A stretch of DNA of 64,000 bases from Zygnema circumcarinatum SAG 698-1b (lineage: Eukaryota > Plantae > Zygnematophyceae). Positions within the stretch are counted from its first letter, which is position 1; every line of letters starts with the position of its first letter. The notes below the pieces were generated by a model that saw only the letters and a program-made list of their open reading frames with translations, searched no databases and was not told the DNA's origin. The position numbers and the translations under genes were made by a program. Positions 1 to 64,000 of the stretch are shown in pieces. Location: NCBI GenBank assembly GCA_037447605.1, contig CM074809.1, positions 3,462,689 to 3,526,688 of the forward strand, written 5' to 3'.

Positions 1-1295
1 TTTAGGAGAGAGAGTAAGGACAAGAGAACTGCCAGGAGGGTTAGGCTTCGGGTTAGAGTCTAGCAATGGACCAGGCTCGCCAGAAACGAAGTGATGCCGG
101 GTTCAGATTTGCCAGACTCATGTCGTGGGCGAGTGCATCACAGAACTTTAGGGTTTCTACTGGTGCCTCTCCTTTTGTGTGAGTCGGGGTCCACCCTTAG
201 TCGCTAGTAGCCATGTATAGTGAGATATGCCCACGCCGCTGAAAATAAAGTACTTAGGCGGTTAACCAATAAGGAGTGCTCTACGCTCACTAGGAGTGAA
301 TAATGTTTTCAAGCAGTAGCTACCGTAAGTGTATACCATGTATAATTTGACGTAGGAATCTGCAATGGGAGAAATCCGAGTCTCCCTTTGTGAGGAGATG
401 ATGGTAGAATGATGAAAGGGCTTCACTGGATCCCCCAACTTGGAGACATATCTGCATCTGGGTACACTCCATCTTGCCTTCTCTCTCGATGAGCCCCACC
501 AAGTCCTTACAGCTTATGGCGGTGCAGTGCATGGTAAGACCCTACCTCCCGCACACTACCGTACCTGCTTCTTTGCTGCGTCAGATATTGTCCGCATTGA
601 TGCCCGGATGTTCGATCGACGATGTCTCATGGATGGCCATAATGCGCCTCCATTCTCCAACCTCCATGAGTCCAGGCCACACAGACTGTAGGCAACAATG
701 CCCACGTGAGTCTGTGCCTTTTTCTAAAACTCCAAAAGCTTATGCTTGTGTTTAGCTTATGTTGATCTCACGATGGCGCCACATCATTTCGGCTTTATGT
801 AAGCTTATGTATGTAGCTTATGCCACATCTTTTCCCTTAATGTAAAATTTGTTAACCAGATTGAGCGTGTTTTAGAAATGACTTTAGCTCCCAAGCCCCC
901 AGATGCGCAGCTCGACTGACGACTTCTGCTGCGTGCATCGTGCGGTCCACCGCGTTTCCCGCCCAACATCCAACGGCCCAACGCGCCTGCATCCGCATCT
1001 CGCATCCATCCAACGGCTCAGCGTCCCCCCTCAGCGACTTCGTCACATCCGCAGCTCGTGGTTTTGGCGCTCCGCAGCGCCATACCGTATCATACAGTAA
1101 ATATCATGTAGCGTATGCAAGAGCATCAGAGATGCAGCACTTGCATTCACTCTGGAAACCAGCATTTCTCATTCAAGAAACTTGTCTCTAGCAGGTTTTG
1201 GGCTTGGTGCTCAAGACTTGTTACACTTTCTCTACCTTAGTGTTCTTGTCTTACATATGCCTTGAGCATTCCCTTCGTGAACTGCTGCAGCGAAG

Positions 1296-2389
1296 ATGTC
1301 TATGATTACAAAACTGAGTGGAGGAAACTTTGGCGAGGGTGGTTCCACAATGGAATTACCAACAAGTGGTATCAGAGTTGATGGTGACATTTGGCACACT
1401 ATCCCTATCTTCAAAGGTACTGACTATAAGGACTAGCGGTGGCACATGATGACCCTTCTCAAGACCAAGAATCTGGTTCAGTACGTGAACGGGACTATCA
1501 GACCACCGACTGCAGATTCGATCATGGCAGCCAAAGAGCTATCAATGTGGACTATGAAGGACGCTCAAGTGAGGCTGCTCATTGCGGCAAGCGTCAGAGG
1601 GAACCCTGCCAAGATGTTTCGAGAGCTTACGTTTGCCTACACAATGTGGTAATAGCTCGCAAACATCTACGATGTCATCGATATCAACGTAAAATTTGAG
1701 CTCTATGATGAACTAATGCAAATGAAGATGGCCCAAACCGAGGAGCTAACCGCATACGTGATTCGCTTCAATGATCTGATGGCAAAGTTTGTGATTGCCC
1801 AGCAGCCCATCGTCAAAGTTCACCAAATTGTGAGCTTCCTCAAAGGTTTGCTGAGCCGGTTTGCACCTACCATCAATTCCCTGAAAACCCTGCTCGTCAG
1901 ATATCCACATACTCTTGAGGAAGTGAAAATGCGAGTGACAAAGGAGGAGTGCACGATCAAAGGAATGAAGAAGACCAATTCCGAGGACGTCATGACGATT
2001 GAGCAGCGGAGGCCCTTGAAGAACAGTGGAGCGCTGAAAAAATTCTGCACTTTCTGCAAACAAAAGGGTCACCCTGAAGCCGACTGTTGAACCAAGAAGG
2101 CTGCCCACTGCAATGTACCGTCCTCGAGCGCACCCAAGAAGGACGGCAAAGGCAAAGGCAAGGAGATCAACTGCTACAAGTGTGAGCAGCTGGGACACAT
2201 GGCACGCAACTGCACGAGAGTTGTCGCCGCCCAAAAGAGTACAAGTTTGTTGGCTAGTGACGCCAAGCACGCAGCTTTTGTAAATCATATTTCTCTTAAT
2301 GGAAATGTTTATATTGATTACCTGCCGTGGCTCATAGACTCAAGTGCTTCTAAGCACATGTGCAACGACAAATCTCTTTTCTTAAAAAT
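1296..2389 (+). pseudogene. Copia gag-protease remnant (family C); ATG inside LTR, LTR end at 1364, PBS 1367-1377
   Basis: MSMITKLSGG...ELPTSGIRVDGD..IPIFKGTDYKD*; CCHC knuckles (CTFCKQKGHPEADC, CYKCEQLGHMARNC); protease WLIDSSASKHMC; TGGTATCAGAG PBS; internal stops. Confidence 0.85.
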
Positions 2390-2968
2390 TGTTAGTGTTA
2401 GTGTACGATAGTTAGACATTGTATGTTTTCACACTAACATTGTTGTGGTCCTTAGTTTGGGCAACATGGGAATTGCTAGTAGTATTCTTAGGAAATATTA
2501 CGGGGGCCAGATGTCGGTGGCCCGTATGCTTTTCGGGCGCGGAGAATGTCGGTGATGTTGGCGGAACCACGTTAGACCCTTAGTGCGGAGCGCGGGCTCT
2601 GACGAGGTCAACTACAAAGGGGACCGAGTCAGCAGCCGCGTGGGCATATGTGAACAAAGCGGAAATGCGACGACAAAGATTCGGTCGCAGGCGCCGCGTT
2701 TGTACGGCACGTGAATCAAAACATGCGCGTGCGGGCGCCAGACGCGTACAGACGGGCGGCGGAGGATTCGCGCTCGACCGGACAATAAAGTTTCAGATGG
2801 GCGGCGGAACAATACGGACGACTTGACTAGGTCGGTGCTGGCGTAGGTTTACGAAGAACCGCAATGCTGGATGTTGAACGCGTGGTGGCTGCTGAACACA
2901 TGGGGGCGGGCGTGACGTGACATCGGTCAAAAAGGAAGATGTCACGTAACGCAGCCATGGCGGTAAAT
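2390..2968 (+). mobile_element. Partial Copia LTR (TGTTAGTGTTAGTGTA-start family) inserted in protease
   Basis: Same 5' end as LTRs at 8959, 9408, 15416, 16716. Confidence 0.7.
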
Positions 2969-2989
2969 GTTAGTGTACAATGGTTAGCT

Positions 2990-3582
2990 GGGGCCGACGA
3001 AGTTGCACGGTTGTATGTTGACAAGGTGTGGAGCCAACCAACATAGACTACAGTCGGAAATAGTTTCTGACCGTGACCCCCGATTCACTGGCCACTTCTG
3101 GAAAGAAGTTCTCAGGATCGTGGGAACCAAGCAGGCTCTAAGTACAGCCTTCCACCCGCAAACCGATGGCCAGACAGGAAGGGTGAACCGGATCCTGGAG
3201 GATTATCTCCGGCATTATGTGGGACCTACCCCGGATGGGTGGGATCAGCTGCTCCCAGTGGCGGAGTATGCCATCAATAATGCTTTCCAGGAGTCCATAG
3301 GGACCACTCCTTTCTTCCTGAACTTTGGTCAGCACCCCCTAAATCCCCTGCAGCCAAAGGATCAGCCACCTGACCTGTGGAACATGGACGTCCACAGAAC
3401 CAATGATCCTTGGCGCATGAGGGGCACTGATGGGGATCAACCTCCCGTAGTGAGATCTTTTGTCCGGCTAATGTCCGAGGCGCTGTAGAGGGCACGGCAG
3501 ATTCTGCTAGCCGCCCAGTCGCGACAAAAGGCCTATGCTGACAGCGGGCGTGCTCACCTCACCTTCGATATTGGCACTGAAG
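2990..3582 (+). pseudogene. Gypsy integrase fragment
   Basis: EIVSDRDPRFTGHFW, STAFHPQTDGQTGRVNR, W..LLPVAEYAINN motifs. Confidence 0.9.
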
Positions 3583-3592
3583 NNNNNNNNNN

Positions 3593-4861
3593 GTTGGATC
3601 CCCCTACACCTTGGTGTGGAGGACGGCTCGTCCTCATCCCTCGCATATAGTGCGATCTATGTTCCATCTTGCCCATCGTGCCATGACTTTCCAAGGGTCA
3701 GCCAATGGCCACCCAGCAGTTATACTGCTAGACACTGGGGCCGATGCTAACTTTGTTAGTTTTGCATTTACCCAGAGATTTGCATTGACCATGGAACCCC
3801 ATTCAGAAAGTGTTACTTTTGGGGATGGACGCAAGGGCCAGATCTCTGGCAGCGTCCCACTCAAGATCAAGCTCCAATCCTACTTCGGGGTAGTGAAGTG
3901 TCTTTTAACACAGCTAGCCCCTGGTACGGATCTTATTCTGGGGAGTGCTTGGTTGACCATGGTCAAGGCCAAATTGGATTTTTCTATCCCACATTGCATT
4001 TTGCACAGTGGTGATAGGCGCATCACACTGCACCCTGGCAAACCCACCACCACTGCTACCACGCAGGTTGATGCTCCTTATCTTTGCTCGGCCATGCAGT
4101 TGGCCAAGGCAGTTAAAGAGGGCTGCACCTTATTTATGGTGTATGTCATGGCAGCCACTCAGGATGTGCATGACGAAGATCAGGAATGGCAGATCACATC
4201 TACGGACGTGCTCTCGGCTGTTCCACCCAAAATCCAACCTTTGTTGGATGAGTTCAGGGATGTTTTCCCTGATGACCTTCCAAGAGGGTTGCCACCATCT
4301 CGAGGAGTGGGGCACACGATCCCTCTTGAGCCTAAGCAAAAACCGCCTTGGCGGCCAATCTATCGGTTAAGCCCTAAGGAAACCGACGAGATGCGTAAGC
4401 AATTGGCTAATTTACGGGACAAGGGCTGGATAGAGCCCAGCCAAAGCCCATTTGGGGCGCCCATCTTGTTCGTTGGGAAGAAAGATGGCTCGTTGAGGAT
4501 GTGCATTGATTATCGCGCACTCAACAAGATCACCGTAAAGAACCGTTTTGCTTTACCACGTATTGATGATCTGTTGGATCGTCTTCACGGTGCCAAAGTG
4601 TTTACATCACTTGACCTTGCTCAGGGGTATCATCAGATCCGTGTAACGGAAGCTGATGTGCCAAAGACTGCGTTCCGGACGCCGATTGGTCATTTCCAGT
4701 ATAAGGTGTTGCCCTTCGGATTGACTAATGCTCCGGCCACTTTCCAGGCGGTGATGAACGAAATGTTCATCCGCATGGATGAATTTGTTTTGGTTTACCT
4801 CGATGACATCCTTGTCTTCAGTAAGACAGAGGAAAAGCATTTTGAACACGTTCGGAAAGTG
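3593..4861 (+). CDS. Gypsy pol fragment: aspartic protease and reverse transcriptase
   Basis: LLDTGADANF protease; RMCIDYRALN, LPRIDDLL, LPFGLTNAPATFQ, VYLDDILVFS; bounded by N gaps. Confidence 0.95.
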
Positions 4862-4871
4862 NNNNNNNNNN

Positions 4872-5470
4872 AGGAGGCATACTTAGGGCGTACCCCGCTC
4901 TAATATCCTCGTCCCGGTTGCCACCTAATGGTTACGGCGCCAGACCTTGGACCGGTAGGTCTTGAGTTCGAACCTTGGCGCTGCGGCCTCTGGTTCTCTT
5001 TTGGAATTCCCCAGTCGTCCGTACGATTGCGTCATACGGACCGACCGACATTTTTGGCCGCGCGTTGCGTGTCAGACCTAGCCGTGCACCGCCGCACAAA
5101 ACCGCGTCGCGACGCGGCGCGTTTTCGTGAGATGCGGCGGGCCCGCGGACTCTTGTCCTCATCTGATCTTTTCAGTTAGAGGAACCCACGTGGCGGTCTG
5201 CCATTGGACAGCCCTGCTTTCGGTCCCCCATGCTGGTAGAGGGTTCAACAGGGGAAGCATATAGGGGCGAGGATGACTGTCGTCATCCAACCAACGTATC
5301 GGCATTTATTTTCACCCTCTCTCAGGGCTGCGCCGCTCCTCGGGCTGACGCTCACTCTCTCACTCTCTCACTCTCTCTCTCTCTCTCTCCATCCCTCTCC
5401 CGTGATCTCGGGCGCGCAAGCTGAGTGTTTTCCGCACACAAATGAAGGGACCCGCCCGACAGTTGTTACA
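4872..5470 (+). mobile_element. Gypsy 5' LTR (family G), start hidden in gap
   Basis: Ends GTTACA, followed by PBS; homologous to solo LTR 10965-11606. Confidence 0.85.
4916..4984 (+). promoter_or_regulatory. tRNA-like module with Pol III A/B boxes inside Gypsy LTR
   Basis: TAATGGTTA D-loop-like; AGGTC-TTGAG-TTCGAAC-CTTGG T-arm; TTTT about 15 nt downstream. Confidence 0.7.
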
Positions 5471-5471
5471 G

Positions 5472-5484
5472 TGGTATCAGAGCC
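5472..5484 (+). promoter_or_regulatory. PBS complementary to initiator tRNA-Met 3' end
   Basis: TGGTATCAGAGCC. Confidence 0.95.
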
Positions 5485-5520
5485 GAGTTTCGGCTGTCTC
5501 CTTTTGGAGAACCTGTGGGT

Positions 5521-7084
5521 CATGGTGACCACTCGCCGGGCCGGGGGCAACTCGGGGCCCTAGCGGCCACCCCCTTCATTGGACGTCCCTGAGGACGTGC
5601 CAATGGAGGATCCTCCGGGGTCCCCTGACCCCGCGCCGATGGACCCCTCGGGTCCATCACAGCCGGCGGCTCCTCAAGAGCCGCCGCAGCCTCCTCCCCC
5701 CTCTGAACCGGCTGCACCGACGTCTCCGAGTGAGGCACGGATGGTGGCCCTCCCCGACGGGTTCGGGGCGAACATCTTGGTGGGTGTGGGACAGATCCTC
5801 CGACAGAGGATCTACTCCTTGGGGGACAAGGTGTCTTCCTTGGAGTCACGGATGGTCGGGACGTGGAACAAGTTTGACGTAATGGAGTTGCACGTCTGCC
5901 GGCTGGTGGAATCGCTGCAGGAGGATCTCCGACACCTGTCGGAGAAGATGGACCACTTCGGAGAAGGTATGTCTCGATCCAAATCTCAGGTTGTATATTC
6001 AGAGGCGGTGGCGGGAAATGCCACCGTACTTGGGGTTAGGATCGGGACTGTTGTCCATGCCTCCTTGTCTGTCCCGACATCCTCTCCGGCTGCCGAATCC
6101 AGCCGGCTGAACACTGAGCCCCCTGCGTCATCTACAGGGGGAAGCCACCCCCGCGGGGGTGGCGGCCCACCCAGCGGCGGCGGGATCCCTACGGGGGCGG
6201 CTGTTGGCAGTGGAGGAGAGCACAGCCGTGGGGCTGCTCCTCCAGAACCAACCCCAAAAGGGAAGAGGAATCGGGCCAAGGTGCCGCCGATCTCCTTCTA
6301 GGGGGAAAACCCTGCAACCGACTGCTCAATCGAGCAGTGGTTGGGTCAAACAAGGGGCTACCTTTGTGCGACGAACTGCCCACCGATCAAATGGGTAAGC
6401 TTTGCTTACCCATCCCTCAGAGGCTCCGCATACCGTGTGTATGAGGGCCTCTTGGATGAAATCGGTGATGACTGGGATAAGTTCAGAGATGAACTTATCA
6501 AACACTTCGGATCCTTGGATCTGGGAATGGAGGCCAGAGACAAGTATCAGAACCTGGTCCAAACCGGCAGTGTCAAGCAGTATCTGCGCGACCTGCGGCA
6601 AGTGGTGCCTCAAATCACCACACCCTACAGACCAACTCAGATTGAGTTCTTTTTCCATTTTAGGAATGGTCTGAAGCCTCACATCAAGAGGCAGCTTCGG
6701 CTGAACCCGAGGACTCTCAAGAATTGGGAGCCCTCCGACTCTAAATTGTATTTTGATGCAGCAATTCAGATTGACACCACCCCTGCCAGTGAGGCAGGAA
6801 CATCTAAGACACAACCACCGCGGGTGGGTGATGCAGAGGGCGCCAGAAGGGGCGCTGGCTTTGCAAAGCCCTCCGGGAAGGACAAGCGGAAGCCGTCGTC
6901 ATCCGCCGGAAAACAGCCACCTGTGAAGGTGCAAAAACTCACTCCGCAGGAGGCGGAACGAATGCGGAAGGAGAACCGGTATTTCCGGTGCCGCAAGGAG
7001 GGACACAAGTCCCACGAGTGCCCCCTCAACAACAGGGATAAGAGGGGGAAGGGCCCAGAAAACGGGGAACCACCAGCAGCTTAG
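5521..7084 (+). pseudogene. Gypsy gag with long Pro-rich N-terminus; two in-frame stops (5561, 6299)
   Basis: MVTTRRAGG.. start; retrotransposon-gag-like core (W..F..ELIKHF, LVQTGSVKQY); knuckle YFRCRKEGHKSHEC. Confidence 0.85.
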
Positions 7085-8405
7085 GGGCCGCTGCGGGTGG
7101 GAGGACTAGGCAGGGGATTAGGGATGCTGCAGCTGCCATCATATTCTATGTTAGTGTAAAGTAGTTAGGAACTAGTTGTACACTAAGTTGTTGGTACTAA
7201 GTTCTAAGGAGGGGTGTGCTCATGTTGTCCACATTGTACGGAGGGGCGTCTAGGCGACCGTACAAGTCTTTAAGGGGTGTGCGTGTAGCGCGCAGAGTCT
7301 GATTTGGCAAGGCAAGGCATCAGAATGTNNNNNNNNNNACTCACATGAGGGTGAGGCTATCTTGCTTAGGGCCAAGGAGATAGTGGGAAGAGTTCAGCTT
7401 GTAGTGGGTGGTTTATTCACGTAGCTTGAGAAGAGGTGCTTGAAGCTTGGCTCTAGTGTTGTCAAGTTGTATTTCATCTTTATCTTAAGGAGTTTTAGGC
7501 TGGTGGCTTTCTCCTTACATTTTCATATTTCCGCTGAGTTGTTCTCTTGCATTTAGTGTGCTTTGTGTGATTGAGCAATTCATTGAAGATGTCGAGTTCT
7601 ACCCAGGGTAGAGGAGAAGTGGCAGCCCCACCAAGGGAGGGCGCTGCAACAACATTCTAGACCCCAGTGTTTTTGAAGGCTGGGGAGGTTTTTAATGTGA
7701 TGGGCAGAATTTGTGTGAAGAGTGATTTAATTGTCTGTGATCCTCTTCCTGCGGCATTTTCCTTGTCCCCAGCCACTGTGGTGGCTCCTTTTGGTTTTCT
7801 GGAGGTGGTGATGAAATCCCAATGGAATGTTATTATTCTCAATACCATGGGTGCCCCCACTTTGATGGAATGCTCTTTGGATGCCTTGCGTTTGATGCAT
7901 TCGACGGATTGTGTGACAGCGTTGCATGTTCTCATGCCCCAGCATCTATCAATCAGCACGTTCACCAACACCGCTTGGAAACTTTCCAAGCGGTGGAGAA
8001 AAGGGCACCCCATGGTGTAGGGAGGCATAGGATCCACCGGTAAAATGGTGCGATCACCACACACATTGGTGTAGAGGACTGCAAAGCCTCAAACCCCGCA
8101 TGTAATACGCTCAACGTTCCACCTTGGCCATCGTGCAATGACATTCCACGAGTCCGTTAATGGACAACCTGCAGTGATACTGCTAGATACAAGGGCGGAT
8201 GCTAACTTTGTTAGCTCCACCCTGACGAAAGGGATTGGATTTGACCACAACCCCAAATGCTGAAAGTGTAACTTTCGAGGATGGACGCAAAGGCCAAATC
8301 CTTGGCAGCGTCACGCTCAGGATCAAGCTCCAGTCGTACTCAGGGGCAACTCAGTGTTTAATTACACTTCTGGCTCCTAGTACGGATGTCATACTGGGCA
8401 GTGCT
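7085..8405 (+). pseudogene. Gypsy pol 5' part in -1 frame to gag: about 165-aa pre-protease segment plus protease, split by a solo LTR
   Basis: After removing 7149-7659 the frame is continuous, apart from three TAG stops, into LLDTRADANF; homologous to 3593-3960. Confidence 0.75.
7149..7654 (+). mobile_element. Solo Copia LTR (family E), internal gap
   Basis: TG..CA; TSD TTCTA at 7144-7148 and 7655-7659; matches reverse complement of 29290-30321. Confidence 0.9.
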
Positions 8406-9055
8406 GAATCTTCCGATTCGTACGGGGAACATTGGAGTACGGACTTCGATATGAGAGGGGGCCGAACAGCGTGATCAGATACACCGACTCGAACTGGGGA
8501 GGTCACATGGACACATCGCGATCGACTTTTGGATTCATGTACCTGAACGCAGGTGGAGCCATCTCATTGAGCTCGAAAATACTGGATTCGGTGGCATTGT
8601 CAAGCACCGAAGGCGAGTACATGGGAGCATGTCACGCAACAAAGGAGGGCGTTTGGTTCCAACATTTCTTTGATGAGTGTAAGAGGCCACAAAGTCCCTT
8701 GACTCTCTTCACAGATAACCAGTCATCCATAGCTCCTGTTGAAAACCTTGTGTTTCAAAAGAGAACTAAGCACATTAGAAGTACAATACCACTATGTGCG
8801 AGAATTGGCAACGGAGGGGATGATCGTGGTAAAAATCGTAGGAATGAAGGAGCAAGCTGCGGATATGTTAACTAAGGGAGTTAGTGGGGAGACACTACTA
8901 ATGAATAGCAGACTCATTGGGCTAGGGCCCATGAGGAACTGAGGCCCAAGAGGGGGATTGTTAGTGTTAGTGTAGGATAATTAGACATTGTATGGGTTCA
9001 CACTAACATTGTTGTGGTCCTCAGTTTGGGCAACATGGGAATTGCTAGTATTACT
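8406..9055 (+). pseudogene. Copia RT/RNase H C-terminus, PPT (8948-8958) and start of 3' LTR (8959)
   Basis: YTDSNWGG, ALSSTEGEY, TDNQS, ADMLTKG; AAGAGGGGGAT. Confidence 0.9.
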
Positions 9056-9407
9056 CCATATCGTCCATGTTGATAGCTCGTCGGCAGTCATGGTCGATTC
9101 CTCGATAGGTGGTCTGATGATCCCGTTCACGTACTGAGCCATGTTCTTGGTCAACAAGAGGGTCATCATGTGCCACCGCCAGTCCTTGTAGTCAGTACCT
9201 TTAAAGATTGGAATAGAGTGCCGAATGTCACCATCAGCTCTGATAACACTTGTTGGTAGTTCCATCGTGGAACCACCTTTTGAAGAGTTGCCTCCACTCA
9301 ATTTTGTGGTCACCGACATCTTTGCTGGAGCAGTTCTCGAAGGGAATGCTCAAGACAGATGTGAGGCAAAGAACACAAAGGTAGAGAAAGCCCCACCAGG
9401 CATAAAA
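9056..9407 (-). pseudogene. Family C LTR end, mutated PBS and gag N-terminus
   Basis: MSVTTKLSGG..ELPTSVIRADGD..IPIFKGTDYKDWRW, homologous to 1296. Confidence 0.8.
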
Positions 9408-10292
9408 TGTTAGTGTTAGTGTATGATAGTTAGACATTGTATGGCACACACTAACTTGTTGTGGTACTCAGTTTGTAGAACATGAGATCTGCTAGGCGTA
9501 GTGCTCTTAGATTTAGGAATGTCGGTGCTCTGACTCAGGTGAGTGCGCCGCGAGTGCGCGGAGTACGAACGAGCGNNNNNNNNNNGTAGTGAGTGAGAGG
9601 GACCTTGAAGTAGTGGGAGAACTTCATTGTGGGAAGACAGTTTTATTATAAGGAGTTTTAGAGCCGTGAGCTTTCTCCTAACACTCTCTCATTGTGATTT
9701 CCGCTGTGCTTGTCTTGTAGCTTCATTCTGTTGTTATGGGCGATGAGTGAAGTAAGATAGAGCTTTGAGTGTTTGAATGTCTTCATCCGTGGGAACTCAA
9801 GTTCCAATGGAGGGCGACACCCAAGGTGGCGCCGGAAGTGGGGAGCAAACCCCTGCTTCAACACCTACGACCCTAGACCTTCCGTAGACCTTCCGTACCG
9901 TGCCCTAACATTACGGGCATCCCCCATGTTTGGTCCTACACCAAACATGACCATTCATGCATGACATTGTCCCTACATCAACACATGATCTCCTGGACAA
10001 CTTTCATGCGAGGAACTAAGTACCAACACGTTGATGTACCTATACATCAACAAGAACTTCATGTGGGTTGGCATTTCATTATAAGGAGCTTTAGAGCCGT
10101 GAGCTTTCTCCTACACTTCTCTCTATTGTTTTCCACTATGCTTATCTCTGGTATTTTTTCTGTGAGTTATGTATTCAGATAGAGCCTTGGAGTGATAAAG
10201 TGGAAATGTGTTCATTGGTGGGAACACGTGTTCCCGTGGAGGGCGGCACACGAGGTGTTGCGGGAAGCAGCAAACAATCCCCTACTTCAACA
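9408..10292 (+). mobile_element. Nested Copia LTR fragments (B-type 9408-9863, D-type 9864-10052 on -, B-type 10053-10292)
   Basis: Homology to 16716-17609 and 46150-46343; two CTTCAACA LTR ends. Confidence 0.7.
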
Positions 10293-10964
10293 AGGGTCAC
10301 GGCATGCCAAGCTACATAAGCGGCTCCATTGGGAGCAACTTATATCCAAAATATCCTGAACATCCAAAACCTTTATGGGGAGGTTCACGCCCCTGATTGC
10401 CACACAAGGGAGTAGTGCTTCTTGAGTGTATGTAGCGAGTTGAGGATGGGTGAGGTAGTTAGGGGCAGCCATAGTGCGCTTAGTAGAGCGTAGGATAAAG
10501 CCAGAGTGAGGAGTTGAGAACTGCCTGCGCTTGTTGTATCTTTCATTGTATAAAGAAGAAGAGGTTTTCGGCCGGTGGGCTTTTTCTATTACACTTTTTC
10601 TCACGGTTCTTGCTTGGCTCGCGGTAGTCAGCATGGCCGAGACGAATGCAAGTGAATACACGACCAGTGGGGGTCTTACGACCCCTTATCCTCTATAAGT
10701 GGCATCGAAGCCGCTTTAGCGGAAACCAATTCAACAAGTGGTATCATAGTTGAAGGTGATGTGCGGCACACCGTCCTTATCTTTCCAGAGACTGACTACA
10801 AGGATCGTCGGTTGCAGATGACAACCTCATTTCAAAGCAAGGGCCTACTGAAGTACATCAACGAGACGATCACACCACCGGCCAACTTCACCACCGTGCC
10901 TCTGGACGAGCTAGAGTAGGCAACGTGGTGGACGAAAGACGTTCAAGTGAGTATGTTGATATCC

Positions 10965-11606
10965 TGTAACGTACACGGGGGCCTACCTCCGTGTGCGTGC
11001 GGAAACCTCCTCCCGTACCAGCCACGCACTCCTCCAGCGAGTGCAGTCAGCCAGCCAGCCAGCAAGCACCGAGAGCGCCGGCCAAAGAGAGAGAGCGAGA
11101 GCAAAAGGCGGCACTCGCCTCTGAAGGGTTCAGCGCCAGGAAATGCTGGTACGATCGTTGGCCGATCCCAGTCGGCCACGCCCCTTGTACGCTTCCCCCG
11201 TTGAACCCCCTACCAGCATGAGGGACCGGAAGCAGGGCTGTCCAATGGCAGGCTGCCACGTGTGCCTCTCTGATCGAAAAGGTCAGATGGGAGTTAGAGT
11301 CCGTGGCCCAGCCGTACCGCACGGATCCGCGCTGCGGCGCGGCGCCGAGAAGTGCGGTGGCGCACAGCGAGGCCCGACGCGCCAAGCGCGGGCCGGCGTG
11401 TCGGTCGGTCCGTACACCCAAGGTGTACGGATGTCTGACAGATACCAAAAGGGGAACCAAAGGCAGCAGCGCCAAGGTTCGAACTCAAGACGTGCTGGTC
11501 CAAAGGCCGGCGCCTATACCATCTGGCTGGCGCCCGAAGTGAGAGAACTAGGCGAAGTACGCCGTAAGTAGTCTCCTCCCATGGGTGACTGCAGCGTTCC
11601 GCTACA
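10965..11606 (-). mobile_element. Solo Gypsy LTR (family G), 642 bp
   Basis: TGTAGCGGAACGCT...GTTACA; TSD TATCC at 10960-10964 and 11607-11611. Confidence 0.92.
11467..11536 (-). promoter_or_regulatory. tRNA-like module (Gln-UUG/Pro-like) with A/B boxes in solo LTR
   Basis: GCCAGATGGTATAGGC D-arm, CTTTGGA loop, TTGAG-TTCGAAC-CTTGG T-arm. Confidence 0.7.
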
Positions 11607-14537
11607 TATCCTTAAGCGTCAATGGGAATCCCGCAGAGATGCTGCGCGAGCTTCAGACTGCCCGAGAGATGTGGCAAAAGCTCACAACCATCTACAACAC
11701 CATTGACACGAACGTAAAGTTTGAGCTGTACTTCGAGCTGGCGATCGATCAACGGAATGCCCAGAGGAAGAAAGGTGGAGCGCCGAACACGTTCCACACT
11801 TACCACAAGTGGGAACCACCAGGACACCTTGCACGCAATTGCGTGGGAGATAGTTGCAACCGCATGTGCTAACGGCAGCACATGCGTTGACGGCCAAGCA
11901 AGGCACGCTTAAGATAGCGTGCTCAGCTGCCGCAAAACTGCCCGTGCTACAAATGGCACGACAAGCAGTCAAGCCGCGAGTGTTGGGAGCAAACGTGAAG
12001 GGGGGCAACGTGCACTTATGATAGTTTGTTCAACAACCAAGGAATTGCCCCACCACAGATGGTGCGAGGAGCAATGGAGCCGCGAGTGCTCAAAGATGAC
12101 GCATTCAAATGCAGAGGCGGTGTTGCAACGCCCGCTTATGATAGCGAGCTCAAACCTTGCCTCCAAGATAGATGACGCGTCAATCCTTGCGTCGTCTCAC
12201 GCCACCAACAATTCGACGCAGCTTCGTACAATTCTGAATCGCGCGCCGACAATTTGACGCCGCATTGCGTCAAGTCCAAATCGTCCAATCCAAAGGCTGA
12301 CGCCGCGCTGCGTCACTTCCAATTCGCGAGTCGCATCACATCTTCAATTCGATCCGCGGCTGCATTCGCGCCACATCACATTTCGAATCATCGCGTCGCG
12401 CCTCGTCACTTCTGACTCCGTCGCGCCGCGCCTCTCCATCGACCAAAGTCCGTACCGCCGCCTGTCGGTCTAGGCGCACATTGCCGCAAAAGGGCCACAC
12501 ACAACACACGCACACAAAACTAATGTCCCAACAACAACTTGTCTAGTGACTAACTACTATACACTAACAGTAGACATCTTCACAGCAGCTGTTCGCAAAA
12601 GGAAAGCTCAAGACAAATGTAAGACAAGAGAGGTCAAGCTAGAGAAAGCCCCACCGGGCTTAAAACTCTGAATTCCTTGGAGTTGGAGTACAACAGATCC
12701 AAGCAGCCCCTGACTACTTAATGCAGCTTGCACTACCCCGCTTTTTATTCCCAAGACTAGCAGCACAGTTTCCCCTTAACTACAAGCTCGGCCTCAACTC
12801 GCTACACACCCCCATTGGCGTGTAGTATGAGGTTAGTGAACGTTCCACCTCGGTACACACTACCCTTAGTGTGAGATTGGAAGTTACTTGGTTCACCGCA
12901 GCTGAGCAGCTATGTAGGTGCGGCAGCAATTGACTCGAGTCACCTCTACCGGCATGCAAGGGCCATGCTTCCGGCGGTAAGGGACATGTGACGCTTCGCC
13001 GTCGATAGTCNNNNNNNNNNTGCTGGTCCAAAGGCCGGCGCCTATACCATCTGGCTGGCGCCCGAAGTGAGAGAACTAGGCGAAGTACGCCGTAAGTAGT
13101 CTCCTCCCATGGGTGACTGCAGCGTTCCGCTACATATCCTTAAGCGTCAATGGGAATCCCGCAGAGATGCTGCGCGAGCTTCAGACTGCCCGAGAGATGT
13201 GGCAAAAGCTCACAACCATCTACAACACCATTGACACGAACGTAAAGTTTGAGCTGTACTTCGAGCTGGCGATCGATCAACGGAATGCCCAGAGGAAGAA
13301 AGGTGGAGCGCCGAACACGTTCCACACTTACCACAAGTGGGAACCACCAGGACACCTTGCACGCAATTGCGTGGGAGATAGTTGCAACCGCATGTGCTAA
13401 CGGCAGCACATGCGTTGACGGCCAAGCAAGGCACGCTTAAGATAGCGTGCTCAGCTGCCGCAAAACTGCCCGTGCTACAAATGGCACGACAAGCAGTCAA
13501 GCCGCGAGTGTTGGGAGCAAACGTGAAGGGGGGCAACGCACTTATGATAGTTTGTTCAACAACCAAGGAATTGCCCCACCACAGATGGTGCGAGGAGCAA
13601 TGGAGCCGCGAGTGCTCAAAGATGACGCATTCAAATGCAGAGGCGGTGTTGCAACGCCCGCTTATGATAGCGAGCTCAAACCTTGCCTCCAAGATAGATG
13701 ACGCGTCAATCCTTGCGTCGTCTCACGCCACCAACAATTCGACGCAGCTTCGTACAATTCTGAATCGCGCGCCGACAATTTGACGCCGCATTGCGTCAAG
13801 TCCAAATCGTCCAATCCAAAGGCTGACGCCGCGCTGCGTCACTTCCAATTCGCGAGTCGCATCACATCTTCAATTCGATCCGCGGCTGCATTCGCGCCAC
13901 ATCACATTTCGAATCATCGCGTCGCGCCTCGTCACTTCTGACTCCGTCGCGCCGCGCCTCTCCATCGACCAAAGTCCGTACCGCCGCCTGTCGGTCTAGG
14001 CGCACATTGCCGCAAAAGGGCCACACACAACACACGCACACAAAACTAATGTCCCAACAACAACTTGTCTAGTGACTAACTACTATACACTAACAGTAGA
14101 CATCTTCACAGCAGCTGTTCGCAAAAGGAAAGCTCAAGACAAATGTAAGACAAGAGAGGTCAAGCTAGAGAAAGCCCCACCGGGCTTAAAACTCTGAATT
14201 CCTTGGAGTTGGAGTACAACAGATCCAAGCAGCCCCTGACTACTTAATGCAGCTTGCACTACCCCGCTTTTTATTCCCAAGACTAGCAGCACAGTTTCCC
14301 CTTAACTACAAGCTCGGCCTCAACTCGCTACACACCCCCATTGGCGTGTAGTATGAGGTTAGTGAACGTTCCACCTCGGTACACACTACCCTTAGTGTGA
14401 GATTGGAAGTTACTTGGTTCACCGCAGCTGAGCAGCTATGTAGGTGCGGCAGCAATTGACTCGAGTCACCTCTACCGGCATGCAAGGGCCATGCTTCCGG
14501 CGGTAAGGGACATGTGACGCTTCGCCGTCGATAGTCC
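11494..14537. repeat. About 1.52-kb direct duplication either side of N gap (likely contig overlap)
   Basis: 11494-13010 vs 13021-14537 essentially identical; one 2-bp indel seen. Confidence 0.85.
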
Positions 14538-14928
14538 CCTCCTACGGCCCTTGGAGCTTTACCGGCTGAAGTCCCCTTCTTCAGCGTCGCTATTTTGCCA
14601 AAGGGAAGGTGGGTTCGTGCGACCGAACAGTTCCCAACTTAGCGGCTCACGCGCCCTCTCTTGTCCGCGTCATAACATCTTCAAGACTTGGCGTCTCGCG
14701 CGCCCGCGCGCGCTCCCGCCTTTGTGCGACCAAAATGTTGCATTCGCGTGACGTATCGTCGTGTCACCATGCGCGCGCCGATACTCCGTTTTGTCACGTC
14801 ACGGTTCAAGAACTTATCGCGTCACATTTGTTTGCACAACCAACCTTGTCGCTTCATGTTCGCGTCTAGTTCATTATCCGCTAGAGACTTTGCGCCAAAC
14901 GTTGTACGGCCTCTAGTCAAGTACAACA
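14095..14928 (-). mobile_element. Family C 3' LTR (interrupted at 14094), PPT 14929-14940
   Basis: Homology to 18663-18956; TTCCCCCTCTTG adjacent. Confidence 0.75.
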
Positions 14929-15415
14929 TTCCCCCTCTTGGGGCCTAGGCACTAAATGGACCGAGATCCAAGAGGATATCATTCCTGCACATGATTGGCC
15001 CTTTGACTCCCTTGTATGCCGCTAGATTGTCTATTTGCACAAATGATTTTGCAGCTCTACCCGCCCCCACTAGCTCCTGCGCATAGTGGTGTTGGGTTGA
15101 GATACGCTCACCCCTTTTATGAAGATCATGATTCTGGAGCAAGCTCGATTGATGAGTTGATGCCGCGTGCGTGAGGACACGCATCTCTTGATGAAGATCT
15201 GGCCGTATCTGGATCACTCCTCATATCCGGGTCACTCCTCCAATCTGCGGCCGTGTGTCCGTACACGGGACCGCCGCTCCCCCTCTCGAATCGGACTCCA
15301 TTTGTGAGATCGTGTCCGTTCAAGATATCGAGATATGATCGATTCTCCTTAGTGCCTCCAGGTTTGCTGAATGCCTCCCGTCGCGAGACAGCGGGTCCGC
15401 GTGCTGCGTCCCCTT

Positions 15416-17609
15416 TGTTAGTGTTAGTGTATCATAGTTAGACATTGTATTGAACACGCACTAACTTGTTGTGGTACTCAGTAAGGATTTGCGAGTAGTT
15501 GTGCTTCTAGACTAAATTAGGATGACGTCAGCGCCTTAAACTCTTCGAGTGCGCCGCGAGTGCGCGGAGGACTAATGAGCGGCGTTGATTGGTCGAGACG
15601 CGGGCGAGGATCGTGGAGCACAAGTTTACGGCGCGAATGCGACAGATAAAATGTCAAGCAGCAAAGTCGGTGACAAATCGCGATGCAACACGCAGTAATT
15701 CACTTAGTTTCAGTGGGTCCGCGGATCTACCGTACGCCACGAAGTTGGCGCTACGGAGATCGCCGCATCAAGGCTGGCAAACGACGTAACTGCATACAAA
15801 GGAGCAGATTGTAGGTTGGCGCCGCCGTAGGTTTACGAGGATGATGACGTAGCGCACTGAGTCTCAAAAGGGCAGCCTCTTCCTGTATCAAAAGAAGTAC
15901 GCTGCATACGTACTTGCAAGATTCCATATGGAAGATTGCAGATCGAGTGCCAGCCCCATGGAGATAAGGGCGCGACTGTCAAAGGAGATGGCGCCCGCAA
16001 CGGATGCGAAGGTACAACGGATGTACGGAGTGCCGTACGGATCTGCTATCGGAAGTCTCATGTACCTAATGATTGGTACGCGACCGGACTTGGCCAAAGC
16101 CGTGAGCTCAGCAAGTCGGTTCATGGAGAATCCGGGTCCAGAACATTGGGAAGCCGTGAAGAGAATCTTCAGGTATGTACGGGGAACCTTGGATTACGGC
16201 CTCAGGTATGAGAGGGGGCCAATTAGAGTGATCGGATACACCGACTCAGATTGGGGAGGTGACGTGGACACATCACGATCAACATCAGGATTCGTGTTCT
16301 TGAATGGAGGAGGAGCGATCTCGTGGAGCTCCAAGCTCCAGGATTCGGTAGCCTTGTCAAGCACCGAGGGCAAGTACATGGGGGCTTGCCGTGCAACAAA
16401 GGAGGGAGTGTGGTTCCAGTACTTCTTTAATGAATGTAAGAGACCACAAACTCCGGTGACTTTGTTTACGGATAACCAGTCCTCCATAGCCTTGATGGGA
16501 AACCCTGTATTCCACAAGAGGACCAAGCACATTAGGGTGCAATACCATTACGTGAGGGAATTGGTAGAGGAGGGGATGATAGTGGTGAAGTTCGTAGGTA
16601 CAAAAGAGCAAGCTGCGGATATGTTGACCAAGGGGGTTAGTGAGGGAGACATTGCTAGTAAACAATAGACTCATAAGGCTAGGGCCCATGAGGAACTGAG
16701 TCCCAATAGGGGGATTGTTAGTGTTAGTGTATCATAGTTAGACATTGTATTGAACACGCACTAACTTGTTGTGGTACTCAATTAGGTTCTGCTTGTAGTT
16801 GTGCTTCTAGGCTAATTTAGGATGACGTTAGCGCCTTCAACTCTTCGAGTGCGCCGCGAGTGCGCGGAGTACTGACAAGCGGCGCTAATTGGTCGAGGCG
16901 CGGGCGAGGATCGTGGAGCGCAAGTTTGAGGCGCAAATGCAACGGAAAAAATGTCAAGCGGCAAAGTCGGCGGCGACACGCGGACCACACGCTGAGTGGG
17001 TTCGCGGATTCAAATGTATGGACAGAAGTCAGCGCACAGAGATCGCTGACTAAGGCTAGCAAAACGACGGAAGTGTACGGAGGAGTAGATTGTAGGTCGG
17101 TGCCGCCGTAGGTTTACGAGGATGATGGCGTAGCGCACTGAGTCTCAGTGCGTCGCTCGGCCGGTTTGCAAGGACTGGCAATGGCGGCCGTGACGTGACA
17201 TGTGTGTCACGTCACAACGCCATGTTACGTATATAGTGATTGGTTTTACTATGTAGAAGTTAACCGCACTAGTTTCTTATTGTGTGCCTGCTCGTGTTGC
17301 TGGGCTGCCTTACTTGTGTCATGAGGTAGTGAGTAAGAGAACTAGCATATTGGTGGGAGAACTTCATGTGGGTGGACATTTCATATAAAGGAGTTTTAGA
17401 GCTCTGAGCTTTCTCCTACACTTCTCTCAGTTGTTATCCGCTGTGGTTATCTCTGATATTCTTTTTGTGAGTTATGGGCGATGATTGAATTGAGATAGAG
17501 CCTTGAGAGTGATAAAGTGGAAATGTCATCATCGGTGGGAACACAAGTTCTCGTGGAGGGCGACACACGAGGTGTTGCCGGAGGCAGCAAAAAGTCCCTT
17601 GCTTAAACA
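15416..17609 (+). mobile_element. Internally deleted Copia (family B): partial 5' LTR, RT/RH tail, PPT, 3' LTR 16716-17609
   Basis: Matching LTR starts at 15416 and 16716; flanks CCCTT/CCCAT (4/5 TSD). Confidence 0.8.
15928..16668 (+). CDS. Copia RT C-terminus/RNase H fragment
   Basis: YGSAIGSLMYLMIGTRPDL, YTDSDWGG, ADMLTKG. Confidence 0.9.
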   Translation: MEDCRSSASPMEIRARLSKEMAPATDAKVQRMYGVPYGSAIGSLMYLMIGTRPDLAKAVSSASRFMENPGPEHWEAVKRIFRYVRGTLDYGLRYERGPIRVIGYTDSDWGGDVDTSRSTSGFVFLNGGGAISWSSKLQDSVALSSTEGKYMGACRATKEGVWFQYFFNECKRPQTPVTLFTDNQSSIALMGNPVFHKRTKHIRVQYHYVRELVEEGMIVVKFVGTKEQAADMLTKGVSEGDIASKQ

Positions 17610-18956
17610 CCCATCCCCTTCAGGCTGTTTACCTATGAGATGATGCCACCTCTCCACTTCGTTGCGTTCGCTTCCTCCTGTGCGTTGGAGTCCGTTGGCG
17701 GCTTCTCAAAGTGTGCCATGTGGCCGTTAGCCATCTTCGCAAAGTCGGCTAAGTCGAGGGGTAATCGGTCTGAATTCCCCTCTGTGCTCCTATGCGTTGG
17801 CCTCGTTGTTGGTTGCAGTTCCAACTCCCCATACCTGTCTAGTATCCCCCTTGTCCCTAGGGGTTGGCGTGGAGCCATAGCTGGGTCTGAAACCCCTTTG
17901 CGTGTGCCGTGAAGGGATGGTTCTTGACCATGCGTAGGTAGCCACCTGGTTGGTACATGGCTGCCGGTGCCTCTTCCGCGTTCTCCTGTGTCGTGACTTG
18001 ATCGTGATGGTCAGAGTCTTTGTCGGGTAGGTCGTCGTTGCGCTGTTCCTCCTAGAATGGCAATTTGGGCTGTTCCCCCTTTGGGAAAGCCAATGTGGGT
18101 TGTTCCTCTTGGAAAGCCGGTCCTCCTCATTGCAGCGCCTCGGTGCACTACACTGGCTTCAGCCGTTGCTGGATTGGTGGGTCCAACGGAGTGGACGCTG
18201 GTGGGGCGGATCCTCACCTCTCGTGATGCCCCTCTCAAAGGGAGAAACTTTGTGACCGAGAACGGCTCCTCTTGAGGCCGTGCGTGCTGCTTCTCCATGG
18301 TGCTCTCCTCTTTGGGTACCTCCTTGAAATCTTTTGAAGCGCTGGAGGGACATCTTCCCCCGGGTGTAGGCCGCCGTAAGGTTTGCTTCTCCCCAAGGGG
18401 GAAGGGTGACTTACTAAGCCTCGACCTTGTCATGTCGCCTAGGGAACGGTTCACTCTCTCTCTTGGCTGCGCCGTGCTCTATAAGCTATACGAGGCCGTG
18501 AACGCGTGTGGAATCCCAAGGAACTGTGACTATTCTAAGGGCTGGAGGGATCACCAGAAATTGAAGATTCCATTGATTGGCGGATTACCGCCAATCCTTG
18601 TAGTCAGTACCTTTGAATATGGGAATCGTGTGCCAAATGTCACCATCAACTCTGATACCACTTGTTGGTAATTCCACCGTGGAACCACCTTCGCCAGAGA
18701 GTCCTCCACTGAGTTTTGAGGTCGCAGACATCTTCGTAGCAGCAGTTCGCAAAGGGATTGCTCAAGAGAGGTGTAAGACTCAAACACTAAGGTAGAGAAA
18801 GCCCCACCGGGCGTAAAACTCTGTATTTCTTTGGAGTTGAAGTACAACAGATTCTAGCAAAAGCGTTCTACTCAATGCAGCTTGCACTACCCCACTTTTC
18901 TATTCCCAAACTTGCAGCACACCTTTTCCCCTGACTAAAGGCCCCACCTCGGCTCG
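17610..18956 (-). mobile_element. Family C remnant: 5' LTR from 18663 (continues at 37098), PBS 18650-18660, deleted gag and decayed internal DNA
   Basis: CTCTGATACCA; TSGIRVDGD..IPIFKGTDY; LTR resumes after insertion A. Confidence 0.7.
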
Positions 18957-19294
18957 TGTTGAGGATGATGTGTCATACACCGAACCTCCTCTCGTCGTGT
19001 CTTCACTCGCATCTGTCGCGGCCATGCTGACTNNNNNNNNNNNNNNNNNNNNNNNNNNNNNNNNNNNNNNNNNNNNNNNNNNNNNNNNNNNNNNNNNNNN
19101 NNNNNNNNNNNNNNNNNNNNNNNNNNNNNNNNNNNNNNNNNNNNNTCACGGTACCAAGAACTTAACTCCGCGTCCGCGCCCGCGCGACCATCCTTGTCGC
19201 TTGGCGTTCGCGCCTAAGTCCTTCATGCCCTAGAGAGACTATGTCCTATAAGTTGTACGGTCTCTAGCGCCGCACAACAATCCCCCTCTTGGGA

Positions 19295-20530
19295 CTAGGC
19301 TCTGAAGGGGCCTAAACCTAGGAGATGATTGTTTCTCCACATTGTCGGTCCGTTGACGCCCTTCGTTAGCATATCAGCACCCATGTCAGCCGTCCGTACG
19401 AATAACACGGTGATTTCGCCAGCATCCACCAATTCTCGAGTGAAGTGGTACTGAATCTTGATATGCTTGCTCCTCCGATGAAACACGGGGTTTCCAATCA
19501 GCGCGATGGAAGATTTGTTGTCCGATAGAATCTGCACGGGAGTTTGTGGCCGCCCACACTCCTCAAAGAACATCGCGATCCACACCGCTTCCTTGGCAGC
19601 GTGACACGTAGCCATGTACTCAGATTCGGTAGAAGATAATGCTACTGATTCTTGCAGTTTCGAACTCCACGAGATGACGCCACCCGCATTTAAGAATGCG
19701 TATCCAGAAGTGGATTTGGCCGTATCCGGGTCACCTCCCCAGTCAGCGTCAGTGTATCCGTACACTTCGCTGGCGCTCCCCCTCTCGAATCGGATTCCAT
19801 AGTGAAGCGTCCCTTTGAGATATCGAAAGATTCTCTTGACCGCTTCCCAATGCTGTAGTACGGAATTCTCCATGTACCGGCTGGCCGTACTCACTGCTTT
19901 AGCAAGATCCGGTCGAGTCCCAATCATAAGGTACATCAGGCTGCCAATCGCAGACCTGTACGGAATCCCCGCCATCTCCTTCTTCTCCGCTCCCGTCCGA
20001 GGACCCATGTCCTGACTCAGCGGCGTACTCCCGTCCATGGGAGAGGAGCTGGGCTTACATTTGTCCATTCTGAAGCGTGCTAGGACCTCCCTAGCGTACT
20101 TCTCCTGGCTTAGGAACATGCTGCCGTCCTTCCCCCTCTTAAGCTGAATTCCTAAGAGGTATTCTGCAGGTCCAAGATCGCTCATCTGAAAATTCTGCCT
20201 CAACAGGTCCTTGAGACCCTGAATGCTCACCATGGAGGCGCTCACAATGATCAGGTCATCGGCGTAGATCCCGACGAACATTTGAGCCGCTCCTTCGCCC
20301 TTCTTGTAGACCGAATGGTCTGCCTCAAAGCGTGTGAAGTCATTCTTTAGAAGCAAGTCGTGTATCCTTTGATACCAGATCCTTGGAGCTTGCTTGAGTC
20401 CGTAGAGACTCTTCACAAGTCTGCAGCTAAGGTGCTCGGTTCCTGGTTCAACCGTCCCCTCCGGCTGTTGCATGTAGATCTCCTCCTCCAAATTCCCATA
20501 GAGGAAGAAATGGTCTTGATGTCGATTGAT
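19295..20530 (-). CDS. Element A RT/RNase H (RT N-terminus deleted)
   Basis: SLYGLKQAPR, IYADDLII, YTDADWGG, ADMLTKG. Confidence 0.9.
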   Translation of the reverse strand: MNRHQDHFFLYGNLEEEIYMQQPEGTVEPGTEHLSCRLVKSLYGLKQAPRIWYQRIHDLLLKNDFTRFEADHSVYKKGEGAAQMFVGIYADDLIIVSASMVSIQGLKDLLRQNFQMSDLGPAEYLLGIQLKRGKDGSMFLSQEKYAREVLARFRMDKCKPSSSPMDGSTPLSQDMGPRTGAEKKEMAGIPYRSAIGSLMYLMIGTRPDLAKAVSTASRYMENSVLQHWEAVKRIFRYLKGTLHYGIRFERGSASEVYGYTDADWGGDPDTAKSTSGYAFLNAGGVISWSSKLQESVALSSTESEYMATCHAAKEAVWIAMFFEECGRPQTPVQILSDNKSSIALIGNPVFHRRSKHIKIQYHFTRELVDAGEITVLFVRTADMGADMLTKGVNGPTMWRNNHLLGLGPFRA

Positions 20531-21357
20531 GGGCCTTGGCATTCCTTCGTCATTATAAATCGGTGACGTAGAGTTGAACGGCGGCGAGGTCGCGAGAATG
20601 TTCAGTAGTCTATCCGGTGCCGAAAACCTTTCGCCATAACCTCGCACTATATCTACATCCGCACTTCCGTCGATTTCCTCTTGACTTTGAAGACCGGCCT
20701 GCTTTATGGCCTTCGCGGCACGGAAGTGAAACTGGCTCTAATAATACGTTAGTTCTCCATGAAATTTTGTCGAGTTCACTCTTGATGGCCACGCTTCCGG
20801 CAGGCTGGCGTCTGGCACTCCAGCGAGTACGTTTTAGGCTCTCGCCGTGTGCCATCCAGAGTAGATGCCGTTCGCCAAAATTGGCGAGAGTGGAAGCTCT
20901 CTCTTCCAGGTTCCTCACTCCTTATCGTCGGCATCTTCAGAGGTCCTCCTCTCCCATACCAATCTGGTTGTCGCCTATTTCTAAGCGGTGGTTTCGTGCC
21001 GTAGTTTGGCGTGAACCCCTTAGCATTGGCATACAGGGGTGGATCCATACCATGACGCGGTATCCAAGGACGCGGTGCCGGTGCCTCAATCGCTTCTTCC
21101 TCCGTGGATTCTTGCTCAAAGTTGTCTTCTTAGGGCTCTTACTCCTCAGTGAAACCCTCTTGAGAGGTGTAGAGGAGGGCAATTCGGCACTGAGGCTGAG
21201 AATTCTTCGCTAGCGACTCCATTTGTAGAAGCACGGACAAGGGGCCTCGGTGGGGGTGGTAGCACATCTCCGCCTACTGCTTGAGCGTCCGCTGCTTGGT
21301 AAGAACTCAATGGCCGGAAGGCGCTCGCCAAATTAAATACGCTCCACCTTGGGTTTC

Positions 21358-22944
21358 TCATCGGCTGGCAAAGACCGCGCTCATGACCTTGGTGGAGGGA
21401 TTCCATACTTCGATCGTCAAGCTATCGATATTGTAGCCGAGGAAGTATCCAAACTCTCCTCGTGGACTAAACTTCGTCTCCAGCTTGGTCTTTGGAATCG
21501 CTATCCAGCACTTTGAGCCCCAGACTCTAAGATGCTGAACCGTAGGCTTGTTGCCACTCCACATCTCCTCAGGTACTCTACACTCATCTTTCAGGGCACT
21601 GGAGGGGCATCTATTTTGGATGTAAGCTGCAGTGAGGATTGCCTCTCCCCAAAAGTCTAAAGAGAAGGGAGACTCACTCAGCATGGCCCGTGCCATATCG
21701 CCTAGGGTGCGGTTCACTCTCTCAGCAGCTCCGTTGCTCTGAGGGCTGTAGGGCGCGGTGAACTCGTGTCTGTTCCCTAGTGACTGAAGGTACTCAGAGA
21801 ATTGGAGGGACCTGTATTCTCCTCCATTGTCCGTTCGGATCCTCTGAATCTTCTCTCCGGTTTGCCTTTCTACCTCTTTCTGCCAGGTCCGAAAGGTCTC
21901 AAACGCCTCACTCTTGTACTTCAGTAGCACAACCCATATCTTCCTTGAGTGATCATCAAGGAAGGTGATGAAGTACCTTGCACCGCCCTTTGACGTGGGA
22001 GTGATCGGTCCGCACAGGTCGCTGTGCACCAACTCCAGCCGCTTGGACGCGCGATGCTTGTCCGCTCCAAAGCTCTTGAAAGGGTGACGGTGTATCTTGC
22101 CCGCCGCGCAGTCGGGGCAAACAGCTTCTGGTGTCGAGAACTTCGCAACGGGAAGTCCTCGAACCAGGTTCTGGGTCGCAAGGGCCTCCAGACCGCTATA
22201 CGACAAATGACCAAGTCGGCGGTGCCACAGATGCGCCGCGTCTGAAGACTCCTGTACGGATTCCTTTTCTTCAATGAAGCCGGTCTCCGTACTCTTCTGA
22301 TGATTTCGACTTGTCATGTCACGGCGAGTCGATTTGGAACTTTGTGCCTCGACATGGGTTCCGTACGATTCCGTACCGTCGCGAACTCCACTTTTCGGGT
22401 TCGCCACCCTACGGTCCTTGAGCGCGCTGTCGTTAGCGCGCGCGGCCCCGCCTTCGCGCTCCCTCCCCGAGGTGGGCGCGGCTCCTCTGTTGCTGCTCCT
22501 CCTGTCGTGAGCAGGCTCGTGGACGCGTATCTCGCTTTCTGGGCGTCCCCTAGCGTGATTCGTCTCCCCACCTTCACGCGCTCCCTTGCGCGTGGATCCT
22601 CTGCTCGTCGCGCAAGCCGTGGCGTGGGCAGGCTCTCGATCGTTGAGCGGGCCGTGAGAGGCTCGCGTTGATCCCTCGCGTGTACTCCCAGTACGCACGG
22701 CTGAGACGGTCTCCTTGCTTGAAGGAAGCCAGTCTAGATAGTAAAGTCCGTCCCTCTGAGTCCCTCTACATAGAACCTTTTTCGTTTTTCTGTGCACTAT
22801 CTTGTAGGACTCCTGCCTGAAGACACCCTCGTATCCGCCCTTGCAGATCTGACTAACCGAAAAGAAGTTATTCTTAAGGGTTGGGGTATGTAGTACACTA
22901 CCGATTCTGAATTGGGAAGCTGTCCCTACCCCTATGGGTGACAA
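21358..22944 (-). CDS. Element A protease C-terminus, long linker, GAG-pre-integrase and integrase
   Basis: LWHRRLGH, VHSDLCGP, RTDNGGEY, APYSPQSNGAAER. Confidence 0.9.
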   Translation of the reverse strand: MSPIGVGTASQFRIGSVLHTPTLKNNFFSVSQICKGGYEGVFRQESYKIVHRKTKKVLCRGTQRDGLYYLDWLPSSKETVSAVRTGSTREGSTRASHGPLNDREPAHATACATSRGSTRKGAREGGETNHARGRPESEIRVHEPAHDRRSSNRGAAPTSGREREGGAARANDSALKDRRVANPKSGVRDGTESYGTHVEAQSSKSTRRDMTSRNHQKSTETGFIEEKESVQESSDAAHLWHRRLGHLSYSGLEALATQNLVRGLPVAKFSTPEAVCPDCAAGKIHRHPFKSFGADKHRASKRLELVHSDLCGPITPTSKGGARYFITFLDDHSRKIWVVLLKYKSEAFETFRTWQKEVERQTGEKIQRIRTDNGGEYRSLQFSEYLQSLGNRHEFTAPYSPQSNGAAERVNRTLGDMARAMLSESPFSLDFWGEAILTAAYIQNRCPSSALKDECRVPEEMWSGNKPTVQHLRVWGSKCWIAIPKTKLETKFSPRGEFGYFLGYNIDSLTIEVWNPSTKVMSAVFASR

Positions 22945-23132
22945 CTGGACGACTCCACCGTGGGTGACNNNNNNNNNNNNNNNNNNNNNNNNNNNNNNNN
23001 NNNNNNNNNNNNNNNNNNNNNNNNNNNNNNNNNNNNNNNNNNNNNNNNNNNNNNNNNNNNNNNNNNNNNNNNNNNNNNNNNNNNNNNNNNNNNNNNNNNN
23101 NNNNNNNNNNNNNNNNNNNNNNNNNNNNNNNN

Positions 23133-23776
23133 TGAACCTATCTTCTCTTACTCACTACCTCACAACACGAGCAAGGTAGCCTAGCAACACGAGCAAGGCA
23201 GCCTAGCAACACGAGCTGGCACAGAATAAGAGACAGAGTAGATTACCTACCAAAAGCTAAACACACGCTATATACTATATGGCGCTGTGACGTGACACAC
23301 ATGTCACGTCACGACCGCCATAGCCGATACTTGCATTCGGCAGAGCGGCGCAACCAAAATAGCGACCTACGCTAGTGGTCCCGTAAACCTACGATGGCGC
23401 CGACCTATTTCTGGCCCATCCGTACAGTTCCGTCACACGGCCCGGTTCCCTTAACATTCTCCGGCCGCCGACCCCGCTTGCCGTACGCTCGAACCAGCAG
23501 GCCCACTACGTGAGTGGCCCACGTGGCGCGGCGCGATTCGTCGCCGACATTCCATCGTCGTTTCGCGCTGCCGCTTCACGCTCCGCGTCTCGCGTTCGCG
23601 CCGCGACCAATCCGCGCCGTCCATCCATACTCCGCGCGCGCGCTAGGCGCACACCTCTTGCAATTTAAATGTTGACGTCATCTAAACTCGTACTTAGCAA
23701 GTTTCGCACGTTCAACAACTGAGTACCAGAAGTTAGTGTTGTTCCATGTCCTAACTATCATACACTAACACTAACA
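23133..23776 (-). mobile_element. Family B 3' LTR (partial), PPT 23777-23788
   Basis: TGTTAGTGTTAGTGTA start on - strand. Confidence 0.8.
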
Positions 23777-23792
23777 ATCCCCCTCTTGGGAC

Positions 23793-25802
23793 TCAGTTTC
23801 TCATGGGCCCTAGCCCAATTAGCTTGTTATTCACTAGTAGAGTTTCCCCGCTGACTCCTTTCGTCAACATGTCTGCAGCCTGCTCCTTCGTACCTACAAA
23901 CTTCACAACAATCATCCCCTCCTCCACCAATTCGCGCACATAGTGATACTGCACCCTAATGTGCTTGGTCCTCTTGTGGAACACTGGATTTTCCACCAAG
24001 GCAATGGACGACTGATTGTCCGTGAACAAGGTAACAGGCAGTTGCGGCCTCTTACACTCCTCGAAGAAATGTTGAAACCACACTCCCTCCTTGGCTGCAT
24101 GGCAAGCTCCCATGTACTCGCCCTTGGTGCTCGACAACGCCACTGAATCTTGCAATTTGGAGCTCCACGAGATGGCTCCACCTCCATTCAGGAACACGAA
24201 TCCCGAAGTCGATCTTGACGTATCCACGTCACCTCCCCAATCTGAATCGGTGTATCCAATCACTCGATTCGGCCCCCTCTCATATCTGAGGCCGTACTCC
24301 AAAGTCCCCCGTACATACCTGAAGATTCTCTTCACGGCTTCCCAATGTTCAGGGCCTGGATTCTCCATGAACCGACTTGCTGAGCTCACGGCTTTGGCCA
24401 AGTCCGGTCGTGTACCAATCATTAGGTACATTAAACTCCCTATAGCAGATCTGTACGGCACTCCGTACACTCGCTGTACCTCCGCATCTGATGCGGGCGC
24501 CATCTCCTTTGATATTCGCGCCCCGATCTCCATTGGGCTGGTACACGGTCTGCAATCCTCCACATGAAATCTCGCAAGTACATCCGTAGCGTATTTCTTC
24601 TGACACACGAAGAGGCTGCCGTCCTGCCCCCTCTTCAGCTGCATCCCTAACAGATACTGCGCCTCCCCTAGATCCGACATCTTGAAGTTAGCTTGCAAGA
24701 GCTGCTTCAAGTCCTTGATTCTCTCCAGCGAGAGACTCACCATAATGAGGTCGTCAACGTAGATCCCAACGTACATGAGATCCTCCCCTTCTCCTTGTCG
24801 GTAGACAGAATGATCTGTCTCAAATCGCGCAAATCCGTTCCTCCTGAGAAGATCGTCAATCTTCTCGTACCAGATCCTGGGCGCCTGCTTTAATCCGTAC
24901 AGGCTTTTCACTAGGCGACAAACTAGATGCTCTTGGCCCGGGACGATCTTCCCTTCGGGCTGTTCCATGTAGATCTCCTCGGTGAGATCGTCGTACAGGA
25001 ACGCGGTCTTGATGTCCAACTGATGGACATGCATCCCTTCCGCAGCTGCAATCGAAATCAAGGCTTTGAGGGAGTTGAACTTCACCACCAGGGCGAAAGT
25101 CTCCGTATAGTCAATTCCGTACTTCTGGCTGTAGCCCTTCGCCACCAGCCGCGCCTTGTAACGGTCGACACTCCCGTCCGCCTTCCGCTTCACCTTGAAC
25201 ACCCACTTGCATCCAATGGCTCGTCTTCCTCTCAGCAGCTTCTCTAGTCGCCACGTGCCATTCTCAATCAGACTGTCCCATTCGCTGTCAATGGCCGCTC
25301 TCCACTTGTCTCCATCGACCCCATCATGAGCCTCCTCAATCGTTTGCGGCTCGGTGATCATGAAGCAATGAGCAACTCCTGCAAGATCAGCGGAGTCTGT
25401 AGGCACTCTCTCTTGCACCAGGTTGTTTTGTGAAGGCCTGAAATGATCAGGCTTCCTCACCGGTCGGCTGCTCCTCTGGACTCCTTGCACTCTCCCACCT
25501 CTCGGGTTGAAGAAGATGCCGGGAACAAACCCTGGAGGCATGTTCGATAACATCGCCTCTCTCTCCTCCGTCTCCAAATCACCGGACTCCTGTCGGTGCA
25601 ACGGGACGGTCTCGTCCGAGTTCNNNNNNNNNNTGGGTTTCCTCCCACTCCACACCTCCTCAGGAACCTGATCCTTGAGGACAGAGGATGGGCACCTGTT
25701 CCTAAGGTACGCGGCAGTCATCACTGCCTCGCCCCAGAAGGATGCTTGAAACGGGGAATCAATCAACATGGTTCGCGCCATGTCCCCTAACGTCCTGTTC
25801 AC
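23793..25802 (-). CDS. Family B pol: integrase C-terminus, RT, RNase H
   Basis: KARLVAKGYSQ, SLYGLKQAPR, YVDDLIM, YTDSDWGG. Confidence 0.95.
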   Translation of the reverse strand: MNRTLGDMARTMLIDSPFQASFWGEAVMTAAYLRNRCPSSVLKDQVPEEVWSGRKPXXXXNSDETVPLHRQESGDLETEEREAMLSNMPPGFVPGIFFNPRGGRVQGVQRSSRPVRKPDHFRPSQNNLVQERVPTDSADLAGVAHCFMITEPQTIEEAHDGVDGDKWRAAIDSEWDSLIENGTWRLEKLLRGRRAIGCKWVFKVKRKADGSVDRYKARLVAKGYSQKYGIDYTETFALVVKFNSLKALISIAAAEGMHVHQLDIKTAFLYDDLTEEIYMEQPEGKIVPGQEHLVCRLVKSLYGLKQAPRIWYEKIDDLLRRNGFARFETDHSVYRQGEGEDLMYVGIYVDDLIMVSLSLERIKDLKQLLQANFKMSDLGEAQYLLGMQLKRGQDGSLFVCQKKYATDVLARFHVEDCRPCTSPMEIGARISKEMAPASDAEVQRVYGVPYRSAIGSLMYLMIGTRPDLAKAVSSASRFMENPGPEHWEAVKRIFRYVRGTLEYGLRYERGPNRVIGYTDSDWGGDVDTSRSTSGFVFLNGGGAISWSSKLQDSVALSSTKGEYMGACHAAKEGVWFQHFFEECKRPQLPVTLFTDNQSSIALVENPVFHKRTKHIRVQYHYVRELVEEGMIVVKFVGTKEQAADMLTKGVSGETLLVNNKLIGLGPMRN

Positions 25803-25914
25803 TTCTCAGCAGCTCCATTACTTTGAGGGGAATAGGGAGCAGAGAATTCATGCCTTACTCCTTGAGACTCCAGATATGCAGCGAACTCCTTGGACTTGAT
25901 GTAACAAACCCGCC

Positions 25915-25980
25915 CCTGGCAGGGTTCGAACACAAGACCTCCCGGTACCCACACCAGTGCTTTACCATTAAAAGGCAACC
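25915..25980 (-). promoter_or_regulatory. tRNA-like A/B-box module in TRIM 3' LTR
   Basis: TTAATGGTAAAGC; CTGGT/ACCGG stem; AGGTC; GTGTTCGAACCC. Confidence 0.75.
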
Positions 25981-26238
25981 ACGGATGTAAGTACTAGGCC
26001 ATACAACACATGTATAGCGTTTCGCTACATTCCTCCCCACCTAAACCGGGCTCGTCCTCGAGCGCACTCAAGGGTTTTCACGAGCAGCGTTCAAGCTCCT
26101 TCAACACATGGACTACGGCCTTAGCCCCTCAGGCCACTAAGGAACGGGTTCCTGTACCATGCTCAGAGATCACGGTGTTTTTAGGGTGGATTACAAATAC
26201 CGGGCACTAGGCTCTGATACCAATGTAACAAACCCGCC

Positions 26239-26304
26239 CCTGGCAGGGTTCGAACACAAGACCTCCCGGTACCCACACCAGTGCTTTACCATTAAAAGGC
26301 AACC
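26239..26304 (-). promoter_or_regulatory. tRNA-like A/B-box module in TRIM 5' LTR
   Basis: Identical to 25915-25980. Confidence 0.75.
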
Positions 26305-26353
26305 GCGGATGTAAGTACTAGGCCATACAACACATGTATAGCGTTTCGCTACA

Positions 26354-27742
26354 CTTGAACTCGCCTCCGTTGTCCGAACGAAGTGTCTTCAACTTGAGTC
26401 CAGTCTCTCTCTCCATCTGAACTTGCCAATCTCTGAAGGCTCCGAATGCCTCAGACTTGTTCTTGAGAATCTTCACCCAGATCTTCCTCGAAAAATCGTC
26501 CAAGAAGGTGATGAAGTATCGAGCTCCTCCAGTCGTTGCCGGTGTCACGGGGCCGCAGAGGTCGGTATGGACTAACTCCAACTTCTCCTTCGCATGGAAC
26601 GACTCTTCTCCACTCCTTGCGAAAGGTCTCCTATGCGCCTTCCCCTCCACACACTCTTTGCAAAATCCAAGCTCCTTCTCAACTACGTCAACATCCAACC
26701 CACGGACCAGCCCCTTTTCTGCTAGTTGCTGCAAGCCCCTATGGTTGAGGTGACCAAGTCTACGATGCCAGAGATTTACTGCATCTTCAGCCACGGCCAT
26801 GACATCCTCGTCTTCTTCTCTTCTATAGTGAAGGTAATACAACCCTCCCTTCTCAAACCCCTTAAACAGCTGCTTCCCCGTCACCATGTGGGTAGCTACG
26901 CAAGACTTCTCCCTAAAAGTGACCTCATAACCCCTCTTACACACTTGGCTAACAGACATGAAGTTCTGTTTTAGCTCAGGGGTGTGAAGAACGTCACCAA
27001 TGCACAGACGCTCTTGCCTTTCTTCTTCGTAGATCACAGAGCCGTCTCAAAGGATCATCTTGACTACTCCTCCTTTTGTGACGGTCACTCCTTCTCCGGT
27101 TGCTGAGTGAACGGATCGAGTCCTCTCCAACGTATCCAACGTGGAGAACATTCGCTTGTTGCCACACATGTGTGTGGAAGCGCCAGAGTCGATCAGCCAT
27201 GGCCGCTTCAGATCCTGCACTTGGATCTTCCCAACAAAGTCAGAATGTTCGGTCACCAGGAGATTCGTCTCCACTGCCACTCTGCAATCAGCACTCTTGT
27301 GGCCACGCTTCTTGCATTTGAAGCAGGTCCCCTTGAACCCCTTCTTCTCCTTCTTGAAGGATGACGAAGCGCCTCCTCCCCGATCTGGGGTCCCCTTGTT
27401 CTTGTAACAGTCTGCCGAGTAGTGGCCGCTCTTGCCACACGTGTAGCACGCTCCCGCAGGACGCTCTCCTCGGTCTGACTTCACCGCGCCTCCTCTTCGG
27501 TCTTGACGTGAGTGCAGCGCAAGCACCTTTGCTTCGGTGCTCCCAACGTCTTGAACTGAGTCCTCCTCCTTGATCCTTCGTTTCACTTGCTCAAGGGTCA
27601 TTTTCGAATTCGTTAGGACTGTTCTAAGAGCCGCAACTGCTACATCAAAACGGGCAGGCAGTCTGATACCACTTGTTGAGGATGATGTGTCATACACCGA
27701 ACCTCCTCTCGTCGTGTCTTCACTCGCATCTGTCGCGGCCAT
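26354..27742 (-). pseudogene. Chimeric gag-protease-integrase: element A leader fused in frame to family B gag C-half
   Basis: MAATDASE..STSGIR/LPARFDVAVAAL; two CCHC knuckles; WLIDSGAS; LWHRRLGH; stop in protease. Confidence 0.8.
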
Positions 27743-28343
27743 AATGACTGTCGATCGCCAAGCAGGAACTGTGTGACAAAATGTAGGAGAAAAGCCCACC
27801 GGCCGAAAAACCTCTTATTTATACAAAGGAAAGATACAACAGGTGCAGGCAGTCTCTACTCCTGACGCTAGCTCTATCCTACACTCTGCGGAAGCGCTTT
27901 GCTACGGCTGCCACTGACTACTCGACCCTTCCTCAGCTCGCTACCTACACTTAGGGAATGCACTGCTCCCCTATGCGGTGGTATGAGGCGTGAACCTCCC
28001 CATAAAGGTTCAGGGTCGATTCAGGGTTATTGAAAAAGACGGAGTGGACATTGTACGATCACAAGTGAGGACAGGGAGAGTTGACACAAAAGAAAGATGT
28101 GTGATTAACGTGGTAAAGAGTACAATGTCCTAATCTGTTTTATATACATTGCGGCTAGAGCTACACGACAAAAGAGTGTGGAACTAGCCTGAGTAAGGGC
28201 GGCTAGGTGTAAGCACAGAGCCGCAAAAGCACAACTAAACTAACAAAGAAAGTACAAGCTAAAAGGACAGCTAGGTGTAAGTACACGTGGCTGGGAAAAC
28301 GACAAAATAGTACGACAAAACTGAGAATGTCGGATTCTCAACA

Positions 28344-29284
28344 CTCCCTCTCATTCGAAAGTGTGGAGTCCGGCAGAAGAGCGGTGAAGCTCAAAAGCTG
28401 GCCGATGTAAGGCCTTAGTAAGAAAATCGGCGGTCTGCTTGCCGGTAGGACAGTAGAGGAAGGTAAGGGTGCCGTCTTCAATCTNNNNNNNNNNACAAAA
28501 CGGGCTTTGTAGCGGTCAACCGAGCCGTCGGATTTTTGTTTGATTTTAAAGACCCATTTAGAGCCGATGGCGCGACGGCCGGGTGGAAGGGGGACAAGGT
28601 CCCACGTGTTGTTTTTCTGAAGGGAGAGGAATTCAGCATCAGCGGCAGCTTTCCAGAGGGCTGCGTCAGGGGTGCGAAGGGCGGCAGCAAAAGTAGGGGG
28701 GGCAGACGAGGAAGCGACGAAGGCCATGGCGGAGGAAAGGAGGGCATGGGCGGCAGTGTCGATAATTTTCCACGTGGGTCGCCGATCGCGAGTGCCGTGG
28801 CGGGGGCAGGGCCGGGGGGAACCGGAGGGGAGAGTGCCGGAGGGCGGGGTGGCGGGGAGGCCGCGACGGGTGAAGGGGGAGGGGAGTCGGGTAGGCCGGG
28901 AGAAGGCGCGAGGGGGGAAAAAGGAGGGGGGGGGGGGTTTGTACGCAGAGGGGAGGGTTCCGCGTCCGGCTCGGGTGAGGTTGAAATCTCCCTCTGAACA
29001 GAAGGGGTAGGGTCGAGCAGAGAGGACGAGGGGGAGGGGGGGGGGGGCGGGGGGAGGAGGGTCGACGGAGGGGGACGCGGGGGCACCGAAGGGAGGGGAA
29101 GGGGGAGCGGCGACCGGGGGGGGGACAAAAGGAATGTCGGCGGCCAATGGGGGAGCGGCCGCGGGGGGGGGNNNNNNNNNNGCGACGAGAGGAGCCTCAT
29201 TAAATGCGACGTCACGCGAAAGTACAATGCGATTTGTCGCACAACACCAAATACGATAGGCCTTGGACGTGAGCGCGTAGCCAA
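28344..29284 (-). pseudogene. Element H integrase C-terminus, Pro-rich linker and RT start (rest collapsed in gap)
   Basis: LGYALTSKAYRIW, SRDVAFNE, WDLVPLPPGRRAIGSKWVFK. Confidence 0.85.
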
Positions 29285-30337
29285 GAAAATGTTGTTGCAG
29301 CGCCCTCCCTTGGTGGGGCTGCCACTTCTCCTCTAGCACTTGTAGAACTCGACATCTTCAATGAATTGCTCAATCACACAAAGCACACTAAATGCAAGAG
29401 AACAACTCAGCGGAAATATGAAAATGTAAGGAGAAAGCCACCAGCCTAAAACTCCTTAAGATAAAGATGAAATACAACTTGACAACACTAGAGCCAAGCT
29501 TCAAGCACCTCCACTCAAGCTACGTGAATAAACCACCCACTACAAGCTGAACTCTTCCCACTATCTCCTTGGCCCTAAGCAAGATAGCCTCACTCCCCAA
29601 TGTGAGTCACGAGAAGGTTAACTTCTACCAAACAATCTAACCCTTAAATACAATATGGCGCCATTAGTGACATTGTCACGTCACGGCCGCACATGCTACG
29701 CCTTGCAAGACCCTTATCCCGATCCTAATCTCGCGCCGTCGGATCCTCCTCAGCTTGCACGGATCCAGCACATCAATGCCGTCAGATCCGCCTCAGCCTT
29801 ATCTCCATCCGAGTCCTCCACCGTAGGATCTGACTCCTCATTACTTGGCGTCATGTGGGACCCCGTAAGCCTACGAGCGCCACCGACCTAGGCCGTACAG
29901 GCCTTCCCTTTAACTCGACACGTGGCGCCTTCCGATTCGCCACTGTCCTCCAGATGAGACAATGCTGACTCCGCACTCCATCAATTCTGCTCCGCGCGTT
30001 GATTCGCGCCTCGTCACGTCCCGATTTGTCGCGTCGCGCCACGTCACATCTGACTCCGCCACGCCGCGCCTCGCCACCGACCAATGTCCGTACATTCGAG
30101 GTCCTGGCCTTACAAATCGTACCACTGATTGGCTCCACCGACATTCTGATGCCTTGCCTTGCCAAATCAGACTCTGCGCGCTATACGCACACCCCTTAAA
30201 GACTTGTACGGTCGCCTAGACGCCCCTCCGTACAATGTGGACACTTTTGAGCACACCCCTCCTTAGAACTTAGTACCAACAACTTAGTGTACAACAAGTC
30301 CTTAACTACTTTACACTAACAATCCCCCTCTTGGTAC

Positions 30338-31282
30338 TTAGTTCTCCATGGGTCCTAGTTCCATGAGACCACTACTATTCTCTAGTGTCCCACAACCAAA
30401 TGAATGCTCCCTTGTCCTAACAAGCTGCCCCCTCTTGATCCAAAGGCCTAGGAGAGAATCTTCCCCCTCTTGATCTCCTCTTGGTTGCCTTTCACACTTG
30501 ATCCTGGGCGCTTCCGCTGAACTCCTTATAGGTCCAGCAACCGGGTATTCCTTTGTAGTTGCAACCTTGTACTCGGGCTGCTCCACTACCTTGGGTTGAA
30601 AGGACCCCTCCACTTCAACTCCATCCTTGCTTGGATGCAACAAGCCCTTGTTCCTGGCATCCTTGGAGCTCACTAACTTTGAGTGATCCTGGAATTCGCA
30701 CACATTCTCACCACCACTTATGTCCACCCTTTCGGTGATGGGTCTTTCAACCCCCTTAGCCTGGCTATCTGAAATGTCGTTGGCGAAATAATCCCCTGCT
30801 CCCCTTAGCCTCAATGCTTGCTCTTGCATCCCCTTTCCTCCTCCAAGCTGGACTGGATCTATCTTATGGTGAATGGGTTTTCCTACAGGGTCCTTGGCGG
30901 GATTGCTCAGCACTTGAGCGTCCTTCCACTCTAGAAAGTAAAGCCCACCTTGCTGGATTCCCTTGCACAAGACTTGCCCTGTCTCCTTGTGAATGACCTC
31001 ACAACTACCCTTCTCAAACCATACTCCATAGTCCTTCTCACACAACTGACTAACAGAGAGGAAATTAATCTGTAGTCCGGGAGTATGCAGTACGTTACCA
31101 ACATGGACAACCCTCTGCGTGCTTCCCTCCCCGAGCACCTCCAACTTGATTGTTCCGCTTTGCGTCACCGAGACCCCTTCTCCAGTTGCCGAGTAGACGG
31201 AGCGGGTTTCCTCCAAAGTCTGCTTCTCTGCAAAGAGTGAGTCGTCCACGCACATGTGCCTTGAAGCACCGGAATCAATCAC
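30338..31282 (-). CDS. Element E protease plus linker fused to RNase H tail
   Basis: VIDSGASRHMC ... GGLYFL ... LGPMEN*; separated from gag by a stop where W is expected (P*VIDSG). Confidence 0.75.
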   Translation of the reverse strand: MIDSGASRHMCVDDSLFAEKQTLEETRSVYSATGEGVSVTQSGTIKLEVLGEGSTQRVVHVGNVLHTPGLQINFLSVSQLCEKDYGVWFEKGSCEVIHKETGQVLCKGIQQGGLYFLEWKDAQVLSNPAKDPVGKPIHHKIDPVQLGGGKGMQEQALRLRGAGDYFANDISDSQAKGVERPITERVDISGGENVCEFQDHSKLVSSKDARNKGLLHPSKDGVEVEGSFQPKVVEQPEYKVATTKEYPVAGPIRSSAEAPRIKCERQPRGDQEGEDSLLGLWIKRGQLVRTREHSFGCGTLENSSGLMELGPMEN

Positions 31283-32302
31283 TTAAGGTTTAGCTGAATT
31301 TTCAACTCTTACACATCCGACAAACTCATCATCATGTCCCCAATCCGAGAACATCAAGTTCGTCTCGTGAATCCTCTTGCGTTCATCTCTGGGATACCTG
31401 CCATCACCCCTCCTCCCTTCTTGCTCTTTTGGAGCATCTGCATTCGAGGATGAACCACCATTCTGAACGTTGGGGCAGTTCCTCTTGAAGTGACCGGTCT
31501 TCCCACAAGAGTAGCAAGCCTTCTGAGTCTTCAGCTCTCCACCATCTTTGGCTGCGTTTGGTCCCTTGCCGTTCCTGTATGGGCGCGTTGTTGCAGCATA
31601 CAGCTTCTCTGAACTTGACCTGTNNNNNNNNNNATCCTCCTCTACCACTCTTCTCTTAACCTGCTCAAAGGTCATCTTAGTCGTAGAAAGCTGAGTTCGT
31701 AGAGCAGTGCAAGCAGGGTCAAATCTATCCGGCAAGCCTCCAAGGAATAGACTAATCTTGTGATCCAAGTGAAGGGGCTGCTTCATCCCATCAAACTTTT
31801 GCATCAGATTATCAAACTTGATCACATAGTCTTTAAGCTCCTCCCCTGAATCCAAACTGAGTTTTCCAAGCTCCGTGTAGAGATAAACTACAGTGGCATT
31901 ATCTACCACATCATAAATCTTCTCTAGAGTATCCCACATCTCCCGAGCTGTCTTTAACTCTGAAATCAGGTCTGTAGGTTCCTCACTAACGCCAGCACAA
32001 AGCAGGGTCCTAACCTTGCAATCCTTAACCCTCCACTTCTCAAACTCAAGAGGATTAATCTCTGAATCGGGGGCCACAATGGAGCCATTCACATACCCCA
32101 ACAGCCGCTTGTTCTCCAGCACTGTGAGCATGCGAAACTTCCACCGCTTGTAGTTCTTCCCATCGAAAGTTGGAATGGTAAACTTCACGTCTTCTTCGCC
32201 TTCGGCTCTGATACCACTTGTTGTTGCAGCGCCCTCCCTTGGTGGGGCTGCCACTTCTCCTCTAGCACTTGTAGAACTCGACATCTTCAATGAATTGCTC
32301 AA
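31283..32302 (-). CDS. Element E Gag (starts in LTR)
   Basis: MSSSTSARG..ATTSGIRAEG..IPTFDGKNY; CYSCGKTGHFKRNC. Confidence 0.9.
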   Translation of the reverse strand: MSNSLKMSSSTSARGEVAAPPREGAATTSGIRAEGEEDVKFTIPTFDGKNYKRWKFRMLTVLENKRLLGYVNGSIVAPDSEINPLEFEKWRVKDCKVRTLLCAGVSEEPTDLISELKTAREMWDTLEKIYDVVDNATVVYLYTELGKLSLDSGEELKDYVIKFDNLMQKFDGMKQPLHLDHKISLFLGGLPDRFDPACTALRTQLSTTKMTFEQVKRRVVEEDXXXXRSSSEKLYAATTRPYRNGKGPNAAKDGGELKTQKACYSCGKTGHFKRNCPNVQNGGSSSNADAPKEQEGRRGDGRYPRDERKRIHETNLMFSDWGHDDEFVGCVRVENSAKP

Positions 32303-33255
32303 TCACACAAAGCACACTAAATGCAAGAGAACAACTCAGCGGAAATATGAAAATGTAAGGAGAAAGCCACCAGCCTAAAACTCCTTAAGATAAAGATGAA
32401 ATACAACTTGACAACACTAGAGCCAAGCTTCAAGCACCTCTTCTCAAGCTACGTGAATAAACCACCCACTACAAGCTGAACTCTTCCCACTATCTCCTTG
32501 GCCCTAAGCAAGATAGCCTCACTCCCCAATGTGAGTCACGAGAAGGTTAACTTCTACCAAACAATCTAACCCTTAAATACAATATGGCGCCAATAGTGAC
32601 ATTGTCACGTCACGGCCGCACATGCTACGCCTTGCAAGACCCTTATCCCGATCCTAATCTCGCGCCGTCGGATCCTCCTCAGCTTGCACGGATCCAGCAC
32701 ATCAATGCCGTCAGATCCGCCTCAGCCTTATCTCCATCCGAGTCCTCCACCGTTGGATCTGACTCCTCATTACTTGGCGTCATGTGGGACCCCGTAAGCC
32801 TACGAGCGCCACCGACCTAGGCCGTACAGGCCTTCCCTTTAACTCGACACGTGGCGCCTTCCGATTGGCCACTGTCCTCCAGATGAGACAATGCTGACTC
32901 CGCACTTCATCAATTCTGCTCCGCGCGTTGATTCGCGCCTCGTCACGTCCCGATTTGTCGCGTCGCGCCACGTCACATCTGACTCCGCCACGCCGCGCCT
33001 CGCCACCGACCAATGTCCGTACATTCGAGGTCCTGGCCTTACAAATCGTACCACTGATTGGCTCCACCGACATTCTGATGCCTTGCCTTGCCAAATCAGA
33101 CTTCGCGCGCTATACGCACACCCCTTAAAGACTTGTACGGTCGCCTAGACGCCCCTCCGTACAATGTGGACACTTTTGAGCACACCCCTCCTTAGAACTT
33201 AGTACCAACAACTTAGTGTACAACAAGTCCTTAACTACTTTACACTAACAGAAAA

Positions 33256-34428
33256 ATGCCGCGTACGGCCCGTGGTCCCCATTTGCCAGACGACTGGACG
33301 AGATCTTTGTACCAGGCCTCGCAGCCAAAGATATGGAGGTGGGAGACGGAGGGCTTGCCGCCCTGCCAGGCCTCGTAGGGAGTGTTGTGAGGAAGGGCAG
33401 AGGTGGGAGAAAGGTTCCGAAGGTAAGCGGCCGTGGAGATGGCTTCCGCCCAGAAGGCCATAGGGAGGTCGGCAAAATGGAGCATAGAGCGAGCCATGTC
33501 AAGAATGGTGCGGTTAAAGCGCTCGGCGACTCCATTTTGCTGGGGGGTGTAGGGAGCGGTAGTCTGATGAGTGATACCGTGAAGGCGAAGGTATTTGGAG
33601 AAGGCGGTGGACATAAACTCGCCGCCGTTATCAGTGCGAAGGGTCTTGATGCGGCGGCCGAGAAGGGTCTCTGCACGGGCTTTGAACTCTTGGAAGCGGG
33701 AGAAAACGTCAGACTTGTGAGCGATGGGAAAAACATGGGAAAAATGAGTCGCTTGGTCAATGAAAGTGACAAAGTATGATGTAGCCAGAGGCTAACATCG
33801 GCGCATAGGGCCACGCGGTTTATCCAGAATGAATGAGGTGCGGAGGCACCGAGGAAGACAAGGGTGGAGCTTGAGGGAAAAGGCAATCTTGTCATTTTCC
33901 TTGAATACAACTGAACAAAGTCTAACTTTTCGTGGAGAAAGAGTCTAAACCTAACACTCAAGCCCCACCGAGTTCCGAGGCGGCCGCCAGCGTACAAAGA
34001 GGTGCCACCGAGCAAAGGTAAGGGGGGGGTCAGTGGTGTGAGCATGGGCGTGCCCAAGGGAGGCCGCAAAAGAGGTAAGGGAAAAACAAGCGGCCGGTTT
34101 TGCGGCCGTGCCCAACTACAGCGTCTGGGGTGAAGAAGGTGACCCCGTCTGGCCTAAAGAGAGCTGAAATGCCTAAAATCAGGATGGAGGCTACTGAAAA
34201 CAGATTCTTCGCTAGGCCATCCACCAGGTAGACGTCATCGATGATGAAGCGCTGGCCGTCAATTAGAGTGGAAACCTGGCCGACATGCGTGGCAGCCAAG
34301 GAGCGATTATCCCCTAAGAAAATGGTCATGGGGAGAGGGAGGGGAGAGAGCCGAGAGAACCAGTCACGACGAAAGGTTAGATGATGGGAGGCACCCGAGT
34401 CAATAAGCCAAGTGGAGTCAGGGAGAGA
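33256..34428 (-). pseudogene. Element H protease and integrase (frameshifted)
   Basis: WLIDSGASHHL; TDNGGEF; APYTPQQNGVAERFNR. Confidence 0.88.
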
Positions 34429-35254
34429 TGTAGTGTACAATAGGGGTATAGAACAACGTAGTACACTTTACGGTCCTTAGCTAGTGTCGGCGGTCCTTGG
34501 TAGATTCGGTCACAGTCTGAATAGTGCGCTAGAGCGCTATTCTTAGTGGGAAGACGACAGGTTTAAATAGGACACGTAGAGGGCGGCGATAGGCCGCGCC
34601 ACCAGAGGAGTCCGCTTAGTTTGATAAGTGTTCTGTAGACACGTGGCGCGCGACGATAGGTCGCGCGGCTATGAGTTAGCTTAGTACGGATTATTGGAGG
34701 CGCGAAGGCGCGCGGAAGGTTCGGAGCGACGGAGGAGCTTTCGGAGGAGTGTTTCGGTACGGACACTCCCCTCCCCATGGCGNNNNNNNNNNCGAGCTGA
34801 GCTCCCGCGCGGCGCGGAGCGAACTCCAGAAGGCACGAAGCGACCTCGACGACATGGAGGTGGAACGCGGTGGCACGCGGTGGAACGTGGAGGTGCTTCA
34901 GCGGCTAGTATATAGTTTGCTTTGTGCATAAAGTTAGTTACCCTTAGAACCTTGCATCTCGGCTCGTGGTGCTGAGTGTAGAGGCCTGCTATATGGGCAA
35001 CAGTAGATAGGTGTGTAGGGCAGAGCATTAGGAATCGCCTGAGGGCTGAATTTCTGTGTGTAACCCTTTCCTATTTATTTTAAGGAGTTTTGAGCCAGTG
35101 GGGGCTTCCTCCTTTACTTCACTTCTCGGTGTTTCTATTTCCAGCTTTTATTCTTTCCTTCCGGTGTGTGCATTGGGGGTGGGTGTGTTTCGCTGAGATA
35201 CAAGCATGTCGGAGAGTGCAGCGAGAGAGGGAGACCAGGCTCTAGTTTCCAACA
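34429..35254 (+). mobile_element. Solo Copia LTR (family I) with gap
   Basis: TG..CA; TSD AGAGA; MSESAAREG leader at its 3' end. Confidence 0.8.
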
Positions 35255-35259
35255 AGAGA

Positions 35260-35593
35260 AGGGTGTAAATGTGGAGCCTCCGGTCCTAGTAGAGGATCCC
35301 TCCGAGGATGACATCCCACTACGCCTTGGACTAGGAGACGCCAGCCTTGCGGAATCACAGAATCACACTCACAAAGCAAAGACTGCCCCAAGCTAAGAAT
35401 GAATGAACAGATCGAAGATTCAGAAGATAAGAGAAAGCACAAATGCTGAAAACTCTTCACTTCAAAACAGAGTACAAGAACACAACAAGAGCCCCTCCTG
35501 CGCTTCTCTACTCCACTACAAGAGTGTCCCCCTTATGCTGTAAAGCTTCACCACAGACCGGCAAGCTTCTACTCTGCACCTAGCAGCCTGCAC
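35260..35593 (-). mobile_element. Partial Copia LTR (U5 side)
   Basis: Contains the shared GAGTTTT..GCTTTCTC motif and an MSSSEGSST leader. Confidence 0.55.
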
Positions 35594-35610
35594 TAAGGGT
35601 TACAGCTCGC

Positions 35611-36318
35611 TCANNNNNNNNNNGACGCGTGGGAGGATCTGGAGGGGGTGGAATCTTTTTCCTCCTCGTTCAAAAGAAGGTCGGTCAAATCAGCGACGGT
35701 TAGTGAGATCGAGGCAGCATCAATGGACGAGATGAGAGACCGGAAAGAGTCGGGCAGACCGCCCAAGAGATTACAGATGATCTCGTCATCATGAACTATG
35801 CAATCAATGATGCGAAGCCGTCTAGCAAAAGATTTGACGCGGTCAGTATAAGTCAGCATGGTCTCAGAAGATTCCTTTACGCAGTTAGTGAAGGCGCGCC
35901 GTAAGCAGAGCTTGTGAGACCACTTCCGAGGTTCGTACGCATTGGTCAAAAGAGTCCAAGCGTCGTGGGAGGAGGTGGCGTCACGGATGTGCCCAATTAA
36001 ACTGCGTTGAATGTCGAGCGTGATACGGACAAATGCCTTCTTGTCGCGTTTTGTCCAATCGGCGATCTCCTTTGTGCGTGCAGCCAAGGCGGCCGCGTCG
36101 ACGGTGGAGGCAAGTGGCAAAGGACAGATCTCTGAACCAGTAACGACAGACCACAGATTCTCTTCCTCAAAAAGCTGCTGGCACTGAAACTTCCAATCGT
36201 GCCAGTTTGTCCCATCAAATTTTTCAAGCGTATTTGAGGCATGAGTGGGCCCATAACCTATTGAAAAAGACGGAGTGGACATTGTACGATCACAAGTGAG
36301 GACAGGGAGAGTTGACAC
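35611..36318 (-). CDS. Element H Gag N-terminal part (starts in LTR)
   Basis: MSTPSFSIGYGP..LEKFDGTNWHDWKF..LW..VTG; Copia gag domain. Confidence 0.9.
   Translation of the reverse strand: MSTLPVLTCDRTMSTPSFSIGYGPTHASNTLEKFDGTNWHDWKFQCQQLFEEENLWSVVTGSEICPLPLASTVDAAALAARTKEIADWTKRDKKAFVRITLDIQRSLIGHIRDATSSHDAWTLLTNAYEPRKWSHKLCLRRAFTNCVKESSETMLTYTDRVKSFARRLRIIDCIVHDDEIICNLLGGLPDSFRSLISSIDAASISLTVADLTDLLLNEEEKDSTPSRSSHAXXXX
36247..36258 (-). promoter_or_regulatory. PBS of the half-tRNA(iMet) type
   Basis: GGTTATGGGCCC directly after the LTR, as in Drosophila copia-type priming. Confidence 0.85.
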
Positions 36319-37199
36319 AAAAGAAAGATGTGTGATTAACGTGGTAAAGAGTACAATGTCCTAATCTGTTTTATATACATTGCGGCTAGAGCTACACGAC
36401 AAAAGAGTGTGGAACTAGCCTGAGTAAGGGCGGCTAGGTGTAAGCACAAAGCCGCAAAAGCACAACTAAACTAACAAAGAAAGTACAAGCTAAAAGGACA
36501 GCCAGGTGTAAGTACACGTGGGTGGGAAAACGACAAAATAGTACGACAAAACTGAGAATGTCGGATTCTCAACAAGGGTGCCAACAGCTCCCCATGGAGC
36601 CGCTTAAGTAGCTCGGCAAGCCATGACCCTGTCACGGCTGCCGTGTTGAAAGGGCTGGACCGCCGGCTTAGTGGTCTCTCACCCGCCATAGCCGGCTGCC
36701 TGTCACCTTTAGTGGGTAGTCACTTAGCGCCGTTTGCCGCTTCGCCGTCGCGTCCGTACAAGTTCCCCGAACGCGTACCGAAACGCGGTGTGCGCGAAAT
36801 CCGTTTCGCGCCTGACTGAAACTTCTCAGTTTCAGTTCCGAGTTGCGCCCGCGAACGCCTGTCACGTCGCGCCCCCGTTCACATTTCGCGCTCCGCGCCC
36901 CTTAGTCGCGTCGCGCGTCCCGTCGGCCGTATGCCCGAAATATGTTCGGTTCGTCACGTCACGGTACCAAGAACTTAACTCCGCGTCCGCGCCCGCGCGA
37001 CCATCCTTGTCGCTTGGCGTTCGCGCCTAAGTCCTTCATGCCCTAGAGAGACTATGTCCTATAAGTTGTACGGTCTCTAGCGCCGCACAACAGCTCGCTA
37101 CACACCCGCCGTCGAGTGCATAGTGCGAGAGGTTAATCATACCCTGTACACAAGCCCCTTATGTAGCTGGGGAGCGCCGCAAACCCTNNNNNNNNNNTT

Positions 37200-40100
37200 T
37201 TGCTTATGACCCAAGATGAGGTGCAGAAGTGGCATAGGAGGCTTGGGCATGTGAGTTTTCGAGCCATGCGGGAGTTAGCTCAGAAGGGGTTGGTCCGAGG
37301 CTTGGACTTGGAGGGTGCGGTTGATCCACAGAGGATTTGCGAAGACTGCATTAAAGGGAAGATCCATCGTGGGCCATTCGTGCGAAGAGGAGATGGAGAG
37401 GGGCGCGCCAAGGAGCCGTTGGCGCTTGTGCACATAGACTTGTGTGGCCCCATCACCCCAGCGAGCTTGGGAGGAAGTCGATATTTCATCACTTTCCTTG
37501 ATGACTACTCACGGAAGATTTGGGTGGTGCTCTTGACACAGAAGTCTGACGCTTATCCAGCCTTCAGAGCTTGGAAGATGCGTGCAGAGCGGGAGAGCGG
37601 CCATCTACTCAAGAACCTCCGTTCAGACAATGGAGGAGAATTCAAGAACAAGGTGTTCAGTGAGTATTTGAGAGGCTTGGGAATCAAGCAGGAGTTCTCT
37701 GCTCCATCACCCAGATATGGAGCCCTAAAAGAGTGGAAGGATACTTTGGAGACATGCAGGGAATGATGCCCATGACTCACCACTCCCGCCACATTTTGGG
37801 GAGAAGCAGTGATGACTGCCGCTTACGTGAGGAACAGGTGTCCATCATCGGTCTTGGAGGATCGAGTGCCTGTTGAGGTGTGGAGTGGGACGAAGCCCAC
37901 TGTGGGACACTTGAAAGCATTTGGATCAAAGTGCTGGTATGAGATACCGAAGGTCGCGCGTGGAGGGAAGTTTTTCCCCAGGGGCAAGGAGGGCTTCTTT
38001 CTTGGATACGCCAGCGATTGCAGGGCTTACAGGGTGTATAGTCTTGATACCAAGAAGGTGGAGATCAGCAGGGACGTGAGGGTGGATGAGGATGCTGCAC
38101 ACGTCCCCTTTACCCACTCATGGAGGCGTGCTGATGAGTCGTGTCCACTCGGATTCACTCATGAAGGTGAAGTGATTGTAGTCACCGAGGGGGTAGGTGC
38201 CGATTGGCCCACTCAGGCTGGGGCCGAGGAAGTGCCAGCCCATTCATTTCAAGCGGCACAATGAGGTAGGGGAAGTGATGGGAGGCGGGGACCTAAAACA
38301 GTACTGAGAGCATACACTTTCCAGCAGGTTCTCCACATTGGGGAGACATGCGAGGAAGTCGTGGGACCATGCGAGAAGGAGGGGCATCAGCTACGAAGTC
38401 TGGGGAGGGAACCTCAGGTTCACGGGGAGGGAGGCCCAGCCGACATGCGCGCAGTTGGTAGCTGAGAACTTCCCACGTGCGTGGCCAGGCCAGAAGAAGG
38501 GGATTCTTTGGAGGGAGATGGCTGATGAGCCAGAGGGAGGAAGTGTCAGCTCCAATGCGAGCTGTGGAGCAGCCTGAAGAGCATCCCTCTGTGATGGAGA
38601 AGACAAGTGGGAGGACCAGGCGGCCTCCAAATCGTTTCAGTCCGGCTGTGCCTACGAAGCGCATGCGGAAGAGAGCACGAAAGAATGCCCAGGATCATTC
38701 TGCATCATTCTCAGGTGACATGGACATGATTGCCCATTGTTACATGGCCCATGCTGTTGAGCCTCAGACTTACGGGGAAGCTGTTGAGGGGCCAGATCAG
38801 ATCAAGTGGCAGGAGGCCATTGATAGTGAGTGGAACAGTCTGATTGAGAATCAGACTTGGCGCTTGGAGAAGCTCCCACCTGGGAGGCGTGCCATCGGCT
38901 GCAAATGGGTCTTCAAGGTTAAGAGGAAGGCGGACGGCAGCATTGATAGGTACAAGGCGCGACTCGTGGCCAAGGGCTACAGTCAGAAGGAAGGAGTTGA
39001 CTACACAGAGACCTTCGCTCCTGTGGTGAAGTTCAACTCCCTCCGCTCCCTCATTTCTATTGCAGCCGCAGAGGGGATGCATGTCCACCAGTTGGACATC
39101 AAGACTGCTTTCTTGTATGGAGATCTTGATGAAGAGATATACATGGAGCAGCCAGAGGGGAAACGCGAGAAGGGAAAGGAGAACCTTGTGTGCAGACTCG
39201 TGAAGAGTTTGTATGGGCTGAAGCAGGCCCCTCGCGTGTGGTATGAGAAGATCGATGAACTCTTACAGGGCTATGGGTTTGATCGTTTTGAGACTGATAC
39301 TTGTGTGTACTCAGTTGGCGAAGATGATGATAAGTTGTTTGTTGGGGTCTATGTGGATGACCTGATCATGATCAGCAAGTCTCTTCGCAGCATTGCAGAG
39401 TTGAAGGAGCTCTTGCAGGAGAATTTCCAGATGACTGATCTTGGAGAAGCCCAGTATCTCTTGGGGATCCAGCTGAAGAGGGGGCCAGATGGTTCGCTAT
39501 TCCTTTGTCAAAGGAAGTATGCAGAAGATGTGTTGCGGAAGTTCAACATGTGGGAGTGCAGGCCATGCACAAGTCCCATGGAGGCTGGAGTTCGCTTCAC
39601 GAAGGAGATGTCCCCGTCTACAGAGGAGGAGGCAAAGGCAATGGCTGGAGTGCCATATCGATCCTTGATCGGGAGCCTCAATGATTTGATGCAGGCACGA
39701 GGCTGCACTTGCCAAAGCCTAGCACCTGGGAAGCAGATCTCATGGAGAACTCTGCCAGATGCTGGGGCAGAGTGAAAGCTACATTTTGGCCCAGGCACCT
39801 GCATCATGGTCTTCATACTTTGAGAGGGGACCCTCATCTGAGCTCATGGTGATACAGATCGCTTGACTGGGGAGGGGATTTGGGTCCATCCCGTCTTCAT
39901 ATCTGTGGGATATGTTTTCTCAATGCAGGTGGGCCATTAGATGGAACTCCACCTCTGCAGCTTCTGCTGTGGCCCCTCCATGTATTGAAGCACAGTACAC
40001 GGCAGCTTGCCACTGCAGCCAGGAGAGTGTGTGTGGTGCGGACTCTCCGGGAGTGTGAGCGGCCTCAACTCCCCTTACCACTCTTCACAGACAATCAATC

Positions 40101-40317
40101 CTCTATTGCTCTCATGGAGAATCCGGTGTTCCACAAGCGGAGCAAGCATTTCCGGATCCAATACCATTACGTGAGACAGGAGGTGAGAGAGGGACTTGTC
40201 AGTATCAAGTTCATTGGAACCAGGGAGCAGGCAGCCGATATGCTGACGAAGGCAGTCAGTGGTGAGACCTTGAGGATTAATTCGGATCTCATTGGGCTGG
40301 GGCCTCTCAGGAACTAA
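37200..40317 (+). pseudogene. Copia pol (integrase, RT, RNase H) with frameshifts, error-rich at 3' end
   Basis: WHRRLGH, HIDLCGP, SDNGGEF, KARLVAKGYSQ, YVDDLIM, ADMLTK. Confidence 0.92.
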
Positions 40318-40335
40318 AGTGCCAAAGAGGGGGAA

Positions 40336-41220
40336 TGTTAGTGTACATAGTTAGTTCAGATTAGCATGTTTGTGTTGGCGCTTAGTTCCTAGGGGTGTGC
40401 TTCTAGGTGTGACATGTATGGGGACGGACTTACTTCAGCGTGCGCGCGGCGGCGAGACCGACCGCGCAACCGTACGGATAGTATGGACCGTACGGACCGT
40501 ACGGTCGGTACGGACAGTACGGCCGGGAGTCCGACATTTGGTACCGCGCCGAGGAATCGGTCCTGGCGTACGGAATCGTGGACTGACGCGCGAACTGCCG
40601 GTCGGCAGGCTGCCGAGCGCGTATCGCTGACGGAAGTAACAGTCCTTGCGGACGATCGCCGGTAATCCAGTCCTGCCAAGAGTACAGGCCATCTGGGTTA
40701 GAGCGGTGGTGTTGGTACGTTGCCAGGCTGGGTGTACTATGCATAGCAAGACACGAAGTAGTTTATTTAGGTTGTTTGAATAAGGTTGTTGCATGCATGG
40801 TCCTGGCGCGTGTGACGTGACATGGTCACGTCACAGCCCCATACTATATAGTGAGAGTGGGTGTGTAAGTTAGAAACCTTCTTGATATGCATTGCAAGGC
40901 TATGGCAGTTTGAAGGCATGGCTTTGGCAACAGGAGGTGGACCTTTGTGAGGAGTCTCCGTGTGTGGAGAGCTGCCTCACGTGAAGGTGAAGTGATCATG
41001 TGGTGAAAGCTTGACTAGGCTTATGGGGGCTTGAGTTGGAAAGCTTGTCATCATAAAGGAGTTTTAGGCTGGGAGCTTTCTCCTACGTTTTTCTATTCCG
41101 CCTCTCGTGTGTTGTGTATGCACGTGAGTGAAAAATGAGTGAGAGTGCTGCGGGCACCAGGAGGGACGTTTCCATGGACAGTGAAGAGGGAGAAAGGGTG
41201 GAAGGTGAATTTGCTTCTCA
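40336..41220 (+). mobile_element. 3' LTR of preceding Copia; PPT 40324-40335
   Basis: AAAGAGGGGGAA then TGTTAGTGTAC; MSESAAG leader near end. Confidence 0.8.
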
Positions 41221-43867
41221 TCCCTCTGCCCCTCTCACATACACGATCCTGGGACCCCACACTATGAACTACCTTTGTCCCCCATGGACAAGCTCCCCTT
41301 AGCACCATCTGCCAAGGTCGAATCTGAACACCTTAACTACCCCCTCTTAAGCTAAACAGCCTCCTTGTACAAGGACTGGTCCTCCAAAGCCACCTCCAGC
41401 TTCGACATCTCGGCACCCTCCTCTTGTACTCCACCTTTGGGGTCTTAATTCTGCTCACTTACTCCATCAATGAGCCAGCTAACCAGATGTTCCTCTTCCC
41501 CTATCAAGGTCCTACAAACCCTGCTTGACACTTTCTTGATTGCATGTCAACTTCTCCAACGAGTGTAATTCTTGCACCTTCCTATGCATCTGAAAACACC
41601 TCCTTCAGCTTTAGTGACTTTCCAAGGAATACTACGAAGGGAATTGTACTGCACCATCATCATGATGACACTCTCCACACTCTGCTCGTCCCTTGATTCC
41701 GTTGCCACCAGCCGCGCCTTCAAGCGCTCCTTGCCGCCACTTGATCTCCATGATCACTCGCAGCTCCTCGAATCTTCAAGGTCTTCGCTTCAACTCTTCA
41801 AGACTGCTCAGCCTCCTCTATCATAGCATCTTCTTCATTTCTCCCACTCCGGACAGAAGTCATCTGAAGTCAGCATCACCGATCTATGGCCTTGCTGCTC
41901 CTCCGCTAATGATAAGCACGATTGGGTCTCTCGGGCTACACTAGAAGCACCCTCCTCCAACCATGTACCTGAGTCTTACTATCTTCTACCTTTGAGGGAA
42001 AACCGAAACCTGTCCCTCCAAACTCTATCACCAAAAGGTGCAAGGTTGCGGTACCTTGCTTTAGAGCGCCATCCCCTTCATGAGTGCGATCTCGCCAGCT
42101 CCATGTTGATGCCTCTTCCTCTTGTGACTCCCGGACCTAGGCACCTCTCAAGATCCTAGTCCTTGCAAGCGTCTTCAAGCTCTTCCAGCTTAGGTGTCCA
42201 AGTACTTCGATGCCGAGCTCCACAAGCTATCGTGCCAACGTCCACCGCTGCACCTTCCCCTTTTCGAAGAAGTACAAGCTAATCCGCTCTCACCCTCCAC
42301 AAGGGTCTCCACTACTTGCATGTGACGAAATTCACAGCAACCTGCATCTAACTCCACCTGCTTGCTTCCAAAATGATTTAACCTTGTCTTCCAGGACGGC
42401 TATACGCCACTTCTCCTTCGAGATCCATCAGCTCCTCTTGCCTCCTCTTGAGATCAACAACTTGGCTCCTCCTCCGAAAAAATCTCTATCCCATGTTCCC
42501 GAATAAACTAGGCGTGCACTCCCAGCAAACTCTTCGAACATAGATCAGGTCCACGTCTGGACACACTTGAGCCTCCATGTTGACGTCTCCTTGGATCCGA
42601 ATGATCCCTCCACAAGAATCAGCCCTGCTAGTCCGTTAGCAATATGATCTCCAAAGGACTTCCCATAATCTCTCGTCTTCATCAAGTCAACTTGGAGTGG
42701 AATCCTCCTCGTCCGACTTCAGCCTTGCCCCTCCTTGAATGGTTGTCAACGCTTCTTGACTCGATCCATTCTCCTCCTTTGCTACATCTACTCCTCCGTG
42801 AAGTAGACTCCTTGTAGAAAGTTGCGACCTTCCTACCTCCGAATTGATCTCCTCCACTACTCCTTGGGGAATTCCCTAAACTCCTCCTTAGTGGTCCATC
42901 ACTAACAACTTAGTGACTATCAATTCCACTAGCTCTGTCCACCAGACTAGTCAGGATTTAAGCAATGGTTCCTTGGGCAGCTTCTCCCCTAGATCCTAGA
43001 TCTTGGGCCTCCTTCACCCCAAACGCATTGAAGTGAACTATTTCCTTACGTGGCACTCCTTGCCACTCTCCACCTCTCCTAGCCTCTCCCACAACCGATG
43101 TGAAGATACTAGTTCATTAGTCTCTAACTCCAAAGCTAGTCTCTAATCCCAAGAGCGTGCTTGGGAGGGCAGTCCCCTCCACATACCATGGCAATCTCGA
43201 TATGGCACTGGAGCCCTCTCCACTTCTCGAAGTGCCGTCAAGTCCTCCCCTCGAATCCTTCGATGAAGCAACTTCGCCTTCGACATATCCGAGCATACAA
43301 GCTTCCAAAGGGTAAGTCCCACCCTTGCTTGTGCGTCCCTCACGCTGCCTCCTCCAACTCCGTTGAGTTGGGTCACCTCGAATGTGTGCAACTCGATGCA
43401 CCACCTCCAAGCCGCCGGACCTTGGCTCCCTTGAACCAAGTCTCTCAAAACAGCGCCACTTCCCATGCCGTTAACCTAGCCTTCTTTCGCACTCTTCCCT
43501 TGAGCTGTCAAGACTAGTGCTTCAACGCATCCTCTCATGACTCTAGCTCCTCAAAGCTAAGTCTTCGGCAACTTGCTTGCTACAAATGAAACCATCAACG
43601 TGATTTGGAGTTTGACCATAACTACATCCTTTTGAGTACCCTTGAGCCAGCCATTAGGCTCCCACAAAGAACTACCCTTTAGCTCTTTCTCTAGTCAAGG
43701 ATCTATCCCTTTGGAACTCATACTCTCAAGGATCTGAAACCCCCCACTCTAGTCTGCTCCAAGACCCTCACTCTCACTTGGTACTCTTTCGGATTACAAC
43801 CATAAGCTCTAAGACTGAATCTTAAGCACTAGATGCTCCAAGACTTCAACCCTTAGCTCTGATACCA
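41221..43867 (-). pseudogene. Heavily decayed Copia-like internal region with PBS at 43856-43867
   Basis: GCTCTGATACCA next to LTR; no intact ORFs. Confidence 0.5.
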
Positions 43868-43869
43868 CT

Positions 43870-46343
43870 TGTTGGTGCAAGGGGCAGCAAGAAAGGAAAG
43901 ACACAAGGAAAGGGCAACACTGTTGAATTGGTTTCCCCTGAAGTGGTTCTGAAACCACTCATAGAGGATTAGGGGTCGTAGACCGAGCCCCCTCTGGCCG
44001 TGTCTTCACTCGCATTCGTCTCGGCCATGCTGACTACCGTGAGCCAGGCAAGAACTGTGAGACAAAGTGTAAGAGAAAAGCCCACCGGCCGAAAACCTCT
44101 TCTTTATACAATGAAAGATACAACAGGTGCAGGCAGTATTCTACTCCTGACTCTGGCTCTATCCTACGCTCTACCAAGCGTTGCTTGCGGCTACCCCTGA
44201 CTATCTCACCCTTCCTCAGCTTACTACCCACAGTCGGGAAGCACTGCTCCCTTGTGCAGTAGTAAAAGGCGTGAACCTCCCCATAAAGGTTCAGAGTGTT
44301 CCTGGAATCAGGATCAGTATTCAGGATATAAGCTTCTCCCCATGGAGCAGCTTATGTAGCTGGGCGGGCCGTGACCCGGTCACGGCTGCCAGCATGCAAG
44401 GGCTGAACCGTCCCCTACGTGGTCGCTTCACCACCATGGACGGCTCAGTGCGCCTCAGTGCGCCTCTGTGCAGAGTTCTCTCCACAGCGAGGCAAGGCTC
44501 AGTGGGGGAGCGCACTCAGAGTGAGTGCGCTTCCGCCGCCTTCTTCGTCGCGCGCGTTTTCGAAACGCGGCTTTCTCGGTGTGCGCGAAACCTTCTGCGC
44601 GCCTGACTGAAACTGTTCAGTTCAGTTCCGATTCGCGTCCGCGAATTTGTCACGTCTCTCCTCCGTTCACACTTCGCTCTCCGCGCTCCTTAGTCGCGTC
44701 GCGCGTCGCCGTCGTCCGTACGCCCGAACAAATGTTCGGTTCGTCACGTCACGGTCCCGTGAACTTTAACTTAGAACTTTCCCGCGTCCGCGCCCGCGCG
44801 ACCAACCTTGTCGCTTGGCGTCCGCGCCCAAGTTCTTCATGTCATAGAGAGACTATGTCCCATAAGTTGTACGGTCTCTATAGCCGTACAACAAACACAT
44901 GCCCTGGGTATCAGAGCTCAAAACTTTTCTTTTTCTTCTCCTTGGGCCACATACCGCTTCCGCCACGATATGCCTTCTCGTCCACCTCTCGCCAGGTGCG
45001 CACAGCGGACAACTAAACACCCCACCTACAAGTGCACTTCTTCAACTCCTCCATGGTCTCGGCTCCTCAACTCCACGCTCCTGCAATGATCTCCTCGTGT
45101 GGAGCAACACACCGCCCATACAATGGTCGCCTCCACTCATCCACCACGTCAATCCAACACGAGGACTCACATGACAAATGATACAGTAGTAAGGAGAAAG
45201 CCCACGGCCCCAAAACTCCTTAAACTTCATGAGTGTAATACAAGCTCTTGAGGAAATCTACATAGATCCCTTATGCTAGATTCTCCTCCTCACATGAGCA
45301 CTATCCTATCCTCTCATAGATAGCCTACACCCCAACTGCAGTAGCCAAGCACTACTTGCCTCCATGAACTCCTCCTCTACCTCAACACATGAGGGACACA
45401 CCATCTAACTTCTTTACTAAAGCTTAGCATGATGAGAGCTAGTTCCTTCACGACCTTCATACACAAGGCCGGACTCCTCTAGGCCTCAGCCTCTGCCTAC
45501 TCTTCCTTTACAACAACAGTTGAGCAGCATAACATTCAGAGAGAGTGAGTGAGTGAGAGAGCCAAGCTTGCTCCCTCTTAAACAATGGCGGCCGGCGTGA
45601 CGTGACACCCGATGTCACGTCACAGGCGCACTAGCAAGCGCATGCATTCAACAGCCAGCAAGCCGTTCAACGGCCAGCTACGCATTCAACAGCCAGCTTC
45701 ACGGTCTCACGTAAACCTACGCCAGCACCGACTTACGCAAGGTCGTCCGTACTGTTCCGCCGCCCGGCCGTACACGTCCGCCGCCCAGCCGTACATATTC
45801 GCCGCCCGCTCAAGTGCTAACTCGGTCCCCTTCTCAGTTGACCTCGTCAGAGCCGTGGACCGCACTAAGGGTCCACGCAATGCCACGTGCCGCCTCCTCA
45901 TTCGCCGCCGACATCTCGAGTCTCTCAACCGACTTCCGCGTCACGTCACGCCCGAAGACTGCGTCGCTATCTGCACGCTGGCGCGACCAATCATGTCGCT
46001 TCGTGCAGATCCGCCTCTCGCGCCAAATATCTTCGCGTCCATACGTTTCCGCGTCGTCCGTACAGTTGCGCGCCGTCCGTACGGCCGCGCTCCTTTTCGG
46101 TCAAGCACATTCCGTGCACCCCCTTTGGTACGGTCTAAGCCTAAGCCGTAATTCTACGACCCTAGACCTTCCCTAGACCTGCCGTACCATGCCCTAATTA
46201 TACGGGCACCCCCAATGTTCGGTCCTACACCAAACATGACCATTCTTACATGACATTGTTCCTATACCACCACATTGATGTCCAGGACAACATCCATGCA
46301 AGGAACTAAGTACCAACACCTTGATGTACCCTATACATCAACA
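43870..46343 (-). mobile_element. Copia LTR (family D), split by solo LTR; PPT 46344-46356
   Basis: TG..CA; U3 end homologous to 9864-10052; shared LTR motifs. Confidence 0.65.
43921..44893 (-). mobile_element. Solo A-type LTR, 973 bp
   Basis: TSD AACAC at 43916-43920 and 44894-44898; homologous to A LTRs. Confidence 0.92.
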
Positions 46344-46552
46344 ATCCCCCTCTTGGTACGTAAGTTCCTTGCAAGCTATACTAACATGGCACCCTAAGCT
46401 TAAGCAACACTTAAGCATACCTAGAAGGCGCTTGATGGATTTCTACTGAGATGTTGGATTCACGCAGAACTTTCCGGAAAGGTACGCAAATGTGGCTTGG
46501 TGACGTGTGGCGTGCCTCACATCACCATCCGTTACTATTGCATTGGTTGCAG

Positions 46553-46624
46553 GGATCTTAGCAACTGTAGGTTAACGGGGAGAATACCTTCGAGCTTAGG
46601 GAAACTTGTCAATCTCGTCACCTT
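46553..46624 (+). CDS. LRR exon 1
   Basis: ag/gt; DLSNCRLTGRIPSSLGKLVNLVTL. Confidence 0.9.
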
Positions 46625-49600
46625 GTGAGTGAGATGATTATGTTTTCAAGCATTAATTTTTCATTCCTTGATTGAAAAGTTTGAAAATTTTGTTTTGCCC
46701 TTTTTTTGTCCGCGATAAGTGGCTGTTCTTGCTGAGCGTGGAGGCTGTAACGGCAGAAGATAATCTCTAATGGATTATCGCTCCTTGGTCTGCTGCTATT
46801 TTTCCCGGAATCTCGCAGGTAATCAGCTGACAGGACAAATCCCAGCGGAGCTTGGCAACCTTGTGAACGCGCAAAACACGTGAGCGCCATTGGAATGAGA
46901 GAGGAAGGGAGGGAGGGTGGGCGGGGGGAGGATGGGGGGAAGGAAGGGAGGGGGGACGGAGTGAGGGAGGGAGGGCGGGTGGGAGGAAGGTGTGATGGTG
47001 GCGATGCTTTGGGTTGTAAAACGTTGTGTTGTTAGGACTCAGTCCCAGAAACTGGTCAGTTTTTACTAAGTTGTCTTTTTTATCCTTGTAATAATGTGTT
47101 AAACAAGCGCATGCTGCTTCGATGTATTGAATCAGCCAGTCATAGAAATTGAGTCAAGACCGGTGCTCTGCAGGAGGCAAGCTGTGATTAGAAGTAAAGA
47201 GCAATCGGTATGATGCGACCGAATGCATGCAATTCTAGCCAGTCAGTTTTACCATTAACACAAAAGTGCGGATTGTGGGAGAGGCAAGGTCAGCTATTTG
47301 AATGACAACAAGCTGTCTGGGTCACTTCCATCAACTTTTGGAAACACACTGGAGGAGCTCACGGTATTGTAAGTTCATATGCTTCTACTTTGGTAATTTT
47401 CGTTTCTTGCTACTGATGCGCTTGCCATTGCACTTATTTCTATTTCAATCATGTCTAAATTACTAGCGCCATGCGTGCCGTTTTTGGCTCATCGGCAGGT
47501 ATTTGTATAATAACCGCTTGACAGGTCCCATTCCAGACAGTCTTGGAAACGCCACCATGTTGACTGACTTGTGAGTATTTTAATACCGTTTGAAATGGGC
47601 TATTTAAGGGTGCAGTGTATCGGAGGCGTGATTTTTGTAAGAATGTATGCGATTAAATTCTTTTGCGAATATTCTTAGGATCTAATTGATATACTGGCCT
47701 GTCTGCAGATCATTGGCTAACAACTACTTTACAGGATCCGTCCCTTCATCCTTTGGAAATCTTGTAAACCTTAGAAGCTTGTAAGTGAACATCGGGCATG
47801 CATTCTGCATTTGCTACGCACGCTGATGGAATAGTTTTTTGCTCAGCTTTAATAGTGACTTGAGAAATTAAGCCAACTTGAGTTTTTCAGCGGGAGTGCA
47901 GTGTCGAATTGTACATGATTTGTTTGAGGATGTTTGAAACTGCTTTGCTGGGCTTTCTCATTCTCTCCTGCTATTTTTTTTTCCCCTTTATGCCATATGG
48001 TGAGAGGAGCACGCGCATGGTGCAGATCTTAGAACTAGTAGTTCCTAAAGTATGGCTTTCGGTAAATTTTGGTTTTCACACCAGATCGCTTCAAGACAAT
48101 GCTTTGGATGGAACCTTACCGGCCACGTTTGGAAACATGGTGAACCTAGCCTCCTTGTAAGTGACATTTTTTGCGACGAAAATATCCCTGAAATGACTCT
48201 GCATAGTTGTCGTATTGCCTCACTGCTCTTTAGGTTCTATGAGAACTCCCTAAAACATCCCGAATCCCGAAGGCGCTCAAATAAAATTTTCCTGAGAAAA
48301 GGAAAAAAAGTTTGTGCGATTGCAGAATGCTCATACCTATGTTACATTCGTTTTCATCTTTCAGAAATTTGGCAAACAATTTCCTTACCGGAGAAATCCC
48401 CGCAAACATTGGTAACCTTACTGCGCTGGGAAATCTGTAAGTCAATTTACATCTACTTTTCCATCTCTTTTGTGTTGCAGTAGCGAGCGATTTTTTTTTT
48501 GTATGTTATAAATGATCTTTTTCTTCCTTGTGAAACCCTGTTCAGATCTTATAGTTCACTCTTGAGTATGTGTGCACACGCCCGAGATGTCCGATGTGTC
48601 CTACAAATGTGAGAAAAGTTTAAAGATAGCAATGATTACTACGCTGCTGAAGACCCCATCAGGAGTTTTCCATCGAATTTAGCTCGAAAAATGGTTGAAA
48701 GAGTTAAATTTCAATGGTGTATGAGGCACCGAAGGATGAACAAATGTGGCTTTTGGGATGACATCAGGGTGATCAATTATCCCAACAATCTCTACGGAAG
48801 CATACCGTCGTCCATCGGCAATATGATCTATCTCTCGACATTGTACGTACTCAACTTTCTATTTTTGCAGTCAAATTTTAGAACTGTGCCAGCGTTGAGT
48901 GGAAAGGTACATAGGTTTGTCTGTCTCCATGTCTGTCTGTCAGCATCGGTCAGTATCAAGAAAACATTCAAAGCCTCGTTCAAAACGTTATTGCTACTTA
49001 GTTTCTACTTTTATACGAGTTCTTAAGCAAAATTTCTGTTGTAATATGCCATTGTCATGACATCTGATGTTTTCGCACATGGAGCCCTTATCACGTGGAT
49101 CATTCATTCTTTAAGGAGTTGTGGCCACTGCAGTGGTCATACGTACAATGTCACCTATTACAGGACTGGAATTAATCCAATGTTTGAAACTCGTCCTCAT
49201 GGCTGCACAGAGATCTGTCTTCCATGTCGCTGAATGGAAGTATACCAGCATCACTGAGTCAACTTCAAGGCCTTTACTCGCTGTACGTCTAACCGATCTC
49301 TTACTAATCCACCATCTGTTTACTACGAGCTCAGACACTACTGCGATGATTTGGTCCTCAGTAGATGAGCCGTTTTCGAAAAGAAATAGTTTTTAAAGTG
49401 GGTCAAATGTGGTGCATAGTTTGACAATGGCGTGAACAAACCTGAATGTGTTCGTGTCTTCCAAATGGGGTGACAGGCAACTTTCCGGCAACAGCCTCAG
49501 TGGCCCCATTCCAGAAAACATTGGCAATATGACAGGCTTGCGATACTTGTACGGTCCCTCTCCCTTTGCCGCAGCAATGTGTTTCGTCTGCTAAATTTGC

Positions 49601-52600
49601 AGGTTAATTATTTGGGAACTTTTTGGCTCACTCCATCAATATAGAGAAAATTTGATGTCAGCGATTATGGTTGGAAACATTGGGGAAGGTCTATCGGGAT
49701 CCTATCCCTAGGCAATGCACATTGCCATGTATTTTTTGTTAGTTGACATATATTTTGATTTCGACAAATTTCTCGACCCTTTTGTGAGAACATTGATTAG
49801 GCATCGTTGTCATAAATTAATAACTTTGTTCTATCACCACAGCTTGACCCTTCGGGTGAAGCGTTTGTGACTATCTGCTGCGCTTCTCAGTTTGTTGTTC
49901 TACCCATACCCCTTTGCTGGTTGATCTGCTTGCAGAGACCTGAGTTCAAACCAGCTCACTGACAACATTCCAAGCAGCATCGGCAACTGCATATATTTGA
50001 ACACCTTGTGAGAAGTTCATTTCATTCCCCCTCAGAGTGCCATTGGGTGAAATGGAATCTCACAACAAGGCATTTGTTTGGCTAGAATGTTTGCATGTTC
50101 ATTGTTTTACCATGTACGAGAACCTAAGAGGAATGACATTATTGAAGAAACATTGATTAGGCAAAAGCTCCGTGCCAAACGGGTCAGTAAATGTCTTGAT
50201 TTAGCCGTAAGGGGGGTATCGTTTTGGTTGCCCAAGCTCCTCGACAGTCTTGACTGCCATTTCTGAACGAACTCTGCTTCGAAAATGCATAGTTCTCTAA
50301 CATTTTGTTTCTTATGTTTTAATGGGCCGACTTACAGAGCTTTAAATAACAACAAACTGTCCGGACGGATACCAGACTCTATTGGAAGACTTACGAATCT
50401 CTACAATATGTAAGTGCAAGTGTGCTTCCCAGGGGATCCTTCGTTATGAACAGGGAAGAGATCGTGCAAGTCAGGTCTGTCCGAGAGTATCGAACGACTA
50501 CAGAGAATGCGAAAGTAAAGCTCAGCTTGTAGCTGTACGTGTCATTTTCTCATGAGAACTACGAGATGCAATATTCTTGACACGCTTTTCTTTGTATCGC
50601 TGCAGAAACCTACGAAACAATTCTCTCAACGGCACTATACCAGCAACAATCAAATTTATTGCCAATCTCCAGTACCTGTGAGTACTCACACAGTTCCTTT
50701 CTGACGCTTCTTCTATTGTTGTACTTTTTATCATAGGGAAACACACGTGCTCATATCCTGTTTGAAGTTTACGGCACGCACTACACTTTTTCCACCGCCC
50801 TTCACTTGCTACGTATCTCACTTTCCTGCACCCGTCTGATCATAATACACAAAGAACCGTAGGATCTTAAATGATTTATGGTTTGTTTCCTTCACAGGTA
50901 TCTCGACCAGAACCAACTAAGCGGAAACATTCCTGCTGAGATCGCGAGATTCCCATATATGAATGAGTTGTAAGTGCCTCACTGAGATGCAGTAGAGACC
51001 AAGGACGAGGGGGGACCCTTGGAGGCCGGATCAAAGGCGGTTTTTGTTCCGCTAACACTTGGGCGGGTCAAATGTTTGACGTGAATTTTTTTTTTTCTGA
51101 CTGTTTCCATTTCTTCAAGAGTATAAGAACTCTCCTGCACTCTGAAAGAAAAGTGGGGCTCCATCTTCGACCAAATACCTGTCTTGCCATAGTTCACTAT
51201 TCCTTTTGGTTTGGGTTGTGCAGGATCTTGGCAAATAATTCCCTGAGTGGAGTTCTTCCCGAAAGCTTTGGAGACTTGTCTTCGTTATACATTTTGTGAG
51301 GGAAAATTCTTGCTTATTGCTTCTTCCGTTGTTGATCCTTCAAGAGCATAGGTTGGGATAAATTCTTGCAGCTTATGACGAGTTGAGGCTATAATCGTGG
51401 CTTCTTAGAATCGTTTTAACGGTTGCCACTCATCTGTCTCCTCATTGCTCATGAAGTCCTCCAAGGTTTGGCTTTTCGGCCTACAGGTCTCTTGCCTTGT
51501 CTTCTCTTGGCTTCGTTAAACTTTTTGTGACGGAAAATCTTGTTTTTGCATTCGTAGTTGGTCGTTGTAAGAGTAGGTTGGGGACTTCTTTCTGCACAAT
51601 GTGACGAGTTGAAGCTCACATTATGGTTCCTTCGAAAGGTCCTAGCGATTACCATGCATGTGCCTCATGGCTCATGAAGCCCTCCAAGGTTTGGCTTTTC
51701 AGCCTACAGATCTCTTGCCAACAACAATCTCGCTGGATCGATTCCAACCACATTCAGCAAACTTGGCAGCCTCCGTTATTTGTAAGTCGTTTTCTATTTC
51801 TGTATTTACACGCGATACCTTCTATGAAGAAAATGAGCGCTTGAGAATGAAGTTGAGCTCTCCCTCTCATGTTTCCTGCATGAGCAATGGATGCATGTGC
51901 CAGGGATCTTCAAGGGAACCTGTTCAACGGAAGCTTCCCAACCACACTCACCAAACTATCAATTTCTCTTTTGTGAGTGTACTCAAACAAACTTTTAGAG
52001 AGGAGCATTTTGAATGTACGTATGAAGAATGATCGATCATCACATGATTTTTGAGGTAACCTGAGAACTTTTGACTCTCTATCACAAGTTAGTTTCGATT
52101 CTTAACGGTTTCGACTGTCTTTGTTATCATCAGGCGCATGTCAAACAACCAGCTTACTGGGATATTACCACAATTTTCGACAACCTCCTTGCGCTACGTG
52201 TGAGCCAAACAACCTATCACGAATGCTCACAGACCTCTTCGGTGTGAGAACGCTCAAGAAGATTTGGCTCATCAGGTTAAAATAATACAAGAGATTAATG
52301 GAAAGATTGACTTCGTTCAAAGTGGGGTGGATTTTCAAGGACTTGAGCTACAGCCAGCTGACCGGCACTATTCCTCTTTTCCCCGACGGCTGCTGTTGGA
52401 TGCGCCTGTGAGCTCCTTTACCCTCTTGCCGACTGGAAAATTATGTGGACTGATTTCTGTTTTCAGCCCGGGGGGCTGAATTGGTCGATTGATCATACCT
52501 TACGCACGCTACAGGTGACACATCATGTAGAAATGAATTTGAGTTCAATTCATTTGTGGCCATCGACGTCGGTGATCGGAAATTTGGATTGCCATCACTG

Positions 52601-52697
52601 ATACCGTTTTAAAATGTGCATTTTGTCGCAGGTATTTTAATAACAACAACTTCTTAGGAGCAGTGCCTGCGTATGTCGGATACTGGACACGGACGTT
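46553..52697 (+). CDS. Partial gene: plant-type LRR protein (LRR-RLK/RLP-like ectodomain), 20 one-repeat exons
   Basis: Consensus xLxxNxLxGxIPxxxGxLxxLxxL; exons 66-75 bp, all phase 2; 1428 nt joined without stops; 18 of 20 acceptors are AG. Confidence 0.92.
46808..46879 (+). CDS. LRR exon 2 (acceptor reads CG)
   Basis: NLAGNQLTGQIPAELGNLVNAQNT; donor gtgagc. Confidence 0.7.
47294..47368 (+). CDS. LRR exon 3
   Basis: YLNDNKLSGSLPSTFGNTLEELTVL. Confidence 0.9.
47499..47570 (+). CDS. LRR exon 4
   Basis: YLYNNRLTGPIPDSLGNATMLTDL. Confidence 0.92.
47709..47780 (+). CDS. LRR exon 5
   Basis: SLANNYFTGSVPSSFGNLVNLRSL. Confidence 0.92.
48085..48156 (+). CDS. LRR exon 6
   Basis: SLQDNALDGTLPATFGNMVNLASL. 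Confidence 0.92.
48365..48436 (+). CDS. LRR exon 7
   Basis: NLANNFLTGEIPANIGNLTALGNL. Confidence 0.92.
48768..48842 (+). CDS. LRR exon 8
   Basis: VINYPNNLYGSIPSSIGNMIYLSTL. Confidence 0.88.
49211..49282 (+). CDS. LRR exon 9
   Basis: DLSSMSLNGSIPASLSQLQGLYSL. Confidence 0.9.
49477..49548 (+). CDS. LRR exon 10
   Basis: QLSGNSLSGPIPENIGNMTGLRYL. Confidence 0.92.
49936..50007 (+). CDS. LRR exon 11
   Basis: DLSSNQLTDNIPSSIGNCIYLNTL. Confidence 0.92.
50338..50409 (+). CDS. LRR exon 12
   Basis: ALNNNKLSGRIPDSIGRLTNLYNI. Confidence 0.92.
50606..50677 (+). CDS. LRR exon 13
   Basis: NLRNNSLNGTIPATIKFIANLQYL. Confidence 0.92.
50898..50969 (+). CDS. LRR exon 14
   Basis: YLDQNQLSGNIPAEIARFPYMNEL. 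Confidence 0.92.
51224..51295 (+). CDS. LRR exon 15
   Basis: ILANNSLSGVLPESFGDLSSLYIL. Confidence 0.92.
51710..51781 (+). CDS. LRR exon 16
   Basis: SLANNNLAGSIPTTFSKLGSLRYL. Confidence 0.92.
51904..51972 (+). CDS. LRR exon 17
   Basis: DLQGNLFNGSFPTTLTKLSISLL. Confidence 0.88.
52134..52199 (+). CDS. LRR exon 18
   Basis: RMSNNQLTGILPQFSTTSLRYV. Confidence 0.88.
52339..52407 (+). CDS. LRR exon 19 (acceptor reads AA)
   Basis: DLSYSQLTGTIPLFPDGCCWMRL; donor gtgagc. Confidence 0.65.
52632..52697 (+). CDS. LRR exon 20 (3' boundary less certain)
   Basis: YFNNNNFLGAVPAYVGYWTRTL; donor gtatga, otherwise stop six codons later. Confidence 0.75.
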
Positions 52698-52729
52698 GTA
52701 TGACTCAGAACTCTAAAGCTGACAATCTC

Positions 52730-53153
52730 AGTTTCTTTGAACATACCACGGTATTCGGAAGGACTTTGGAGGGGTCTGGAAATTGCTAACGCACCAAACG
52801 TGATGTGGGCCCCAATCATGGGATTGGAGGGTTCTGCCGGAGCCGAGGGCTCCGGTGGCACGAGAGGAGAGGCAGGATTCTCCGGATGACCCTGGTCATC
52901 CGTGGGCTCAGGACTGTGGCCCTCCATGGGGACGGGCGCAATCTCCGAGTGCTCCTCCATTTCCTCGTCCTGGGGGACGGGAAGTGGAGGTGGTGGCCCA
53001 GAGGGCCCTGGGTCCCCTCCGGCCCAGCGTGTGGTCACCATGACCCACTAGGTTCTTCCAAAAGAAGAAGGCCGCAACGCGGCTCTGATACCAAATGTCA
53101 CGGCTGATATCTAGCTCCTTCAGCCTACGCGGAATAGCACTCAGTCTGCACGC
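52730..53153 (-). pseudogene. Gypsy remnant: LTR end (53096 onward), PBS 53081-53093, Pro-rich gag N-terminus
   Basis: MVTTRWAGGDPGP.. homologous to 5521; left boundary approximate. Confidence 0.7.
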
Positions 53154-53163
53154 NNNNNNNNNN

Positions 53164-54296
53164 GGAGAACATCGATGTGTCTCCGCACATATGCGTAGAA
53201 GCGCCGGAATCAATCAGCCACGGCCGCTTCGGATCCTCTTCCTGAATCCTTCCCACAAACGCATTCTCAGTATTCTCCGCCAACATGAGGTTGTTCTCGA
53301 CTGCTACCTTGCAGTCTGAGCTCCTGTGGCCTCTCTTCTTGCATTTGAAGCAAGTGCCACTGAACGCCTTCTTCTCCTTCTTGCCGGATGAAGTCGCGTT
53401 TCCTCCTTTCTCTTGTTGCCTCTGTTCTTGAAGCAATCGCTGGAGTAGTGGCCGATCTTGCCACACGTATAACACGTAATCGCCGAGCGTTCTCCTCGGG
53501 CTGACTTCGGGGCGCCTCCTCTTCGATTCGGTCGAGTGTGCAACGCAAGCACTTTCTCCTCAGGGCTGCCGACATCCTGAATGGAGTCCTCCTCCTTTAT
53601 CCCTAAACGACTTTGCTCCAGAGTCATGCGTGGTATTAGTGGGACTGTCCTCCAAAGCCGCCATTGCCATCGAATCTCTTGGTCAAACCCTAGAAGCGGC
53701 TTATCGTATGAGTGCGCCTCTAATGGTTTCCCAAGGGCTATGAACCTCTCCATCAGAGCATCAAACCTGACCATGTAAGCTTCTAGTTTCTCATCTGAAG
53801 TCATCTTCATCTTGCCTAGCTGCGTGTAAAGACTGACGATCGTCACATTGTCTTTTACATCATACATTTCCTCTAGGCACTTCCACATAGCATGAGAGGT
53901 TTTGAGATCATATAGCATAGAGGACGGACTTCCTCTTACGCTCATTACAATTTGCGTCAGGGCCTTGTTGTCCTTGGCTTTCCATCGTGCGAGCGCCACG
54001 TCGTACTCCGACTGCTGCTCCGCTGAGGCTCCAACCGGTAACTCCGGCGCCTTGATGCTGCCATCAACATACCCAAGCAACCCCTTGCCAACAAGCAGGG
54101 GAACCAACCTCCATCTCCATGCTTTGTAATCCTGCCCATCAAAGGCCGGAATGCTGAACTTGACGTGGTCCTCCGAGTCTCCATGAGCTCTGATACCACT
54201 TGTTGGTGGAGGGACTCCTCCATTGCTGCCGTCCGTTCCTCCATTCGGGTCACCCTCCATCGGAGTTCGCGTTCCAATCGACGATGACATCTTCAA
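53164..54296 (-). pseudogene. Copia gag-protease (B-related), starting in LTR; PBS 54187-54198
   Basis: PPTSGIRAHG..IPAFDGQDY; CCHC knuckles; WLIDSGAS; frameshifts. Confidence 0.88.
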
Positions 54297-55229
54297 ATCT
54301 CACATTCACTCGCAGCCCATTTTACTCACGAGTGAATCCACCGATAAATAATGCCGCAGTAGGAATATGAGAGAAATGAATAGGAGAAAGCTCACGGCTC
54401 TAAAACTCCTTAATAGTGAATTCACTCATACATTGAGGGCCCCCTCTCCGTCGACGGCTCGCTTAATCCTGCAGCTCACTACCTCCCGCAGCCGCGAGTA
54501 TAAAGTGTAGTGTTGCAGCGCGGCGGCGGCATAGCGAGACTACAGCGGCTGAATGAATTGTTTGCCTACAACAAAAACAATCCTTAAATACTATGTCACT
54601 ACACACGTGACAACAACATGCTACGAAGCTTCACAACATCGACTAGCGGCCTGCAAGGGCCCTATCCCGATCCTAATCCTGCGCCGTCGGATCCTCGTAG
54701 GCTCACACGGATCCAGCCCTTTGCTTCCGTCGGATCCGACTCAGCCTTCCATTCGATCCACGTCTTGCGCCGTAGGATCTGACCTTGCCTCCAAGATAGA
54801 TGGCAGCGTCAATCCTGGCGTCGTCTCCGCAGCCACCGACAATTCAGCGCGCCAGCTCAAATGCGATTCACGAATCAGCGGCGCCTTTGCGACAATGCAA
54901 CGCCCGCCGGCGCCAAGTCCAGATCGGCCAATCCAAAGGCGGCGCGCTCCGCGTCGCACTTCAAATTTGCCCTTGATTTAGCGTCGCGTCACATCTTCGA
55001 TTAAGCTCCGGCGTCAGCGTCAGCGCCGCGTCACATTTCAAATGCGTCGCGTCGGCGTTCTCGTCGCCGACTCCGCCCGGCGCCCGGCTATCCTCTCCAC
55101 CGACCAAAGAAAGTCCGTACCGCTACCGTCGAACCCCAAGCACATGCGTAACCAAGGGCCACACACAACACACGCACACAAAACTAATGTCCCAACAACA
55201 ACTTGTCTAGTGACTAACTACTATACCTC
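54201..55229 (-). mobile_element. 5' LTR of preceding element
   Basis: Follows PBS; U3 homologous to 12140-12568 and 13670-14094. Confidence 0.8.
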
Positions 55230-56274
55230 ATGAATGTTGAAGCAGGGGTTTGCTCCCCACTTCCGGCGCCACCTTGGGTGTCGCCCTCCATTGGAACTTG
55301 AGTTCCCACGGATGAAGACATTCAAACACTCAAAGCTCTATCTTACTTCACTCATCGCCTATAACAATGTAATGAAGTTACAAGACAAGCTAATAGCTGA
55401 AATCATGCAAATGAGAGAGTGTTAGGAGAGAAAGCTCACTGGCCTAAAACTCCTTATAATAAAACTGCTTCCCACAATGAAGTTCTCCCACTACCAAGGT
55501 CCCTCTCACTACTACCTCATCATTACACAAGTGTAGGCAAAATTTTACAAAGACGAAAGGTGTACTGCACAAGACCCGAGACGCGACAGTGCTGTGGGTG
55601 GGGTTATCTCCCATAATAAAAACGGCGTATCAGATATCATGAGCCCCAGGACGCGACACACATGTCACGCCTTCGGCCCGGCCATTGCAAACCCATGTGA
55701 CCGTCCAGTGGGCGACCAGAATACACCGCCAGTCGCCTCAGAAACCTACCTGCAGTCACACCCAGTTCTTGTTGGCTGCATAATTGTCTGTGACAAGATT
55801 GCTGGGCTACCGGCTCTTTCCTGGGCTTTTCGCCACACACACCTCGCCAGATACATCAATCCTCAAGGGACTCCATATTGCGAAGTGGGTCCACGCGGCG
55901 CATTCCGTTCGCCGCTAAATATCTTTATGTCGCTCGCTACAAGAATCTTTGCGCTTCTCAAGGTTAGCAAGGCTACATTAATCAAAGTTGCTACAACTGC
56001 ATTTCAAGGACCAGCGTCAAGGCTCAATATTCAAAGTTGCGCTGGCCCGCTTCTCCTCAAGGCATGTGGCCGCCACAAGGCCCAATCAGCTGCTCAGACT
56101 ACAAGACTCTCACAAGACCTACACTGAAATGAGTAATCACATCTCCAAATCTAAGAGCACTACTACCAGCGTGATCTCATGTTCTACAAACCGAAAATTA
56201 CAACAAGGTGTGTGTGCCATACAATGTCTAACTATCATAATGCCAATACTCAATAATCCTCTTGGGACTCAGCC

Positions 56275-57631
56275 TCATGGGCCCCAGCTCCAATCAATCA
56301 TTGCTCACTAGTAGTGCCCCTAATCACCCCCTGGGTCAACATGTTCCAGTATTCGCTCTTTGCTCCTACAAACTTCACCACCACTATCATCCCTTCCTCT
56401 ACCAACCTCGCGACATAATGATATTGCACCCTAACGTGTTTGGTTCTTCTTGGCGAAACAATGTGGTTCTCCATGAGGGCTATAGATGACCGGTTGTCCG
56501 TAAAAGAGCCAATGGTGCTTAGGTTGCTTACATTCTATCAAAGAAATGTTGGAACTACATCTCCTCTCGCCGTATGGCACGCCCATGTACTTCTGCTCGC
56601 ATAGCCGCCACCGTAATCTTGTAACTTCGGTGCCCATGAGATCACGCCTCCGCTCAGAACACAAATCCGACGGCCGATCGCGGACGTGTCCACATCACCT
56701 TCCCAATCGAAATGGTGTACCCGACACTGCTGGCCCCTTTCAAATTGAGACCGTAATCCAAGGTCCTTTTCACTTAATCTCAAAATCCGCTTTACGCTCT
56801 CCCAATGTTCGTGACCGATTCTCCAGAACCGACTTCTATTGAAGCTCACTTGCTTTTGCTAAGTCGATTTAGTACCTATCATCGATATATTAAACTCTAT
56901 TGCCGACCAGACGACTGCACATTCTCGTACTCTCCGTGATTCTGGCCGCCGCCGTATCATATCTCGACAATCGTGATTCCATTCCCCATCGGACTCGAAC
57001 AAGGACGCACTCTCCATTTTGAACCTCGCAAGTATATCCGCCAAGGGCGCATTTCTTCTTAACAAAGAAATAAGCTACCGGCCCCGCCTCTTCAACTGCA
57101 TTCCTAGGAGATACTGCGCCTCCCCTAGATCTGACATTTTGAAGTTAGCTTCCAAAAGCCGCTTCAAATCATTGATTCTCTCCAATGAGAGGCTCACCAT
57201 TATGAGGTCGTCCACGTAGATCCCAACGTACATGAGATCCGCCTCTTCTCCTTGTCGGTACACGGAATGATCCGCCTCTAATCACAAGAACTGGCATTCG
57301 CTAGGAGGTCATCAATTTACCAAACTCGGGCGCCGCGCTTCGCCCTGCATAAACTCTTCACAAGACGGTCAAACGATGCTCCGCCGACAATCTCTTTCCT
57401 TCGGTTTACTCATGTAGATCTCTCGCCGGTGATCTCCGCATGTAAACGCGTAGCCTTTGATATCGAAGTTGGATGTACCGCATCCTCGGCCGCCGCATCG
57501 AGCATAGGGGCAATGCAGGGAGTTGAACTACCACGGGGCTTAAGGTCTCCGTAGTCGATTCCGTACGCCCGGCCGGCCTCGGCCACCAGCCGCCGCTTTG
57601 TATCGGGGGTCGACACTCTGGCCCTACTGCT
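56275..57631 (-). pseudogene. RT/RNase H region, indel-rich
   Basis: Homologous to 23793-25300; GIYVDDLIM retained. Confidence 0.8.
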
Positions 57632-60609
57632 TCACCTTGAACACCCACTTGCATCCAATGGTTCTCCTTCCTCGCCGCAAAATTTCCTCGTCGCCATGTG
57701 CCGCTCTCCAAGAATCGGCCCCATTCGGCCGCTGACGGCCGCTGCCACTTCTCTCCATCGACCCTGCCAGGCGCTTTCCTCAAAGGTTTGCGGTTCGGTG
57801 ATCATAAAACAGTGGGCAGCTCCCGCGAGGTCCGCTGAGTCTGTAGGCACTCTTTCCTGTACTAGGTTAGTCTGCGAAGGCCTGTAGTGATCAGGCCTCC
57901 TCACCACACGGGTGCTCCTCCGAGGTCCTTGCGCTCTCCGGCTCCTCGTGTTGAAGAAAATCCCCGGGACAAACCCGGGAGGCATGCTCGACAACATAGC
58001 CTCTCTCTCAGCCGTCTCCAAATCCTCAGACTCCTGCCCATGCAAAGGTACAGTTTCGGCCGAGTTCTCCTCGTCGGACAGGTGAGTGTGTAGTGGTGCC
58101 GTCTCCGTCGAAGGTTGCGGCTCCCCCGCTTGCGGCTCCTCGGGTTCAACTCCCACGGCCGCCTCCACGTTCGGCGTTGCTTCCGGCTCAGCTCCCTCGC
58201 TCTCAGGCGTGCTGATCTCCTCTGAAGCTGGGACCTGAGAGGCGTCCATGCCTTCTTCGCTGGTCTCCACATCCTCGTACACAATTTCCAAACCTGCCTT
58301 TGGGGTGCGGGTCTCACCTAGCCGAGTCACCGCCCCCTTCTCGTCCACCGTAACGTCTCTCGAGCTCTGCACTTCGTTTGCTCGAGGGTTCCACACCCGG
58401 TAGGTGCGACTGTCCATGTTGTAGCCGAGAAGGTACCCTTCCACGGCTCGGGGGTCGAACTTTCTCTTCTGCCTCGCCTTCGGCACTGTCGACCAGCAGC
58501 GCGCTCCAAAGGTCTTCAGGTGGGACACCGTGGGTTTCCTCCCACTCCACACCTCTTCAGGAACCTGATCTTTAAGCACAGAAGATGGGCATCTATTTCT
58601 AAGGTAAGTTGCGGTCATCACCGCCTCTCCCCAAAAGGATGCCGGGAAGGGGGAATCTATCAGCATGGTCCGTGCCATGTCCCCCAGCGTCCTATTGACC
58701 CTCTCAGCAGCTCCATTACTTTGAGGGGAGTAAGGAGCAGAAAATTCATGCCTTATTCCGCGAGCCTTCAAGTACCCGCCGAACTCCTTCGACTTGAATT
58801 CCCCTCCGTTGTCCGAGCGCAGCGTCTTCAGTTTCTGACCGCTCTCTCGCTCCATCTGAGTCTGCCAATCTCTGAACGCTCCGAAAGCTTCAGATTTGTA
58901 CTTGAGAATTTTCACCCAAATTTTCCTCGAAAAATCGTCGAGGAAGGTGATGAAGTAGCGAGCTCCTCCGCTCGTTGCCGGTGTCACGGGTCCACACAAA
59001 TCGGTATGAACCAATTCCAGTTTCTCTTGCGCGTGAAATGACTCCTCTCCACTCCTCGAGAAAGGTCTCCTGTGCGCTTTCCCCTCTACACACTCTTTGC
59101 AAAAGCCTAGCTCCTTCTCAACTACGTCAACGTCTAACCCGCGGACCAGCCCCTTTGCAGCAAGCTGTTGCAGTCCCCTATGGTTTAGATGACCAAGTCT
59201 ACGATGCCAAAGATTTACTGCACCCTCAGTTACAGCCATCACACCCTCATCTTCTTCTCTCCTATAATGAAGGTAATACAGGCCTCCCTTCTCATACCCC
59301 TCAAACAGCCGCTTCCCCGACTCTAGGTGAGTAGCTACACAAGACTTCTCCTTAAAGGTGACTTCGTACCCCCTCTTACATACTTGACTAACAGACATGA
59401 AGTTCTGTTTCAGGTCAGGAGTATGAAGTACGTCACCGATGCACAACCGCTCTTCTCTTTCTTCTTCGTAGATGATAGAGCCGTCTCCGAGGATCATCTT
59501 TACTACACCTCCTTTTGTAACTGTCACTCCCTCTCCGGTTGCCGAGTGAACAGATCTGGTCCTCTCCAAGGTGTCCAGCGTAGAGAACATTCGCTTGTCG
59601 CCACACATGTGCGTGGAAGCGCCAGAGTCGATCAGCCATGGCCGCTTCAGATCCGTAACCTGGATCTTCCCAACAAAATCAGAATGTTCAGTCAGCATGA
59701 GATTCGTCTCCACCGCCACTCTGCAATCTGTGCTCTTGTGGCCTCGCTTCTTGCATTTAAAGCAGATTCCCTTGAATCCCTTCTTGACGGATGACGATGC
59801 TCCTCCACCCCGATCTTGGGTGTTCTTGTTCTTGTAACAGTCGGCCGAGAAGTGGCCCGTCTTGCCGCACGTGTAACACGCTCCCGCAGGGCGTTCCCCA
59901 CGGTCTGCTCTCGGCGCACCTCCTCTTCGAACTTGTCGTGAGTGCAGCGCCAACACCTTCTCCTCGGTGCCTCCAACGTCTTGGACAGTGTTCTCCTCCT
60001 TGATCCTCCGTTTCACTTGCTCAAGGGTCATCACGGTGTTCGTTAGAACAGTCCTAAGAGCTGCAACTGCTACATCAAATCGGCCAGGCAGTCCCCCTAG
60101 AAACTGGCTGATTTTATGGTCTCCCTCTAACGGTTTTTGCAGCGCTATAAATCTCTCCATTAGAGTATCAAATCTGACCATATATTCACTCAGCTTCTCT
60201 TCCGNNNNNNNNNNTGTGAAGTCTTAAGGTCATACAGCATGGAAGAGGGACTTCCCCTCACGCTCATGACGATCTGGGTGAGGGCCTTGTTGTCCTTGGT
60301 CCTCCATCTGGCGAGCGCTGTGTCGAACTCCGACTGCCGCTCCGCCGTGGCTCCCTCCGGCTGCACCGGTGCCTTGATGGTGCCGTCAACGTACCCCAAC
60401 AGCCCCTTGCCCACGAGCAAGGGAACCAGCCGCCATCTCCACCCCTTGTAGTCCGAACCATCGAACGCTGGGATGCTGAACTTCACGTGGTCTTCCTCGC
60501 CACCTTGGGCTCTGATACCACTTGTTGAAGCAGGGGTATGCTCCCCACTTCCTGCACCACCTTGGGTGTCGCCCTCCATTGGAACTTGAATTCCCACGGA
60601 TGAAGACAT
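57632..60609 (-). CDS. Gag-protease-integrase polyprotein (gap at about 60205)
   Basis: MSSSVG..STSGIRAQG; two CCHC; WLIDSGAS; LWHRRLGH; SDNGGEF; open for 849 aa. Confidence 0.92.
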
Positions 60610-61648
60610 TCAAACACTCAAAGCTCTATCTTACTGCAATCATCGCCCATAACAACAGCATGAAGCTACAAGACAAGCACAGCCGGAATCACAATGAGAG
60701 TGTTAGGAGAAGCTCACGCTCTAAAACTCCTTATAATAAAACTGCTCTCCCACACGAAGCTTCTCCCACTACTCAAGGTCCCTCTACTCACGCCACCACG
60801 ACACAAGTGTAGGCAGCCTAGCAGCACGAGCAGGCACAGAATAAGACCCGAGACTATGACAAAGTAGTGTGGGTGGGTTACTTCCCATAATAAAACTATG
60901 CACTATATAATATGGCGTCCGTGACGTGACACACATGTCACGCTGGGCCCGCCATCAGAAACCCATGCACCGAGTCCGAGCTGGCGATTAGAATACGACC
61001 GCTAGCGGCGTCTCGTGAAAACCCACAAGCAGTCAGCCGTACTCCAGTTCTTGCTCACGACACTGCCCGCAGACAAGATCGCTGCTTTCGCCATACCGGC
61101 CTCTTCCTAGTCTTCGCCCGCCGACACCTCGGTCGTACACTCGAACTCGCGGACCCACATTGCGAGTGGTCCACGTGGCGCATTCCGGTTCGCCGCCAAA
61201 TATCTTCTATGTCGTTTCCGCGCCGCAACTTTGCGCTCCGCGTTTCGCGCCCGCGCCGCGACCAATCAAAGTTGCGCGCGTCCGTACTTCGCGAATCCGC
61301 GGCCGCGCCTCGACCAATCAAAGTTGCGCGTCCGTTCTCCGCGCACATGTGTCAGCGCCGCGTCCAATCAGCGCCGCTCGTTCGTACTCCGCGCACTCGC
61401 GGCGCACTCACCTGAGTCAGAGCACCGACATTCCTAAATCTAAGAGCACTACGCCTAGCAGATCTCATGTTCTACAAACTGAGTACCACAACAAGTTAGT
61501 GTGTGCCATACAATGTCTAACTATCATACACTAACACTAACAATGAACCTCCTACCAGCATGGAGGATTGGAAGCAAGGCTGTTCAGTGGCAACCCGCCA
61601 CGTGTCCATCTCTGACCCAAATGGGTTAAAGGAGTGCAACGTACGAAT

Positions 61649-61682
61649 CTTGCCGCATTCCGCGGCTGCGGAATGCGGCAAG
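61649..61682. repeat. Perfect 15-bp stem hairpin
   Basis: CTTGCCGCATTCCGC-GGCT-GCGGAATGCGGCAAG. Confidence 0.85.
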
Positions 61683-62136
61683 CGTAGTTTTTCGCACTCG
61701 CGGCGCGGTCCTGTTCGCACTCCGCGATCGCCGTCTACGCACTTCTCCAAACGACGTCTTTGCAACTTTGCCCTCACGCGGGGCCCTCAAACTTAAAAAC
61801 AGCGCCGGCGCGGCGCGCGGAGACCGCTTGTCGGTGTGTCGTGTTGCGCGTCACGAGCGGGAAGCCGGGAAAACAACCATGACGTCACGTTGCCGCAATT
61901 TTTGTCAGTGTTTTCTTCGCACGTCCATTTCGGCGCCTCTTTTGGGTGCGAACAAAATCGTGCGAAGAAGTGCCCTTTTTAGTAAACCCCACGGGTCAAT
62001 CTTTGCAACGTTGACCCGTTGACTTAGCACAGTTGACTTCCGTTCGGTTTGGTTTACGTTCGGGGGCGCGATGATTTTTAGTACTTAGTAACCTCGATTC
62101 TCGTAATACTAAAAACTCGATATTCGTAACATTTTG

Positions 62137-62540
62137 TTAAGTCTGACACCCCCTATTAGGGGGAGTCAGACCTTGACCATCGCCAAACCAATTAAAAGAT
62201 TCCCTCTGCGAAAAGGTATTGATTTCGATTGCAGAATAAGGGTCGGAAACCGCAGCTCCCTCCGAACCTGTCTGTCCCGTCCGTACTTCAAAATAGGTTG
62301 CAAAAATGAGATACAGGCTCGGCGCGCGAGCCTGTCGAACGTCCACTTTTGGCGAAAAAGGCCTGCCGTACAACGCGGAATTGGCCCGAAGGGCTCGCGG
62401 AAGTGGTTTGGCGATGGTCAAGGGAGAATAGGGGGAGTCAGACTTAGACCAGCGCCAAATCAATTCAGAAAACCCCGACCCTAATTCCGCGTTGTACGGC
62501 AGCCCAATTCCGCGAAAAGTGGACGTTCGACAGGCTCGGG
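62137..62540. repeat. Interleaved inverted-repeat complex
   Basis: 62171-62190 and 62404-62423 perfect IR; 62138-62157 and 62427-62446; 62328-62381 and 62483-62537; palindrome 62141-62171. Confidence 0.8.
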
Positions 62541-62924
62541 CGTCACGAATTCCAGAGAGCAATTATTTTGCCTCCGTATCTCCGGGCCAGGTTTGACTCC
62601 CCCCTTTTTGCCCCCCCGCGCTCCCTCCGCCGCCTGCCGCCTGCCGCCCTCCATTTTGTCGCTACGCGCGTCACCACCGCGCGAGCGGCGTCCCGCCGCG
62701 GTGCCTCGCGCCCGCCGCTTGCCCGCATGCTCGCTCGCTGCGAGCTCATATCAGCTCGGGTTTAGGGTTGAGGGCTCCTCCCTCGCCATGGCCGAGCTAT
62801 CCTTGCAGCGGAACGAGCAGAGCGTCCTCTCGCCTCACCCCAGTGAACGGTGATCGGTGTGCCGTCGACCACGGCAAGAGCGCGATCGGTTTATGGGGAC
62901 GACGGCGGACTTGAGCAGCGGTGA

Positions 62925-63960
62925 GTCCTTGCCCTTGCCCCTGCCTCCCTTACCCTTGCCCCTGCCTCCCGTGCCCTTGCACCTGCTTCCCTTGCCCTTG
63001 CCTCTGCACCTGCCTTCCCTGCCCTTCCCCCTGCCTCCCTTTCCCTTGCCCCTGCCTCCTATGCTCTTGCACCTGCCCCTGCCTCCCTCGCCTTTGCTCA
63101 TGCATCCTTTGTCTCCCTTGGTGCTCTTTTTGCTACTGCTGCTGTTGCTGCTTTTTATGCTGTTGTTGTTGATGTTGCTCCTGCTTCTTATGCTGGTGCT
63201 GTTTTTGCTCTTGCTTGTTTTGCTGCTGCTGCTGCCTCTTCTTCCTCTTCATCTGCTGTTTCTGCTGTTGTTGTTGTGCTGCTGCCGCTGCTATTGCTGT
63301 TGATACTGTTTCTGCTGCTACATCTCCTGCTGCTGTAGTTGATGTTGCTGTTGCTGTTGCTTTTTTTGCTCTTGGTTTTTTTGCTGCTGCTGCTGCTTCT
63401 TCTTCTTCATCTGCTGTTTCTGCTGTTGTTGTTGTTGTGCTGCTGCCGCTGCTACTGCTGTTGCTGCTGTTTCTGCTACTACTGCTGCAGCTCTAGTCGC
63501 TTCTTATCCTGCTGCTACTGCTACAGCTCCTGCTGCTACTGTTGCTACTGTTGCTGCTGTTGTTGCTATTGCTGCTGTTACTGTTGTTGTTGCTGTTGCT
63601 GCTGCTGCTGCTGTTGCTGCGGTTGCTGCTGTTGCTGCTGCTGGTGTTGCTGTTGTTGCTACTGTTGTTCCCGTTGCTGCTCCTGTTGCTGATCCTGCTG
63701 CTGCTTCTTTTTTTGTTGCTATTGCTATTTGTTGTTACTCTTGCTGCTGCTGCTGCTATTGCTTCTTTTTCTACTGCTGCTGCTGTTGCTGCTGTTTATG
63801 CTACTGCTATTGTTGATGCTGCTGCTGCTGCTTTTTTTGGTGTTGCTTTTTCTGCTTTTGCTTTTATGTTGTTACTGCTGCAGCAATTTTTATTATTTTT
63901 TGGATGCTGCATTTGGTATTCTGCATTCTGCATTCCTCATTTCGCATTCCGCATTCCGCA
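62925..63960. repeat. Simple-sequence mosaic (CCCTTG/CCCCTG tandem, then CTG/TTG triplets)
   Basis: Strongly A-poor + strand; about 155-bp internal duplication at 63230 and 63385. Confidence 0.9.
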
Positions 63961-64000
63961 TTTTGCCTCCCTTGCCCATGCCCTAGCCTCCTTTGCCTTT

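Follow-up and report, generated by a model that had tools for sequence, protein, structure and literature searches.

The window analysed here, a stretch of 64,000 nucleotides of DNA, raised the question of whether a small non-coding retrotransposon (TRIM) inherited the tRNA-like segment in its LTRs from a coding element. According to the original prediction, a gag/pol-coding Gypsy lineage at 4872-11606 carries the same segment in its LTRs, and would be both autonomous partner and ancestor of the TRIM.

Remnants of a gypsy-type element, a solo LTR and a TRIM

The interval 4872-11606 is a mosaic of a dead, truncated Ty3/gypsy-type element, unrelated repeats and a solo LTR of a sister family (Table 1). 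The gypsy-type piece begins with a long LTR (LTR A), the first ~28 nt of which are lost to a gap at 4862-4871, and breaks off at ~7148, where a foreign repeat interrupts it. Its gag frame is interrupted by two in-frame stops (5561-5563 and 6299-6301). Relatives matched Retrotrans_gag, with or without Ty3_capsid. No protease or pol was found downstream of gag, and nothing coding lies past 7084. This did not bear out the description of the element as coding for gag and pol.

Only the 5' LTR of the element is present in the window, with no second LTR flanking the internal region. No full-length gag-pol copy with two LTRs was found within the window, only the dead gag fragment. A PR-RT segment (3611-4861) and an integrase piece (3003-3488) lie on other contigs and in the wrong order, and are not attributable to LTR A. 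At the gap 4862-4871, an RT fragment on one side faces LTR interior on the other, indicating that the two sides are not continuous. The gaps 7329-7338 and 9576-9585 each fall within a foreign repeat. On either side of each gap the sequence is collinear with further copies of the repeat concerned; the hidden lengths are ~533 and ~583 nt, respectively.

The solo LTR (LTR B) is flanked by a 5-bp target-site duplication, TATCC (10960-10964 and 11607-11611). LTRs A and B are 74.8% identical over 440 nt. The identity rises to ~90% in a second conserved island, versus ~70% elsewhere. This island contains CACGTG (5187-5192), CCATTGG (5201-5207) and a TATA-like CATATAGG (5258-5265), and is matched by a third LTR fragment at 61544-61624. 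From these elements, the G-box/CCAAT island is likely the Pol II promoter of the long LTRs. It is not in the TRIM LTR.

The TRIM interrupts a reading frame for a Copia integrase and is flanked on both sides by the duplication TCAAG. It is shorter than 1 kb, with two LTRs, a primer-binding site (PBS), a polypurine tract and no coding capacity. The LTRs, 130 nt each, are identical at 129 of 130 nt and enclose an internal part of 194 nt.

Table 1. Coordinates of the features in the window
Feature	Position	Strand	Details
Long LTR A	4872-5470	+	5' LTR of gypsy-type element; ends in GTTACA
tRNA-derived block, LTR A	4909-4989	+	tRNA-profile part 4927-4981; B-box core GTTCGAACC 4966-4974; 12.2 bits, E 0.0078
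TTTT after block, LTR A	4999-5002	+	~15 nt 3' of block; conserved in LTR B; proposed Pol III terminator
Second conserved island, long LTRs	5187-5267	+	Candidate Pol II promoter core
Primer-binding site TGGTATCAGAGCC	5472-5484	+	One base past the end of LTR A
gag reading frame with zinc knuckle	5522-7084	+	Pfam Retrotrans_gag, E 1.3e-07
Foreign repeats	7149-10964	.	Copia-like and other fragments, outside the gypsy element; contain both gaps
Solo LTR B, 642 nt	10965-11606	-	Start TGTAGCGGAACGCT, end GTTACA
tRNA-derived block, solo LTR B	11461-11542	-	Profile part 11525-11467; B-box core 11484-11476; 13.1 bits, E 0.0042
TRIM, 454 nt	25900-26353	-	LTRs 26353-26224 and 26029-25900; PBS 26222-26210; polypurine tract 26041-30
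tRNA-derived block, TRIM 3' LTR	25909-25987	-	Same block as in 5' LTR
tRNA-derived block, TRIM 5' LTR	26233-26311	-	Profile part 26291-26238, ungapped; B-box core 26255-26247
Third gypsy-lineage relative (I20)	52637-53153	-	LTR end ...GTGACA, same PBS, gag start MVTTR...

A block and LTR ends shared by the long LTRs and the TRIM

A block of ~60-70 nt was found in LTR A, solo LTR B and both TRIM LTRs, 50-72 nt from the LTR start; a common module at an offset of about 50-70 nt had been predicted. Its 24-nt core, ACCRGNANGTCTTGNGTTCGAACC, matched four places in the window (4951-4974 on the + strand; 11476-11499, 25923-25946 and 26247-26270 on the - strand), where chance would produce none. Local alignment of the TRIM LTR with LTR A gave z = 9.4, which none of 1000 shuffles reached, and with solo LTR B z = 5.5, reached by 2 of 1000. 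On the basis of this core and these alignments, we regard the blocks of the long LTRs and the TRIM as homologous; they represent three independent versions in the window (n = 3). Outside the termini and the block (first 14 nt to block), the TRIM showed no significant similarity to the long LTRs (z = 1.9 and -0.1).

The longest run identical between A and B is 26 nt (4959-4984) and falls on the B-box half of the block; the TRIM keeps 24 of the 27 nt that overlap it. No part of the LTR is better conserved than this half, which is therefore a putative protein-binding site under constraint. The case for constraint is only suggestive, because at 75% identity a 26-nt identical run has a rough chance of ~0.06.

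The LTR ends were compared as well. Within the window, the start TGTAGCGRAACGCT is restricted to the two TRIM LTRs, the solo LTR and the assembly duplicate of that solo LTR (13121-13134). The predicted match of LTR starts held for solo LTR B and the TRIM, which are identical at 13 of 14 nt with a hairpin in both, but not for LTR A, whose start is lost to the gap. The link from the matching start to a coding element thus passes through the 75%-identical sister LTR. The end GTTACA was present in all three LTRs, as predicted. Among 11 PBS-bearing sites in the window, the end GT[TG]ACA was confined to the TRIM, the gag-bearing LTR A and the third relative with a gag; CAACAAG is the end of seven Copia-like LTRs. 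The third relative is cut by a gap at 53154, and its block region was not assembled.

The PBS itself, which we take to match the 3' terminus of the initiator tRNA-Met of plants, occurs at all 11 sites. It cannot identify the partner of the TRIM, since Copia elements are among the sites that share it.

Origin of the block and of the TRIM

A tRNA profile was built from 18 annotated E. coli tRNAs and 128 kb were searched. The four block copies were the top four matches of the window (12.2-14.6 bits, E 0.0015-0.008) and shared one register and orientation; the next match scored 4.0 bits. The two TRIM copies reached 14.6 and 14.5 bits (E 0.0015). Only one of 100 shuffled windows reached 12.2 bits and none reached 14.5. 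The match was collinear over ~55 tRNA positions, from the D-loop to the T arm, with the B box intact. It began at tRNA position 13-17, and neither the acceptor arm nor the 5' portion of box A was recognizable. The TRIM and LTR A have D-loops longer by 2-3 nt. Because the four copies head the profile matches, we interpreted the block as a decayed tRNA derivative, either a piece of a tRNA or the head of a tRNA-derived SINE.

The block is not a working tRNA. ARAGORN with default settings called no tRNA in the blocks, and Rfam gave no tRNA match to them even at E up to 10. With relaxed settings, ARAGORN made 38 calls in the window and called 2-6% of shuffles, which is near background. The block consensus showed no conserved cloverleaf (four paired arms, 7-nt anticodon loop), and in folding the blocks did not surpass shuffled sequence (z = -0.5 to -0.9). 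These results gave no support to the suggestion that the block yields a short tRNA-like RNA. No match to 5S rRNA was found in the window or the three blocks.

The evidence in the window for the pairing is fragmentary. It suggested that the TRIM probably descends from, and depends on, the block-bearing gypsy-type lineage, since LTR ends and the decayed tRNA-derived block are shared. In both long LTRs the tRNA piece lies in U3, ~200 nt upstream of the G-box/CCAAT island, and it would already have been present in the LTR of the coding lineage. Deletion of a ~500-nt LTR body, including this island, would then have produced a TRIM with a 130-nt LTR, which retains the start, the tRNA piece at about equal offset, and the end. 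The TRIM is probably still mobilized in trans by the integrase and reverse transcriptase of the lineage, because LTR ends, primer and 5-bp duplications agree. The original claim of origin by deletion thus fits the shared block and ends, but was not matched by a gag-pol copy or by significant homology of the LTRs outside the ends and block.

Another explanation is that the block serves as a working type-2 Pol III promoter, with TFIIIC on the B box, as proposed for Helenus/TRIMp3. The template RNA of the TRIM would come from Pol III, and the block and TTTT of the long LTRs would direct an RNA of ~90 nt. We consider this unlikely. In its favor, every copy has an intact B-box core, no LTR segment is better conserved, and the spacing from the D-loop GG to the T-loop in the TRIM equals that of a tRNA, ungapped. 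The TRIM retained the block yet lost the Pol II-like island. The TTTT that had been predicted after the block was kept in both long LTRs (at 11450-11447 on the - strand in LTR B), and such a mechanism was proposed for Helenus (Kojima 2024; PMC10886601). On the other hand, the unrecognizable acceptor arm and 5' part of box A speak against it. Under the motif rule of Kojima (TRGCY, YGG, GGTTC) every copy has mismatches, one per motif: TTGCC...TGG and TGTTC in the TRIM, TTGCC...TGG and AGTTC in LTR A, and CAGCC or GCGCC...TGG and AGTTC in LTR B. Moreover, the TRIM block has an internal TTTT (26297-26294), just downstream of the expected Pol III start.

A wider reading would join such promoter use to descent of the TRIM from the gypsy-type lineage: a coding Ty3/gypsy element would keep a selected, tRNA-derived B box in U3, adjacent to the Pol II promoter of the element, and a Helenus-type TRIM would be born by deletion of the LTR body, with the relic as its sole promoter. 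We regard this as a doubtful, tentative proposal.

Independent capture of the same tRNA or tRNA-derived SINE by the TRIM and the long LTRs, with the shared ends reflecting recognition by a common integrase, is very unlikely. It would agree with the lack of significant similarity beyond the ends and block, and SINE insertion into a TRIM LTR was the origin favored by Kojima 2024 (PMC10886601). However, the blocks have equal orientation and similar offsets from the LTR start (50 vs 72 nt), and the TRIM and LTR B share a 7-mer, GCCTAGT, situated 11-12 nt upstream of the block. No free SINE with such a head was found in the window, and neither a poly(A) tail nor a duplication was found around the block. 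The near-identical LTR starts with their hairpins also argue against it.

That the block is a conserved U3 enhancer with a chance likeness to tRNA is hardly credible: it would explain the negative Rfam and default ARAGORN results, the near-background relaxed calls and the absent folding signal, but not the collinear match or the top ranking of the four copies by an independent tRNA profile with a 10-bit margin over background.

Comparison with known systems

TRIMs with LTRs derived from small RNAs (Cassandra, Helenus, Ajax) are not known to have an autonomous partner with LTR sequence in common. A published long-LTR, gag-bearing relative sharing the block with a tRNA-like TRIM was not found in the literature searched. 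The original statement that no description existed therefore holds for the pairing with a long-LTR coding relative, but not for TRIMs with tRNA-like LTRs, which have been published as Helenus/TRIMp3 (Kojima 2024; PMC10886601). In that study, SINE insertion into a TRIM was proposed as the origin, and LTR sequence shared with an autonomous partner was deemed unlikely. Pol III transcription from the Helenus LTR was proposed there and is unvalidated (PMC10886601).

The TRIM resembles Helenus in being short and non-coding, with two LTRs, a PBS, a polypurine tract, a 5-bp duplication and a tRNA-like segment within each LTR. Helenus in plants likewise makes a 5-bp target duplication, and most Helenus LTRs have a box A of TRGCY plus YGG and a box B of GGTTC (PMC10886601). 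Helenus-1_SMo from Selaginella moellendorffii is the only published plant Helenus (PMC10886601). Aligned by eye, the TRIM block and the tRNA-like part of the Helenus-1_SMo LTR agree at ~61% across 71 tRNA positions, rising to ~70% between D-loop and T-loop. The sizes differ (LTR 130 nt plus internal 194 nt here, versus 120 plus 85), as do the LTR ends. Decay of the tRNA part has gone much further here than in Helenus-1_SMo, leaving neither an acceptor arm nor a 5' box A recognizable. The two differ above all in that the long LTRs of a gag-bearing lineage also carry the block here.

If the wider reading above is true, this TRIM would be the first TRIMp3 found to share LTR sequence with an identifiable autonomous partner, and autonomous LTRs could be a source of Pol III-type TRIMs in place of SINE insertion into a TRIM. 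A gag-bearing long-LTR lineage with the same relic and ends would be a concrete helper candidate, would point to inheritance from the autonomous element with later LTR shrinkage, and would be the second case in the plant lineage, after Selaginella. It would also make testable whether one LTR family can combine a Pol II promoter with a TFIIIC/Pol III site.

SINE2 heads are similar in that they, too, are decayed tRNA segments in which the B box and a portion of box A are preserved. A SINE2-type head was seen in a metagenome match (L001), an unrelated animal-like contig. Unlike SINE2, the block lacks a LINE-type tail and poly(A), lies inside the LTR and moves with the LTR element.

Cassandra is also a TRIM whose LTR contains sequence from a small RNA gene transcribed by Pol III. 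As far as Kalendar et al. 2008 is cited in PMC10886601, its source is 5S rRNA with promoter and terminator; here the source is a tRNA. The autonomous partner of Cassandra is not known (PMC10886601).

Ordinary pairs of TRIMs and autonomous LTR retrotransposons, to the extent that Gao et al. 2016 is cited in PMC10886601, resemble the present case: the partner was likewise inferred from shared LTR sequence, PBS and duplication length, and the TRIM was likewise viewed as a deletion derivative. Unlike in those pairs, as described there, what the LTR interiors share here is a specific segment, the tRNA-derived block and its B box.

The tRNA-derived block in long and miniature LTRs

The 24-nt core pattern of the block occurred four times in the window, against none expected by chance. 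Two of the occurrences were in LTR A, the 5' LTR of a gypsy-type element, and LTR B, a solo long LTR; the other two were in the LTRs of the TRIM, a miniature retrotransposon. When the TRIM LTR was aligned locally with the whole of LTR A, z was 9.4, and none of 1000 dinucleotide shuffles reached the score. With LTR B, z was 5.5, and 2 of 1000 shuffles reached the score. The original prediction, that the long LTRs and the TRIM carry the same module, was upheld by these results, and the shared feature is real. Scanning with a profile of all three block versions turned up no further copies in the window.

The block started at position 50 of the TRIM LTR and position 72 of LTR B. In the segment separating the first 14 nt from the block, TRIM and LTR B were marginally similar (z = 1.9; 122 of 2000 shuffles), and similarity between TRIM and LTR A was absent. 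Both the TRIM and LTR B carried the 7-mer GCCTAGT, 11-12 nt upstream of the block.

Two matches to the block in other sequence collections were rejected. A metagenome contig (L001, 1500-1650, minus strand) matched the core, and was an unrelated AT-rich contig with a SINE-like tRNA head containing the same B-box core; it is probably animal DNA. The match in a viral contig was a single chance match within a phage reading frame.

Features of the gypsy-type lineage, the TRIM and their surroundings in the window
Feature	Position	Strand	Remarks
LTR A	4872-5470	+	followed by one base, then the PBS
PBS of gypsy element	5472-5484	+	
gag frame	5522-7084	+	Pfam Retrotrans_gag domain and zinc knuckle
Copia-like and other unrelated fragments	7149-10964		
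Gap	7329-7338		inside foreign repeat; about 533 nt hidden
Gap	9576-9585		inside other repeats; about 583 nt hidden
Solo LTR B	11606-10965	-	642 nt; TATCC on both flanks
TRIM	26353-25900	-	454 nt; 130-nt LTRs with one difference; polypurine tract; TSD TCAAG
Third relative	53153-52637	-	LTR end, same PBS, start of same gag; LTR cut by gap

LTR A and LTR B were 74.8% identical over 440 nt, which indicated two sister families within one lineage. The LTR start TGTAGCGRAACGCT was confined, within the window, to LTR B, its duplicate and the TRIM. The PBS sequence, TGGTATCAGAGC, which is complementary to plant initiator tRNA-Met at its 3' end, was found at eleven sites in the window and was therefore not diagnostic. 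Almost all LTR elements in the window use this primer type.

On the other hand, the LTR end GT[TG]ACA followed by one or two bases was found only in LTR A, the TRIM and the third gag-bearing relative. Seven Copia-like LTRs ended in CAACAAG, followed by TGGTATCAGAG, at junctions 1367, 9248, 18660, 32216, 43867, 54198 and 60520. The LTR end, unlike the PBS, is diagnostic.

As read from the sequence, a 7-bp hairpin could form at the start (17-19 nt) of the TRIM (26353-26335) and of solo LTR B (11606-11588), both on the minus strand. It consists of TGTAGCG, a 3-nt loop and CGCTA/G..CA, and its pairs differ between the two, T-A/G-T against T-G/G-C.

Ancestry and conservation of the block

A profile HMM was built on 18 class-I tRNAs annotated in E. 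coli K-12 (L002-L008), and both strands of the window were scanned with it. The four block copies were the four best matches, with 14.6, 14.5, 13.1 and 12.2 bits (E 0.0015 to 0.0078); the next-best match in the window reached 4.0 bits. All four matched in the same orientation, from tRNA positions 13-17 to 68-70, and the TRIM block did so without gaps. Among 100 block-shuffled windows, a single one scored as high as 12.2 bits, and 14.5 bits was not reached. By these results the block is a tRNA, or a tRNA-SINE head, in decayed form. It comprises the D-loop GG, anticodon arm, variable loop and T arm, and its B-box core is intact. Neither the acceptor arm nor the 5' half of box A could still be recognised.

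Searches for tRNA structure gave a different answer. ARAGORN at default settings found no tRNA genes in the window, and Rfam at the gathering threshold found no matches in it. For each of the three blocks, Rfam gave no tRNA match with E up to 10. The RNAfold z-scores of the blocks were -0.5 to -0.9, and the consensus fold contained no cloverleaf. The original prediction had staked tRNA ancestry on the module aligning to tRNAs better than shuffled sequence. This held at the sequence level (profile HMM), but not at the structure level (default ARAGORN, Rfam, RNAfold and consensus fold).

Relaxed ARAGORN (-ps80) made calls on the TRIM and LTR B, not on LTR A, and these were rejected as evidence. 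At these 80% thresholds there were 38 calls in the window, 2-6% of shuffled 130-mers were also called, and the calls on TRIM and LTR B differed in register in the 5' half. Plant tRNA-Pro was suggested as the source by the 'Pro' label of the relaxed calls, and we make no claim for it.

The alignment of LTR A and LTR B contained two islands of about 90% identity, compared with about 70% elsewhere. The first island, the B-box half of the block, included the longest stretch without a difference (26 nt, 4959-4984); the TRIM kept 24 of the 27 nt overlapping this stretch. The second (about 5187-5267) contained CACGTG, CCATTGG and a TATA-like motif, and is probably the Pol II promoter core. The TRIM LTR kept the first island, and the second was absent. 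A third LTR family was represented by a fragment (61544-61624, minus strand) that matched only the G-box/CCAAT island of the long LTRs, at 80-82% identity. Adjoining this fragment are 168 nt with 100% identity to 9408-9575.

At this level of identity, the chance of a 26-nt identical run is roughly 0.06, so constraint on the B-box half of the block is graded as suggestive, not proven. It is possible that the block is a working Pol III promoter. This would be attractive for the TRIM, from which the other promoter island has been lost; however, the 5' part of box A is eroded, each block copy mismatches the motif rule given for Helenus (TRIMp3), and a TTTT lies inside the TRIM block at 26297-26294. 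The conservation pattern and the lack of RNA structure are both consistent with a putative protein site in the DNA of the B box.

The gag-bearing element and the scaffold around it

The gag frame was interrupted by in-frame stops at 5561-5563 and 6299-6301. No protease or pol was found downstream of gag; the DNA from 7149 onwards is another repeat. The element had been described in the original prediction as coding for gag and pol, but the window contained a gag with two stops and lacked pol. Relatives of this gag had long N-terminal extensions, and some of them matched Ty3_capsid, which supported the Ty3/gypsy type. Among 1.84 billion representative proteins there was no close relative of the gag, the best match having 37% identity (E 1.6e-16). 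For the RT of the neighbouring contig, the best protein match was 57% over most of the length and up to 74% over part, and the named matches were from Closterium, Chara and Tanacetum. These matches place the host among the streptophytes, as one absent from the protein collections.

Small contigs with sixteen N runs between them, most of 10 N, make up the scaffold of the window, which is dense in repeats. The two gaps in the table left the gypsy coding region untouched. The flanks of the first were collinear with another copy, with order and orientation kept (7149-7328 resembled 30321-30141, and 7339-7656 resembled 29607-29288). At the second, 9408-9575 equalled 61542-61375, and 9586-9863 resembled 60791-60523.

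A further gap (4862-4871) borders LTR A, of which the first 28 nt or so are missing there. An RT fragment that stops mid-domain is joined at this gap to the interior of the LTR, which indicated that the two sides are not continuous. The contigs before LTR A carry a gypsy integrase piece (3003-3488), then a 10-N gap, then a protease-RT piece (3611-4861). A single element would not have these pieces in this order, and the scaffold order is therefore unusable for rebuilding elements here.

About 1.5 kb before gap 13011-13020 (11493-13010) was repeated nearly identically after it (13021-14538), with a 2-nt indel. This is probably an unmerged contig overlap, and for this reason the partial LTR at 13021-13134 was not counted as an independent copy. 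Near the window end (62900-63900) there were dense tandem repeats with periods of 9, 21 and about 143 nt, rich in CCCTTGCC-type units.

Origin of the TRIM and comparison with Helenus

The TRIM splits a Copia integrase reading frame (25634-26500, minus strand), and its 5-bp duplications are intact; it is a young nested insertion. Its PBS is the same as that of the gypsy element and lies one base past the LTR. A 20-nt match between its internal region and 2119-2138, within a Copia gag of the opposite strand, was dismissed as chance.

The original prediction derived the TRIM from the coding lineage. This evolutionary reading is plausible from the sequences and was supported in part: the gypsy lineage and the TRIM have in common the LTR ends, the tRNA-derived block at a similar offset, the primer and the 5-bp duplications. 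The part that we infer is that the TRIM LTR would be a long LTR from which a body of about 500 nt was removed. If so, the tRNA piece would predate the TRIM. This gypsy lineage probably mobilises the TRIM in trans.

Helenus comprises TRIMs with tRNA-like LTRs, reported from fungi, animals and one plant, Selaginella moellendorffii (Kojima 2024, PMC10886601). Helenus-1_SMo has an LTR of 120 nt, an internal part of 85 nt and a 5-bp TSD (PMC10886601). Helenus was proposed to originate from SINE insertion into a TRIM LTR, and a long LTR stretch common to Helenus and an autonomous partner was judged unlikely; no autonomous partner is known for Cassandra (PMC10886601). A 2026 sugar-beet survey mentioned Helenus only in passing.

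In the literature we found no description of a TRIM with a tRNA-like LTR paired with a long-LTR, gag-bearing relative that shares the block. The TRIM here has the anatomy of Helenus but is a different, more decayed family, and its block matched the tRNA-like part of the Helenus-1_SMo LTR at about 61% of 71 positions, counted by eye. TRIMs with tRNA-like LTRs were already known; the new finding is a gag-bearing relative that has long LTRs and carries the block too.
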